A program made the translations under genes and the position numbers. The notes under the pieces were generated by a model. That model did not search any database, was not told where the DNA came from, and saw nothing but the letters and a program-made list of their open reading frames with translations. From Macrostomum lignano (Eukaryota), in assembly GCA_002269645.1 (NCBI GenBank), contig NIVC01001319.1:186001-250000 (forward strand): a stretch of DNA of 64,000 nucleotides. The letters run 5' to 3'. Below are positions 1 through 64,000 of this stretch, piece after piece (the stretch's first letter is position 1; the number at the start of each line of letters is the position of its first letter).

Positions 1-22
1 TATTGGACTATTAGCAGAAGAG

Positions 23-928
23 TTGAGGAATAGATTAGAACTAGGGCCCATGAGAAATATTAAAATTCAGAAGTATACCCCCAGCCAAGACATCCGAATC
101 TGGCTGGTAGCCAGATGTGACGCCGAAGGAATAGACGTAGCCAATAGGAAAACTGAGTTAGTAGCTAATTTGGACTTGTCAATTGCTTTCGCTGCAGTTC
201 AGCGATTGAATTTGCCAGAAGAGTTGACCTATGAGGAGTTCAAGGATAGGCTTGTAGAAAGATTTGGTAGGCTAGGAAGTGCTTCCGAATTCCGTGAAGA
301 ATTTAGAGGAAGGATGCAGGGAAGAAATGAGGCGACCGACATGTTCGCTGATGCCCTGATAGAGCTGTCAAGCCGAGCATTCCCAAACATGAATGCCGAG
401 CAACGAGAAGAGGAGGTGGTAGAACAATTCATAAAAGGTGCCAGAATCCCCCCAGATACAAGGGAGAAGCTGATCTTTGCGCAGCCAGCTAGCCTGCAGG
501 AAGCTAGGCGCATGTTGAGGCGCATCGAAGCTGCTTGGCACATGTCCCACAAGAACGGAGTAAGAGTGATGAAAGATGAAGAAGGAGAGAAGGAGAGTCT
601 GACAGAAATTGTCAAGAAGCAGAAAGAGGAGCTGGAAAAGCAGCGAAAACTCATTCAGGAGCTACAGGCGGAGAGCCGCAAAGAGAAGGTGCAGGTGTAT
701 CAGCCAATGGCTACTCAGCCAGTGCATTATCAGCCTGCTGTAGTACAGCCTCAGCCTGTACGAATGGCTCCTCAGCCCCAGCCTGTGCGATACCAGCCCA
801 GGGCGTATCAGCCACAGCCACCCCCGCTAATGAACCAGCGCCCCAGGTTCCAAGCGCAGTCTCAGCCACCATCGGCTAGACCCAACCAGCACCGATTTCC
901 GCCAAGAAACCCGAATCAGGGAAACTGA
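23..928 (+). CDS. gag: Retrotransposon Gag-like protein with Q/P-rich C-terminus
   Basis: Capsid-like segment TYEEFKDRLVERFG...FREEFRGRMQG...EQFIKG, then a coiled coil and PQ-rich tail; directly upstream of pol. Confidence 0.85.
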   Translation: MRNRLELGPMRNIKIQKYTPSQDIRIWLVARCDAEGIDVANRKTELVANLDLSIAFAAVQRLNLPEELTYEEFKDRLVERFGRLGSASEFREEFRGRMQGRNEATDMFADALIELSSRAFPNMNAEQREEEVVEQFIKGARIPPDTREKLIFAQPASLQEARRMLRRIEAAWHMSHKNGVRVMKDEEGEKESLTEIVKKQKEELEKQRKLIQELQAESRKEKVQVYQPMATQPVHYQPAVVQPQPVRMAPQPQPVRYQPRAYQPQPPPLMNQRPRFQAQSQPPSARPNQHRFPPRNPNQGN

Positions 929-993
929 ATGGCGAGGGTCGGAAGTGGAGGCCACGTCCCTCAAGCAGAGCCCCAAGCGAAATGCAGGCCTCC
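919..993 (+). promoter_or_regulatory. -1 programmed ribosomal frameshift signal (G GGA AAC) with possible downstream pseudoknot
   Basis: In-frame X XXY YYZ heptamer at 919-925 immediately before the gag TGA; pol is in the -1 frame; GAGGG 934-938 pairs with CCCTC 958-962 and GGAGGCC 947-953 pairs with GGCCTCC 987-993. Confidence 0.8.
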
Positions 994-3648
994 CAAATTC
1001 CCCGCCAACCCGCTTGCGATATGGCAAACGGAGGGTGGCAACTTGTAAAAAGACGCAAGCGAAATGCTTATGCACCCAATGCGAAAATGCACCCTGTATC
1101 TACGCGAAATGCACCGACTGTACCTACTATGCCTGCATCATCAGCACCCGCACCTGCTGCTGCAGCAACCGCATCTGCTGCCGCATCATCCCAATTGCTT
1201 ACTTCGCCCAATATGTCAATCGCCGAGACCTTAGTCATCACGCCGACGACTGTCAAGCCCAAGAAGACGCGTCGAAATCGCCGCCGCAAACCCAAGAAGA
1301 CTCCAGCCAATGCCAAACTCGAGCTAATCAGCTCCAAGAGCTACGAAGCGATCGTAGTAGGCAACATCAATTGCCAAGAGATTGACTTCCTGCTAGACAC
1401 TGGAGCTAGCAATAATTTACTGAGTAAGTCAGTCTGGTCTAAGATTTTCAAGCCTGAGCAAATTAAAAGTACAAGTAGAAGAGTATCTACTTTTGACGGA
1501 GCTACAGTACAGCTAGGAGAAATTTCCGTTGCTGTTGAGTTTGGAGATATTCGAATTGAAATAACGTTCTTATTGTGTGGCCACGAATGTGACAACATTT
1601 TGGGAATGGAATTCTTTCTTGAGCAGTGCGAAAGCATTCATCTGACAAAAGGGATGCTGATCCTGAAAGAAGGAGCCTGTATACCTATGCAGTACACGCA
1701 CATGCCTGTACGAGTCTGCAGAGTGTACACTCAAGAAAAGGCAATTATCCCTGCAAGCAGCGCACTGCGCATTCCAGTAAGAATGGCGAAAAATGCCGAA
1801 GCTAACTATGGCGCCCTAATGACCATAGAAACGATTGGCGATGGCGTAAGAGCCAAAGAGCTAACGATCGAAAAGATCCCGACTCTGGTCACCATGCAAC
1901 AGGGCACCGCAGTCGTCGAAATTGTGAATCGACACCCCGTCGAAGTCAAGTTGCCCAAATCTGCATTGGTAGGGCTCGCTAAGCCCATGAAGGCCAAAGA
2001 TCTGATCTATTGGTCAGTGCCGACATCCGATCAGCAGCCATCAGCAGAAGTACAAGACTCAGCCCGTGTCAATCAGGTCCAAGCCACTGAAGAAGAGTGG
2101 GTGAGTGAAATTAGCATTGGTACCGATTTGACTACTGAACAGAAAGCAGCAGTAGTAGCATTAGTAAAAGAGCATCGAGAAGCTTTCTCTCAAAATGACC
2201 TCGATATGGGGCTAACTCATTTAGTGACCCACGAAATTTCTTTGAAAGACGAGACCCCTGTGAGAATCCCTACCCGCCGAATCCCTCCCCATCTCCAAAA
2301 GCAGGTTGACGCGCAGCTAGACGATATGCTAGCGAAAAATCTCATTCGTCCCTGCTATTCCACCTATTCCACCCCACTAGTTATCGTGCCAAAGAAAGAT
2401 GGCACTATTCGCATTGTCAGCGATTTCCGAGTGTTAAACTCGCGAGTGAACTATTTCCCCTACCCCCTCCCAAATATCCAAGAAACCTTCTCTAATCTCA
2501 CAGGAAGTCAATTCTTCAGCAGCCTCGATCTTAACTCAGGCTATTGGCAGGTCCCAATTAAGGAAGAACATAAGTTCATGACAGCTTTTTCCACTCTGAC
2601 TAGAGGACAGTTTGAGTACCAGGTGATGGCGCAGGGATTATCCAATGCCCCCGGTACCTTTCAGAGGCTAATGAACTTAGTACTCGCTGGAATTCAGCAC
2701 AAGTTTGCTATGTCCTATATTGACGATATTGTCACTTATTCAAAACAGTTCGAAGACCATTTGTCTCATTTGAAAGAAGTTTTCCAGAGACTAATCAATG
2801 CCGGATTAAAGCTTAGAGCGAAAAAGTGCAATTTGTTCCATAGAGAGCTGAAGTATTTAGGCCACGTGATAGGTAGAGATGGTATTCGAACTGACGAAGC
2901 AAAGATCGAAGCGATCAAAAGCTGGCCTAAACCGAAAGAGGTGAAAGAGCTACGCAGCTTTCTAGGACTGTGTAATTATTACAGTCGATTCGTAAAAAAC
3001 TATGCTGAAGCCGCGCACCCACTGTTTCAGCTCACCCGAAAGGGAGTGCAAAATTTCTCAGCAAAGTGGACAGATGTGCATGATAAGGCTTTTGAATCAT
3101 TAAAACAGCGCATGATGTCAACGGAGGTGCTTGCGTATCCTGAATTCGTAGATGACGAAAATGTCAAAATGGTTCTGGATACCGATGCCAGTGAAGGGCG
3201 GATTGGGGCCTGTTTAGGCCAGATCCAGTCCGATGGTATCGAAAGGCCTATTGCGTACTTTAGCCGCGCAACGAAAGAGTCGGAAAAGCGCTACCCTATC
3301 ACTCGAAAGGAGTTGTTAGCACTAGTAGACGCTATGAGACACTTTCGTTTCTATTTGATCGGAAAAAAATTTCTTGCCCGAACTGACCATAAAGCAATTC
3401 TCTGGTTGCTACGGCAAACAGAAGCCCAGGGTATCTTAGGACGTTGGGTTGAGCGCCTGACTGAGTTCCAATTTGACATTGAACACAGAAGTGGCGCCAA
3501 GCATACCAACGCGGACAGCTTGTCCAGGAGACCCGCTGAGACAGCCGAAACAGGCCAGAGTGAGAAGTCAAACACTGAATTGGTGACTAAAGGCGATAAT
3601 GCCAACCCAGAATTTCCCTCCCCCAACAGAGCCGAATTGGCCGATTAA
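919..3648 (+). CDS. pol: Pol polyprotein: aspartic protease, reverse transcriptase, RNase H; no integrase
   Basis: LLDTGAS (protease), LDLNSGYWQV and YIDD (RT), DTDAS / KELLALV / TDHKAI / NADSLSR (RNase H); frame is open from 919 through ATG 982 to the stop at 3646-3648. Confidence 0.93.
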   Translation, partial: GKLNGEGRKWRPRPSSRAPSEMQASQIPRQPACDMANGGWQLVKRRKRNAYAPNAKMHPVSTRNAPTVPTMPASSAPAPAAAATASAAASSQLLTSPNMSIAETLVITPTTVKPKKTRRNRRRKPKKTPANAKLELISSKSYEAIVVGNINCQEIDFLLDTGASNNLLSKSVWSKIFKPEQIKSTSRRVSTFDGATVQLGEISVAVEFGDIRIEITFLLCGHECDNILGMEFFLEQCESIHLTKGMLILKEGACIPMQYTHMPVRVCRVYTQEKAIIPASSALRIPVRMAKNAEANYGALMTIETIGDGVRAKELTIEKIPTLVTMQQGTAVVEIVNRHPVEVKLPKSALVGLAKPMKAKDLIYWSVPTSDQQPSAEVQDSARVNQVQATEEEWVSEISIGTDLTTEQKAAVVALVKEHREAFSQNDLDMGLTHLVTHEISLKDETPVRIPTRRIPPHLQKQVDAQLDDMLAKNLIRPCYSTYSTPLVIVPKKDGTIRIVSDFRVLNSRVNYFPYPLPNIQETFSNLTGSQFFSSLDLNSGYWQVPIKEEHKFMTAFSTLTRGQFEYQVMAQGLSNAPGTFQRLMNLVLAGIQHKFAMSYIDDIVTYSKQFEDHLSHLKEVFQRLINAGLKLRAKKCNLFHRELKYLGHVIGRDGIRTDEAKIEAIKSWPKPKEVKELRSFLGLCNYYSRFVKNYAEAAHPLFQLTRKGVQNFSAKWTDVHDKAFESLKQRMMSTEVLAYPEFVDDENVKMVLDTDASEGRIGACLGQIQSDGIERPIAYFSRATKESEKRYPITRKELLALVDAMRHFRFYLIGKKFLARTDHKAILWLLRQTEAQGILGRWVERLTEFQFDIEHRSGAKHTNADSLSRRPAETAETGQSEKSNTELVTKGDNANPEFPSPNRAELAD

Positions 3649-4239
3649 TTATATAGTTTATAATAATTAAATCCACCTCCCACACGCTCAAAGGTAACCT
3701 ATAGAGTGGTAAAGTAGATAGAGTGGTAAAGTGAATTGTTGATTCAAGATGAAGAGAATTCATCTTGTTTAGCTCTTGTTTAGCTCTTGTATCTTGTAAG
3801 GCAAGGTAGCTACGCTGCACAAGCACAAATGTATTGAATTGAAGAACCGATCAGGCAATCACATGGAATGGAACAAAAATACTTATTTAATTTGAACGTC
3901 ATTCAGTAAATTTAGTTGGTAATTAACAATAAGCTTGGTATTCAATGCAAGTAGCAACTTTATTTAAGCAAGGATAATTCGAACAAAAATTTTAATTTTA
4001 ATTAAAAAAATTAAAATCAGGAAAATTAATTAAATAATTTAATTTTAAATTCAAATTCAAATTTAAATTTAGTTTTTGTTTCTAGCTAAAATACCGAGAG
4101 CTGCCGAATACCGAGCAAATGAGATTGAGTCTGCCATGTAGGGTACAACATCAGGTGAGGAAGGAGGGTCAAACTGAAAACGCAAAAAATATTTTTCTAA
4201 GCAAAAAGTTTTGCATTCATACCGGTGTGATCGCCTGAA

Positions 4240-5330
4240 GAACATGCGAGTTCGCGAAGCGGATCAACGTGCTAACGAAGGACCCTCGCAGCGACGGACT
4301 CGATTGGAGCAGCAGCAGGAGTACTACTTAGAGCGACGGATGTCATACGCGTCTGTTGACTCCGGGTGAGTTTATCGAAACTTTTGGAGCATACTATTAT
4401 GCAATAAAAACTGTTAAATCTAGTATCGTTTTTGTTAGCGTTTTTGCTCTCGCAATGTTTTCAGTAACCTGTGTATAAATATATCGTACCACACTGTTTA
4501 TATAGGAGTACTCACCGCCACGGGCCGTAGCTCCGTACAGCGCACTGCGACTGCAAAATGTACCCGGTGACGGAAACTGTTTTTACCACGCGGTGTGTGA
4601 CCAATTGAGAGGCACACCGCTGAGTGAGTTCACAGCTGCCTCCTTACGCCAGGAGCTCACGCATCGTGCCAGACCCCATATACTGTCTGCAGAAGCTCAT
4701 GGAGAATTCGTGCGGGGTTCTTCCCAAGGTATTCTGAAAGCCTCTGAGACGCTGAACGTCAATGTTCGCGACGAAATCGTGCCGTTTTTAAGCGTATTCA
4801 ACATTGACCTGGTGATTTACCAGAGGAACGGAAGTGTGCTGAAAACTTATTTGTCTCCAATGCAGCCCCCCGTCGCAACGGTGAGAGTGATGTTGCACAA
4901 TGGGCATTATCAGTCTGTGCTGCCGTGTTTTCCCACCCTCACTAACGCCACCCAGGATGCTGACAGTTGCAATGCTGCCGGCGCCGGGCCCTCATCCGTA
5001 AACCAGTTAGGGCTGTCTGAGGCTGCCGAGGACAATACCGCAGCATCGAGCACCAGACCTGGCGCAGATCGCATCGCTGGCAGCCAGCCTACTGCTACAG
5101 CGGAAGGTGCCGATGCTGCTCATGCTGGCGATTGGGACTCCAGCGATGACCCAGATTCTCGAAGGTCAACACCATCAGCAGCACACTCAGCCGGTCGCAT
5201 GATCTGGCCCTGCAGCGATTGCGGTGCCCTGCGATGGAAGCTGGAGCTCTAAGGGCTGTGCTGCAGCGGAGGCAAGGTGAAGGCCCTTCCACGATGCAGC
5301 AGCAAGCAATAAAATTTCCAGAAACGTATT
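4240..5330 (+). pseudogene. Helitron N-terminal remnant: STPR-like exon, OTU protease domain, Cys-cluster
   Basis: VPGDGNCFYHAVCDQL and HNGHYQSV (OTU catalytic Cys and His motifs); CSDCGALRWKLEL*GLCCSGGKVK resembles the Helitron N-terminal zinc finger and contains a stop. Confidence 0.75.
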
Positions 5331-5338
5331 TTGTTGGG

Positions 5339-5537
5339 TGCATAGGATCAAGCTAATGCCCGAATTGTTGGGTGCACAGGATCAAGCTAATGCCCGAATT
5401 GTTGGGTGCATGGGATCAAACCAATGCCCGAATTGTTGCAAGCATAGGATCAAGCTAATGCCCGAATTGTTGGGTGCATAGGATCAAGCTAATGCCCGAA
5501 TCGTTGGGTGCATAGGATCAAGCTAATGCTCGAATTG
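5339..5537. repeat. 34-bp minisatellite, about 6 copies
   Basis: Unit cataggatcaagctaatgcccgaattgttgggtg, with starts at 5341, 5375, 5409 and onward. Confidence 0.92.
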
Positions 5538-5620
5538 AGGTCCTGATTTATTGACAATGCTTATTGGTTTTGTTCAGTTTTCTATAACGCTCTTAAATAC
5601 TGCTTGCTGCATAGTTCTCA

Positions 5621-5647
5621 AGTGGTGACTCAAAACAAGTCACCACT
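5621..5647. other. Perfect 10-bp hairpin, candidate Helitron/Helentron terminal palindrome
   Basis: agtggtgact-caaaaca-agtcaccact, about 80 bp past the stop of the minus-strand helicase remnant. Confidence 0.5.
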
Positions 5648-5726
5648 GCGGCGCAAAAAAAGAAACGGAAAATTGTTAAGAATAAAAATGTGAACATCAC
5701 AGTTCTGAAAAGCAATAGCTGGCCGT

Positions 5727-6860
5727 CTAATCTTCTCCAGAGAATACCTCAGGGTACACAATATTGCGCGTTGTATTACCGCAAATCCGAACGCGAACAT
5801 TTCCTGCATCTTTCGCTCGAGACAGCGCAGTGTACAGCTGGCCGTGCATGAACACGCCTACCGTAAGGTCGATGCCAACGGTCTCCAGCGACTGGCCCTG
5901 TGACTTATGAATCTTCAGGCAGAAGCTGGGTCTGACAGGAAACTGCAACCGCTTAAAGGCAATTGGGTAGGTCCACATTGTTCGGCTCCAGCGGGATGCG
6001 AGGCAGCAGCACCTCATCGCCTGCGAACTGGCCAGCTGCCACTTTGCAGCGAAGTACGATGTCACCGAGTGCCAGAATAATCAATATCGTGTCATTGCAT
6101 AGCCGAGGTGGGTTGAGGTTCCGCAGCAACACCACCAGAATGACCACCTTGAACTTAAGCAGGTGCTGTGGCAGGTTTGGCGCCTAGCCGGTTTAGCAGC
6201 TCCGGTGGGAAGTGTGTGGCGGAGTCTTCATCGGACACGCTGTCCACAGACCGGTACTCTCAGGCTGCCAGGGAACAAGACCAGGCACTCGTCGTTGATG
6301 GCGTCCATCCACGGACTCATTGTAAGGTGCCGGGATGGCTCGGCTGGCGAAATAGCCGTCTCTGTCCGCAGATGCGCTGAACGATGGGTAGACAAACTGG
6401 ATCAAGTCCTTTAGCGAGGCATTGGACGGCATCAGGATCTCTAGGGGAGGCAAAATGTTCCCATCCGAGTCTTCCCGGATAGAGCCGGAACCGATCTGCA
6501 TGGAGAAAATCGCTCAGCAGCCGCAGGTTTCGAGTCAGGCGGTGCCGTCGGAATGATCTCCACAGGCTGGATCTGCTGACGCACACCTGGATGCTGTTAG
6601 CCCTGGTTCCTTTCTGCACCACCGGTAGCAACTGCCGGAAGTCTCCGCCGCACACCAGCACGACTCCGCCTAATGGCGAATCCTGCTTTCGGATGTCCCG
6701 CAGAGTCCGCTCAACGGCCTCCAAGTCCCTGCGGTCAGCCATGAAGATTTAATTCCACACAATGAGTCTCGTGGCCCTGAATAGGGTAGCCTGCCTGGAC
6801 TGCGCACCAACACGACAGACGTCCTTGTCTGGGCGCACGAGGCGAACCAGGATCTTAAAC
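5727..6860 (-). pseudogene. PIF1-family helicase C-terminal half (Helitron RepHel remnant), frameshifted
   Basis: GDFRQLLPVV, HKSQGQSL and HGQLYTALSRA motifs spread over several frames; begins at an AG acceptor. Confidence 0.88.
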
Positions 6861-7490
6861 CTATATTTAAACCTATCTTAAACCTAAAACTGTTTTAAAT
6901 GGGCTTTTCAATGTAAAGACTCCGCTGCTAATTTTTGTGATTGCATCAGAGCTAATTTCAATTGACGGGCGCACTGATAAGAGAATTCATTGCGAGAGGT
7001 GCATACTTTGTGCGCCCCACTTGTGTCTAGATAATTACTCGTACTGCCAATATTATTGCACAGACCTGACTAATTTAATTTTGAAATTTGAAAACTGTGC
7101 CGACCTTGCCTCCTACCGCACACCAAAACCCTTACCCCCTAAATTTTGAGGCAGGCCAGTGCACATTTCTAGCCCTCTGCCCCTGTTTTAGCGACTCTGT
7201 TTTATCTGTCTTATCGATTTTTTAGTTTTTACCCTAGCCCCAGAACCTGATAAATAACTTGCTATTTTGTTTGGTTAGGCACTTATCTAATTCTTCAGAT
7301 ATTCAACTCAATCTGCTTAAAACTCTTCTATCATTTCAAGCCTTTTACTATTACCATTTTAGCATTCTATCTTAGACATTTTGTATAGGTGGATTCTATT
7401 CTATTCTATTATATTCTATACATTATTACTATCACTATTACTTTACTATTACTATTCTACTATTTATTATATACTATACTATTCTCAAAT

Positions 7491-7899
7491 ATGGTTCGAC
7501 GCAGTGCCAGCAGTTTAAAGAAGAGTCGCGATGCCAAGCGACGGCGACAGGCTGAATCGGAGGCTGATTGCGAGGCCCGTTTGGATGGACAACGTCGGCG
7601 ACTCACTGAGCACCGAGCCTCTCAAAGTGAGGATGAGCGATCTGCCCGACTGGGAGAACAACGGCAGCGGAATGCTCAGCGCAAAGACGCCGAGACCGAG
7701 GCTGAGCGAGCTGCCCGACTAGGAGAACAGCGGCAGCGGGATGCTCAGCGCAGAGACGCCGAGACCGAGGCTGAGCGATCTGCCCGACTGGGAGAACAGC
7801 GGCAGCGGGATGCTCAGCGCAGAGACGCCGAGACCGAGGCTGAGCGATCTGCCCGACTGGAAGCCGAGCAGACAGTCGCCGTGGAGCTTCGGTTTGCAG
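7491..7899 (+). pseudogene. STPR-like charged repeat exon (ETEAERSARLGEQRQRDAQRRDA)n
   Basis: 69-bp (23-aa) tandem repeats typical of Helitron N-termini; ends at a cag|gtgagt donor. Confidence 0.7.
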
Positions 7900-8491
7900 G
7901 TGAGTTTTACAGTATTACATAACTTGTTTTTCGTTTCTCTTAATCTCTCTTTGGTTAGGGTTAGTTATCTGGCACCTACGGACAAACCATTTTATTATAT
8001 GGATGGATCTTAGAGATTTAGTATAGTTGGATATTGCATAGAAATGTGTTACTAAGAATCTGCATTTGCAAGAAACATTTCTAGGAATTTTTAATTGTGA
8101 GAAAGGTTTTCTAAGGATCTGTATTTGTAAGAGAGCATTTGAAGTAATCTGTATATTAAGAGAGCATTTTTAGTAATCTGTATATTGGATAGAAGTGTGT
8201 TTCTAAGAATCTGTGTTTGTATGAATTGTGTTTTTAATAATCTGCCTTTCTAAGAAACTTTTATAAGAATTTTAATTGTAAGAAAGGTTTTCTACGAATC
8301 TGTATTTGTAAGAGAGAATTTGTACTAATCTGTATATTGCATAGGAGTGTTTTCTAAGGATCTGTATTTCTATGAATCTGCATTTGCAAGAAACGTTTCT
8401 AAGAATCTGTGATTGTGGAAATGTGTTTTTCAGAGTTTTTATATGTGATAATAAGCTTTTCAGGGTCTAAAGTATAACTTCAATCTTTCAG

Positions 8492-8810
8492 GTTTGGTAG
8501 TGGTGAGTTGGCCACACCAGCTGTGGTTCCATTCAGTACGCTAAGTGTTGTTAGCATTCCGGGTGATGGGAATTGCTTTTTTCATGCAGTATGTGACCAG
8601 TTGCAGGGCACTCCGCTTGAGACCAATGCAGCGTCTTTAAGGAATGAACTGACATGCCGTGCGGTGCAGGTAATGCCAGAATTGATTGACGAAGGTTTTG
8701 TTTTACCGGAAAATGCTGATTCCATTATTAATGACTCTTTTTCTGAGGGCACCCATGTTCCTGATGAAGTCGTTACGAATATTCGCAGTAACTTGCGAAT
8801 AATTAAATAA
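8492..8810 (+). pseudogene. Truncated OTU-domain exon
   Basis: IPGDGNCFFHAVCDQL; paralogous to the OTU at about 4560; C-terminal His motif is missing. Confidence 0.75.
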
Positions 8811-8864
8811 GTAAATATGTGAATATTTCCTCTGCTGTATGATACCCAAATTTGTCCATGTCAG

Positions 8865-10183
8865 GTTCAAGATACCAATTCGGGTATTACGCTCAAACAA
8901 GGACGTGTGCGCTGTTGGAGTGCAGTCCAAACAGGCTGCTGTATTTCGCACACCGCGTCTAATTGTGTGGGACGAGATTTCTATGACAAACCGGAAGGAT
9001 TTGGAGGCGGTCGACCGGTGCTTAGGAGATGTGCGGAAGCAGGACTCGTAATTTTGCGGACTGGTGTTTGTGTGCGCTGGTGACTTCCGGCAGCTCCTAC
9101 CCGTTGTGGTGCATGGGACTCGTGCGAACAGCGTCATGGCGTGTGTGAGCCGATCCTCACTGTGGAAATACTCCAACGGCGTCGCCTGACGAGAAACATT
9201 CGGATGCTGAGCAGTTCCGATCCTGTAGCGTATCAGATGTACACCGAGCTACTCAAGCAGGTAAGTCTGATTTCATCAGTTTATTATATGATTGGCAATG
9301 AGACACTAGGCGCGAATTTGTTTTTGAGCTCAATTTTTTAAGTTTGCGTCATTTAGGAATGCCTGTGCTTAAAAGTGTGTATAAGTTATGAAATATTCGA
9401 CATTTTAACCCTCCACAGATCGGATCCGGAACAATGGAGCAGGATGTGGAGGAGAAAGTGTCTCTGCCAGCCGAGATCGTGATTTCTGCGGAAGGGCCTC
9501 TCACTGACCTGATCAATTTTGTGTACCCATCGTCTGAAGAACCAGTGGAGAGAGACAGCTACTTTGCAAGCCAAGCGATCCTGGCGCCTTACAATGACTC
9601 AGTGAATGCCATCAATGAGACGTGTCTGGGCATGTTCCCCGGAAGCCTGCGGGAGTACCGCTCAATAGACAGTGTGGCCGATGAGGATTCCGCTACGCAC
9701 TTCCCGCCTGAGTTGCTGAACCAGCTGGATGCCCCGAACTTTCCGATTCACTTGTTGAGGCTGAAAGTGGGTATGCCAGTAGTGTTTCTGAGGAACATCA
9801 ACCCGCCACGGTTGGGCAATGGTACGCGGCTCATTATACTCGCGATGGGCGAGAACGTGATTCGGTGCAAGATTGCCGCTGGCCAGTTCACGGGAGACGA
9901 GATTCTTCTGCCGCGAATCCCGCTGATTCCTAGCAATGCGGACCTGCCAGTCAGTTTTAAACGATTACAAATCCCTGTGAAGCCGAGTGTCTGCCTGACG
10001 ATTCACAAGTCCCAGGGACAGTTTCTGGACACAGTTGGCGTGGACCTCGCTGTCGGTTGCTTTACTCATGGCCAGCTGTATACGGCTCTGTCGCGAGCGA
10101 GGAACGCTGCTAATGTCCGTGTTCGTACTTCTGGAACCAAGACGAGAAACGTGGTGTACCCAGAGGTGCTCACTGGAGACTAA
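8865..10183 (+). pseudogene. PIF1 helicase C-terminal half, two exons (intron 9261-9418)
   Basis: WDEISM, GDFRQLLPVV, HKSQGQ and GQLYTALSRAR; nonsense codon at 9049-9051 and a frameshift near 9170; cag|gtaagt and ccacag|atc splice sites are in phase 0. Confidence 0.88.
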
Positions 10184-10454
10184 GCGATTTCAGACGCTAT
10201 TCGTGAGTTCAAGTCCAAGGGATATGTTTGAGAAGTGTCTGGCGTCTGACTGTAGAAAGTAAAATCAAAGTCGCGTGGAGTCTCAATGAACTGATAGCCC
10301 TGAAAGAGTGCATTGAGTAAATCCTATTTACGAGGGATGTTTCATAAGCTCTTTCTTATACTTATCTATAACAGTTTTACACGAACATAATATACAGTCA
10401 TTTAACATACAAAAAGCGCAGCCACTGATCACTGATCAGATGAAAGTACAGGTA

Positions 10455-10725
10455 TAAACAGACAATAATACAGTCACTATGCAGACAGTCTCTAAACGGA
10501 CAATAATACAGCCTTTAAACAGACAATACAGTCTCTACAGACAATACGGTCTCTAAACAGACAATACGGTCTCTAAACAGACAGTACGGCATCTAAGCAG
10601 ACAATACAGTCTCTAGACAGACAATACAGTCTCTAAACAGGCAATACAGCCTCTGAACAGACAGTACAGTCTCTAAGCAGACAATACAGTCTCTAAACAG
10701 GAAATGCAGCCTCTAAACAGATATT
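10455..10725. repeat. 20-bp minisatellite in the Helitron 3' region
   Basis: Unit taaacagacaatacagtctc, about 13 copies. Confidence 0.88.
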
Positions 10726-11485
10726 AGTACAGGTATATATAAGCAGGTGAAACATGTATGTATAATTGGAATTTATGAAGCATCCCTCATTGAGAGTAGG
10801 TTGACTGCATCTTAACTGGGCTAAAAGAGTTTGTGAATGGTGTATAGGAGCTGCTCTATATACCCTGTGGTTCCAGACTGTGGTTCCCTGTGGAGCATTT
10901 GCAGTCAAGTTCTGTAGCAGCCTTAAGCAAAGCGGAGCGACTTAATGTTTGGTTTGAGAATGAATGTCTCTACATTTGCTTACACCCAATGCATGCAATT
11001 GAGCAGTGACGCGAGTCGGCAGCTAGTCAGGATGGCATATACATGTACATTTTTGTACTGCTAAAGCTATACTGGCTGCTTGTCGATCGCACCATCTGCT
11101 GAAGCGACAGTCGATCTTTTAGTTAATTAATTATTACATTTTTTTAATATCTGTACGAAATATTCAACTTGCTCAGCGTTAGCAGTCAGAAGCAGATAAT
11201 ATATCATTTGAATAAATACACGTGTTTGTTAAATTTTTGTTTCAATTTTTAAACATCAATCCTTGGTTGTTTAAAATTTAAAATTTAAAATTTAATTAAA
11301 AGCACATTGTTTTTTGTTGCCGTTTGTTCATTGTTAGTTATAGCACTTAATGGATAAAACTGTTTTTGTACTGTGTATAATAATCGTCAAACTTACAGAA
11401 ATGGTTAATAGTTCGGCGAAGAATTTATCCATGCAGTTTCGTATTTTCCTACATTCAAAGTAAGCAAGTATGAAATGGAAAGTGT

Positions 11486-12549
11486 TGATGTGGTCCTTAT
11501 TACCCGACTTTTGGTAATCAAAGAACACTCACTTCTAGCTCAGTAGCTAGGCAACCCAGTACGTCAACAGAAGGTATTCAATTACCTTGAGTCCTTAACT
11601 GAGAGCTCTCGTCAATACTCCTTGTTCGTTGATCTCGTTATCAGTAGCGTTCCTGTCCTTCAGGAATTCCGGGCGCCGGTCAACAGTTGATCTGGTCCGC
11701 TCTTGCAATTGTCTCCTTGACTTCTTGCCGGCCGGTTATCTGTAGTTCGGACCAATCGGAAGCTTCCAAGTTAACAATGGGGATCCCTGCGCCAAACTGC
11801 GGTTTAATATAAGCCTACTCCTTCTAGCAGTGCCTCTATGCACTCTAGGTATGGCTCCGGAAACCACTGATAGTCCTTTAAGATCTATCAGGGGCAGTCC
11901 TTCTGGAGACTGCAACCAATGGAGTCTAAACAGACTCAAGAGTCTCAACAGACCCAAATAGACTCAAGTCTCAATAGACTTGAGCGAGACGTCTCTAACA
12001 CAACAGGCGCAAATAAGGAAGGCTTACCGCAACAACTCGACTAGTCTTCTGTAGGAAGTCCTGTAGTGGCTTCCTCTTCGGAGCTCTTCTCCTTCCGGAG
12101 GAATTGTGGCTCCGGGTCCGTTCCGGACCACTTGTATTTATAGGCGTTCAGACCTCTCTCGAGGTCGTACATCACTGTCTTCGCAAATGTCAAAGGGTCA
12201 CGATTCGGTGGCTGTCAAGCATGACAGGGTAGAAAGTTGTGCAACTAGTCTACTGTAAAAGCGCATGATTGGTTACCGTAGCTGGTAGACTTTGATTGGT
12301 TCATCCGGGTGCAACCCGAGTGCAAACCAAATGATGACTTGAAGGTGGGGTTTGAATTGACAGTTGTTGGTCGCACGTGATTGGGTGATTTCTAAAATTA
12401 GCATGCTCGAGATTTCTCTCTTTCTATTGGTTAATTCGAAAATATGTATGGTTCAGCGCATATCCTTATACATGCTCCTCAAATTACTACTATTTAAGTA
12501 GTACGTTAACAATTTTAAATAACTTTTCTGGGAGATATAATACTCTACA
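11486..12549 (-). mobile_element. Solo LTR (1064 bp)
   Basis: TG...CA ends with GTGT TSD (11482-11485 and 12550-12553); several CCAAT boxes and TATAAATA on the minus strand; the flanks rejoin into a sequence resembling the uninterrupted copy near 12833-12925. Confidence 0.72.
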
Positions 12550-13059
12550 GTGTATATGTAACGGTCATTCTTTCTAATGACATGCTAGGGCGAAAATAAA
12601 TTACACTTCGAATATTTCATGGCATTAGAATATTCTGTTCACAAAACTTTGTACTGGTGCGGTACACAAACTTATGCAGATGCCAGGCCGTAGGGTTGGT
12701 TTTAAGGTTAGGCTTATAGGGTTAGTGCTCAGATTGGCGTTAGGGCTACGGTTAGGGCTAGGGTTTGCTTATGACTTAGTTCATTTAGCTTACTAATTAA
12801 AAATGTATTCCATTCTTTGTTCGCTTTGTATGCAAGTATGAAATGGTACATTCTTTGTAATGACATCCTATGGCGGAAATGAATTTTACTTCAAATATTT
12901 CACGTCATTAGAACATTATGTTATCAAAACTTTTCACTGGTGTTTCATCTTTTCAAAAGTCCGAAAAAATAAATAAGTCTATCACGGATTTTAATCAAAA
13001 GTCAAAAAACGTGCAATAAATTGTTACTATTTAATTATTGAATTGTTAGAATTGTTAGT

Positions 13060-13525
13060 CTATTTTCGTTCTTTGCATCTGCTGCTGCGGTGGCTGCTGC
13101 GGCTACTGTTTCTGCGGCTGCTGTTTCTGCGGCTGCTGTTTCTGCGGCTGCTGTTGCTGCGGCTGCTGTTGCTGCGGCTGCTGTTGCTGCTGTAATTGGC
13201 GGGCGGCGGCCTTCATAGCGTTGCAGCTGGCAACGCGGTGGCGGCCTCCGCAGAAGAAACAAACGACTGGCAATTAAAAGAGAGGAACATTTTTGCAAAT
13301 TTATCAGTAATAATACGAGTAGCATAAAAGTCAGGAACAGGCTACAAATAAATAAAATTTAAGACTATACTCGAATGTACTCAAAGCTCAAGATTTACAG
13401 TGTCTTAGGATGGTACTCACTGCTCTTTCCGCGTGGGCCGCCACTGCCGCGCTGCCAGCCGCCACGCCGACCGCCGCCGCGCCGACCGCCGCCGCGCCGA
13501 CCGCCGCCGCGCCGACTGCTGCCGC
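13060..13525. repeat. Two GC-rich 15-bp microrepeats
   Basis: (gcggctgctgttkct)n at about 13060-13195 and (ccgccgccgcgccga)n at about 13460-13525. Confidence 0.8.
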
Positions 13526-14559
13526 CGAATATTTGAGTTATATTCATTTTTTATAACTATAAATTACATTTATTCAGCAGTCTAAATATATCTAATATAC
13601 TTAATGAGCGTATTTTTTGTATATATAGGCACTGAAACTGAGTTGTAGGGCGAATAAAATAAGGGTTATGGGTTGTGAGTCGTCGCTTCAGCAGTTGTCG
13701 TATCAGTCTGCTGTGGAGAGTGTGGCTTCGCTGAGCCTTAGGGTGGTTTTCTGTACAAGTCTGTACAAGTGGCAAAAAATCATGTAAGCATCATGCAAAA
13801 ACTCGTGAACAAAATATTAAATTTAGGGTTATGGTTAGGGTTAGGGTTAGAAGTTTAACAGGATATTTTTTTAAGATTTCAAGGCTTAGCTACATGTAGC
13901 TTATTAAAAAACGTGTATTGCATTTCTTTTGCTCCCCAACCGGGGGCGTTGATTTGCTAATCAGATATACTGGTACTAAAAATGAAAACTATTTTTAGTA
14001 TATATAGTATATAAAATATATATATATATTCATCAGATATACTAAAAATGAAACCTATATATGTGTGTCAATTGGTGCCATGTATAAGAGTCGTCATATC
14101 TCGCCATGTAAAATAGCCGTCTTCTCGTTTAGGCGAATGCGTTGTCCAATTTTCTTCAAATTTGCACTATTCAATCAGAAATTTGCGCGTCTCGGTACAT
14201 GCATCGTGGCTAAGAAATTTCTCGATGCTAAAGGCATTAAATATTCGAAAAACATGCTTTTTTGCAAAGGTCAAGTAGCTCTTTCGTCTTGAAAAACAAT
14301 GTAAAAATGCTAGAGAAAAAACTGACTGGTTGAATGCTGATTCTGAAATAGATTGCGTCACAGCTGAATTGTAACTCTGCGTGGAAGCATTGCACGAGAC
14401 TAGCTAGATTTAGATTGCGTAAATATATTGTTGTCTTTAATTGAAACTGATACAGGCTGCCTGAGAAATAGATTATGTCAAAACTGCTATGCTTAGAGCA
14501 TTGAAATTGTTGATTTTATATATAAGTTATAAAATTCATGTTATCAAAACGATGGAAGC

Positions 14560-14611
14560 TAGCCTAGAGGTGAACAGACTGAACTGTAAATGCAGCGGCG
14601 TGGGTTCGAAT
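14560..14611 (+). promoter_or_regulatory. tRNA-derived Pol III A/B box relic (minus-strand copies near 51255-51305, 54965-55020, 58785-58840 and 62895-62950)
   Basis: TAGCCTAGAGG (A box) ... GGTTCGAAT (B box) at tRNA-like spacing. Confidence 0.55.
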
Positions 14612-14739
14612 TATTATAGTCTAGAAGTTTTTTATTAATTTTTTAACGTAAGAAATCTAAAGAAAATTTTAAAAAGCGTCAGATAAAAAAGAAGAAGCCT
14701 CATGTAAGCCCCAAAAAATAAAATCAAAGCAGCTTTGCA

Positions 14740-16325
14740 AAAATCTCATAGCAATAATCCCATAGAAATCATCTCATAGAAGCTTTGTAAAAATCTTATA
14801 GCAATAATCTCATAGAAGCTCCTCAATAGTCACATAGAAGCTTTGCAATAATCTCATAGAAGCTTCGCAAAAATCTCAGCAATAATCTCACAGAAGCTTT
14901 GCAATAATCTCATAGAAGCTTTACAATAATCTTATAGAAGCTTTATCATGGCAGTTCTTCAATAATCTCATAGAAGCTCTCAGATAATTTCATAGCAGCT
15001 CCTCAGTATTCTCATAGTAATAATCTCAAAGCAGCTTTGCAATAATCTCATAGCACCTTCGCAATAATTTCATAGCAGCTCTTCGATAATCTCATAGCAA
15101 TAATCTCAGAGCAGCTTCGCAAAAATATCAAAGAAATAGTCTCATAGCATCTTTGCAATAATCTCATAGCAGCTTTGCAATAATCTCATAACAGCTTTGC
15201 AATAATCTCATAGCCGCTTTGCAATAATCTCATAGCAGCTTTGCAATATCCTCATAGAAGCTTTGCAATAATCTTATAGCAGCTCTTCGATAATCTTATA
15301 GCAGCTCTTCGATAATCTCAGCAAAAATCTCACAGAAGCTTTGCAAAAATCTCATGGCAATAATCTCATAGCAGCTTACCAAAAATCTCATAGCAGCTTC
15401 GCAATAATCTCATAACAATAGTCTCATAGAATCTTTGCAATAATCTCATAGCAGGTTTGCAATAATCTCATAGCAGCTTTGCAATAATTTCATAGCAGGT
15501 CCTCAATAATCTCACAGCAGCTTTACAATAATCTCATAGAAGCTTTGCAATAATCTCATTGCAGCTCTTCAATAATTTTATAGTAGCTTTTCAATAATCT
15601 TATAGCTGCTTTTCACTGATGTTATAGTAGCTTTTCAATAATTTCAAAGTTGCAATAATCTCATTGCAGCTCTTCAACAATCTCATAACAGCTCTTCAAT
15701 AATCTCATAGCAGCATCTCATAGCGGCTCTTCAATAATCTCATATTAGCCTTTTTAATAATCCTATTGCAGCTGCTCAATAATCTCCTAGCAGTTTTGCA
15801 ATTATCTCATAGCATCTTTTCAATAATCTCATAACAGCTCTTCAAAAATCCCAAAGCAGCTTTGCAATAATCTCATAGCAGCTCTTTAATGATTTCATAG
15901 TAGATTTTTAATAATCTTATAGCAGCTGCTCAATAATCTCATAGCAGAATCTCATAGCAGCTCTTCAATAATCTCATAATTGCAATAATCTCATTGCAGC
16001 TCTTCAATAATCTCATAGTAGCTTTTCAATAATCTTATAGCTGCTTTTCACTGATGTCATAGTAGCTTTTCAGTAATCTCATAGTTGCAATAATCTCATT
16101 GCAGCTCTTCAATAATCTCATAGTAGCTTTTCAATAATCTCAAAACAGCTTTGAAACAATCTCATAGCGGCTTTGTAATAATCTCATAGCATCTTTTCAA
16201 TAATCTCATAGCGGCTTTGTAATAATCTCATAGCATCTTTTCAATAATCACATAGTTGCTTTGCAGTAATCTCGTAGTTGCTCTCCAATTATCTCATAAC
16301 AGCTTTGCAATGATCTCATAGCAGC
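14740..16325. repeat. ~21-bp satellite C
   Basis: Consensus aataatctcatagcagctttgc. Confidence 0.92.
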
Positions 16326-16329
16326 TCTT

Positions 16330-18650
16330 TAAGAGAGAATTTATGAGATGTCAAGTCTTGGTGGGAACTGCTCAGATGCTAAGGCTTAAGAAAGAATTGC
16401 TTATATGTCAAGTCTTGAGGGGGAAAATTGTTGAGATTTCAAGACTTAGTGGGAGAATTGCTGAGATATCAAGGCTTAAGAGGGAATTGCTGAGATTTCA
16501 AGGCTTAAGAGGGAGTTGCTGAGATGTCAAGGCTTGGAGGGGAAATTGCTAAGAGTTCAAGGTTTATGAGAGAACTAACAACCAATTCCCCCTTTAAGGA
16601 AAGAAAAACACGCTTTTAGTTTATTTGGAAATTAAAAAGTATTAAACGCCTCAAATACAACACACTATGTTCTTGCCTAGATAAATTAAATTTCATGTCT
16701 ATCGTAAGAAGCTTCGAGCGTTTAGGTAGTTTATTCAATAATTTTTTTTGAAATTTGAAATTAGAAAAGAATTCTTGCACTAGATAATAAAGTAATTATG
16801 GTACTAGTTGATGAAATTGTTTCACTATCTTGCTTGGGGTACTTTCTATCAGGGGATGCTTGCTATCGGAAGGACGCTTGCTCTTGGGGGATGCTCAGGA
16901 GAGATTGCTGAGATGTCAAGTCTTGGGGATTATCAATAATTGCTGACCCGTTGGATTTTGATTTTCTAAAGTAGGCATAAAAGGTGAAGAGTTTTGCACC
17001 TTCTGCCTCACTTTCGCCTCTTTTAAGCCTATTTTGTTTCACTTGTGCAATGCATGTTCACCTGAGTGCCTCTGCAGGGTCAAAAGGTGAATTTAAAGCA
17101 GGCATAGGTGTCATAGGGGAATTAGGTGCATTAAAGGTGCACAGTGTGCATTGGAGGCACAAAAGGTGAACAAAGTAGGAATTGGGGGTATTGGTGGAGT
17201 GAAAAGTGAACAAAAGGTGCGCCGCGGTGAAGGTGCCTACCTAGTGCCTGACCCCTTCACCGATTTTACACCTTTCATGCCTCTATTCAAAAATATTGGT
17301 GACATCTAGGCATAAAAGGTGCACTCAGGTGCATTTCTAAAACATGAACGAAATAGGCCACCAACGTGCCTCTTTTGTGCACCTCTCTCACCTTTTATGC
17401 CTACACAGGTGCATAAATTTTCCAACGGGTGAGATTTCAAGGCTTCAGATTGAATTGCTAAGATGTCAAGACTTACTGGGGGAATCGCTAAGATGTCAAG
17501 GCTTAAGAGGGAATTTTTGAAAAAAGTGAAAGCTTTTGGGGAATTTCTGAGATGTCTAGGCTTAGGGGGAATCGCTGAGATTTCAAGGCCTAAGAGGGAA
17601 TTTCTGAAATGTCAAGGCTTTTGGGGAATTCCTGAGATGTCAAGGCTTAAGAGGGAATTGCAGAGATGTCATGAAATATCAAGGCTCAAGAGGGAATTGC
17701 TGAGATGTCAAGGCTCAAGAGGGAATTGCTGAGATGTCAAGGCTCAAGAGGGAATTGCTGAGATGTCAAGGCTCAAGAGGGAATTGCTGAGATGTCAAGG
17801 CTCAAGAGGGAATTGCTAAGATGTCAAGGCTTAAGAGGGAATTTTTGAAAAAAGTGAAAGCTTTTGGGGAATTTCTGAGATGTCTAGGCTTAGGGGGAAT
17901 CACTGAGATTTCAAGGCCTAAGAGGGAATTTCTGAAATGTCAAGGCTTTTGGGGAAATCCTGAGATGTCAAGGCTTAAGAGGGAATTGCAGAGATGTCAT
18001 GAAATATCAAGGCTCAAGAGGGAATTGCTGAGATGTCAAGGCTCAAGAGGGAATTGCTGAGATGTCAAGGCTCAAGAGGGAATTGCTGAGATGTCAAGGC
18101 TCAAGAGGGAATTGCTGAGATGTCAAGGCTCAAGAGGGAATTGCTGAGATTTCAAGGCTCAAGAGGGAATTGCTGAGATGTCAAGGCTTAAGAGGGAACT
18201 TCTGAGACGCCAAGTCTTGTGGGGAATTTCTGAGATATCAAGGCTTAAGAGGGAACTTTGCAGATGTCAAGGCTTATGGGGGAATTGCTGAGATGTGTAA
18301 GCTTAGGGGGAATTGCTGAAATTCAAGGCTGAAGAAGGAGCTGCTGAGATGTCAAGGCTTGGGGAGGAATTCCTGAGATTTCAAGTCTTGGGGGATTGCT
18401 GAGATGTGTAGGCTTGGGGGAATTACTGAGAGGTCAAGTCTTGAGGGATTGCTGAGATTTATAGGCTTGGGGAAATGACAGAAATGTCAAGGCTTAAAAG
18501 GTAATTGCTGAGATGTCAAGGGGAGATCATGATTTATTGAGGGAATTGCTGAGATGTCAAGGGGATATCATGATTTATTGAGGGAATTGCTGAGATGTCA
18601 AGTCTTAAGGGAATTGCTGAGATGTCAAGGGTGAGATCATGATTTATTGA
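16330..18650. repeat. ~29-bp satellite, interrupted by a MITE, with a 358-bp higher-order duplication
   Basis: Unit gagatgtcaaggctcaagagggaattgct; the block at 17463-17820 is repeated from 17821. Confidence 0.9.
16947..17429. mobile_element. MITE (CACTA/CMC- or Harbinger-like) inserted in the satellite
   Basis: TIR CCCGTTGGA...TCCAACGGG, subterminal taggcataaaaggtga inverted motif, 3-bp TSD TGA; removing it restores the satellite unit ttgctgagatttcaaggc. Confidence 0.82.
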
Positions 18651-19128
18651 AGTTGGCATGAATTGTCGAGGGGACGACATGGTTTTTCGAGAGGATAGCA
18701 GAAGTTATTTAGCAGGTAGGACGATTTTAAAGGGAGTAGCTTGACATATTGAGGGAACGACATGATGCGTTCTAGATTTATAGGTAAAGCATGAAATGTC
18801 GAGGTGATCTCTAGAAAAAAAGATTTTCATTTTTAGTATATAGGAATTTCCGGATAAAGCGTTTCCGGGGGATAGTTTGAGATTTTCTGGTATATCGTGA
18901 GAGTTCCAGCAGATTGCATGTGATGTGATTTTTCAAGGGGTAGCCCGATTTCGAGAGAATGGCATGCCAGTTCGTGGAGAGAGCAGGGATATCAATGGAA
19001 AATTGCAAGAGATAGCTAGATAGATATATCGATGGGCTGGCTAGAGATGTCAATAGATAGCAGTGGATTTCAAGAGATAGCTACAGATATCAAAGGGATA
19101 GCAAAAGTTATTTAAGGCATAGTATAAG

Positions 19129-19590
19129 AGTAGTATGAATTTATGCAACTCTGCCGCACTTGCACTGCGGAGATAGGCAGTAATGTAAAAGGATAGGAGG
19201 GCGTAAAAGAGCCAGCTGAGATAGCCAATGGAAATAAGGGGCGTGGGGTAGGTGTGCGATTGGCTGGGTGGTGAAACGCTTATGCAGCTCTGCCGCACTG
19301 GGGGAGGCAGGTAGAAAGCAAAGATTTGGAAGGTTTTGGAATAGCAGAGTAAACAAATTAAAAACAAGGTAGGCATGGCGTGAAAACGTCCACCTCAATT
19401 TGTGCCTGGCCTATGCAACTCCTCGGCGTCCCCACTGTGCTTATCCTATAGCATGTCTATGCAACTCTGCCGCACTATTTGTCAGTGGAGTGAAGTAGAT
19501 AAGAGAGAGGCTCTGGTCTTCTTGGGTGTCTGCCTCTGACCCCCTGGCATTGTTATTAAATGAGCAATAAACTTAAAAGGGTTGTGTGGC
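19129..19590 (+). repeat. Left TIR of the outer Maverick
   Basis: Reverse complement of about 37915-38377; contains four tatgcaactctgccgcact-like motifs. Confidence 0.9.
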
Positions 19591-19771
19591 TGATGCCGAC
19601 GAGCAGCCGCTGCTTGATGCCGAATGAGCAAAAAATGGGGTGGGTGCTCATTCTGACACCCACCCCACTCCGCTTTGAGGGTATATAAGCCCCCGATTTT
19701 TAAATTCAACGGTAAATCTATTTTTTCTTGAATTCGATTTCACAAGTTTTTCACAAGATTTTGTGTGAACT

Positions 19772-20503
19772 ATGGATATTAGTGAAGGTTACAGAGTGCA
19801 GGTCGAAGAATTCGAAGGCCAGGAATACATTGCGATCAGGAAGTTTTACCGACATGGCAGCACAGCAAGCCTCAAGCCTGGTGTTCCTGGTTTCAACTTG
19901 AATGTGCAGCAGTGGACGAAGCTAAAGGAGTCAAAGCGCTCCCTGGTGAAGTCGGCTCTGAATAACGAGGTCAAGGTCATCAAGCTGGGCTTGGACAAAT
20001 TTGTTCAAGTCAAGGATGGCCTCATCTGGCTGAAGCGGCTGCCTGAGGACTGCTGTGATGAATTTATGAAGCGCAACACCGTGCCGCTGTCTCCGAGGCT
20101 CTGGCAGAAGCTGTGGCAGACTTCGGACTGGATAGACCAGCAGCCATCAGAGCCCTACCAAGGCGCGGGGGCGAAGTACGATCTGAGCTCATCCGAAGAT
20201 GAGAACGAAGACGCCACCGTCATACTGCCAGTCAAAACTGAGGCTGCTGAAGGCGAGGAGAAGGTCGGCTCACCATCGGAGATGACAACCGACATCGAGG
20301 CTGTGACTTCCACACCTTTGGCCAGAGCCGGCACATCGACTGGGAACATCCCGGCGGAGGACACGGACCTGCAGCAGGATCCCGTGTGGTACCGATTCCG
20401 GGCTCATGCCGCTGAGGTGGAGAACAATCGGAAGCGGAAACTGCCATATCCTCTGCGCAGGCAGGAAACAATGAAGGTGTCTAAGCTGCGTTTTGAAGAC
20501 TGA
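19772..20503 (+). CDS. PC4/Sub1-like ssDNA-binding protein with acidic tail
   Basis: VQVEEFEGQEYIAIRKFY...KPGVPGFNLNVQQWTKLK matches the PC4 pattern; TATA-like gtatataag at about 19682; ORF intact. Confidence 0.75.
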   Translation: MDISEGYRVQVEEFEGQEYIAIRKFYRHGSTASLKPGVPGFNLNVQQWTKLKESKRSLVKSALNNEVKVIKLGLDKFVQVKDGLIWLKRLPEDCCDEFMKRNTVPLSPRLWQKLWQTSDWIDQQPSEPYQGAGAKYDLSSSEDENEDATVILPVKTEAAEGEEKVGSPSEMTTDIEAVTSTPLARAGTSTGNIPAEDTDLQQDPVWYRFRAHAAEVENNRKRKLPYPLRRQETMKVSKLRFED

Positions 20504-21015
20504 GCTGGAGGTTGGATAAGACTGATGAGACTCAATGGATAATTCAGTTCTGTTTGATTTTGTCTAATTTTATTCAGCTAAGTAAGGTTTTGACAATTTT
20601 TGTAACCATTTAGTCTTATTTATTCAGGTGTTAACAAAACAAATTTATAAATGCATGCAGTTTATACTTATTTGCACTACTCAATGCTATTATTTCCTGC
20701 AATCTTCTTTTCAAGATAATCAACTGTTCGCAGTCCCCCGAGTTAAAAATATAATAAGTGTACACTTTATGAGTTGAATAAATGTCTAAATGAATAAATA
20801 AAGTAAATTGATGTAACCGCCCTTGTCGCCTGTCCGCTCCGTAGAGAGACGAACGCATGACCAGAGGGGGCAATGACCGTAGGCTGCCTATGACCGGGCA
20901 ATGACCTGACGGACCTCCAGCACCAGAATGTCTCGCCCACATGATTGATAGCTTTGGTAGCGCTTTGTGACCAGAGGGCCAAGGACCCACATGGACCCCA
21001 CCTGTAGCCAAGGTG

Positions 21016-21311
21016 AGTAGTATACGTTTGTACGCTTCTAGACCCAGAGCCCCTAATCAAACAGGCGATTTGAAGGGCTAGAGGGGGGACACGAGGGGGG
21101 ACCAAAAAACACATCTAAACACCCTCAACACAATTAAAACACCCCCAATACCCCCAACACCCCCAACACTACACAATACTACTAACACTACCCAATACTA
21201 CTAACACTTCCAAACAATTCCCTCGCGTCCCCCCATTATTAGCCCTTCAAATCACCCGTTTGATAAGTGACGGATCTAGAAACGTACAAATGTATACTAC
21301 TACTTATAACC
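21016..21311 (+). repeat. Left TIR of the inner element (itself a fold-back)
   Basis: Reverse complement of about 29358-29657; the ~65-bp arms at its two ends are mutually inverted. Confidence 0.9.
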
Positions 21312-22053
21312 CCAGGCTTATTAACCTATCACTTTCATCTACGATCCTAATATAAATTGATTGGACTCTATATTGATTTAAAGGATAATATATTGGGGTT
21401 TGGGGTGCAACAATTATTTTCTCTCCAATTGGAACAGCAAGAAACGGGATTGAATAAATGATTCCACGTTGAACCAAAACTCCATTATCATCTGTTATAT
21501 AACCGCCGTTTGAAAGGTCGGTTGTTATATTAATTGTATTGACTCCACCCTCAATGTTTCCCACCGTATCGCCGGTGCTTGATGTGGTAACTATTCGGGA
21601 ATTAAATCCAAGTATGGTTCTGAGTGAATTTGCAATTGTGAAATCAACCTGATATCCAGATCCTAGTGATAGGGTGAATCTGCCAGATGGTAAATCAACC
21701 CCTATAACAATTGCGCCTGCTACCCAATCACCATTAGCTGTTAATTCTCCTTCTATATAAGCATTCAAGTCAGTATAGCTATAAGCCCCCGGATTAACAC
21801 CAAATGTTGTCCAATTAGCTTCTGAATCTTTAGAATATTTAAATTGATTATTTGTTGCATTAATTAATTGAGGCATGTTAAAAACCGAAAATAGTATCAA
21901 ACCAATTTGATAACTTAGGCTTTGATCGAGTTGTAACGGATCGAGCAATTGAATCCGTTGCTCGCTGCTTGTCATTATAAACTGTAAGGTTGTACTAAAT
22001 TTTGAATTAGTTCGATCTACCAATTGTTTTATAGTGTCTAATTTTGTTGCCAT
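21304..22053 (-). CDS. Minor capsid (penton-like) protein
   Basis: LDPLQLD...YQIGL...PGAYSYTDLN...PIYYPL...IYIRIVDE pattern of Polinton minor capsids; adjacent to the ATPase and MCP; stop codon falls inside the TIR. Confidence 0.72.
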   Translation of the reverse strand: MATKLDTIKQLVDRTNSKFSTTLQFIMTSSEQRIQLLDPLQLDQSLSYQIGLILFSVFNMPQLINATNNQFKYSKDSEANWTTFGVNPGAYSYTDLNAYIEGELTANGDWVAGAIVIGVDLPSGRFTLSLGSGYQVDFTIANSLRTILGFNSRIVTTSSTGDTVGNIEGGVNTINITTDLSNGGYITDDNGVLVQRGIIYSIPFLAVPIGEKIIVAPQTPIYYPLNQYRVQSIYIRIVDESDRLISLGL

Positions 22054-22071
22054 TTTTATAGTGGGAAAGCT

Positions 22072-22833
22072 TTAATCCTCGTCCTCATTATCTTCTTTTA
22101 TAAGATCTTTTAAGATTCGATTTTTTCTTTCTAACCTAGGGTTGATATATATGTGTTTGTATTGACTATCATCCCAAATTTTTTTACACATGCTTTTGAA
22201 TGGTTTTGCATCCAACCCTGGATTAAATCTCGCGTGTATATTTTATAGATCATAGTTATCTAAATCAAACATTACACAACAGCTAGCATTCTTTTTTATA
22301 ATCGATTCTAATTCTCTAAAGGACTGTGTTAGATAAAAAGCCCCAATTCCATCTCCTCTGCCACTAACAAAAATATCCTTTTGCAATTCTTGATCGCCGT
22401 CGTTAATACAATCATCAAAAATAATTAGTGTTTTATCATGTTTTGGAATTTGATCATAGGATAATCGGGTTGATACTCTAACAGTTGGAGAATTGTTGTC
22501 TATATTTTCTGGATCTTCTGCCGTTGTTTTACATAAATCCTCAATGTCTGCTAGATTAAATCGCGGTTCGTCATCATCCTCATATTGCTCATAAGCTCTT
22601 AACATTCTAAACAAGATATCTTTTTTTAATTTGTTTTTTATTCCATGTTTAAGAAATTCATAATATTTTATTCTAGGTTTGTTAGTATATATTAATAAAT
22701 TATTATAGTCTAACATTCCATCGGTTGTTAACAGGTCATAAACAAAGTGTGCTTTTCCTTTACCCGACCCACCAATTACTAAACAAAGAAAAGGATCGTT
22801 TGGAAATATTTTATTATGTTTTGCTTTTACCAT
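22072..22833 (-). pseudogene. A32/FtsK-like packaging ATPase with an internal nonsense codon
   Basis: Walker A-like GGSGKGKA, Walker B LIIFDD, TQS motif; TAA at 22243-22245, then the same frame continues NIHARFNPG...EDED to the stop at 22072. Confidence 0.88.
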
Positions 22834-22884
22834 TTTTAAGGATATAATTTAAATAGGCTCGACGGTCGGAGACCTGCACTCATT

Positions 22885-25014
22885 TTACAATGGCGCGTCC
22901 TGAACAACGGTACCATCTGCTTTAGCAATTGACATATATTCCTCTAGAAACAATACGTGGGCGTCTAGTGCCTGATTACCGTTTTCATTATTCTCTAACA
23001 TAATTCAAACCAACAGCGCCTACGTTTTCTTTCTGTGCGGTTAGATCAAAAACAACCACTGGGTGAATGTTTAGAAACTCTGTGGGTGTGTACTGAGGAA
23101 CAGCATACGCTTCATTTTTGACATAATCCTGATAATATTTTATAAAATCATTAACATTATTATTTGCAAGATTTAGATTAAGGGGGTCTTTAACCGTGAA
23201 GTGATACATTTTGGCTCTAGAAAGCTCCCATCCAGATTGAATGTATTTTAACCAATGAATGCGCTCCAAATAGCAAAAGCTGAGGACACGACCCCAACCT
23301 CAACCAATGAAAAACAGTTATGTACCATCCAATGCGATTAAGACTGAAAAGTACTATTAAAGCTCATGTTAACCAAGCAAGAAGCTGGCCCTTTTTGCTC
23401 GCTCCGCCTCTCCTCGCCCTTGCCTCTCCTTCGCCATTCTCCTAGCTTACCTCGTTTGACTATTTTGATTGACACAGTTAGGGTCTCAACCCAAACACCA
23501 AAACTTATAAGTCGACTTACTAAAGCCAAACCAACACCCAATCCACGTTTCACAATAGACTGAACCTTCGGTTCACCCGAACAACTAGAAACACCTTGTG
23601 ACTTAAATCGAACGAGCTTCTTATTTGGAATTCCACCTTAGACATTATATTTTGTGAGAAAACATCTCGAGATTGTGACCATCAAATACAACGGTCTGTA
23701 AGTTACCATCAAGTGTTTGCATCATCAGGAAAAGTCAGTTGAATCCGCCGCCTCAGTTATTTGGCTCTCACATTGATATTTGAAGTAGAACAAGAGCCAT
23801 AGAAGTGAGAGACCAGAAGAAGAACAATAACCTACATTTTAAAATATTTCAACCGGATAATATTGATCATCAACCTGCAGGCGGATATTCTGGACATTAA
23901 ACTCGTTAATAGCCGAAACCGCGTTGTCAGTTGCGGTGGCCGCCTGTGCTGCTACATCTCCTGATTGAAGCCAATATAAATCCCCGTTTGCTCTTTTACT
24001 CCTTCTATTTGTTATTTTAAACCAAACAAAAATATATCTCACCCGGCGTTTTGATGTCAGTATTTGCCACTGGAATGAATCCTGATTGTTATTAACGGTT
24101 CGCATAAAGTGTCGACGATTTAAATAAAATATTTCTTGATCAACCAATAACTGATCATCGATGTGTTTTAAAAGCGGAGCTGTTACCTCTATAGTTGGTA
24201 CGACTAATTGAATTGAAGCTATGCGAACTGCTATATCGGTTGAAATCGAAGTTCCATAAAGTATCCTAGGCTGATATCCACCAGATATTTGCAACTGTAT
24301 ACCAAATTTTAATCCTTTCCATACACGATTTGGTGAGAAGAACCCAAATAGTGGGAAGATTGAAAAGTCCTGCTCATATGCGGTTGCCGTGGTTAAAACC
24401 GCGACTGGAAATTTATTCTGGCGATCTATAAAACCGGTGTTAATATCTTTTGTGTTAGTCATTGTAGTTACAACTGGAACTATATTGGTATTAAGATAAG
24501 CTATAAGAGCTGCGGTATCTGCGCCAGCTGCGTTTTGTACGTTAGGGAAAACTACTGCTTGTCCATTACCCTTATCCGGCATCCACCCAACACTATCACC
24601 AACTTGTTTTGATAAATAAGTATAATTTAAATGTTTCAAAACTTCATTAATCTCTGCTGGGTTTGTTGATGTCTCAACCTCGGCTCCATTAACTGTTAGT
24701 TGGGCTTGGGAAAAACATTTATAAAACCAATCATTTTCTATAATAATACCAGAACGATCTGCGATATCGCCGGCTGCAAGAGCAGTTCCATCATTTCTAG
24801 TATACAACCATCTAACGCGGAAAAACGCATTTTTCATATCCAATATGCTGTTGGTTGCGCCGATGTCAAATGTTACTGTTCCCGTAGTAAAATTGTTTGA
24901 ATTATCGCTTGTTGGTTGGGTAAAAATTAAATCTCTTTTCCTGACCTCGTTAATATACTGACGATATTTTTTGAAATGAAATTTATCACTCCATATGGTT
25001 TTTGTTTCAGCCAT
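22885..25014 (-). pseudogene. Double jelly-roll major capsid protein, interrupted by a solo LTR and a C-terminal frameshift
   Basis: Removing 23197-23851 plus one TSD joins ...DDQYYPV|KDPLNLN...HPVVVFDLTAQKE; after a frameshift near 23000 it ends ...AHVLFLEEYMSIAKADGTVVQDAPL. Confidence 0.8.
23197..23851 (+). mobile_element. Solo LTR (655 bp) inside the MCP gene
   Basis: TGAAGT...ATTTCA ends, 4-bp TSD ACCG (23193-23196 and 23852-23855), three CCAAT boxes and a TATTAAA. Confidence 0.82.
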
Positions 25015-25048
25015 TTTTTAAAGTTAAAAAAGTTTTTTATGTTAAAAA

Positions 25049-25723
25049 ATGAGTCAATTTATGGATGTTGATGAAGAGTTAGCGATTTATAAAGAGAAGC
25101 AAAAATATTCTGATTTTGTTAGAAACTTACAAAAAAGAAAGTTAGGAATACAGCTAGCTGGTGAGAAATTTGCTGCTCCTTTTGTTAATCCTATTACGGG
25201 GAAAATTAGTGAACTAGAAAAAACAGATAAAGACCTTCTTGAAAAAATTGCTAAGAATACGGAGCCAAAAGAGGATGAAATTTTGGATGAGCCGCCTGCT
25301 TATGATGTTGATCAAGCACTATTGAGAGTTGCAGAGATTAGACGTGCAGAACGGGGTGAAGTTGATGAATATCCGAGAGCTGCACCACAAAGTATTGCTG
25401 TGGTGGATTTAGGTAATGATAATTACCGAATTGGTGGGGTTGATAAAAATCGGAATGAGCTATATAGAGAATTGGGTGGAGCAAATAATATTATTATGAA
25501 CCCTAGGGTAAGATTTAACCCTGAATTATATACTAGGGATGAATTAGTAAGTGCTAAAAATTTTTATGATGAGTTAGGAGTAAGAGCTGCTAAAAATACC
25601 AGCTTGTATAAAAGAATTGTTGATTCTATAAATAACAAACCGGCTGTTGGCGAAGGATTTAAAACTCCGCGAAAACTTGTTTTAGCTGCTGCGAAAGCTG
25701 CTGGACATACAGGAATTAATTAA
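25049..25723 (+). CDS. Hypothetical Maverick-associated protein
   Basis: Intact 224-aa ORF divergent from the MCP across a 34-bp spacer; AAAAAATG start context. Confidence 0.65.
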   Translation: MSQFMDVDEELAIYKEKQKYSDFVRNLQKRKLGIQLAGEKFAAPFVNPITGKISELEKTDKDLLEKIAKNTEPKEDEILDEPPAYDVDQALLRVAEIRRAERGEVDEYPRAAPQSIAVVDLGNDNYRIGGVDKNRNELYRELGGANNIIMNPRVRFNPELYTRDELVSAKNFYDELGVRAAKNTSLYKRIVDSINNKPAVGEGFKTPRKLVLAAAKAAGHTGIN

Positions 25724-25738
25724 ATTTATTTTTTTAAA

Positions 25739-26241
25739 ATGGAAAATACGATAAAAGATTGTCTTTGTAAACCTATTTATGATAAAGTTGGTTCTGACAG
25801 AATACTAAATGAAATATTTCAAGATGAATTAATAATTTCAAATCGTATTAAAACAATTCAGATGCGCCATGGATCTCTTTATGAATTATTAGCTATTAAA
25901 CATTTTGGTTTTGAAAAAGTAAATAAAATTGATTTAATTCATACCGAAAGAAAAATTGCGTTAGAGTTAAAATCTTCTGATAATACAGATAATTCATCAA
26001 GTCGATTTAGAAATATTCAAAAGTTATTAGAATTTAAATATGTTAATCCCGAATTTGATTTATGTTATATTTGCATTAATAATACTACTAAAAACCCGTA
26101 CAAAAGGTATTTGTTAATGGTGTTACTTTGTTAAGTGGGGAATTTGCTTTAAATTTTTTATATGGTGATCAATATTTGGAAATTATTAAACTGATAGAAA
26201 CATGTTTTTTAAACATTAAAAATGAGCCAACTTGTGTTTGA
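25739..26241 (+). pseudogene. PD-(D/E)xK nuclease resembling type II (Eco47II-like) restriction endonucleases, frameshifted near 26100
   Basis: QMRHG...IDLIHTERKIALELKSSDNTDNSSS; the alternative frame continues VQKVFVNGVTLLSGEFALNFLYGD...TCV. Confidence 0.55.
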
Positions 26242-27802
26242 AGGTGGATTGTTGGATGTTCAAAAAGGATTAACAAGCTTACCAAGCGTTTTTACTACTG
26301 GAAAATATACAAATGAATTACACATACCAGGGTATTCGTAAGCAGGTTAACCCGTGGCCTGAGTGAGGAAGGCAATGTCCTTGCTAGTCTGCTAGTCACT
26401 ATTAGTGGCGACACCTTCAAATTGCGTGAAACGCGTCATACAGCTTCAAGTACCACTTTAACTGAGAAATCTTTTGAAGGAACAGAGGTAACTCCTCTTC
26501 CCAAAGGTAACAAGCTTGAAGACATGGTGGCAATGCGCAGCCAAGCTCCTAAGTATTTAATATAAGGAGAAGGTTCAGAGAGCAGACGGAGGTGGGCGGT
26601 AATCATCACCGCTTAAAGTGTGCTCCAGCCTCTTTCGAAAGATTGTGGGGAAACTACCGGGGACAAGATTGGATTTGAGGTTAAATCCGGATGATACTCC
26701 AAAGCCTGATTCAATTCCTATTAATGGCATTGATTGGTTAGCCTATTATCACGACTTAGCATACAGAGATGCTGATAAGAACTCCCCCGAGGAAGCATTA
26801 AGATTAAAACATGAAGCCGATCGAAAAATGATTCAAGGATTAGATAATCTACAGGGCTTATCGGTAAGCCAAAGATTAACTCGGTGGATGGTTAAAAAGA
26901 TCTTGCAGTCTAAAGTTAAATTTGGTTTGGGAATTAATTACAATCAACATGGAAATAGTTGTGTTGATTGTCTGTTATTAAGTGGTGGTGGGTTAAGTTC
27001 TGATGAGGCAAAGGTTCTTCACAAAGAATACCGAAAGCCTAAATTTTATAGAAAAATCATGAACTTCAAAAAGAATGAAATTTGGTATGCTGATTTAATG
27101 TCAATGCCGAACGAAAGAGGATATAAATATATCTTAACCATACTGGATGGTTTTACTCGATACGCGTGGGCTGTTCCTTTAAAATCCAAAAAAGGAGAGG
27201 AGGTTGCTGCTGCTTTTAGAAGCCTTGGAGAAAAAAGTGAAAGCTTGTGTGTTGACGAAGGAAAAGAATTTTACAATCCTCACATGTATAAATTGTATCA
27301 TTTTGAAAAAGGACAAGAAAGGAAAAAGGACGCGAATGGGGAGTATATTAATAAAATTTATTCTATTTATGGAGAAAGTAAAAACGCACTTATTGAAAGA
27401 TTTAATCGAACTTTAGGTAAGAAATTGTGGTTTCAGTTTAGTTTGAATGGAAACCAAAAGTGGGTAAAAATATTGCCAGACGTTGTTAAAGATTATAATA
27501 ATTCATATCATTCGGCTATAAAGATGACTCCTCAACAATCTTATAACAATCCTGAAAATGTTAAGGTTACCTTCGGGGACTTTGAAAAAAATAAAAAGAA
27601 ACCTTTTAAGGTTGGTGATTCTGTTTATATCTATAAATGGAAAGATAAGTTTGAAAAAGGAAGAAAAGGATATTGGAAAATAAGTGAGAAATTTACTATC
27701 AGTAAAGTTTTAAATACAAATCCTACAACCTATATCATTGCTGATAAAGATGGTGAAGAAATATTGCGTTCTTTTTATGAGAACCAGATAATGTTAGTTT
27801 AG
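26222..27802 (+). pseudogene. Parvovirus-type phospholipase A2 (PLA2X) fused in frame to a DDE (rve) integrase
   Basis: ELHIPGYS*AG[309-bp insert]PGTRLDLRL...YHDLAY...KVKFGLG, then WYADL / VDEGKEF / IERFNRTL and a C-terminal FKVGDSV...FYENQI; all in one frame; integrase moiety intact. Confidence 0.85.
26348..26656. other. Unidentified ~309-bp insertion in the PLA2 Ca-binding loop
   Basis: Separates GYSxAG from PGTRL; no TSD or TIR recognised. Confidence 0.6.
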
Positions 27803-28117
27803 TTTTATACTTTTAGTGACTCTAGGGGGTGGTGTATTTTTATCATCTGTTAATAAAGTTTTAAATGGTGTAGAGTATTCTTTATATTTAAATGAGTTAA
27901 TAATTTGTTCAAGTTCAAAATACCATTCATCTCTATAAACTGGCGTTTTGAAATTGAACAAATTATCATTAAGATATTCACTAACTTGAACTTCAATAGA
28001 TTTGGTGTCGTATTTTTCTGGAAATTCTTTTATTAAATCTTTAATTTCATCTGTGGTTAATGGGTATATTTTTACTCCTCGAATTTCTACATGTTTTATT
28101 AAATCCTTTTTTATCAT
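27794..28117 (-). CDS. Small paralog 1 (KIYPL family)
   Basis: EIRGVKIYPLTTDEI ... FKYKEYS. Confidence 0.65.
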   Translation of the reverse strand: MIKKDLIKHVEIRGVKIYPLTTDEIKDLIKEFPEKYDTKSIEVQVSEYLNDNLFNFKTPVYRDEWYFELEQIINSFKYKEYSTPFKTLLTDDKNTPPPRVTKSIKLN

Positions 28118-28128
28118 CTCTTTGATTT

Positions 28129-28512
28129 CTACCGTCTTATTAATAAAAATTTTTTAAGTTTTTCATAATTACCCTTCTCTATGCCATGTTTGTTAATAGT
28201 TTTTAGTGGTGGTAATGAATACTCTTTATATTTAAGATTACGAACATCAGCAAAAATATTCATTGCTGACTTAAATGATCGTAAAGCTAGTTGATAATTA
28301 TTCAAATATGTAACCAAATCAATAACATCATCAGTAATAATAATATTACTAACAAAGCTCAGGTGTCTTTTTTTAGTTTTATATTCTAGTTGGTTAATTT
28401 CAGATGGTTTTAATGGATATATTTTTACTCCTTCTAATAGTACAATTTTTATTAAACCATCATCTATCTTCTGTTTTAGATCTTTTAACCTTTGGCCAAT
28501 TTCTGATTCCAT
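28129..28512 (-). CDS. Small paralog 2 (KIYPL family)
   Basis: LLEGVKIYPLKPSEI ... LKYKEYS; TAAAAATG start. Confidence 0.7.
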   Translation of the reverse strand: MESEIGQRLKDLKQKIDDGLIKIVLLEGVKIYPLKPSEINQLEYKTKKRHLSFVSNIIITDDVIDLVTYLNNYQLALRSFKSAMNIFADVRNLKYKEYSLPPLKTINKHGIEKGNYEKLKKFLLIRR

Positions 28513-28702
28513 TTTTATGGATAAATTTTATATAATTGTTTATTTGAGACAGCAAGGTAATAATTTTTTTATAACATATAAAAACAATATTATCACTATT
28601 ATTGTTACTAATAATTTTTTGACATTTGTTCAACCGTTATCAAACTTAAATTTTCATTAAGTTCATTAATTGGCACATTTCCGATATAGGAATAATTTAC
28701 CT

Positions 28703-28996
28703 TCATTTTTTATATATATTTTTAACAATAAATGTTGTTTCTGTTACAGAGTAATAGTTCATTTTTTTAATATTTTTTTCGCAGTTTAAACATTGTGCTA
28801 AAAGAAGACTTTGCTCCCCCTTATCCCAAATATAATCTAATTCTCCAATTTCAAGCGGATATATCTTTATATCTGGAAAAATATATACTTCATCGATTGT
28901 TTTATCCTTTAATAATTTTTTTATTGAATCGAGTGCATTGAACATTGTTTGGGTTGATTCAGTTATTGAAAAGTAGAGTCTGTTAACTAATTCCAT
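28703..28996 (-). CDS. Small paralog 3 (KIYPL family)
   Basis: IDEVYIFPDIKIYPLEIGEL; TAAAAATG start overlaps the upstream stop. Confidence 0.7.
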   Translation of the reverse strand: MELVNRLYFSITESTQTMFNALDSIKKLLKDKTIDEVYIFPDIKIYPLEIGELDYIWDKGEQSLLLAQCLNCEKNIKKMNYYSVTETTFIVKNIYKK

Positions 28997-28998
28997 TT

Positions 28999-29313
28999 TT
29001 ACATAAAAATTTCACTTTCATTCTCCGAATCGCTAGTTTCATATGAACTATTTGTTGAGTTGGAATCATCTGAACGAACCTCCCAATCATCCGAATTTAA
29101 ATAATCTCCAAGTTGAAATATTAACTCCCCCTCTTGTTCTAAATCATACATCCCATCCAACTCTAGCGGATAAAGTTTTAGTTCTGTTTTGTCATCATAT
29201 TTTAAATAAACTTCATCAATTATTCCATTCAAAATATGCTGTTTTATAATCTCTGAATTTTTAGCAACAGTCTCAAAAGTATCACTAACTGAAAAGGTGT
29301 AAACTCGGTTCAT
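28999..29313 (-). CDS. Small paralog 4 (KIYPL family); likely start is MNRVYTF at 29313
   Basis: IDEVYLKYDDKTELKLYPLELDGM; the longer track ORF begins inside the TIR. Confidence 0.7.
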   Translation of the reverse strand: MNRVYTFSVSDTFETVAKNSEIIKQHILNGIIDEVYLKYDDKTELKLYPLELDGMYDLEQEGELIFQLGDYLNSDDWEVRSDDSNSTNSSYETSDSENESEIFM

Positions 29314-29357
29314 TTTTAGTAACAGAAAAAGACCCTTCGCGCCGCAGGCGCGGCGAC

Positions 29358-29657
29358 GGGTTATATGTAGTAGTAGGCATTTGTACGCTTCTAGATCCGT
29401 CACTTATCAAACGGGTGATTTGAAGGGCTAATAATGGGGGGACGCGAGGGAATTGTTTGGAAGTGTTAGTAGTATTGGGTAGTGTTAGTAGTATTGTGTA
29501 GTGTTGGGGGTGTTGGGGGGTATTGGGGGTGTTTTAATTGTGTTGAGGGTGTTTAGATGTGTTTTTTGGTTCCCCCCTCGTGTCCCCCCCTCTAACCCTT
29601 CAAATCGCCTGTTTGATTAGGGGCTCTGGGTCTAGAAGCGTACAAATGTATACTACT
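29358..29657 (-). repeat. Right TIR of the inner element (itself a fold-back)
   Basis: Reverse complement of 21016-21311. Confidence 0.9.
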
Positions 29658-30589
29658 AAGGTGCAATAGTTGGTCACTCGGTCATAGTATGACCGAGTGG
29701 CTGCCACCACTCTATGTGACCTGGCGCACCTGGATCTTTCTACCAGACCTCTCGAGGCTAGAGCCCCGCCTGGGATGGTTACCAGGAGATTTAGGCTAAC
29801 AGGGGAGACACATGCAGCCGAGTACAGGGACTCTGCTTGGGGCATGATCGGGAACTCTGGGCTCAATCTGGAGGATTTCTCAGCAGGGGATCCTTTGTGG
29901 CTGTGAGCGAGGCTGACTTGCGACTTTGATTACTAAGAGTAGTATGAGGGGAACATGTACTGTCTACAGTTTAGATTGCTCAGGGCGAAGGGACGCGTCA
30001 GCATCGGGTTGCAACCTTCCTACTGCCATTCTGTGCCAAGACTCGCTAATCCCTCTACTGCACGCACACACGGCACCGCAGCACGCACTCACAGGCGGGC
30101 TTTGCATGGGAGAGGCCATTAGCTTACCCAAACTTCCTTATGCTTAGCCACCCCGGGAGAAAGGCTTAGCAAGCCATGAGTGAAATGATGGTGAAAGAGT
30201 GAATAATGATGAGGTTAGTTAATAGTTAATAATTAGGCCCTAAGGCAAATAGTCAGGCAATTAGGCGGCTTCACTATTGAGTAAAATACAGCAAAAGTTA
30301 CGGTATCACAATTGGCTCAGCTCTCTAATTAAGCAATGGCAAATAGGCAAACCCCGGATAAGTAAAGGCGATTGGAGCACAAATTAGTAATAGGAACTTA
30401 CCGGCAGCTGCACAGAGAGAGAGAGCGGCGGAGTGACCGAGGGCGGCTGTAGGCTGCAGTCAGGCAGACAGTGAAGCGGCGATGCGCTGAAGCGACGAGG
30501 CGCTGATGTAGATCAGGCGATGCTGATGATGCTGGGCGGTACCAGACCGCTGGCCGATAGACGAGCTTACTTGGGAGCTAAGGTCAACC

Positions 30590-32119
30590 AACGAGCCAAC
30601 GAGTTCTACCCGAAAATGGACAGCAGTGGATCCCCTGGACCCTGAAAGTTCAGGGTTCCCCAGCGTTGACGAAAGAAATCTGGAAGAGCTTAGCATCGGC
30701 CCATACCACGTTCTTCAGTCAAAACGCTACATCGAAAACGTCAGAGTTCATGAGGTGCTCAGTAGCTACGCTGGAGACTCGTGGCGCGATTTCGAATTGT
30801 TGATTTCTGAACTGCCAAGCCATTTAAAATGCTGGAAGTTTCATCAGCGAGCGCCACCAAAGGGGTGGAGCAGTAAGTTTGGAGAATGGAGGCCATCTTG
30901 GATATATTTAGCCGTTCTTCATTCCCGTCATCGGTCAAAAACTTACCGAGTTGTCCTTCGTATTTGCGAAACTGCAAGTGGTAACCGATTCGGAGTTCGT
31001 GACTCGGGGCTGCTGCGTCTGCATGGCTACTTTTCATCCTTAAAGGCCGGAAGCAGGACAGCAGGGTGTGACAGTCATGTTATGGCTGTGGTTAGAATGC
31101 TAGGCTGTTATGCATATCACCCCGAAAGCTACAACATGTGCGGCAGCAGCTTCCGATTTATTGACAGTGCTTTGCCAAAAGCACTGATTGCCAATCTTTA
31201 CAATGATCAATCTGGTGGTCATCCAGCTCCAAATGCACCTCGCAGAGACAGTGCTGAATCGCAGCAAGATGAACAGAGGCACAGTTTAAATGCTACTGGT
31301 TCATTGAATTCGCCGAAGAAGTTATTTGGGTTGCCAAATAATGGCCTGCAGTGCTACGTAAATGCAGCAGTGCAATTGTTTCTCTGCCTGCATTCTAATG
31401 GATGCATTTTAAAAGAGACTAGCAACGACTAGCATCGAGAGCTGCTTCGTCTTCTGACGGAGATGCAACAGCGGTCTGCAACAGTCACTCCACTGTTAAC
31501 GGCAGTTCGGTTGCAACATCCAGATTCATTTCAAACAAATCAGCACCATTGCGTCAACGAATTTGTTCAAACGCTTCTAATACATCTGGAATTTCTGTCA
31601 TCAGATACTTTCACAGAATTTTCACTCATTCAAACTTGTCGGGATTGCCAGCGCACAAGTGCTGAAGTTCCTGTTGGCACAATCGATAACAGAGTGATTT
31701 GCATTCCTCTCTGTCAATTTGAGCGCTCAATTGTCAGTTTAGACAAAATCTTCTGCGCTTTTGTCGCTCCTCAAGTAGTGAAATGTTCGGACGCCAATTG
31801 CCTGGGCGATTGTAATCGAGAGATCGTAGTAACACCTGGAAAGTTTACCCTGATTTATCTTGATCGTGCTAGTATGGATGGCCACCTAAAGCTTCAAACT
31901 CCTGTAAGCTTTTCTTCAAGGTCAGGGGGTGTTTCTACACTTGGTAAGCCAGTGGCCACAATATCACACCATGGAAACCGACTGAAATCGGGACATTTCA
32001 CAGCAAGCGTACTGAGCTGTGTGTGGACGAATATTGACGACATGAAAGTTACGTCAGACTATAACCCGTTCGTACGTGAGCCTGAGTGCATCGTGCTCGT
32101 TGCACTTTTAAACTCGTAA
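30590..32119 (+). pseudogene. Transposase C-terminal/SWIM-like fragment fused to a ubiquitin-specific protease (USP/C19) domain
   Basis: FPSVDERNLEELSIGPYH...HSRHRSKTY...KAGSRTAGCDSHV resembles ISL2EU/Harbinger-type C-termini; then GLPNNGLQCYVNA (Cys box) and SHHG...SGHF...IDD (His/Asp); the two track ORFs share a frame across one TAG at 31430-31432. Confidence 0.62.
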
Positions 32120-32789
32120 AAGCATTTTTAGCGAAAATACAATTGTTTTAAGCGAGTGTACTGTACGTTTTGTATTGTAGATTTTAAAGGACATGCAGAT
32201 TAAGAAACAATGTCATATCACGCATTCTTTACGTACCATAGGTTACATGTGAAGATAATTCAGACTGACATCAAATAACAAAAGCTTTGAATTAGTTGTT
32301 TCAATTTCTTTTAGACTCACAATTAGCTTTTTTTACTGAAGCAAAGAACTTAAACCCAAAAACCGTTTCTTAGGACTGAGAAACTTTTGCAATTATGATT
32401 TTACTAAGCTTTGCGTGAGAGGCGTTACTTTATTTGCTTAAAAACGTGTGCTGCTTTGCATGACATGCTTTGTTTTTATTACTTTGATAACTTGTACAGC
32501 TTTGCATGATATGCTTTGTATCCATTACGTCATAACTTGTACAGCCTTGCGTGATATTCTTTATTTTACCAATATACATGGTTTCGGTTTATCGTCAAAA
32601 GTTCTGCTTACTAATAACCAAACGAATTTACAAGTTAATTTTTTCAAACTGAGTTTCCAGGTCGGCATTTTTAACAGGTTTCGATACGAGCAAATCATTT
32701 TTATTATTTAACAATCAATGTATAATAGCTGAAATAAAATACACCCGCTAATGCGATATTCGAATTGAATAGAGCTTCGTCACTTGAAA

Positions 32790-33061
32790 CCGGATGGGAT
32801 GTCTCGGCGATTCTAGTCGTCTGGGCCGACAAGTTATCGATTGCAGTCGGTTTGGTCCGGAGCTGAACTTCGGGCTCCATTCCAGAGCCTTAAGTTGACA
32901 TGAGATCCCCAATTTATCCCCTTTATCCCCTGGGACCCCAATGAAGGGAGCCGGATGGGATGTCTCGGCGATTCTAGTCGTCTGGGCGGACAAGTTATCG
33001 ATTTCAGTCGGTTTGGTCCGGAGCTGAACTTCGGGCTCCATTCTGGTGCTTAAGTTGACAT
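32790..33061. repeat. Pair of ~112-bp direct repeats, 161-bp period
   Basis: ccggatgggatgtctcggcgattctagtcg...cttaagttgacat at 32790 and 32951. Confidence 0.85.
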
Positions 33062-33162
33062 CCCCTTTTCGCGAGCAGTGCGAGCGGGCGTACGCACCGG
33101 GGACAGCTCCAGAACGCGACTATATTTGGATCAGCGACGACTAAGAGGAGGGTGACAGCGAG

Positions 33163-33756
33163 ATGGAATCGGAGTTGGAAGACATACCGGATGTCCTAGC
33201 GTGGAAGCTGGTGTTGGCAGGGCGACAAGTGGTAGACCCGGAACGATTGGTGTTGCCAACGTCTGTAGAGTTTGGGGAGCTGCGGAAGAAGCTGAGAGAA
33301 GCTCTGCTAGCTGGCGAAGAGGTGGAGATTTGGCAGGCGATGAGGCGTCTGTGCGAGATGTTCGTAGCGCGAGGGGAAGAGCCCCGAAGATACGTCACGG
33401 CCGCGCTGGTTCAGGTGCTGAAGTTCTTGCGGCGTGATCTGTCGGTAACGTGGTCAAAGGGCCGCGGTCGACGCCGGGGTTGGAAGGTGGAGCGGTTGAG
33501 AAAGGCGGTGAGAGCGGTGAACGCGGTGGTTGAGCAGTACGATCTGCTGCAAGCCGGTCACGTGAGGAGGCTGCTGCGCTGGTGTGCTCGGGTGGTGGCG
33601 TGCGAGTTGCTAGTAGAGTGTGAGTGTGGGTTGTGCTGGGGGTGCGGGCCCCGTCGTGCGGGTCCGGTTGTTCGTTTCCCTGTCCCTCGTGCTGGTGCGT
33701 GTATCCTATTTTCCATATTAGTCGTATGCTGTTGGGTTACCGTACGGGTGGTATGA
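33163..33756 (+). CDS. Hypothetical helical protein with a CxCxxCxxC cluster (outer Maverick cargo)
   Basis: 197-aa ORF with natural composition; ECECGLCWGC near the C-terminus. Confidence 0.45.
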   Translation: MESELEDIPDVLAWKLVLAGRQVVDPERLVLPTSVEFGELRKKLREALLAGEEVEIWQAMRRLCEMFVARGEEPRRYVTAALVQVLKFLRRDLSVTWSKGRGRRRGWKVERLRKAVRAVNAVVEQYDLLQAGHVRRLLRWCARVVACELLVECECGLCWGCGPRRAGPVVRFPVPRAGACILFSILVVCCWVTVRVV

Positions 33757-34515
33757 GGGTTAGGTAGAGAGGCAGCCGGGAGACTGAAGGCGGGAGGTGC
33801 ACGGTTGGCGAGCACTTGGTCGTCCAGTGTGGGTAGCCATGGCGGCGGCCGGGTGAGCAGCAGTGGCGTGCTCCACTCAACTGATGGTCCCAGGCCAAGC
33901 GGGTTCCAGCGGACGCCAAGCGGTCACCGGGCAGAAGCTTTAAATCTGGTGACGCAGACGCCAGCGCCGGAACCCCGTACCCAGGCCAGCTATCGAGAGT
34001 CAACGGCGCAGGGACGAGAAAGGGCAGCCGACTCGGCAAGGATGTGCAGAGGGACAGTGCGGTGGAGAACGGTGACTAGCTCTGATCCTTTATCATTAAA
34101 CCCTTTTGCGTCGTTCATCGTTAAATCATTGGTGTCAGAATTCCATAAATCTTTTTGCGTCACTAGCATTCAAGTTTTTTTGCGTTGTCAACGTTCGAAT
34201 TTTTGCGGTATCACATGGTAGTTCCTTTTGTCATCATTGATTCAACTGTTTGCTTTATTTCGTGTTCCCATCGATTTCATGTACGCGTGTTGTCAGTCAT
34301 GTAGGTCAGGCAGGCGTGGAACCCGTCGCCCAAGTGCGGTGCAGGTTGTGCAGCTGTGGTGTCATTCGTTGTCATTCGTTTCTGCAATCTGCGTTACTGG
34401 CTCGTATCAGCTTCTTCCTTTTGTTGGGAGGCGGGTGTTGTGTTGTGCACTTTTGCGGTGCCTGTGCACCTAGCTCCAGCGGGCTGAGTCACCTGTTGGC
34501 CTATGGGTTTTTTTG

Positions 34516-34905
34516 TTATCCCCCCCTTTTTTCGTTTCCGTTGCCGCTTCCACCGCCGCTTCCACCGCCGCTTCCGCTGTTGAAGCTGTTAAAGCCACCG
34601 CTTTCACTTGCGCTGTCTTCTGAACATCTAGAAGTTAAACTACTATTGCTGCGTCTGTCGAATGCAAGGATCTTGTAGTTGCAGAGATGTGAGACATCGA
34701 TTGAATCTGAATCTTCGGTGGAACTAGAATCTGACAAATCGTCAGCAGATTCTGACAAGCCGTCAACAGATTCTGACAAATCGGCAGCAGATTCTGACAA
34801 AGTTTCAGCTGAATCCGACAAATCTTCCCGAGATTCAAGCTTCAACAAATTCTGAGCCGACTCCGATGCATCTTCGGAAGAATCTGTCAGGTTGACCCAG
34901 TCCAT
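34516..34905 (-). CDS. Ser/Asp-rich low-complexity ORF
   Basis: LSES/LSDS 7-aa repeats and GS tail; ATG start. Confidence 0.35.
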   Translation of the reverse strand: MDWVNLTDSSEDASESAQNLLKLESREDLSDSAETLSESAADLSESVDGLSESADDLSDSSSTEDSDSIDVSHLCNYKILAFDRRSNSSLTSRCSEDSASESGGFNSFNSGSGGGSGGGSGNGNEKRGG

Positions 34906-35499
34906 ATCACCGGTCCTGTCATTCAGTTACTATTAACGACCGTTATTCGGCTGTAAGATGCAGCGTCAAAGTGCGATAAAATTTAGATTCATTATTCAAA
35001 ATTTTATACTGTAAATATTTGCTTTTCCTTACAGTATGCTGACTATACTACATGAAATCAATGTACATATGTAAAATGAAATAAAAAAACACAAGATCTA
35101 ACATGTTCATCCAAAATAAACTACTGAATCATATCAGACTGTAAAACTTTAAACTTATATTTGTCAAACTTTCAAGGTGTTCAGCCACAGAGACAGCAGG
35201 TAAGTTTCAAACACCCGAAATATTAATGCAAAAACTTGTATTCATAGTTGAGTCGACAATTACATGATGGGCTTATTTAATTGTACTTGATACTACTAAA
35301 AGCTATGCTGCCCATAATATTATATCTGGCTTTGATAATCGCTATTAATTAAAACAAAAAACATTTGTCGGCTTATTGTAAATCAAATAAAAGCTTAAGT
35401 ATATTTTAAAGTAAAAAATTAAGGTTTTTTTAAGTAAAATAATTAAGGTAAAACTGACTTTTAAGAGACACCACAATACGTTTTCACATTTAAAGCGTG

Positions 35500-35935
35500 A
35501 CCAATAATTCGCTTACTCAACGAGACACAAAAATAATGCTGTCATTTTCAATTTTTACAATATATCTAGCTCCAATTACTGGTGGCAGCACGAGTTGCAG
35601 CTGGTATCGAGTTACGACATTGTTAGCAGCTTCCAATGCACCGTCTCCCAATACCTCCATCAGGGAATCCAATCCAGCCGGTTCTTCAATAATGTTTGGC
35701 TAGGCCATCTGTTCACCAATGTTGATTCTTGAAAGCTGCTCGACGTTGACACCAGGCAGTGGCTGCCCGTTGACACCATTCAGCGGCTGCTCGTTGGCGT
35801 CAGGCAGCGGCTGATCGTTGACACCATTCAGCGGCTGCTCGGTGACACCATTCAGCGGCTGCTCGTTGCCACCATTCAGCGGCTGCCCGTTGACACCATT
35901 AAACGGCTGCTTGTTGGCGTCAGTGCATTCAATAC
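35500..35935 (-). pseudogene. Degenerate coding segment with 8-aa repeats (QPLNGVNE)
   Basis: 24-bp tandem repeats at about 35745-35925 read in frame into a hydrophobic segment containing one stop. Confidence 0.35.
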
Positions 35936-37914
35936 TGTGACGAAGTTAATTATTAGCTGTTACGAAGTTAATTATTAGCTGTTTATTTAATTAGATTGCA
36001 CATCCACACGAATGGTATGAGACCAAGCCACGCGAAGCGTTACAAAAAAACGAGCGCGCGACAATTCAAATTGGCGGGAAACTCCGGTGCACTTAAACCT
36101 AAGATGCCTAACTAGAAAAACACTAACAATAGCTACGAGTACAGAATAATTAATACAACTTAAAGAGCGAATTTATATATTAAATAATATCGAACCAATA
36201 GTCGCAAAACCTCCAATTTACTTAAATAAAACTGATTTCAAATAGAAACCTCAAAATCAGATAGAACCTAAAAATGAAAGGTGTTAACGACCTCGTGACA
36301 CAACACCGTCACACCCGCTCCTCCACCAAAAAAGAACGCTAAGCATACTACTGAAAGTCACGACAACGTAACACTGATCGGACATCCTTACTCGAAAAAA
36401 CATGTATCAATATGACTTACTTTACTTTACGAATCTGAATCAAACTAGGAGCGACTATTCGAACGACATATATTACATTACCGAAATGAAAAAAAATATT
36501 TGAACGAATTGAGATATTTGAACGAACTATTGAAATGAGCGTTACTTCGAGTCACAACTAAAAAAAACGAATGCAAATGCAAATGGTTGTGATGACGCAA
36601 CCTGCTGGAATAAAACTCAGTCACGACGCAGCTGCAGATGGACACGTGACCACTGCAAACGAGCCGACAGCGCCACCGACCAGGCCAGCGCCAGCACGAG
36701 CCAGACCAGCAGCCACCGCGCCGACGACCGCCGAAGGCCCCGACTATCTCCGCGCAGCGACCAGGCGATTCACGCCGCCCATAGCCGATCCGCAGACGCC
36801 TAACGGCCCGCTCCGAACCATTCAGACCCGCACGAGGCAGCCGAGCGCAACCCTCCGGTTCACACCCCACATACACACGGCAGGCACACACTAGACTACT
36901 CCAGAGCTACTCCACCAGCAACAAATAACAACAAATTGGGTCTAAGTGCTAAGTCAAACACTTTGAGAAACCACACCAGTCCCTTTAGTGTGATTTACTG
37001 TACTTTTTGGTAAAAGAATGGAACCCGACGACTAATTGTAAGTTATCACAAAGGACTCCCAGTTAAGTAAGCGTTGGGTTGATCTCTTCGCTTTTTCAGT
37101 TTATTCGACCTTCATAATTATTGGCTGCTGGTGGTTTTGTCGGCAAGTCACAGTTGGGCTTTGTTTTTACGCGGATTTCCCATTTTTTGTTTGCTAATTA
37201 CTCGTTATGTGCGTATTAATAACGAATAAAGGCTTAAGTTCGTTACAGACTGACGCTATGAGAAGCAGGTGAATATTTGAATATTTTGTAATTACAAAAA
37301 TATATAAACTTATATAACAAAACAGGAATCTAAACATTACTCTAGCAGAACAAGAAGTGCTCACGGAAGCAAACAATCTTTCTCACGAATCGCACATCGT
37401 TTATGAAAACGATAGTTGTGCGTGAGGCATCAGGGCAATATGAGTGTTGCTAATGACACAATTGCCGTCAATTTCACGTAACGCTACAGAGTAGGCATGA
37501 GAGTCAAGTTTATTAGCAAACGCATCACATGTTAGGCGTCTAACATGAGCCAGACGGCAACAGCGCACATTAGAATCTTGCGATACGCCTGCTTGTTCGA
37601 AAGGTGTACCAATCTCTAGTTCTTCCACACAGAGATTTTATAGCATCACTCGAACGTCCTCGTTGGATGCGTTCATATATATGCATATATACATGTGTAT
37701 ATCTATATATAGTGCATATAGTGCATAGTGCATAGTGCATATAGTGCATATTGGTATATATATATGAACCACTAAGGGTCTTTATCTTGTTTATTTCTTC
37801 TCGTATTTTTTATTTATGTATTATTATATGCTATAATACAAGTACGCTCGTACGCTCGTACTATTATATTCACTACCCCCTCCAATCATATCAGAGCAGC
37901 AAGAAGCCCACCCC

Positions 37915-38377
37915 ACAACACAACCCGTTACAAAGTTTATTGCTCATTTATTAACAATGCCAGTGCGCCAGAGGCAGACACCCAAGAAGACCAGAGCCTC
38001 TCTCTTATCTACTTCACTCCACTGACAAATAGTGCGGCAGAGTTGCATAGACATGCTATAGGATAAGCACAGTGGGGACGCCGAGGAGTTGCATAGGCCA
38101 GGCACAAATTGAGGTGGACGTTTCCACGCTATGCCTACCTTGTTTTTAATTTGTTTACTCTGCTATTCCAAAACCTTCCAATTATTTGCTTTGCTACCTG
38201 CCCCACAAAGCGGCAGAGTTGAATAAGCGTTTTACCACCCAGCCAATCGCACACCTACCCCACGCCCCTTATTTCCATTGGCTATCTCAGCTGGCTCTTT
38301 TACGCCCTCCTATCATTTTACATTACTGCCTATCTCCGCAGTACAAGTGCGGCAGAGTTGCATAAACTCATACTACT
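37915..38377 (-). repeat. Right TIR of the outer Maverick
   Basis: Reverse complement of 19129-19590. Confidence 0.9.
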
Positions 38378-38859
38378 TATAAGGAATTATATAGGGGGGT
38401 ATCTAGGTGAAAACATAGCGTGATAATAGTGATAACAGAACATAGTGTTATTCCGTTTAATAGTTTTTTATTTTCTAAGATATTAGAAGCGTGTTTTTCT
38501 ACCCCAAAGGGGGAATTGATATGCTAGTCTAATATACTAAAAATCAAAACTATGTACCTACCTACCTACCTACCAACCTATCTATATATCTACAAGCTGT
38601 TGGAAACCCGCAGATTTTGAACCCAGGGAACTCCAATCCCTAGAAATATTTTTGCATGTATTCTAAAATCTGAAGTCATACTTAAACAAAAACTTTTTAA
38701 TAGTTAGGAATTTAGGATAGAGTTAAACATAAAATAGAGTACATTCATGTAAAATTAGTATTTGAAGCAAACATTAATATTGTTCGTTGGGGTGCTGCGC
38801 AGAATGTCAGACAAACTCATGGCCTCTGCCTCTCCTTGTGTCCCTTAGAAGTTGGATCC

Positions 38860-40310
38860 TTAGAAACTTCTATCTCTACCTTCTCTTCTGTTTTCTCTCT
38901 TCTCACTGGTCTGTGGTCTCTTCTCTTTCTCCTCTATCCCCTCTTCTCTCGTCTATTCCCTCTTATTCTTTTCTCTCCTCTCCTCTCCTCTCTTGTCTCT
39001 GCTCTCCTTTCTCCTGTTTTATCTCTTCCCATTTCTTTCTGCTCTCTATTCTATCTTCTCTCTTCTCTCTGCTCTCTACTCTATCTTCTCTCTGCTCTCT
39101 ACTGTCTTCTCTCTGCTCTCTACTCTATCTTCTTTCTGCTCTCTACTCTATCTTCTTTCTGCTCTCTACTCTCTCTTCTCTCTCCTCTCTACTCTATCTT
39201 CTCTCTGCTCTCTACTCTCTCTTCCCTCTCCCCTCTTCTCACTTCTTACTCTACCCTCTCCGAACACTTCTCCTCTCTCCTTTCTCCTCTCCTCCCTCCT
39301 CTGTACTCTGTACTCTCTCGTCTTTCTCCTCTCCTCTCTTCTCTCTCATCTCTTCTATCGTCTCTTCCCTCACCTCTCCTCTCTCGTCTTTGCTCTCTTA
39401 TCTATCTCTCCTTTCTCTTCTTTTATCTTTTCTCTCTTATCTCTTCTCATCTCTGTCTGCATGCTCTCTACCTCTATCTCTCCCTCTCTCTCCTCTCCCC
39501 TCTCTCGTCTCTCTCTCATATTTTCCCCTGTTTCCCCTGTCCTCTCGATTCTCTTCCCTCCCCTCCTCTCTCCTCACTCACTTCTCTCTCTCCCTTTGTC
39601 TCACCTTTCATCTCTCATCTCTTTTTTCTTATCTATCCTCTATTCTCTCTACTCTCCCATCTCTCGTGTGTTCACTCTCGTCTTTGCTCTCTCAGTCTCA
39701 TCTTCCCTCTCTCATCTGTCATTTTTACTCTCGTATACTCGTATGTTCTCACCTCTCTCCTCTGTACTCTTCTCTTTCCCCTCATCTGACTCCTCTCTCC
39801 GCTCTCCTCTCTCCTCTCAGATATCGTGTTCACTCTCATCCCCTCTCTTTTCTGTCATCTGTACTCTCCAATCTTCAGTGTACTCTTCTCTTTACCCTCT
39901 TCTGATTCCTCTCTTTCCTTACTCCTCTTCTCTTCTCTCTTCTATACTCCCTCCCCTCTATTCTCTTCTCTCGCCTTTATGCACTCTGCTCTCTCCTTCA
40001 TCTCTCATCTCTACTCTCTTCTCACTCTTTTCTACTCTCCTCTGTCATCGATCCTGTCTCATCTCTCCCATCTTCTCTCTCCCTCTTCTCACTTCTACTC
40101 TTTCTTCTCCCTTCTCTCCCCTCCTCTCGCTTCTTACTCCAATATTATCTGCTCACTCCTTATGCTTACCCCATCGTCTCTCTTCTTAACTTCTATCTTT
40201 TCTCTTATCCTCCCCTCGCTTCTTCTCTCTTCTTATAGTCTATTCCTTCTCCTTTTCACTCTCATCTCATTAGCAATGAGCTTGATTCTTTATCTGGCAT
40301 TTGAGGTTTA
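38860..40310. repeat. Pyrimidine-rich (CT) low-complexity tract
   Basis: Almost entirely C/T on the plus strand; overlapping L/S-rich ORFs are artefacts. Confidence 0.92.
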
Positions 40311-43300
40311 AGTCTGCCAATCCCCGCTTCGAAAGCGTTTGTGGGACGTAGTACTCTCATGGTTGTTATTGATGTAACCACGCTCTGGTCGCGGGATAGG
40401 GCAGGGGAACTTTTTCGAAAGTGTCTCCTATCGCCGTTCACCCCCTATACAGAGCTGTTGAGACTCGGCCAGGTCTTCGACCAGGCCTGGAGACTCCCGC
40501 TCTGCTGCACCCCCTGCTGCCTTGGCTCCGTCTCCCCTGCCGCCACACTTGCCTTTCCGGAGCTCCCCCTCCCTCTTTGTACCTCCCCCTCTACCTTATC
40601 TCCCCTGCGCGCCTCCCTATTCTCTATGCACTCTTCCTGTCTCCCCTCTTTTTGCCCCTTTTCGCCCTATTTTCCTGCGCTGTCCTCCCTTTCTCTGCGT
40701 CTACTTACAGTATTTTGTGCACTCACCGTCACCCCATCCCTTCTCAAACTCCCAAACGGTGACGCAGTCGTGTGACCCCTTCTTCCCCTCGATGACTCAT
40801 CCCCCTCTCTTGCGCAACCTTTTCTCACGCCATTGTTCTCCTCCCCAAATTTCTCATGCGACACCCACCTCACCTCCGCTTCTATTGTTCTCGTTTTTGA
40901 TTCTTTTGTTCTCTTTACCCCCACAATTATCACATTTTCTCCGATTTTCTCTTTCTATTGTTCTCATTTTCGCACCTAATTATCACCTTTTCTCCAATGT
41001 TTGCTTTTCTATTGTTCTCGATTCTCCCCAATTATGCCCGATTTCCAATTCCTTTGTTCTCGACCCCAGCCCCATTGTTCTCAGTGTTTGCTTGCGCCAC
41101 ACTTTCTCGACCTCCCGCTGCGCCAATTATCCCCCCCACCCCACCTCCGGATTTCGCAATTCTCCCATTTCTCATGTTGCTATGCTGGTCTCATGCTTCT
41201 CATCATGACTCATTCTGACGTCATTCTGCCGGCAGCTAATCAGAGAGAGGGAGTCATGGAAACGACCTTGGAGCGGCGGCTGGGATGGCTATATAAGGAA
41301 GCGATTTTCGGCATGAGAATCCTCAACTCTTCGTTCCGGTCTCCTCAGACTGTGCGTCTCCTCGTCTTTCTTTGGACTTGCCGTCAGACGTACCTCTGAC
41401 CTATTCGTCTGTAGGACGAACCTCTGCCGGTCCGCGGTCTGATACCGCCCAGTTACCTTAGCTCCCAAGTAAGCTCGTCTATCGGCCAGCGGTCTGGTAC
41501 CGCCCAGCATCATCAGCATCGCCTGATCTACATCAGCGCCTCGTCGCTTCAGCGCATCGCCGCTTCACTGTCTGCCTGACTGCAGCCTACAGCCGCCCTC
41601 GGTCACTCCGCCGCTCTCTCTCTCTGTGCAGCTGCCGGTAAGTTCCTATTACTAATTTGTGCTCCAATCGCCTTTACTTATCCGGGGTTTGCCTATTTGC
41701 CATTGCTTAATTAGAGAGCTGAGCCAATTGTGATACCGTAACTTTTGCTGTATTTTACTCAATAGTGAAGCCGCCTAATTGCCTGACTATTTGCCTTAGG
41801 GCCTAATTATTAACTATTAACTAACCTCATCATTATTCACTCTTTCACCATCATTTCACTCATCAGAAACGTGTCCTTGGGGTTGTGGGTTTCGCGGAGC
41901 TCACTGGGAACTAGTCGATAGTAGAAAATAATCAATGATTTGAAATAGTGTACTCTCCAATCTTCAGTGTACTCTTCTCTTTACCCTCTTCTGATTCCTC
42001 TCTTTCCTTACTCCTCTTCTCTTCTCTCTTCTATACTCCCTCCCCTCTATTCTCTTCTCTCGCCTTTATGCACTCTGCTCTCTCCTTCATCTCTCATCTC
42101 TACTCTCTTCTCACTCTTTTCTACTCTCCTCTGTCATCGATCCTGTCTCATCTCTCCCATCTTCTCTCTCCCTCTTCTCACTTCTACTCTTTCTTCTCCC
42201 TTCTCTCCCCTCCTCTCGCTTCTTACTCCAATATTATCTGCTCACTCCTTATGCTTACCCCATCGTCTCTCTTCTTAACTTCTATCTTTTCTCTTATCCT
42301 CCCCTCGCTTCTTCTCTCTTCTTATAGTCTATTCCTTCTCCTTTTCACTCTCATCTCATTAGCAATGAGCTTGATTCTTTATCTGGCATTTGAGGTTTAA
42401 GTCTGCCAATCCCCGCTTCGAAAGCGTTTGTGGGACGTAGTACTCTCATGGTTGTTATTGATGTAACCACGCTCTGGTCGCGGGATAGGGCAGGGGAACT
42501 TTTTCGAAAGTGTCTCCTATCGCCGTTCACCCCCTATACAGAGCTGTTGAGACTCGGCCAGGTCTTCGACCAGGCCTGGAGACTCCCGCTCTGCTGCACC
42601 CCCTGCTGCCTTGGCTCCGTCTCCCCTGCCGCCACACTTGCCTTTCCGGAGCTCCCCTCCCTCTTTGTACCTCCCCCTCTACCTTATCTCCCCTGCGCGC
42701 CTCCCTATTCTCTATGCACTCTTCCTGTCTCCCCTCTTTTTGCCCCTTTTCGCCCTATTTTCCTGCGCTGTCCTCCCTTTCTCTGCGTCTACTTACAGTA
42801 TTTTGTGCACTCACCGTCACCCCATCCCTTCTCAAACTCCCAAACGGTGACGCAGTCGTGTGACCCCTTCTTCCCCTCGATGACTCATCCCCCTCTCTTG
42901 CGCAACCTTTTCTCACGCCATTGTTCTCCTCCCCAAATTTCTCATGCGACACCCACCTCACCTCCGCTTCTATTGTTCTCGTTTTTGATTCTTTTGTTCT
43001 CTTTACCCCCACAATTATCACATTTTCTCCGATTTTCTCTTTCTATTGTTCTCATTTTCGCACCTAATTATCACCTTTTCTCCAATGTTTGCTTTTCTAT
43101 TGTTCTCGATTCTCCCCAATTATGCCCGATTTCCAATTCCTTTGTTCTCGACCCCAGCCCCATTGTTCTCAGTGTTTGCTTGCGCCACACTTTCTCGACC
43201 TCCCGCTGCGCCAATTATCCCCCCCACCCCACCTCCGGATTTCGCAATTCTCCCATTTCTCATGTTGCTATGCTGGTCTCATGCTTCTCATCATGACTCA

Positions 43301-43951
43301 TTCTGACGTCATTCTGCCGGCAGCTAATCAGAGAGAGGGAGTCATGGAAACGACCTTGGAGCGGCGGCTGGGATGGCTATATAAGGAAGCGATTTTCGGC
43401 ATGAGAATCCTCAACTCTTCGTTCCGGTCTCCTCAGACTGTGCGTCTCCTCGTCTTTCTTTGGACTTGCCGTCAGACGTACCTCTGACCTATTCGTCTGT
43501 AGGACGAACCTCTGCCGGTCCGCGGTCTGATACCGCCCAGTTACCTTAGCTCCCAAGTAAGCTCGTCTATCGGCCAGCGGTCTGGTACCGCCCAGCATCA
43601 TCAGCATCGCCTGATCTACATCAGCGCCTCGTCGCTTCAGCGCATCGCCGCTTCACTGTCTGCCTGACTGCAGCCTACAGCCGCCCTCGGTCACTCCGCC
43701 GCTCTCTCTCTCTGTGCAGCTGCCGGTAAGTTCCTATTACTAATTTGTGCTCCAATCGCCTTTACTTATCCGGGGTTTGCCTATTTGCCATTGCTTAATT
43801 AGAGAGCTGAGCCAATTGTGATACCGTAACTTTTGCTGTATTTTACTCAATAGTGAAGCCGCCTAATTGCCTGACTATTTGCCTTAGGGCCTAATTATTA
43901 ACTATTAACTAACCTCATCATTATTCACTCTTTCACCATCATTTCACTCAT
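39860..43951. repeat. Near-identical tandem duplication, 2,089-bp period
   Basis: 39860-41862 is repeated at 41949-43951, separated by about 86 bp of unrelated filler. Confidence 0.9.
40373..41862 (+). mobile_element. Truncated duplicate of LTR-like element L
   Basis: Starts TGTAACCACG; matches the copy starting at 42462. Confidence 0.75.
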
Positions 43952-44667
43952 GGCTTGCTAAGCCTTTCTCCCGGGGTGGCTAAGCATAAGGAAGTTTGGG
44001 TAAGCTAATGGCCTCTCCCATGCAAAGCCCGCCTGTGAGTGCGTGCTGCGGTGCCGTGTGTGCGTGCAGTAGAGGGATTAGCGAGTCTTGGCACAGAATG
44101 GCAGTAGGAAGGTTGCAACCCGATGCTGACGCGTCCCTTCGCCCTGAGCAATCTAAACTGTAGACAGTACATGTTCCCCTCATACTACTCTTAGTAATCA
44201 AAGTCGCAAGTCAGCCTCGCTCACAGCCACAAAGGATCCCCTGCTGAGAAATCCTCCAGATTGAGCCCAGAGTTCCCGATCATGCCCCAAGCAGAGTCCC
44301 TGTACTCGGCTGCATGTGTCTCCCCTGTTAGCCTAAATCTCCTGGTAACCATCCCAGGCGGGGCTCTAGCCTCGAGAGGTCTGGTAGAAAGATCCAGGTG
44401 CGCCAGGTCACATAGAGTGGTGGCAGCCACTCGGTCATACTATGACTGAGTGACCAACTATTGCACCTTGGCTGCAGGTGGGGTCCATGTGTGTCCTTGG
44501 CCCTCTGGTCACGAAGCGCTACCAAAGCTATCAATCATGTGGGCGGGACAGTCTGGTGCTGGAGGTCCGTCAGGTCATTGCCCGGTCATAGGCAGCCTAC
44601 GGTCATTGCCCCCTCTAGTCATGCGTTCGTCTCTCAACGGAGCGGACAGGCGACAAGGGTGGTTACA
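42462..44667 (+). mobile_element. LTR-like element L (2,206 bp), probable long solo LTR
   Basis: TGTAACC...GGTTACA inverted termini, ctatataag TATA at about 43378, no coding capacity; no TSD found. Confidence 0.6.
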
Positions 44668-45239
44668 CCAGTCTGTTCAGGAAAAAGATTTTTGAAGTGA
44701 GAGAAGAAGTTCGATTTCTCACTTTTCAATTCACTACTAATACACTGCATTTTTACTAAATAATATTGACAGAGGTCAAATTAAGAATCAGAATGAAATT
44801 AAACTTAGATGGGTTGTATAGTCGTGCGTGTGAATGTGACTCACGCCACACTATCAGTGCACGCGCCCTCGCAAGATCGATTGTGATTGGCTGGACGATT
44901 GTTTGATTTCTGTCTTACCCCAAACCAGCCTGAGCCATGCTGGTGGTCGCTGATCGTGGCAAAGCGATCTGCGATCTTTATGTTGGTTTGGTAATACCTA
45001 ACTTTGAGAATTTTACAATTGCGTCCCAGTTTAATACTAATAGAGGGCTGGTATATTGATTACCAGACTTCTCACCCTGTAAGTCCCTTGCGTTGCACTT
45101 TTTCAATCTCGCCATGAATAAAAGCTAATATAAATATGGAGTGCCAAGTGCGAGACAGAAGTAAGTCCATTTTATTGAATAGAAGTTATCTACTTTACCT
45201 CGACTATTTTTCTATTAACTTGAATTTAAAGATTTGAGG

Positions 45240-45788
45240 ATGTCTCAACCAGCAAAAAAGCCCGATAGCTACATCGACATGTGGACTCTCGAAGCAAGAG
45301 CTATTGAGCAGCACATGAATGGCTTTCTCAGCCGAATGAAGTCACGAGTACTCGAACCGCTTGAACGAGTCGGACAGTAGGAAGCGGACCAGAAGCAGGC
45401 GCTGACTAGCCTTATTGCAGAGCAGCGCATTGAAATAGCCAAGCTGAGAGCTGACAACCAGCGACTTTAAGAGCAACTTCAGCGAGTCACAGCTAATCGA
45501 GACGCACTGGAAGAGCATCTCGGTGTGCAGATTGCTGCCGAAGAGCTTGACGAAGGAGCTAACGCACCTGGCCAGATGAAGCGACTGCATCCATCCGCGG
45601 CTAACTCGGCTGGTCCCAGTAAAGGTCGAGAACCAAATGCGGAGGACAGCGAAGACGCCGCTGATGACCATGGGACAGAAGAGATCGCCGATGATGCTGA
45701 TGCTCCTAGCCGTAAGAGGCAGGGACAACAAAGCGCTAGCCCAGCTGGTTCCAGCAGAAGCGAAGACCCCAGTGCAGAGAACAGCTAA
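45240..45788 (+). pseudogene. Coiled-coil/acidic ORF with two in-frame stops
   Basis: ATG 45240 shares a frame with the track ORF at 45525; MSQPAKKP...EIAKLRADNQRL*EQLQRV...; TATA-like tataaat at about 45129. Confidence 0.4.
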
Positions 45789-48143
45789 GACCCGACGGTT
45801 ACTGCACTCTTATATATGAGTAGTACAGACTTATAATACAAAGTATTCATTTCATCAAATATTATATCAGCTTAGTTTACTGTATGTTTTTTACATGTAT
45901 GTTACAGTAAGTATACTTAAATATGTGCTAATTTTGACCAAGTCTTGATGTGGAATGAAAAGCTCTTATTTAATACCCCTCGCAGACTTTAAAAACTCCT
46001 TTCACGGCTTTTTTAGTTAGATTTCGTTTTTTTCAAGGAAAATTTTGAGTATACGAGTATTTAAAGCCATCTAGATGGAGGCGTCAATATAAAGATAATG
46101 CTTTTCATTTCACCATGACTTCCACGATACTATTAGTAAGTAGGCTACTTACCGTATATTAAGTATTCTGCGAGACCAGCTCGTGGCGGGACTTTTCACT
46201 CTGGCTATATCTTACAATATAAAATACTTAATGTAAGCCATGAAAAGAGTGAACTTGAAGTGGAAAGTCCTGAATAATGTCTTTGGTCTTTTTTATTTCG
46301 AACAACTTACAGCTGCCATTCTACGGCTAGAATGAACACGAGATTTGTACATTCTTTTCCATCCTTTTGTACTTAAGTAGTGTGAGTCGACTGTTTGATG
46401 GCGTTGATGGCGGTATGAATCAGCCATAAGCGAATAGAAAAAGTAAAAAGCTTCAGAGCTTCTTCAAGTAGTAAGAAAAAACGAAGTTAAAAGCATTTCG
46501 AGTTAGTCTGAGCGCTCTATTTGACGTTTTTGGCAGAATCCTACGTTTGATACATGTACATACTAATTAAAAATGGGCTGACAAGCATCTTTTTCGACTA
46601 GATGAAATTTATGCACTACTCAATGACTTTGTGGGATGCTTCTAATATATCTTTACAATTGAGACCAATTGGGACCGATTAAGAAATGTTCTTTTTGCGA
46701 CAAAATAATGCAACGGAGCAAGTACACAAATACACGAGTATCTGGACAGGCTCTGGTTTTAATTATAAAATCAAGTCTAATAATTCCTTTCATAAATCAT
46801 TCTCTCGGCATTGCACATTCGGCCTCTAATATCTATCTAAGCGACAAAAAACTATGCGCTTGAGATTGAGGGCGAAGAAACTGAGGGTATGATTAAACAA
46901 TGTTGGACAGTAGGAGACTGAGAAGCAGAATTAGGATTGAAGAAATGAGTTATTTCTCAACATTGTTTCGGAGTTAAAGGGTGACTCTTAGACTAAGTGG
47001 GAATGGAATGAAGAATTTGGAAGGATGAATACTTATAATTTATTGAATGTAGAATGTAGAAATTTTGCATCGACAAATGTATACTTTTAGCCAGGAGCAG
47101 ATATATAATTTCTTTTCGGAGGCCAAGGGGCGCCAGTTAGCACGAGGGGCGCCATGTTATAGGGATGCCAATCAGGGTCAATCCAGGGTGCCAAAACTGC
47201 CAAAAGGGCGCAAAAACCGTTAGAACAAACTGTGACGTTGCTAGTTTAAGTGGTCCCGCAAAAGGGCCGTTGGACTATAGTTTCCCTTGCAATTTCTCAT
47301 TTTAATTTCTCCAATAGTTTATTTTAACGTTTACTTGTAGTAGCGTGCAAATAATCTGTATCAACTGCTAATTCACTGTGTATTCGGTAGGCCTTGCGTT
47401 CGTCTGTAAATTTTAGCACGATCGATAATTTCAAGTTCTCTCGCCAGCCAATGAAACTCTCCGTGTTTTATGCTACCCCCCCTTTTGCGCTCTTTATTAA
47501 CCCCCGCCTGGCGGCGGGCTCCTCACTTCTCCTGCCTTCTGTCTGCCTCCTCCCTTCGGGCCCCTCACTTCGCGGCTCTTGTTTTCCTTCTCTCTCTCTC
47601 TCTCTCTCTCTTGGCTGCCTCGAGCCTGCCTTATCTCTCGCCACGGCCCACCCTGTCTGGGCCCGTCTCGCCAGCCAGACCTGTTTACGCCTTTCCACTG
47701 CCAGTCTATTCTCCTAGTGCCACTGCACTGTTTGCTCACTGCCATCATTCGCCACTTGGGATCACCTTCATCGTGCTCAACCGCCTTCAACTTAACTTAA
47801 CTTATTGTTGCGCTGCCGCCAGTGCCCAGTACAGTAGTCCACTATATTGAAACTGTTAACCTTTGTGTAAATCTGACTGCTACTCAAATAAACAAGCCTA
47901 CGCCCAACTGGTTGCCGCGATATTGCCAGTGCTGCCGCTACAAACCGCCGTGTTGTCTCAACTAGTATTTCTTCACTACGACAAAACACGTGACAAAACG
48001 CTAAAATGCAACCGTCAAGGGGCGCCAGTGTCTAAAGGGCGTTGTCGTAGTTTCGAGGGGGCTGCCGCCCCCCCCCCCGTTCCCCCAAATAAAAGATACA
48101 TGACGCATGACATAAGCGCGCATTTAGTAACTGCTCTTAGTGA

Positions 48144-48389
48144 CACAAGCACATTTAAAATGCATGAGTCTGGCACAAGCACATTTAAAATGCATGAGTC
48201 TGGCACAAGCACATTAAAAATGCATGAGTCTGGCACAAGCACATTTAAAATGCATGAGTCTGGCACAAGCACATTTAAAATGCATGAGTCTGGCACAAGT
48301 ACAGTTAAAATGCATGAGTCTGGCACAAGCACATTTAAAATGCATGAGTCTGGCACAAGTACATTTAAAATGCATGAGTCTGGCACAGG
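48144..48389. repeat. 30-bp minisatellite, 8 copies
   Basis: cacaagcacatttaaaatgcatgagtctgg. Confidence 0.95.
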
Positions 48390-48684
48390 CGCACATTCTA
48401 GACGCATCAATCTGAATGCTGCAGCTTGAAGTTAGAATAATAAGACCGGCGTATTCAGCCCTCCCGTATCCAAGCTCTCCCAGCAGCCAGTGCCGGACCA
48501 TCAGCTGCAGCCAGCGACAGACCATCAAAACCCGGCCTCAGACTTGCGTAACTTGTGGTTCTATTCCTAGCTACTGAACATTTTACCATTTTTAATCGCA
48601 GCATTGTAAAATTTTAAGTCTAAGCATTTTAAATTTGTGAAAAAAAATTATAGAGAAAACGACAGACCATTTTTAGTATATGGA

Positions 48685-51600
48685 CTAGCAATCTACGCCC
48701 CCCGTTGGGGAGCCAAAGAAATGCAATACACGTTTTTTTAATAAGCTACATGTATCCTTGAAATCTTAAAAAATCTCCTGTCAAACCTTGTAAGCCTTGA
48801 CATGTCAGTAATTCCCCCCCCCCACAAGCTTTAACATATTAACTTCCCCCTTGACATCTCAGCAATGCCCCCAATAAGCCTTGGAAATCTAAAAATATTT
48901 GTCAACCTTCTAACCCTACCCTAGCCTACCCTAACCCTAACCCTAACCCTAACCTAACCCTAAAGCATTGAAATTTCAGTAATTCTCTCTAAGAGTCATT
49001 ATAGCACTACTACAGCATTATAGCGATTCCCTGCAAGCCTCGACATCGTAGGGATTCCTAAATGAATCTCTTAACTTCGACATGAAGCTTCTTTTATTTT
49101 TTACATTACGCTTTTTTTTATCAGCGATCCCTCCCCTGAGGAGGCATCAAATAATGTAATAAAAAGTTTTCAATAAACTACATGTAGCTTCTGACTTTAG
49201 CCTTGAAATCTCATTTATACCCCCGTGAGCCTTGACATCTCAGCTATTCCCCCCGTAAGCCTTAACATGTCAACAATGGCCCCCATAAACCTTGAAATCT
49301 AAAAAATCCCCTGTTATTCTGTTAACCTTGAAACCCGATAAAATATAACCCTCAACCCACACCTGACCTAAACCTAACTTTAACCCAACCTAAAGCCTTG
49401 AAATCTCAGCAATTCTTCTCCCCTAAGCCTTGACATTTTAGTGATTCCTTCTTTAAGAATCACAGCACTATAACGATTTCCACCAAGCTTTGACATCGTA
49501 GCGATTCCCAAATGAATCTTTTAACTTCGACATGACTTTCCTTTTATGTATACGTAGTGCTACTTTTATTTTTTACATGACTCTTCTCCTATCAGCGCCC
49601 CCCCGTGGCGAGCCAACAAAGAATGCAATAAAAAATTGAGTAAAGTACATGAACTTTGAAGTAGCTTCTTACTTTTGCTTTGCCATCTCAGAACCCCCCC
49701 CCGTAATCTCAGTTATTCTCTGAGAGCCTTTACGTCTCAGTTTTTCTCCCCAGCACAGCATTATAGCTGCATTTAATTTTTACATGACACCCTTCATGTC
49801 TGACATGAAGCTTCTTTTATTCTACCATGATGCTTCTTAATTTTTTGAATGACACTTTCATTAGTTTTTAAATGAGGCTTCTATGATTTTTTCTTGACGC
49901 TTCTATGATTTTTTAAATGACGCTTCTATGATTGTTTACATAACGCTTCTATGATTTTTTACATGGCGCTTCTATGATTGTTTACATGACGCTTCTATGA
50001 TTGTTTACATGACGCTTCTATGATTGTTTACATAACGCTTCTATGATTTTTTACATGACGCTTCTATGCTTTTTACATGACGCTTCTATGATTGTTTACA
50101 TGACGCTTCTATGATTGTTTACATGACGCTTCTATGATTTTTTACATGACGCTTCTATGATTGTTTACATGACGCTTCTATGATTTTTTTAAATGACGCT
50201 TTTATGATTTTTAAATGACGCTTCTACGATTTTTTACATGACGCTTCTATGATTTTTTAAATGACGCTTCTATAATTTTTTACATGACGCTTCTATGATT
50301 GTTTACATGACGCTTCTATGATTCTTTACATGACGCTTCTATGATTCTTTACATGACGCTTCTATGATTTTTATATGACGCTTCTACGATTTTTTACATG
50401 ACGCTTCTATGATTGTTTACATGACGCTTCTATGATTTTTTACATGGCGCTTCTATGATTGCTTACATGACGCTTCTATGATTGTTTACATGACGCTTCT
50501 ATGATTTTTTACATGACACTTCTATGATTGTTTACATGACGCTTCTATGATTGTTTACATGGCGCTTCTATGATTGTTTACATGACGCTTCTATGATTCT
50601 TTACATGACGCTTCTATGATTTTTTACATGGCGCTTCTATGATTGTTTACATGACGCTTCTATAATTGTTTACATGACGCTTTTATGATTTTTAAATGAC
50701 GCTTCTACGATTTTTTACATGACGCTTCTATGATTTTTTAAATGACGCTTCTATAATTGTTTACATGACGCTTCTATGATTGTTTACATGACGCTTCTAT
50801 GATTCTTTACATGACGCTTCTATGATTCTTTACATGACGCTTCTATGATTTTTATATGACGCTTCTACGATTTTTTACATGACGCTTCTATGATTGTTTA
50901 CATGACGCTTCTATGATTTTTTACATGGCGCTTCTATGATTGCTTACATGACGCTTCTATGATTGTTTACATGACGCTTCTATGATTTTTTACATGACAC
51001 TTCTATGATTGTTTACATGACGCTTCTATGATTGTTTACATGGCGCTTCTATGATTGTTTACATGACGCTTCTATGATTCTTTACATGACGCTTCTATGA
51101 TTTTTTACATGGCGCTTCTATGATTGTTTACATGACGCTTCTATGATTTTTTACATGACGCTTCTATGATTTTTACATGACGCTTCTTTTTAAAAAGTCT
51201 TTTAGTTTTCCTGACGTTGAAAAGCTTTAATAAAAAAATTATAATCTATGAAAATTCGAACAATCGTCGCTGCATTTAGCAGTTCAGTTTGTTCACCTCT
51301 AGGCTAGCTCTCATCGTTTTGATAACATCAAATTTTGCACTTATATATATAATTCAACCGCTTAAAATCCAAGCATAGAGTAAATCACACGAAGCAGTTA
51401 TGACATAATCAATTTCTCAGTCAGTCAGTGTGACGCGACCCTTCTTGTTCGGTGCTGACGGCTATGCACTTATCAATAAAAGAGTCTACGTAGCAAGAAA
51501 GTTTAGAATTTTAACTTCGACTGATTGTATTTAACCGTATTATATTATTTATTTGAAGACAGGAGTTAACTGTTACTGTTAAATTATTGGTAGTAAGTAC

Positions 51601-52230
51601 TAAGTATGGCGAATAGGCACAACGCGGCGGACAAACCAACAGCACACACGAGCCCAGCGAGACAAGAAACACTAGAGAACAAAAATGCGAAATAACCCAC
51701 TTTTAAATAATGCAATACCCGTATTTCTATGAATGATACAGTAAAACAAATTTTATGTATAAATATAGAATAAATTTAAGATTCGTTTAATAAATAGTAG
51801 CTAGAGTAATAATATAATACTAAAAAGGCATTAATAACACTAGAATATTTTCAGAAATAAATATCAACATCGTTACAGTCAGTATCAGTTAACAATATGG
51901 TTACGCAATTTAAATCAAGTCTGGTGCTACGCTTCCACACTGCATTTTCAATTCAAGTCGGAGTTACAATTCAGTGATGATGCAATCTATTTCAGAATCA
52001 GAATTCAACCAGTCAGTTTTTTCTCTAGCATTCCTACAATGCATTTCAAGTCGAAAAGTTTGCTTGACCTTTGCAAAAAAGCATGTTTTTCGAATATTTA
52101 ATGCCTTTAGCATCGAGCAATTTCTTAGCCACGATGCATGTACAGTCACGGGAAAATTTCTGATCGAACAGTGCAAGTTTGAACAAAATCGGTCCAGCCA
52201 TTTTTTCTGTAATCGATCACATAGATAGGA
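48685..52230 (-). mobile_element. Non-autonomous Helitron-like monomer a (satellite B)
   Basis: Minus-strand 3' hairpin ccccaacggggggc followed by CTAG at 48685-48688; shared core at 51200-52230; 5' junction partly deleted. Confidence 0.65.
49870..51190. repeat. ~22-bp satellite B
   Basis: Unit catgacgcttctatgattgttta. Confidence 0.95.
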
Positions 52231-52379
52231 TAGCAATCTTTGCCCCCCGATGGGGGACATCTGGATAGAATCTCTGTTCTCTACAAGTAACAAAAAGACA
52301 GCCAAAAAATCCTTCACAAAGACAACAGACAAACTGCTCAAATGAAGTGAATTGCAATAAGAAATCTTCCCAAGACCAC

Positions 52380-52800
52380 AAGCATCCCCCAGATAGCAAG
52401 CATTCCCCCAGATAGCAAGCATTCCACAGATTGCAAGCATCCCCCAGATAGCAAGCATCCCCCAGATAGCAAGCATCCTCCAGATAGCAAGCATCCCCCA
52501 GATAGCAAGCATCCCCCAGATAGCAAGCATCCCCAGATAGCAAGCATTCCCCAGATAGCAAGCATCCACCAGATAGCAAGCATCCTCCAGATAGCAAGCA
52601 TCCCCCAGATAGCAAGCATCCCTCAGATAGCAAGCATCCCTCAGATAGCAAGCATCCACCAGATAGCAAGCATCCCTCAGATAGCAAGCATCCCCCAAAT
52701 TGCAAGCATCGCCCAGATAGCAAGCATCCCCCAGAAAGCAAGCATCCTCCAAATAGCAAGCATCCCCCAGATAGATAGCATCCCCAAATAGCAACCATCC
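52380..52800. repeat. 18-bp satellite (further arrays at about 55995-56425 and 59450-60145)
   Basis: Unit cccccagatagcaagcat. Confidence 0.93.
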
Positions 52801-52899
52801 ACCAGACAATAAGTAGCTAGAGCGACAATTTCCTTAGCTTTATAGTGGCTCCTTTAAATTGGCATGGCGCTTTATACCTTTACATTTATATCTTGTATA

Positions 52900-54890
52900 T
52901 CTTGAATGTTTGACATGGTGGCTCTTTTATGTTTTACATAGTGGCTCTTCTATGTTTGGCATGGTGGCTCTTTTATGTTTGACATAGTGGCTCTTTTATG
53001 TTTGACATGGTGGCTCTTCTAGCTTTGACATGGTGGCTTTTTTAGGTTTGACATGGTGGCTCTTTTATGTTTGACATGTTGGCTTTTTAATGTTCGCCAT
53101 GGTGGCTCTTTTAGGTTTGATATGGTGGCTCTTTTATGCTCAACATGGTGGCTCTTTAATGTTCGACATGGTGGCTCTTTAATGTTTGAAATGGTGGCTC
53201 TTTATTTTTGAAATGTTGGCTGTTTTATGTTTGACATGGTGGCTCTTTAATTTTTAACATGGTGACTCTTTTATGTTCGATATGGTGGCTCTTTTATGTT
53301 CGACATGGTGGCTCCTTTAGGTTTGAAATGGTGGCTCTTTAATGTTTAACATTGTGGCTCTTTAATGTTCGACATGGTGGCTCTTTAATTTTTAACATGG
53401 TGACTCTTTTATGTTCGATATGGTGGCTCTTTTATGTTCGACATGGTGGCTCCTTTAGGTTTGAAATGGTGGCTCTTTAATGTTTAACATTGTGGCTCTT
53501 TAATGTTAGACATGGTGGCTTTTTAATATTCGACATGGTGCCTCTTATAGGTTTGAAACGGTGGCTCTTTAATGTTTGACATGGTGGCTTTTCTCTATGT
53601 TTGACATGGTGTCTCTTTTATGTTTGACATGGTGGCTTTTCTATGTTCGACATGGTGGCTCTTTTAATGGTCGACATGGTGGCTCTTCAATGTTCTTCAT
53701 GTTGGCTATTTTATGTTTGACATGGTGGCTTTTTTATGTTTGACATGTTGGCTCTTTTATGTTGGACATGGTGGCTCTTTAATGTTCGACATGGTGGCTC
53801 CTTTCGGTTTGAAATGGTAGCTCTTTAATGTTCGACATTGTGGCTCTTTAATGTTTGACATTGTGGCTCTTTAATGTTATTAATGGTGTCTGTTTTATGT
53901 TTGAAACGGTGGCTCTTTAATGTTTGACATGGTGACTCTTTAATGTTTGACATGGTGGCTTTTCTATGTTTGACATGGTGGCTCTTTTATGTTTGACATG
54001 GTGGCTTTTTATTGTTCGACATGGTGGCTCTTTCAGGTTTGAAACGGTGGCTCTTTAATGTTTGACATGGTGGCTCTTTAATGTTTGTCATGGTGGCTTT
54101 TCTATGTTTGAAATGGTGGCTCTTGTATGTTCGACATGGTGGCTCTTTTAGGTTTGAAATGGTGGCTCTTTAATGTTTGACATTGTGGCTTTTTAATGTT
54201 TGACATGGTGGCTTCTTAATGTTCGACATGGTGGCTCTTTAATGTTTGACATGGTGGCTCTTTAATGTTCGACATGGTGGCTCTTTAATGTTTGACATGG
54301 TCACTTTTTTATGTTTGATATGGTGGCTCTTTTATGTTCGACATGGTGGCTCTTTAATGTTTGACATGGTGGCCCTTTTATGTTTGACATGGTTGCTCGG
54401 CTCTTTAATGTTTGACATGGTAACTCTTTTATGTTTGATATGGTGGCTCTTTTATGTTCGACAATGTGGCTCTTTAATGTTTGACATTGTGGCTTTTTAA
54501 TGTTCGACATGGTGGCTCTTTAATGTTCGACATGATGGCTCCTTTAGGTTTGAAATGGTAGCTCTTTAATGTTCGACATTGTGGCTCTTTAATGTTTGAC
54601 ATTGTGGCTCTTTAATGTTATTAATGGTGTCTGTTTTATGTTTGACATGGTGGCTCTTCTATGTTCGACATGGTGGCTCTTTAATGTTTGCCATGGTGGC
54701 TCTTTAATTTTGGAAATGGTGGCTGTTTTATGTTTGACAAGGTGGCTCTTTATTGTTCGACATGGTGGCTCTTTAATTCTTAACATGGTAACTCTTTTAT
54801 GTTCGATATGGTGGCTCTTTTATGTTCGACATGGTGGTTCTTTAATGTTCGACATGGTGGCTCCTTAAGGTTTGACAGGGTGGCTCTTCT
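52900..54890. repeat. 21-bp satellite A (further arrays at about 56425-58710, 60215-62830 and 63755-64000)
   Basis: Unit atgtttgacatggtggctcttta. Confidence 0.95.
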
Positions 54891-55846
54891 ATTGCGCTTC
54901 TTTTATGTTTAGCAGTTTTTTGTTTTTAAGGTGTTTTAATAAAAAAATTATTTTGCGCTACTAAGATTCGAACCCAGGTCGCTACATTAGCATTCCAGTC
55001 TGTTCGCATCAGGGCTATCCCTTTTCAATTGGAGAACATGAATTGTGGCCCTTATAATTCAATTCTTACAGCAAGTCAATTGGAGTAAAAAGTTATGACA
55101 TAATCAATTTCTCAGTCAGCCAGTATCAGTCTCAATTTAAGTTAGCAATATTGTTACGCAATTTAAATCATGTCGTGTGTGCATTTCTTCGGCACTGTTT
55201 TCAACTTGTTGTGATGCAATCTTTATCACAATCGGAATTCAGTCAGTCAGTTTTTTCTCTAGCATTCTTACAATGCATTTCAGGTCGAAAGAGCTGCTTG
55301 ACCTTTGCAAAAAAGCATGTTTTCGAATATTTAATCCCTTTAACATTGAGCAATTTCTTAGCCAAGATGCATGTACAGTCCCAGGAAAATTTCTGATCAA
55401 ATGGTGCAAGTTTACAGAAAATCGGTTGAGCCGTTTTTTCTGGAATCTATCTCACACATACACACAGACATTTCATTTTTAGTATATAGGATTAAGTTAG
55501 CAATATTGTTACGCAATTTAAATCATGTCGTGTGTGCATTTCTTCGGCACTGTTTTCAACTTGTTGTGATGCAATCTTTATCACAATCGGAATTCAGTCA
55601 GTCAGTTTTTTCTCTAGCATTCTTACAATGCATTTCAGGTCGAAAGAGCTGCTTGACCTTTGCAAAAAAGCATGTTTTCGAATATTTAATCCCTTTAACA
55701 TTGAGCAATTTCTTAGCCAAGATGCATGCACAGTCCCAGGAAAATTTCTGATCAAATGGTGCAAGTTTGAAGAAAATCGGTTGAGCCGTTTTTTCTGGAA
55801 TCTATCTCACACATACACACAGACATTTCATTTTTAGTATATAGGA

Positions 55847-58800
55847 CTAGCAATCTTCGCCCCCCGATGGGGGACATCTAGATAGAATCTCTGTTCTCTA
55901 CAAGTATCAATAAGATGGCCAAACAAAGCCTTCACATAGTCAATAGTAAAACTGCTCAGATGAAGTGCAATGCGAAAAGAAAACATCCTAAGACAGCAAG
56001 CATCCCCCCAGATAGCAAGCACCTCCAGATAGCAAGCATCCCCCCAGATAGCAAGCACCTCCAGATAGCAAGCATCCCCCCAGATAGCAAGCACCTCCAG
56101 ATAGCAAGCATCCCCCCAGATAGCAGGCACCCCCCCAGATAGCAAGCATCACCCAGATAGCAAGCATCCCAGATAGCAAGCATCCCCCAGATAGCAAGCA
56201 TCCCCCAGGTAGCAAGCATCCCCAAAATAGCAAGCATCCCCCAGATAGCAAGCATCCCCCAGATAGCAAGCATCCCCCAGATAGCAAGCATCCCAGATAG
56301 CAAGCATCCCCCAGATAGCAAGCATCCCCCAGATAGCAAGCATCCCCCAGATAGCAGGCACCCCCAGATAGCAGGCACCCCCAGATAGCAAGCACCCCAG
56401 ATAGCAAGCACCCCAGATAGCAGGCGACATGGTGGCTTTTTACTGTTAGACATGGTGGCTCTTTAATGTTAGACATGGTGGCGCTTTAATGTTCGACATG
56501 GTGGTTCTTTAATGTTAGACATTATGGCTCTTTTATGTTTAACAATGTGGCTCTTTAATGTTTTACATGGTGGCTTTTAAATGTTTGACATGGTGGCTCT
56601 TAAATGTTTGACATGGTGGCTCTTTAATATTCTACATGGTGGCTCTTTAATGTTCGACATAGTGGCTCTTTAATGTTAGACATGGTGGCTCTTCTATGTT
56701 TGACATGGTGGCTCTTCTATTTTTGACATGGTGGCTCTTTAATGTTCGACATGGTGGTTCTTTAATGTTCGACATGGTGGCTCTATAATGTTCTACATGG
56801 TGGCCCTTTAATGTTCGACATGGTGGCTCTTTACTGTTAGACATGGTGGCTCTTTAATGTTTGACATCATGCCAGATTTATGTTTGACATGGTGGCTCTT
56901 TAATGTTCGACATGGTGGCTCTTTTAGGTTTGACATGGTGGCTCTTTAATGTTCGACATGGTGGTTCTTTAATGTTCGACATGGTAGCTCTTTAATGTTC
57001 TACATGGTGGCCCTTAATTGTTCGACATGGTGGCTCTTTACTGTTAGACATGGTGGCTCTTTAATGTTTGACATCATGCCAGATTTATGTTTGACATGGT
57101 GGCTCTTTAATGTTTGACATGGTGGCTCTTTTCTGTTAGACATGGTGGGTCTTTTTGGTTTGACATGGCGGCTCTTTAATGTTTCACATGGTGGCTCTTT
57201 AATGTTTTACATGGTGGCTCTTTAATGTTTGACATGGTGGCTCTTTAATGTTCGACATGGTGGTTCTTTAATGTTCGAAATGGTGGCTCCTTAATGTTTG
57301 ACATAAAGTCACATATATGTTTGACATAAAGTCACATATATGTTTGACATAAAGTCACATATATGTTTGACATAAAGTCACATATATGTTTGACATAAAG
57401 TCACATATATGTTTGACATAAAGTCACATATATGTTCGACATGGTGGCTCTTTTTAACATCTGACATAGTGGCTCTTCTATGTTTAACATGGTGGCTCTT
57501 TTATGTTTGACATGGTGGCTCTTTAATGTTCTTCATGGTGGCTCTTTAAGGTTCGACATGGTGGCTCTTTAATGTTCGAAATGGTGGCTCCTTAATGTTC
57601 TTCATGGTGGCTCTTTTTTGTTCGACATGGTGGCTCTTTTTTGTTCTACATGGTAACTCTTTTATGTTTGATACGGTGGCTTTTCAATGTCTGACATGTT
57701 GGCTCTTTTATGTTTGACATGGTGGCTCTTTAATGTTCGACAAAGTGGCTCTTTAATGTTTGACATGGTGGCTATTGTTTGACATGGTGGCTCTTTAATG
57801 TTCGAAATAGTGGCTCTTCAATGTTTGAAATGGTGGCTCTATTATGTTCGACATGGTGGCTCTTTTAGGTTTGACATGGTGGCTCTTAAATGTTTCACAT
57901 GGTGGCTCTTTAGTTTTTAACATGGTGGCTCTTTGATGTTCTTCATGATATACCTCTTTTATGTTACACATGGTGGCACTTTAATGTTCGACATGGTGGC
58001 TCTTTAATGTTTGACATAAAGTCACATATATTTTTGACATGTGGCTCTTAAATGTTTGACATGGTGGCTCTATAATGTTCGACATGGTAGCTCTTTTATG
58101 TCCGACATGGTGGCTCTTAAATGTTTGACATGGTGGCTCTTAAATGTTTGACATAGTGGCTCTTAAATGTTTGACATGGTGGCTCTTTAATATTCTACAT
58201 GGTGGCTCTTTTATGTTAGACATGGTGGCTCTTTAATGTTCGACATGGTGGCTTTTTAAGGTTTGAAATGGTAACACTTTAATGTTTGACATAAAGTCAT
58301 ATATATGTTTGACATGGTGGCTCCTAAATGTTTGACATTGTGGCTCTTTTATGTTCGACATGGTAGATCTTTTTTGTTCTACATGGTAACTCTTTTATGT
58401 TTGATACGGTCGCTTTTTAATGTCTGACATGTTGGCTCTTTTATGTTTGACATGGTGGCTCATTAATGTTCGACAAAGTGGCTCTTTAATGTTTGACATG
58501 GTGGCTCTTTAATGTTCAAAATGGTGGCTCTTTAATGTTCAAAAATGGTGGCTCTTTAATGTTCGAAATGGTGGCTCTTTAATGTTCGAAATGGTGGCTC
58601 TTTTATGTTTGACATGGTGGCTCTTTAATGTTCGACATGGTGGCTCTTCTATGTTTGATATGGTAACTCTTTTATGTTGGATATGTTGGCTCTTCTATGT
58701 TTGACATTGCGCTTCTTTGATTTTTAGCAGTTTTGTTGTGTTTTTAAGGTGTTTTAATCAAAAAAATCTTTTTGTACTACTAAGATTCGAACCCAGGTTG

Positions 58801-59326
58801 CTACATTAGCATTCCAGTCTGTTCGCATCAGGGCTATCTCTTTTCAATTGGAGAACATGAATTATGGCCCTTATAATTCAATTCTTACAGCAAGTCAATC
58901 GGAGTAAAAAGTTATGACATAATAATCAATTTCTCAGTCAGCCAGTATCAGTCTCAATTTAAGTTAGCAATATGGTTACGCAATTTAAATCAAGTCGTTT
59001 GTGCATTTCTTCGGCACTGTTTTCAACTTGTTGTGATGCAATCTTTATCACAATCGGAATTCAGTCGGTCAGTTTTTTCTCTAGCATTCTTACAATGCAT
59101 TTCAAGTCGAAAATTTGGCTTGACCTTTGCAAAAAAGCATGTTTTTCGAATATTTAATCCCTTTAACATTGAGCAATTTCTTAGCCAAGATGCATGTACC
59201 GTCCCAGGAAAATTTCTGATCGAATGGTGCAAGTTTGAAGAAAATCGGTTGAGCCAATTTTTCTGAAATCTATCGCATACCCACATACCCACATACAGAC
59301 AACTCATTTTTAGTATATAGGAAGGA
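55847..59326 (-). mobile_element. Helitron-like monomer c
   Basis: 3' end CCCCCATCGGGGGGCGAAGATTGCTAG (CTAG at 55847-55850); 5' TCC at 59326. Confidence 0.75.
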
Positions 59327-62300
59327 CTAGCAATCTTCGCCCCCCGATGGGGGACATCTAAATAGAATATCTGTTCTCTAAAAGTAACAAAAAGACAGCG
59401 AAATAAAGCTTTCACAAAGACAACAGACATTCCATCTGTAAAGAAAACATCCCCAGTCAGCATGCAAGCATCTCCCAGATAGCAAGCATCCCCCAAATAG
59501 CAAGAATCCCCCAGATAGCAAGCATCCCCAGACAGCATGCAAGCATCTTCCAGATAGCAAGCATCCCCCAAATAGCAAGAATCCCCCAGATAGCAAGCAT
59601 CCCCAGACAGCATGCAAGCATCTTCCAGATAGCAAGCATCCCCCAGATAGCAAGCATCCCCAGACAGCATGCAAGCATCTCCCAGATAGCACGAATCCCC
59701 CAGACATAGAAAGCATCCCCAGACAGCACGCAAGCATCCCCCCGATAGCAAGAATCCCCCAGATAGCAAGCATCCCCAGACAGCATGCAAGCATCCCAGA
59801 TAGCAAGCATCTCCCAGATAGCAAGAATCGCCCAGATAGCAAGCATCCCCAGACAGCATGCAAGCATCCCCAGACAGCATGCAAGCATCCCAGACAGCAT
59901 GCAACCATCCCCCAGATAGCAAGCATCCCTGGATACAAAGAATCCTTATAGATAGCTAGCAACCCCTCTCAGATAGCAAGTAGCCTCCACTCCCCAAGAG
60001 CAAGCATCCCCCAATAGCATGTTACCCCAGATAGCAAGCATTCTTCCGATAGCAAGCATCCCTCCCCCAATGGCAAGCATCACTCAGATAGCAAGCATCC
60101 CCTGATAGCAAGTATCCATCCTTAAATAGCAAGCATCCACCAGACATCAAGTAGCTAGTGCAATAATTTCATTAGCTTTATAGTGGCTCCATTTTGTTTG
60201 GCATGACACTTCTTTTTATGTTTGACATGGTGGCTCTTCTATGTTTGACATGGTAGCTCTTTAATGTTTGACATGGAGTCACGTATATGTTTGACATAGT
60301 GGCTCTTTAATGATTGACATCGTGGTTCTTTAATGTTTGACATGGTGGCTCTTTAATGTTTGACATGGTGTCTCTGTTATGTTTGACATGGTGGCTCAGT
60401 TGTTCGACATGGTGTCTCTTCTATGTTTGACATGGTGGCTCTTTTGTGTTTGACATTGTGGCTCTTTAATGTTTGACATGGTGGCTCTTCTATGTTTGAC
60501 ATGGTAGCACTTTAATCTTCGACATGATGGCTCTTTAATTTTTGACATTGTGGCTCTTTAATGTTTGATATGGTGGCTCTTTTATGTTTGACATGGTGGC
60601 TCTTTAATGTTTGACATGGAGTAATGTATATGCTTGTCGTGGTGGTTCTTTTATGGTTGACATGGTGGCTTTTTTATGTTTGACATGGCGGCTCTTTTAT
60701 GTTCGACATGGTGGCTCAATAATGTTCGACATGGTGGCTCTTTTATGTTTGACATGGTGGCTCTTTTATGTTCGACATGGTGGCTCTTTTGTGTTTGACA
60801 TTGTGGCTCTTTAATGTCTGACATGGTGGCTCAATAATGTTCGACATGGTGGCTCTTTTATGTTTGACATGCTGGCTCTTTAGTGTTTGACATGCTGGCT
60901 CTTTAATGTTTGACATGGTGGCTCTTTAATGTTTGGCATGGTGGATCTTTAATGTTTGACATGGAGTAATGTATATGCTTGACGTGGTGGTTCTTTTATG
61001 GTTGACATGGTGGCTTTTTATGTTTGACATGGCGGCTCTTTTATGTTTGGCATGGTGGCTCTTTTATGTTCGACATGGTGGCTCTTTAATGTTTGACATG
61101 GTAGTTCTTTTATGTTTGATATGGTGGCTCTTTTATGTTTGGCATGGTGGCTCTTTAATGTTAGACATGGTGGCTCAATAATGTTCGACATGGTGGCTCT
61201 TTTATGTTCGACATGCTGGCTCTTTAATGTTTGACATGGTGGCTCTTTAATGTTTGGCATGGTGGCTCTTTAATGTTAGACATAATGGCTCAATAATGCT
61301 CGACATGGTGGCTCTTTTATGTTCGACATGCTGGCTCTTTAATGTTTGACATGGTGGCTCTTTAATGTTTGGCATGGTGGCTCTTTAATGTTAGACATGG
61401 TGGCTCAATAATGCTCGACATGGTGGCTCTTTTATGTTCGACATGCTGGCTCTTTAATGTTTGACATGGTGGCTCTTTAATGTTTGGCATGGTGGCTCTT
61501 TAATGTTTGACATGGTGGCTCTTTTATGTTTGACATGGAGTAATGTATATGCTTGACGTGGTGGTTCTTTTATGGTTGACATGGTGGCTCTTTTATGTTC
61601 AACATGGTGGCTCTTTTATGTTTGGCATGGTGGCTCTTTAATGTTTGGGATGGTGGCTCTTTAATATTTGACATGGTGGCCCTTTTATGTTCGACATGGT
61701 GGCTCTTCAATGTTTGACATGGTACCTCTTTTATGTTCGACATAGTGGCTCTTTAATGTTTTACATGGTGGCTCTTTATTGTTTGACATGGTGACTCTTT
61801 TATGTTCTTCATGGTAGATCTTTTATGTTTGACATGGTGGCTCTTTAATGTTCGACATGGTGGCTCTTTAATGTTTGACATGGTGGCTCTTTACTTTTCG
61901 AAATGGTGGCTCTGTTTTATGTTTGACCTGGTGGCTCTTTAATGTTCGACATGGTGGCTCTTTAATGTTTTTATTGGTGTCTGTTTTATGTTTGACATGG
62001 TGGCTCTTTAATGTTTGACATGGTAGTTCTTTTATGTTTGATATGGTGGCTCCTTTATGTTCGACATAGTGGCTCTTTAATGTTCAACATGGTGGCTCTT
62101 TTAGGTTTGAAATGGTGGCTCTTTTGTGTTTGACATTGTGGCTCTTTAATGTTTGACATGGTGGCTCTTCTATGTTTGACATGGTAGCACTTTAATCTTC
62201 GACATGGTGGCTCTTTAATTTTTGACATTGTGGCTCTTTAATGTTTGATATGGTGGCTCTTTTATGTTTGACATTGTGGCTCTTTAATGTTTGACATGGT

Positions 62301-63075
62301 AGTTCTTTTATGTTTGATATGGTGGCTCCTTTATGTTTGACATGTTGGCTCTTTTTGTTTGGCATGGTGGCTCTTTTATGTTCGACATGGTGGCTCAATG
62401 ATGTTCGACATGGTGGCTCTTTTATGTTTGACATGGTGGCTCTTTTATGTTCGACATGTTGGCTCTTTTATGTTTGGCATGGTGGCTCTTTAATGTCTGA
62501 CATGGTGGCTCAATAATATTCGACATGGTGGCTCTTTTATGTTTGACATGCTGGCTCTTTAGTGTTTGACATGCTGGCTCTTTAATGTTTGACATGGTGG
62601 CACTTTTATGTTTGACCTGGTGGCTCTTTACTGTTTGACCTGGACTCACATATATGTTTGACATGGTGGCTCTTTTATGTTTGATATGGTGTCTTTTTTA
62701 TGTTTTACATGGTGGCTCTTTAATGTTAGACATGGTGGCTCTTTAATGTTCGACATGGTGGCTCTTTAATGTTCGACATGGTGGCTCTTTAATGTTTGAC
62801 ATGGTGGCTCTTTAATGTTTGACATTGTGCTTTTTTGTGTTTAGCATTTGTGTTTTTAAGGTTTTTGAATAAAAAAATCTTTTTGCACTACTAAGATTCG
62901 AACCCAGGTCGCTGCATTAGCAGTCCAGTCTGTTCGCATCTATGCTATCTCTTGTCAATTGGAGTACGTTAATTGTGGCCCTTATAATTAAATTCTTATA
63001 GCAAATCGGTTGAGCCATTTTTTCTGAAATCTATCGCATAGCTAGTTACAGACATTTCATTTTTAGTATATAGGA
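59327..63075 (-). mobile_element. Helitron-like monomer d
   Basis: Same 3' hairpin+CTAG at 59327-59330; 5' TCCTATATAC at 63075. Confidence 0.72.
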
Positions 63076-63580
63076 TTAGCTAATTAGAGCTGGCTGCCAC
63101 CAGCCAGAATAATTTTTTTATTGCCCCCCCCTTTAAGTGGGGCCCAGTGAGTTTCTTATCAGTTGGCTCTGGCGCAATCAATTAAAATTAGCTGTGATGT
63201 TTCTCGCTGATAAAATTTGCATTTACAGACATTTCATTTTTAGTATATAGGATTAGCTAATTAGAGCTGGCTGCCACCAGCCAGAATAATTTTTTTATTG
63301 CCCCCCCCTTTAAGTGGGGCCCAGTGAGTTTCTTATCAGTTGGCTCTGGCGCAATCAATTAAAATTAGCTGTGAAGTTTCTCGCTGATAAAATTTGCATT
63401 TACAGACATTTCATTTTTAGTATATAGGATTAGCTAATTAGAGCTGGCTGCCAGCAGCCAGAATAATTTTTTTATTGCCCCCCCCCTTTAAGTGGGGCCC
63501 AGTGAGTTTCTTATCAGTTGGCTCTGGCGCAATCAATTAAAATTAGCTGTGATGTTTCTCGCTGATAAAATTTGCATTGA
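63076..63580 (-). repeat. 177-bp mini-Helitron concatemer (2 full units plus the 3' end of a longer unit)
   Basis: Boundaries at 63075/6, 63252/3 and 63429/30; each 3' end is the hairpin GGCTG-gtgg-CAGCC plus CTAA, joined to TCCTATATAC. Confidence 0.75.
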
Positions 63581-64000
63581 AAAAGGCCATTTAAAACAGT
63601 TTTTCGAATATTTAATCCCTTTAGCATTGAAGCAGATACAAGGAATTTTAACCATACAATCCCAGGCTGATTACAAATCTTTTGGCGAAAACGCGATGAA
63701 AATCGGTGAAGAATTGCAATCTCTAGAGCGTTATGGACAAGCAAGCATACAAAATGTTCGACAGGGTGGCTCTTTAATGTTTGACATGGTGGCTCTTTAA
63801 TGTTCGACATGGTGGCTCTTTAATGTTCGACATGGTGGCTCTTTAATGTTCGACAGGGTGGCTCTTTAATGTTTGACATGGTGGCTCTTTAATGTTCAAC
63901 ATGGTGGCTCTTTAATGTTTGACATGGTGGCTTTTTAATGTTCGACAGGGTGGCTCTTTAATGTTTGACATGGTGGCTCTTTAATGTTCGACATGGTGGC

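What the first reader, a model, noticed from the sequence alone, without database searches (positions are those of the whole stretch)
21016..29657. 8.6-kb Maverick/adintovirus-like element with virion and integration genes but no DNA polymerase or protease
Seen: complete ends (TIRs plus AAGGTG TSD) enclosing MCP, minor capsid, packaging ATPase and integrase, with no pPolB or adenain-like ORF and no room for one. Established: canonical Mavericks are about 15-20 kb and encode pPolB and a cysteine protease. Inference: it transposed as this compact unit, so it could be a helper-dependent satellite-virus-like lineage that supplies capsid and integrase while borrowing replication, or a deletion derivative mobilised in trans. 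This copy is inactivated by stops and insertions.
Basis: partly seen in the sequence, partly recalled or inferred. Interest (0 to 1): 0.82.

Follow-up and report, generated by a model that had tools for sequence, protein, structure and literature searches.

The report
Shortened Maverick provirus with self-splicing intron
A decayed, 8.6-kb virus-like Maverick element sits in this genome with capsid, packaging and integrase genes, fold-back ends and a ribozyme-type intron, but no replication enzyme; it most likely lost that part by deletion, though a naturally helper-dependent mini-virus is not excluded.

Summary
The element is real: 297/300-nt TIRs (97% alike), AAGGTG target duplication confirmed by an empty copy of the target repeat in the window, double-jelly-roll MCP, minor capsid, A32 ATPase, PLA2-integrase fusion; no polymerase, helicase or protease, largest free gap 190 nt. 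It is a divergent group-2 Maverick lineage. Three corrections. (1) The 309-nt insert is a group I intron (Rfam E 1.5e-11; 48.7 bits, just under the curated 50), shared by two relatives and absent from two others, so it is inherited rather than damage. (2) Each TIR is a 286-nt stem-loop; such ends go with non-pPolB replication in one protist study. (3) The minor capsid lacks its last strand exactly at the inner edge of the left TIR, which looks like a deletion scar; intact TIRs plus TSD do not prove that it moved as a compact unit. Best reading (0.55): left-end deletion derivative that lost its replicase and protease. Natural helper-dependent lineage: about 0.3. The DNA around the closest relatives could not be examined, so the question stays open.

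The parts
21010..21015 (+). Left copy of the 6-bp target-site duplication AAGGTG
   Evidence: single copy at the empty paralogous site 44464-44469
21016..21312 (.). Left TIR; 21016-21301 is an imperfect palindrome (about 83-bp stem, 122-nt C/A-rich loop) whose inner arm repeats the terminus in reverse
   Evidence: (z -11.4, 0 of 200 shuffles)
21304..22053 (-). Minor capsid (penton) gene, 249 aa; 12-14 residues shorter at the C-terminus than three relatives; its stop lies inside the left TIR
22072..22833 (-). A32/FtsK-like packaging ATPase, premature stop at codon 197 of 254
22885..25014 (-). Double-jelly-roll major capsid gene, split by the 655-nt insert and by a frame change near 22990-23004
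23197..23851 (+). 655-nt solo-LTR-like insertion (TG...CA, 4-bp duplication, four CCAAT boxes); host-derived damage
   Evidence: no RNA family match of note; LTR identity inferred from the ends
25049..25723 (+). 224-aa ORF resembling a conserved ORF of group-2 Mavericks (26-30% in alignment), about 30 residues shorter at the C-terminus; no cysteine, so not a thiol protease
   Evidence: homology is from the alignment only, tblastn did not detect it
25739..26238 (+). Probable PD-(D/E)xK nuclease, frame change near 26092-26134
   Evidence: Pfam RE_Eco47II E 0.0011, below cut-off
26222..26347 (+). PLA2-integrase exon 1, with an in-frame stop at 26339-26341
   Evidence: matches the N-termini of intronless P0004 and P0007
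26348..26656 (+). 309-nt group I intron (P1-P9 with a P5 extension) in the PLA2 calcium-loop motif
   Evidence: Rfam RF00028; helices checked; shared by P0005 and P0020
26657..27802 (+). PLA2-integrase exon 2: parvovirus-type PLA2 domain fused in frame to an rve DDE integrase
27794..29313 (-). Four small ORFs (27794-28153, 28129-28512, 28703-28996, 28999-29313) sharing a K[IL]YPL motif; paralogous, no known family; 190-nt unassigned gap at 28513-28702
   Evidence: two pairs 0 of 1000 shuffles, cross-pairs weaker; no relatives
29358..29657 (.). Right TIR, same fold-back structure
29658..29663 (+). Right copy of the target-site duplication

Best explanation
This is a provirus of a divergent group-2 Maverick (Polintoviricetes) lineage that lost one block from its left arm, between the TIR and the last codons of the minor capsid gene; that block held the replicase (pPolB or, given the fold-back ends, a helicase/primase type) and the maturation protease. 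Shown: integration by a DDE integrase with a 6-bp duplication; morphogenesis genes; fold-back TIRs; group I intron; minor capsid cut at the TIR edge; later decay (stops, frame changes, solo-LTR insertion). Inferred: the deletion arose either in place after integration, favoured by the hairpin next to it, or during replication with repair of the left end from the right end, giving a defective genome that the integrase then inserted. In the intact virus the 3' ends could fold back and serve as primer or as a locally regenerated origin, the PLA2-integrase fusion would be packaged and cut by an adenain-type protease, and the intron would splice itself out and spread by homing, perhaps helped by the nuclease next door.
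For: Minor capsid ends 12-14 residues before three relatives do; two further, more distant loci also keep that terminal stretch; homology stops at the TIR edge and the TIR-derived frame beyond it (X at the stop) scores below random tails (4091 of 5000 and 3954 of 5000 random translations, 4581 of 5000 shuffles score as well or better). Retained genes were intact at insertion: 3.6 stops expected from TIR divergence, two internal stops seen, so a natively crippled penton would be the odd one out. The two complete relatives seen (L001, L002; 14.6-15.4 kb with TIRs) carry an adenain-like ORF and a 1300-aa ORF with a YxDTDS motif. A GxG motif is kept in the PLA2-integrase linker of 5 of the 6 clade members, like an adenain site (consensus recalled). 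Termini are the commonest Maverick motif (AGT)2 (PMC8097293). polB-less polintons beside complete ones are reported in insects (10.1101/2025.02.07.637071).
Against: One copy only. L001/L002 are distant (integrase 37-38%, MCP on another branch, different gene order), so they do not show what the nearest kin carry. The minor-capsid stop falls at a site where the two TIRs differ, so it may be copy-specific. The 224-aa ORF is also short at its C-terminus with no junction nearby, which hints at lineage-level streamlining. The MCP clade has a long stem (1.07). Fold-back TIRs are not seen in L001/L002, so this lineage already differs at its ends. No remnant of a replicase or protease was found.
Confidence: 0.55

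Rival explanations
1. A natural ~8-kb satellite lineage: it encodes capsid, packaging and integration, and borrows replicase and protease from a co-resident complete Maverick or a large DNA virus, using (AGT)2 ends as origin and the fold-back TIRs to regenerate it.
For: Complete ends and TSD; dense packing, 354 of 8045 nt free; genes intact at insertion; distinct MCP and integrase clades with full local support; two genes shorter than in relatives; replicase-less PLVs of 15-20 kb exist (VC40, 10.64898/2026.06.19.733378); PLVs ride with entomopoxviruses (PMC11296320); a group I intron needs no spliceosome, which would suit a cytoplasmic factory (inference).
Against: The penton lacks its last strand at the TIR edge; no second copy or helper gene in the window; the start-codon motif that first looked like a large-virus promoter also occurs in ordinary relatives (5 of 12 starts in L002, 5 of 12 in L004).
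Confidence: 0.25
2. A replicase-free virus copied by host polymerases: after excision the 3' ends fold back and prime synthesis as in parvoviruses, and the PD-(D/E)xK nuclease or the integrase resolves the hairpins.
For: Both 3' termini pair into an ~83-bp stem; terminal palindromes go with non-pPolB replication and a hairpin-priming model was proposed for Halocafeteria virophages and one PLV subtype (10.64898/2026.07.28.741278).
Against: Those elements still encode their own non-pPolB replicases; no HUH nickase or helicase here; the nuclease call is below cut-off; both ends have the loop in the same orientation relative to the terminus, no flip/flop seen; does not explain the missing protease or cut penton.
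Confidence: 0.1
3. The short form is an assembly artefact or a recombinant between two copies.
For: Flanks differ oddly from the empty paralog: 9 of 207 on the left, 1 of 927 on the right (p 1.6e-6); the region 39.8-44.5 kb holds exact duplications.
Against: The TIRs differ by 3%, so they are not one collapsed sequence; the TSD is coherent; the asymmetry is explained by recent conversion or duplication that stops at the insertion (inference).
Confidence: 0.1

Closest known systems
Group-2 Maverick-Polintons / Mayetiola-class (Alpha) adintoviruses, class Polintoviricetes
   Same: DJR MCP whose relatives match Pfam PF21738 (23 of 30 tested), penton, A32 ATPase, parvovirus-type PLA2, rve integrase, (AGT)2 ends, 6-bp TSD (PMC8502044; 10.64898/2026.06.19.733378; PMC8097293).
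   Different: No pPolB, helicase or protease; 8.0 kb against 12.7-24.6 kb for intact vertebrate Mavericks; MCP under 30% identical to all but a handful of proteins; fold-back TIRs; group I intron; four unknown paralogues.
polB-less insect polintons (Pieris mannii and others; 10.1101/2025.02.07.637071)
   Same: TIR-flanked polintons without polB that appear to have stayed mobile.
   Different: Those carry LINE or LTR cargo and have complete near-identical sisters; here mobility of the short form is not shown.
Halocafeteria endogenous virophages and PLV subtype 4 with terminal palindromes (10.64898/2026.07.28.741278)
   Same: Palindromes within TIRs next to the TSD, rve integrase, proposed hairpin priming.
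   Different: 52-nt palindromes in the subtype drawn, own non-pPolB replicases, protist host, other capsid classes; here a 286-nt stem-loop with a 122-nt loop.
Group I introns of cryptophyte and Paulinella PLVs (PMC12220804)
   Same: Group I introns of 309-376 bp without own endonuclease in small integrating DNA viruses.
   Different: Those lie in a short gene upstream of the MCP in protist PLVs; this one lies in the PLA2 active-site loop of a Maverick-type PLA2-integrase gene.
VC40 Zephyrvirus PLVs (10.64898/2026.06.19.733378)
   Same: No detectable replication gene.
   Different: 15-20 kb, NCLDV/yaravirus-like capsid, methyltransferase and Tlr6FP genes.

Membership tests
Maverick/Polinton (Polintoviricetes) | TIRs with (AGT)2 ends and 6-bp TSD | tested here: met
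Maverick/Polinton (Polintoviricetes) | rve integrase | tested here: met
   Pfam rve E 2e-7 (31.4 bits, cut-off 32.6), DDE motifs, 1133 relatives
Maverick/Polinton (Polintoviricetes) | Double-jelly-roll major capsid protein | tested here: met
   shown on the 49%-identical relative P0001 and on further relatives
Maverick/Polinton (Polintoviricetes) | Minor capsid protein | tested here: met
   C-terminally short; own fold model failed (pLDDT 30.8)
Maverick/Polinton (Polintoviricetes) | A32-like packaging ATPase | tested here: met
Maverick/Polinton (Polintoviricetes) | Protein-primed DNA polymerase B (or substitute helicase/primase in group 2) | tested here: not met
Maverick/Polinton (Polintoviricetes) | Adenain-like cysteine protease | tested here: not met
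Maverick/Polinton (Polintoviricetes) | Length of about 13-25 kb | tested here: not met
   8642 nt, 7987 without the LTR-like insert
Group I intron | Covariance-model match RF00028 at the curated score | tested here: inconclusive
   48.7 bits against 50, E 1.5e-11, full model 1-253, in a 401-nt search; not reported when 9.1 kb were searched
Group I intron | P1 with U.G pair at the 5' splice site | tested here: met
   26343-26347 with 26357-26361, 5 of 5 pairs
Group I intron | P3-P7 pseudoknot core with G-C guanosine-binding pair; P4-P6, P8, P9 | tested here: met
   P7 6 of 6 with bulged A, all other helices fully paired; helices were picked by eye from the Rfam alignment
Group I intron | Terminal G at the 3' splice site | tested here: not met
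   the nucleotide that P9.0 and the reading frame place last (26656) is not G; natural variant or decay cannot be told
Group I intron | Self-splicing activity | not testable with these tools
   needs an assay or RNA reads
Satellite virus / virophage-like element | Dependence on a helper virus | not testable with these tools
   no helper gene in the window
Satellite virus / virophage-like element | Several independent copies with the same compact organisation | not testable with these tools
   one copy in the window; host assembly and viral/metagenome contigs were not available
Solo LTR (655-nt insert) | TG...CA ends with short TSD | tested here: met
Solo LTR (655-nt insert) | Match to the LTR of a full-length retroelement | not tested
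   no second copy in the window

The most novel reading that the evidence does not exclude
A lineage of ~8-kb integrating double-jelly-roll viruses, the smallest Maverick-type genomes, that keep only capsid, packaging and integrase genes, replicate from fold-back ends with borrowed (helper or host) enzymes, and carry a mobile group I ribozyme in the PLA2-integrase gene with a neighbouring nuclease as free-standing homing partner: the mirror image of a transpoviron, probably in an animal host.
Probability: 0.3. Interest if true: 0.85.

Novelty: new variant of a known kind. Interest (0 to 1): 0.58.

Why it matters
Even on the cautious reading the lineage has two features that I did not find reported for Maverick-type elements of animals in the paper searches run: a group I intron that is present or absent among close relatives, and long fold-back TIRs. 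Both are directly testable: the intron is a short ribozyme, and the ends predict either hairpin-primed intermediates or loop inversion among copies. If the compact form is natural, it would be a helper-dependent Maverick, which bears on the open question of how Mavericks replicate and whether they are tied to large DNA viruses. If it is a deletion product, it is a warning that TIRs plus TSD do not prove that an element moved in its present form.

Tried and rejected
Poxvirus-like late promoter: 9 of 10 genes start with TAAAA(A)TG (13 sites in the element, shuffle mean 5.4, maximum 12 in 500), but 5 of 12 starts in L002 and 5 of 12 in L004 do too and the rest are A-rich: not distinctive. 655-nt insert as an intron: no core motif, no Rfam match of note. 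My own group I core scanner hit only 26574/26616 in the window, but 232 of 2000 shuffles also gave a hit: weak alone. Whole-insert minimum-energy fold was unremarkable (z -0.45). Profile test of a TIR-derived penton tail had no power because the alignment did not extend; replaced. Single-sequence fold of the penton failed. Small paralogues: no family or relative in Pfam, NCBIfam (weak Alba-like E 0.011 only), PHROGs, PADLOC, PDB, Atlas or the protein collection. MCP alignment found no locus in genome contigs (0 of 73 candidates); phage records gave no match. No Rfam match at curated scores in 8 of the 38 related loci; since the window's intron itself scores under that threshold, this does not exclude introns there. 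The 1326-aa ORF of L002 could not be confirmed as pPolB by Pfam, PDB or PHROGs; the call rests on size, place and one motif. Two helix coordinates printed (P6a, P9 5' strands) were wrong and were corrected. The first tree run did not finish; FastTree was used.
Full report
Observation. The element spans 21016-29657 (8642 nt). Its TIRs (21016-21312, 29358-29657) differ at 6 substitutions and 3 gap columns of 300, begin AGTAGT, the commonest end motif of vertebrate Mavericks (PMC8097293, section 7 read), and are flanked by AAGGTG. The target is a repeat that begins TGTAAC at 20809; an uninterrupted copy lies at 43543-44670 on the minus strand and holds AAGGTG once, which fixes the ends and the 6-bp duplication. 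The window is a repeat-rich eukaryotic region with Gypsy-, Helitron- and transposase-like ORFs and satellites; the host was not identified, and 'probably an animal' is an inference from that repertoire and from the reported range of group-2 Mavericks.

Genes. Minus strand, left: minor capsid, ATPase, MCP. Plus strand: a 224-aa ORF, a probable nuclease, PLA2-integrase. Minus strand, right: four small paralogues. The N-terminal MCP piece found 3 relatives among 4178 candidates (42-49%, 486-501 aa), and the piece beyond the insert matches the same protein. A profile search gave 219 hits, 150 listed; of 30 proteins scanned out of these 151, 23 matched PF21738 DJR-like, the three closest did not. 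The model of P0001 from an 84-row alignment (pLDDT 90.3) matched Sputnik, mavirus, iridovirus and PBCV-1 MCPs (E 1.5e-14 at best). The penton matched unnamed and DUF5901 viral clusters at 0.96-0.97 and the pentons of loci L001, L002, L004. PLA2-integrase has 1133 relatives; many of the 120 listed hold both domains in one protein. In FastTree trees (82 MCP rows of 400-620 aa plus the window piece and 7 locus proteins counted in; 72 integrase rows) the window groups with P0001-P0003 (support 100, stem 1.07) and with P0004-P0007 and P0020 (support 100), apart from L001-L004. These trees hold no named references, so placement in group 2 rests on the Pfam family of relatives, the PLA2 domain (PMC8502044, passages; 10.64898/2026.06.19.733378, section 5) and similarity to L001-L004.

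What is missing. 354 of 8045 core nucleotides are unassigned, the longest gap 190. 123 ORFs from six related loci, among them an adenain-like ORF and a 1300-aa polymerase-like ORF, hit only the penton, ATPase, PLA2 and integrase in the whole window. No polymerase, helicase or convincing HUH motif occurs in six frames; three of the four paralogues and the 224-aa ORF have no cysteine. The paralogues have no detected relative, so a wholly novel replication role cannot be excluded, but at 97-127 aa they are not polymerases.

The 309-nt insert is a group I intron. Rfam found nothing in a 9.1-kb search but matched RF00028 over the whole model in a 401-nt search (48.7 bits, cut-off 50, E 1.5e-11). 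Frame and structure agree on 26348-26656: P1 pairs the exon end with the guide through a U.G pair, P3 and P7 form the core (P7 6 of 6, differing from the Rfam consensus by changes on both sides), and P2, P2.1, P4, P5, P5a, P6, P6a, P8, P9 and P9.0 pair fully. The last base is not the canonical G. Two of the 120 listed relatives, P0005 and P0020 (58-61% identical), were predicted with an N-terminus that is the translation of the same intron 3' end, while P0004 and P0007 are continuous across the site; P0006 starts downstream and cannot be scored. The window pairs with intronless P0004, and P0005/P0020 with intronless P0007, so the intron was gained or lost at least twice, as homing would give (inference; relatives were seen as protein only). 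The upstream nuclease (RE_Eco47II, E 0.0011, below cut-off) could be a free-standing homing partner; 'collaborative homing' is described in PMC11296320 (passages); untested here. Group I introns of 309-376 bp are known in cryptophyte PLVs (PMC12220804, passages). Searches (listings only, apart from the papers named) showed no report for animal Mavericks; the library lacks most subscription papers and bioRxiv supplements were not seen.

The TIRs fold back. 21016-21301 forms an ~83-bp stem with a 122-nt loop (-52.6 kcal/mol, z -11.4, 0 of 200 shuffles); the terminal 19-mer occurs four times, at both outer ends and both inner arms. Arms differ by about 20% while the two TIRs differ by 3%, so the palindrome predates this insertion. 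The TIRs of L001/L002 have only internal hairpins. Terminal palindromes are reported in Halocafeteria virophages and one PLV subtype, mostly with non-pPolB replicases, with a hairpin-priming model and an accidental-annealing alternative (10.64898/2026.07.28.741278, section 7). The lost or borrowed replicase may therefore not be pPolB.

Compact lineage or deletion? The penton ends 12-14 residues before all three aligned relatives, lacking the last hydrophobic strand; its last two codons and stop lie in the TIR. The frame beyond, read with X at the stop, is not homologous to the missing strand. The other genes carry about the damage expected since insertion (3.6 stops expected, two internal stops seen, plus two frame changes and the 655-nt LTR-like insert), so they were sound when the element inserted; a penton cut exactly at the TIR edge is most simply a junction. 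A deletion in place keeps TIRs and TSD. Against this: one copy; distant comparators; the stop lies at a site where the TIRs differ; the 224-aa ORF is also short. Precedents exist both ways: polB-less mobile insect polintons (10.1101/2025.02.07.637071, passages), fragmented elements with TIRs and TSDs in Halocafeteria, replicase-less VC40 PLVs, mobile replication modules near genome ends (10.64898/2026.10.13.758929, sections 10 part 1, 11, 13). 10.1101/2023.08.22.554363 and 10.1101/2023.10.06.561300 were searched by passage and gave nothing on replicase-less forms. The nearest relatives lie on contigs of at most 4.9 kb whose DNA could not be fetched; genome contigs gave 38 loci of distant relatives and none for the MCP clade.

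Verdict. A genuine but dead provirus of a divergent group-2 Maverick lineage; not a canonical member, since pPolB, protease and size fail. Deletion derivative 0.55, helper-dependent lineage 0.25, host-polymerase hairpin replication 0.1, artefact 0.1. The intron and the fold-back ends are properties of the lineage whichever holds. New variant of a known kind; interest 0.58.

Noticed in passing
L001:9137-9200, L002:8792-8855, L003:2088-2127, L004:10248-10300, L005:1359-1392: In five related Mavericks PLA2 and integrase lie in overlapping different frames; 4 of 5 are offset by -1 with an in-register A-run slippery heptamer, the fifth by +1. Looks like a programmed frameshift making a PLA2-integrase fusion, which the window's lineage has in one frame.
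   Followed up: partly
window 20809-21015 and 29658-30584 against 43543-44670: The repeat that the element interrupts differs from its empty paralog at 9 of 207 sites on the left but 1 of 927 on the right (p 1.6e-6): recent conversion, duplication or assembly effect. 30176-30584 also matches 41455-41863 exactly.
   Followed up: partly
window 19769-20503 and 30530-32119: A PC4-domain ORF (E 7e-9) and a transposase-like ORF followed by a UCH deubiquitinase domain (E 4e-6) flank the target repeat; probably one older DNA transposon split by nested insertions.
   Followed up: no
window 29334-29356: A short GC-rich hairpin lies just inside the right TIR in otherwise AT-rich DNA; possible origin, promoter or packaging element.
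   Followed up: no
window 28513-28762: Short ORFs with the same start context (28762 and 28706, minus) suggest a fifth, degraded small gene in the 190-nt gap.
   Followed up: no
window 880-3648, 4506-10183: Gypsy-type gag-pol ORFs, an OTU-like ORF and a PIF1-like helicase piece of a probable Helitron (labels recalled from motifs, not scanned).
   Followed up: no
window 52750-64000 and 17450-18160: Large 23-bp and 29-bp tandem arrays.
   Followed up: no
L001, L002, L004, L025, L029: Maverick-type elements of eukaryotes sit in contigs filed as bacterial genome bins: contamination of those bins.
   Followed up: partly
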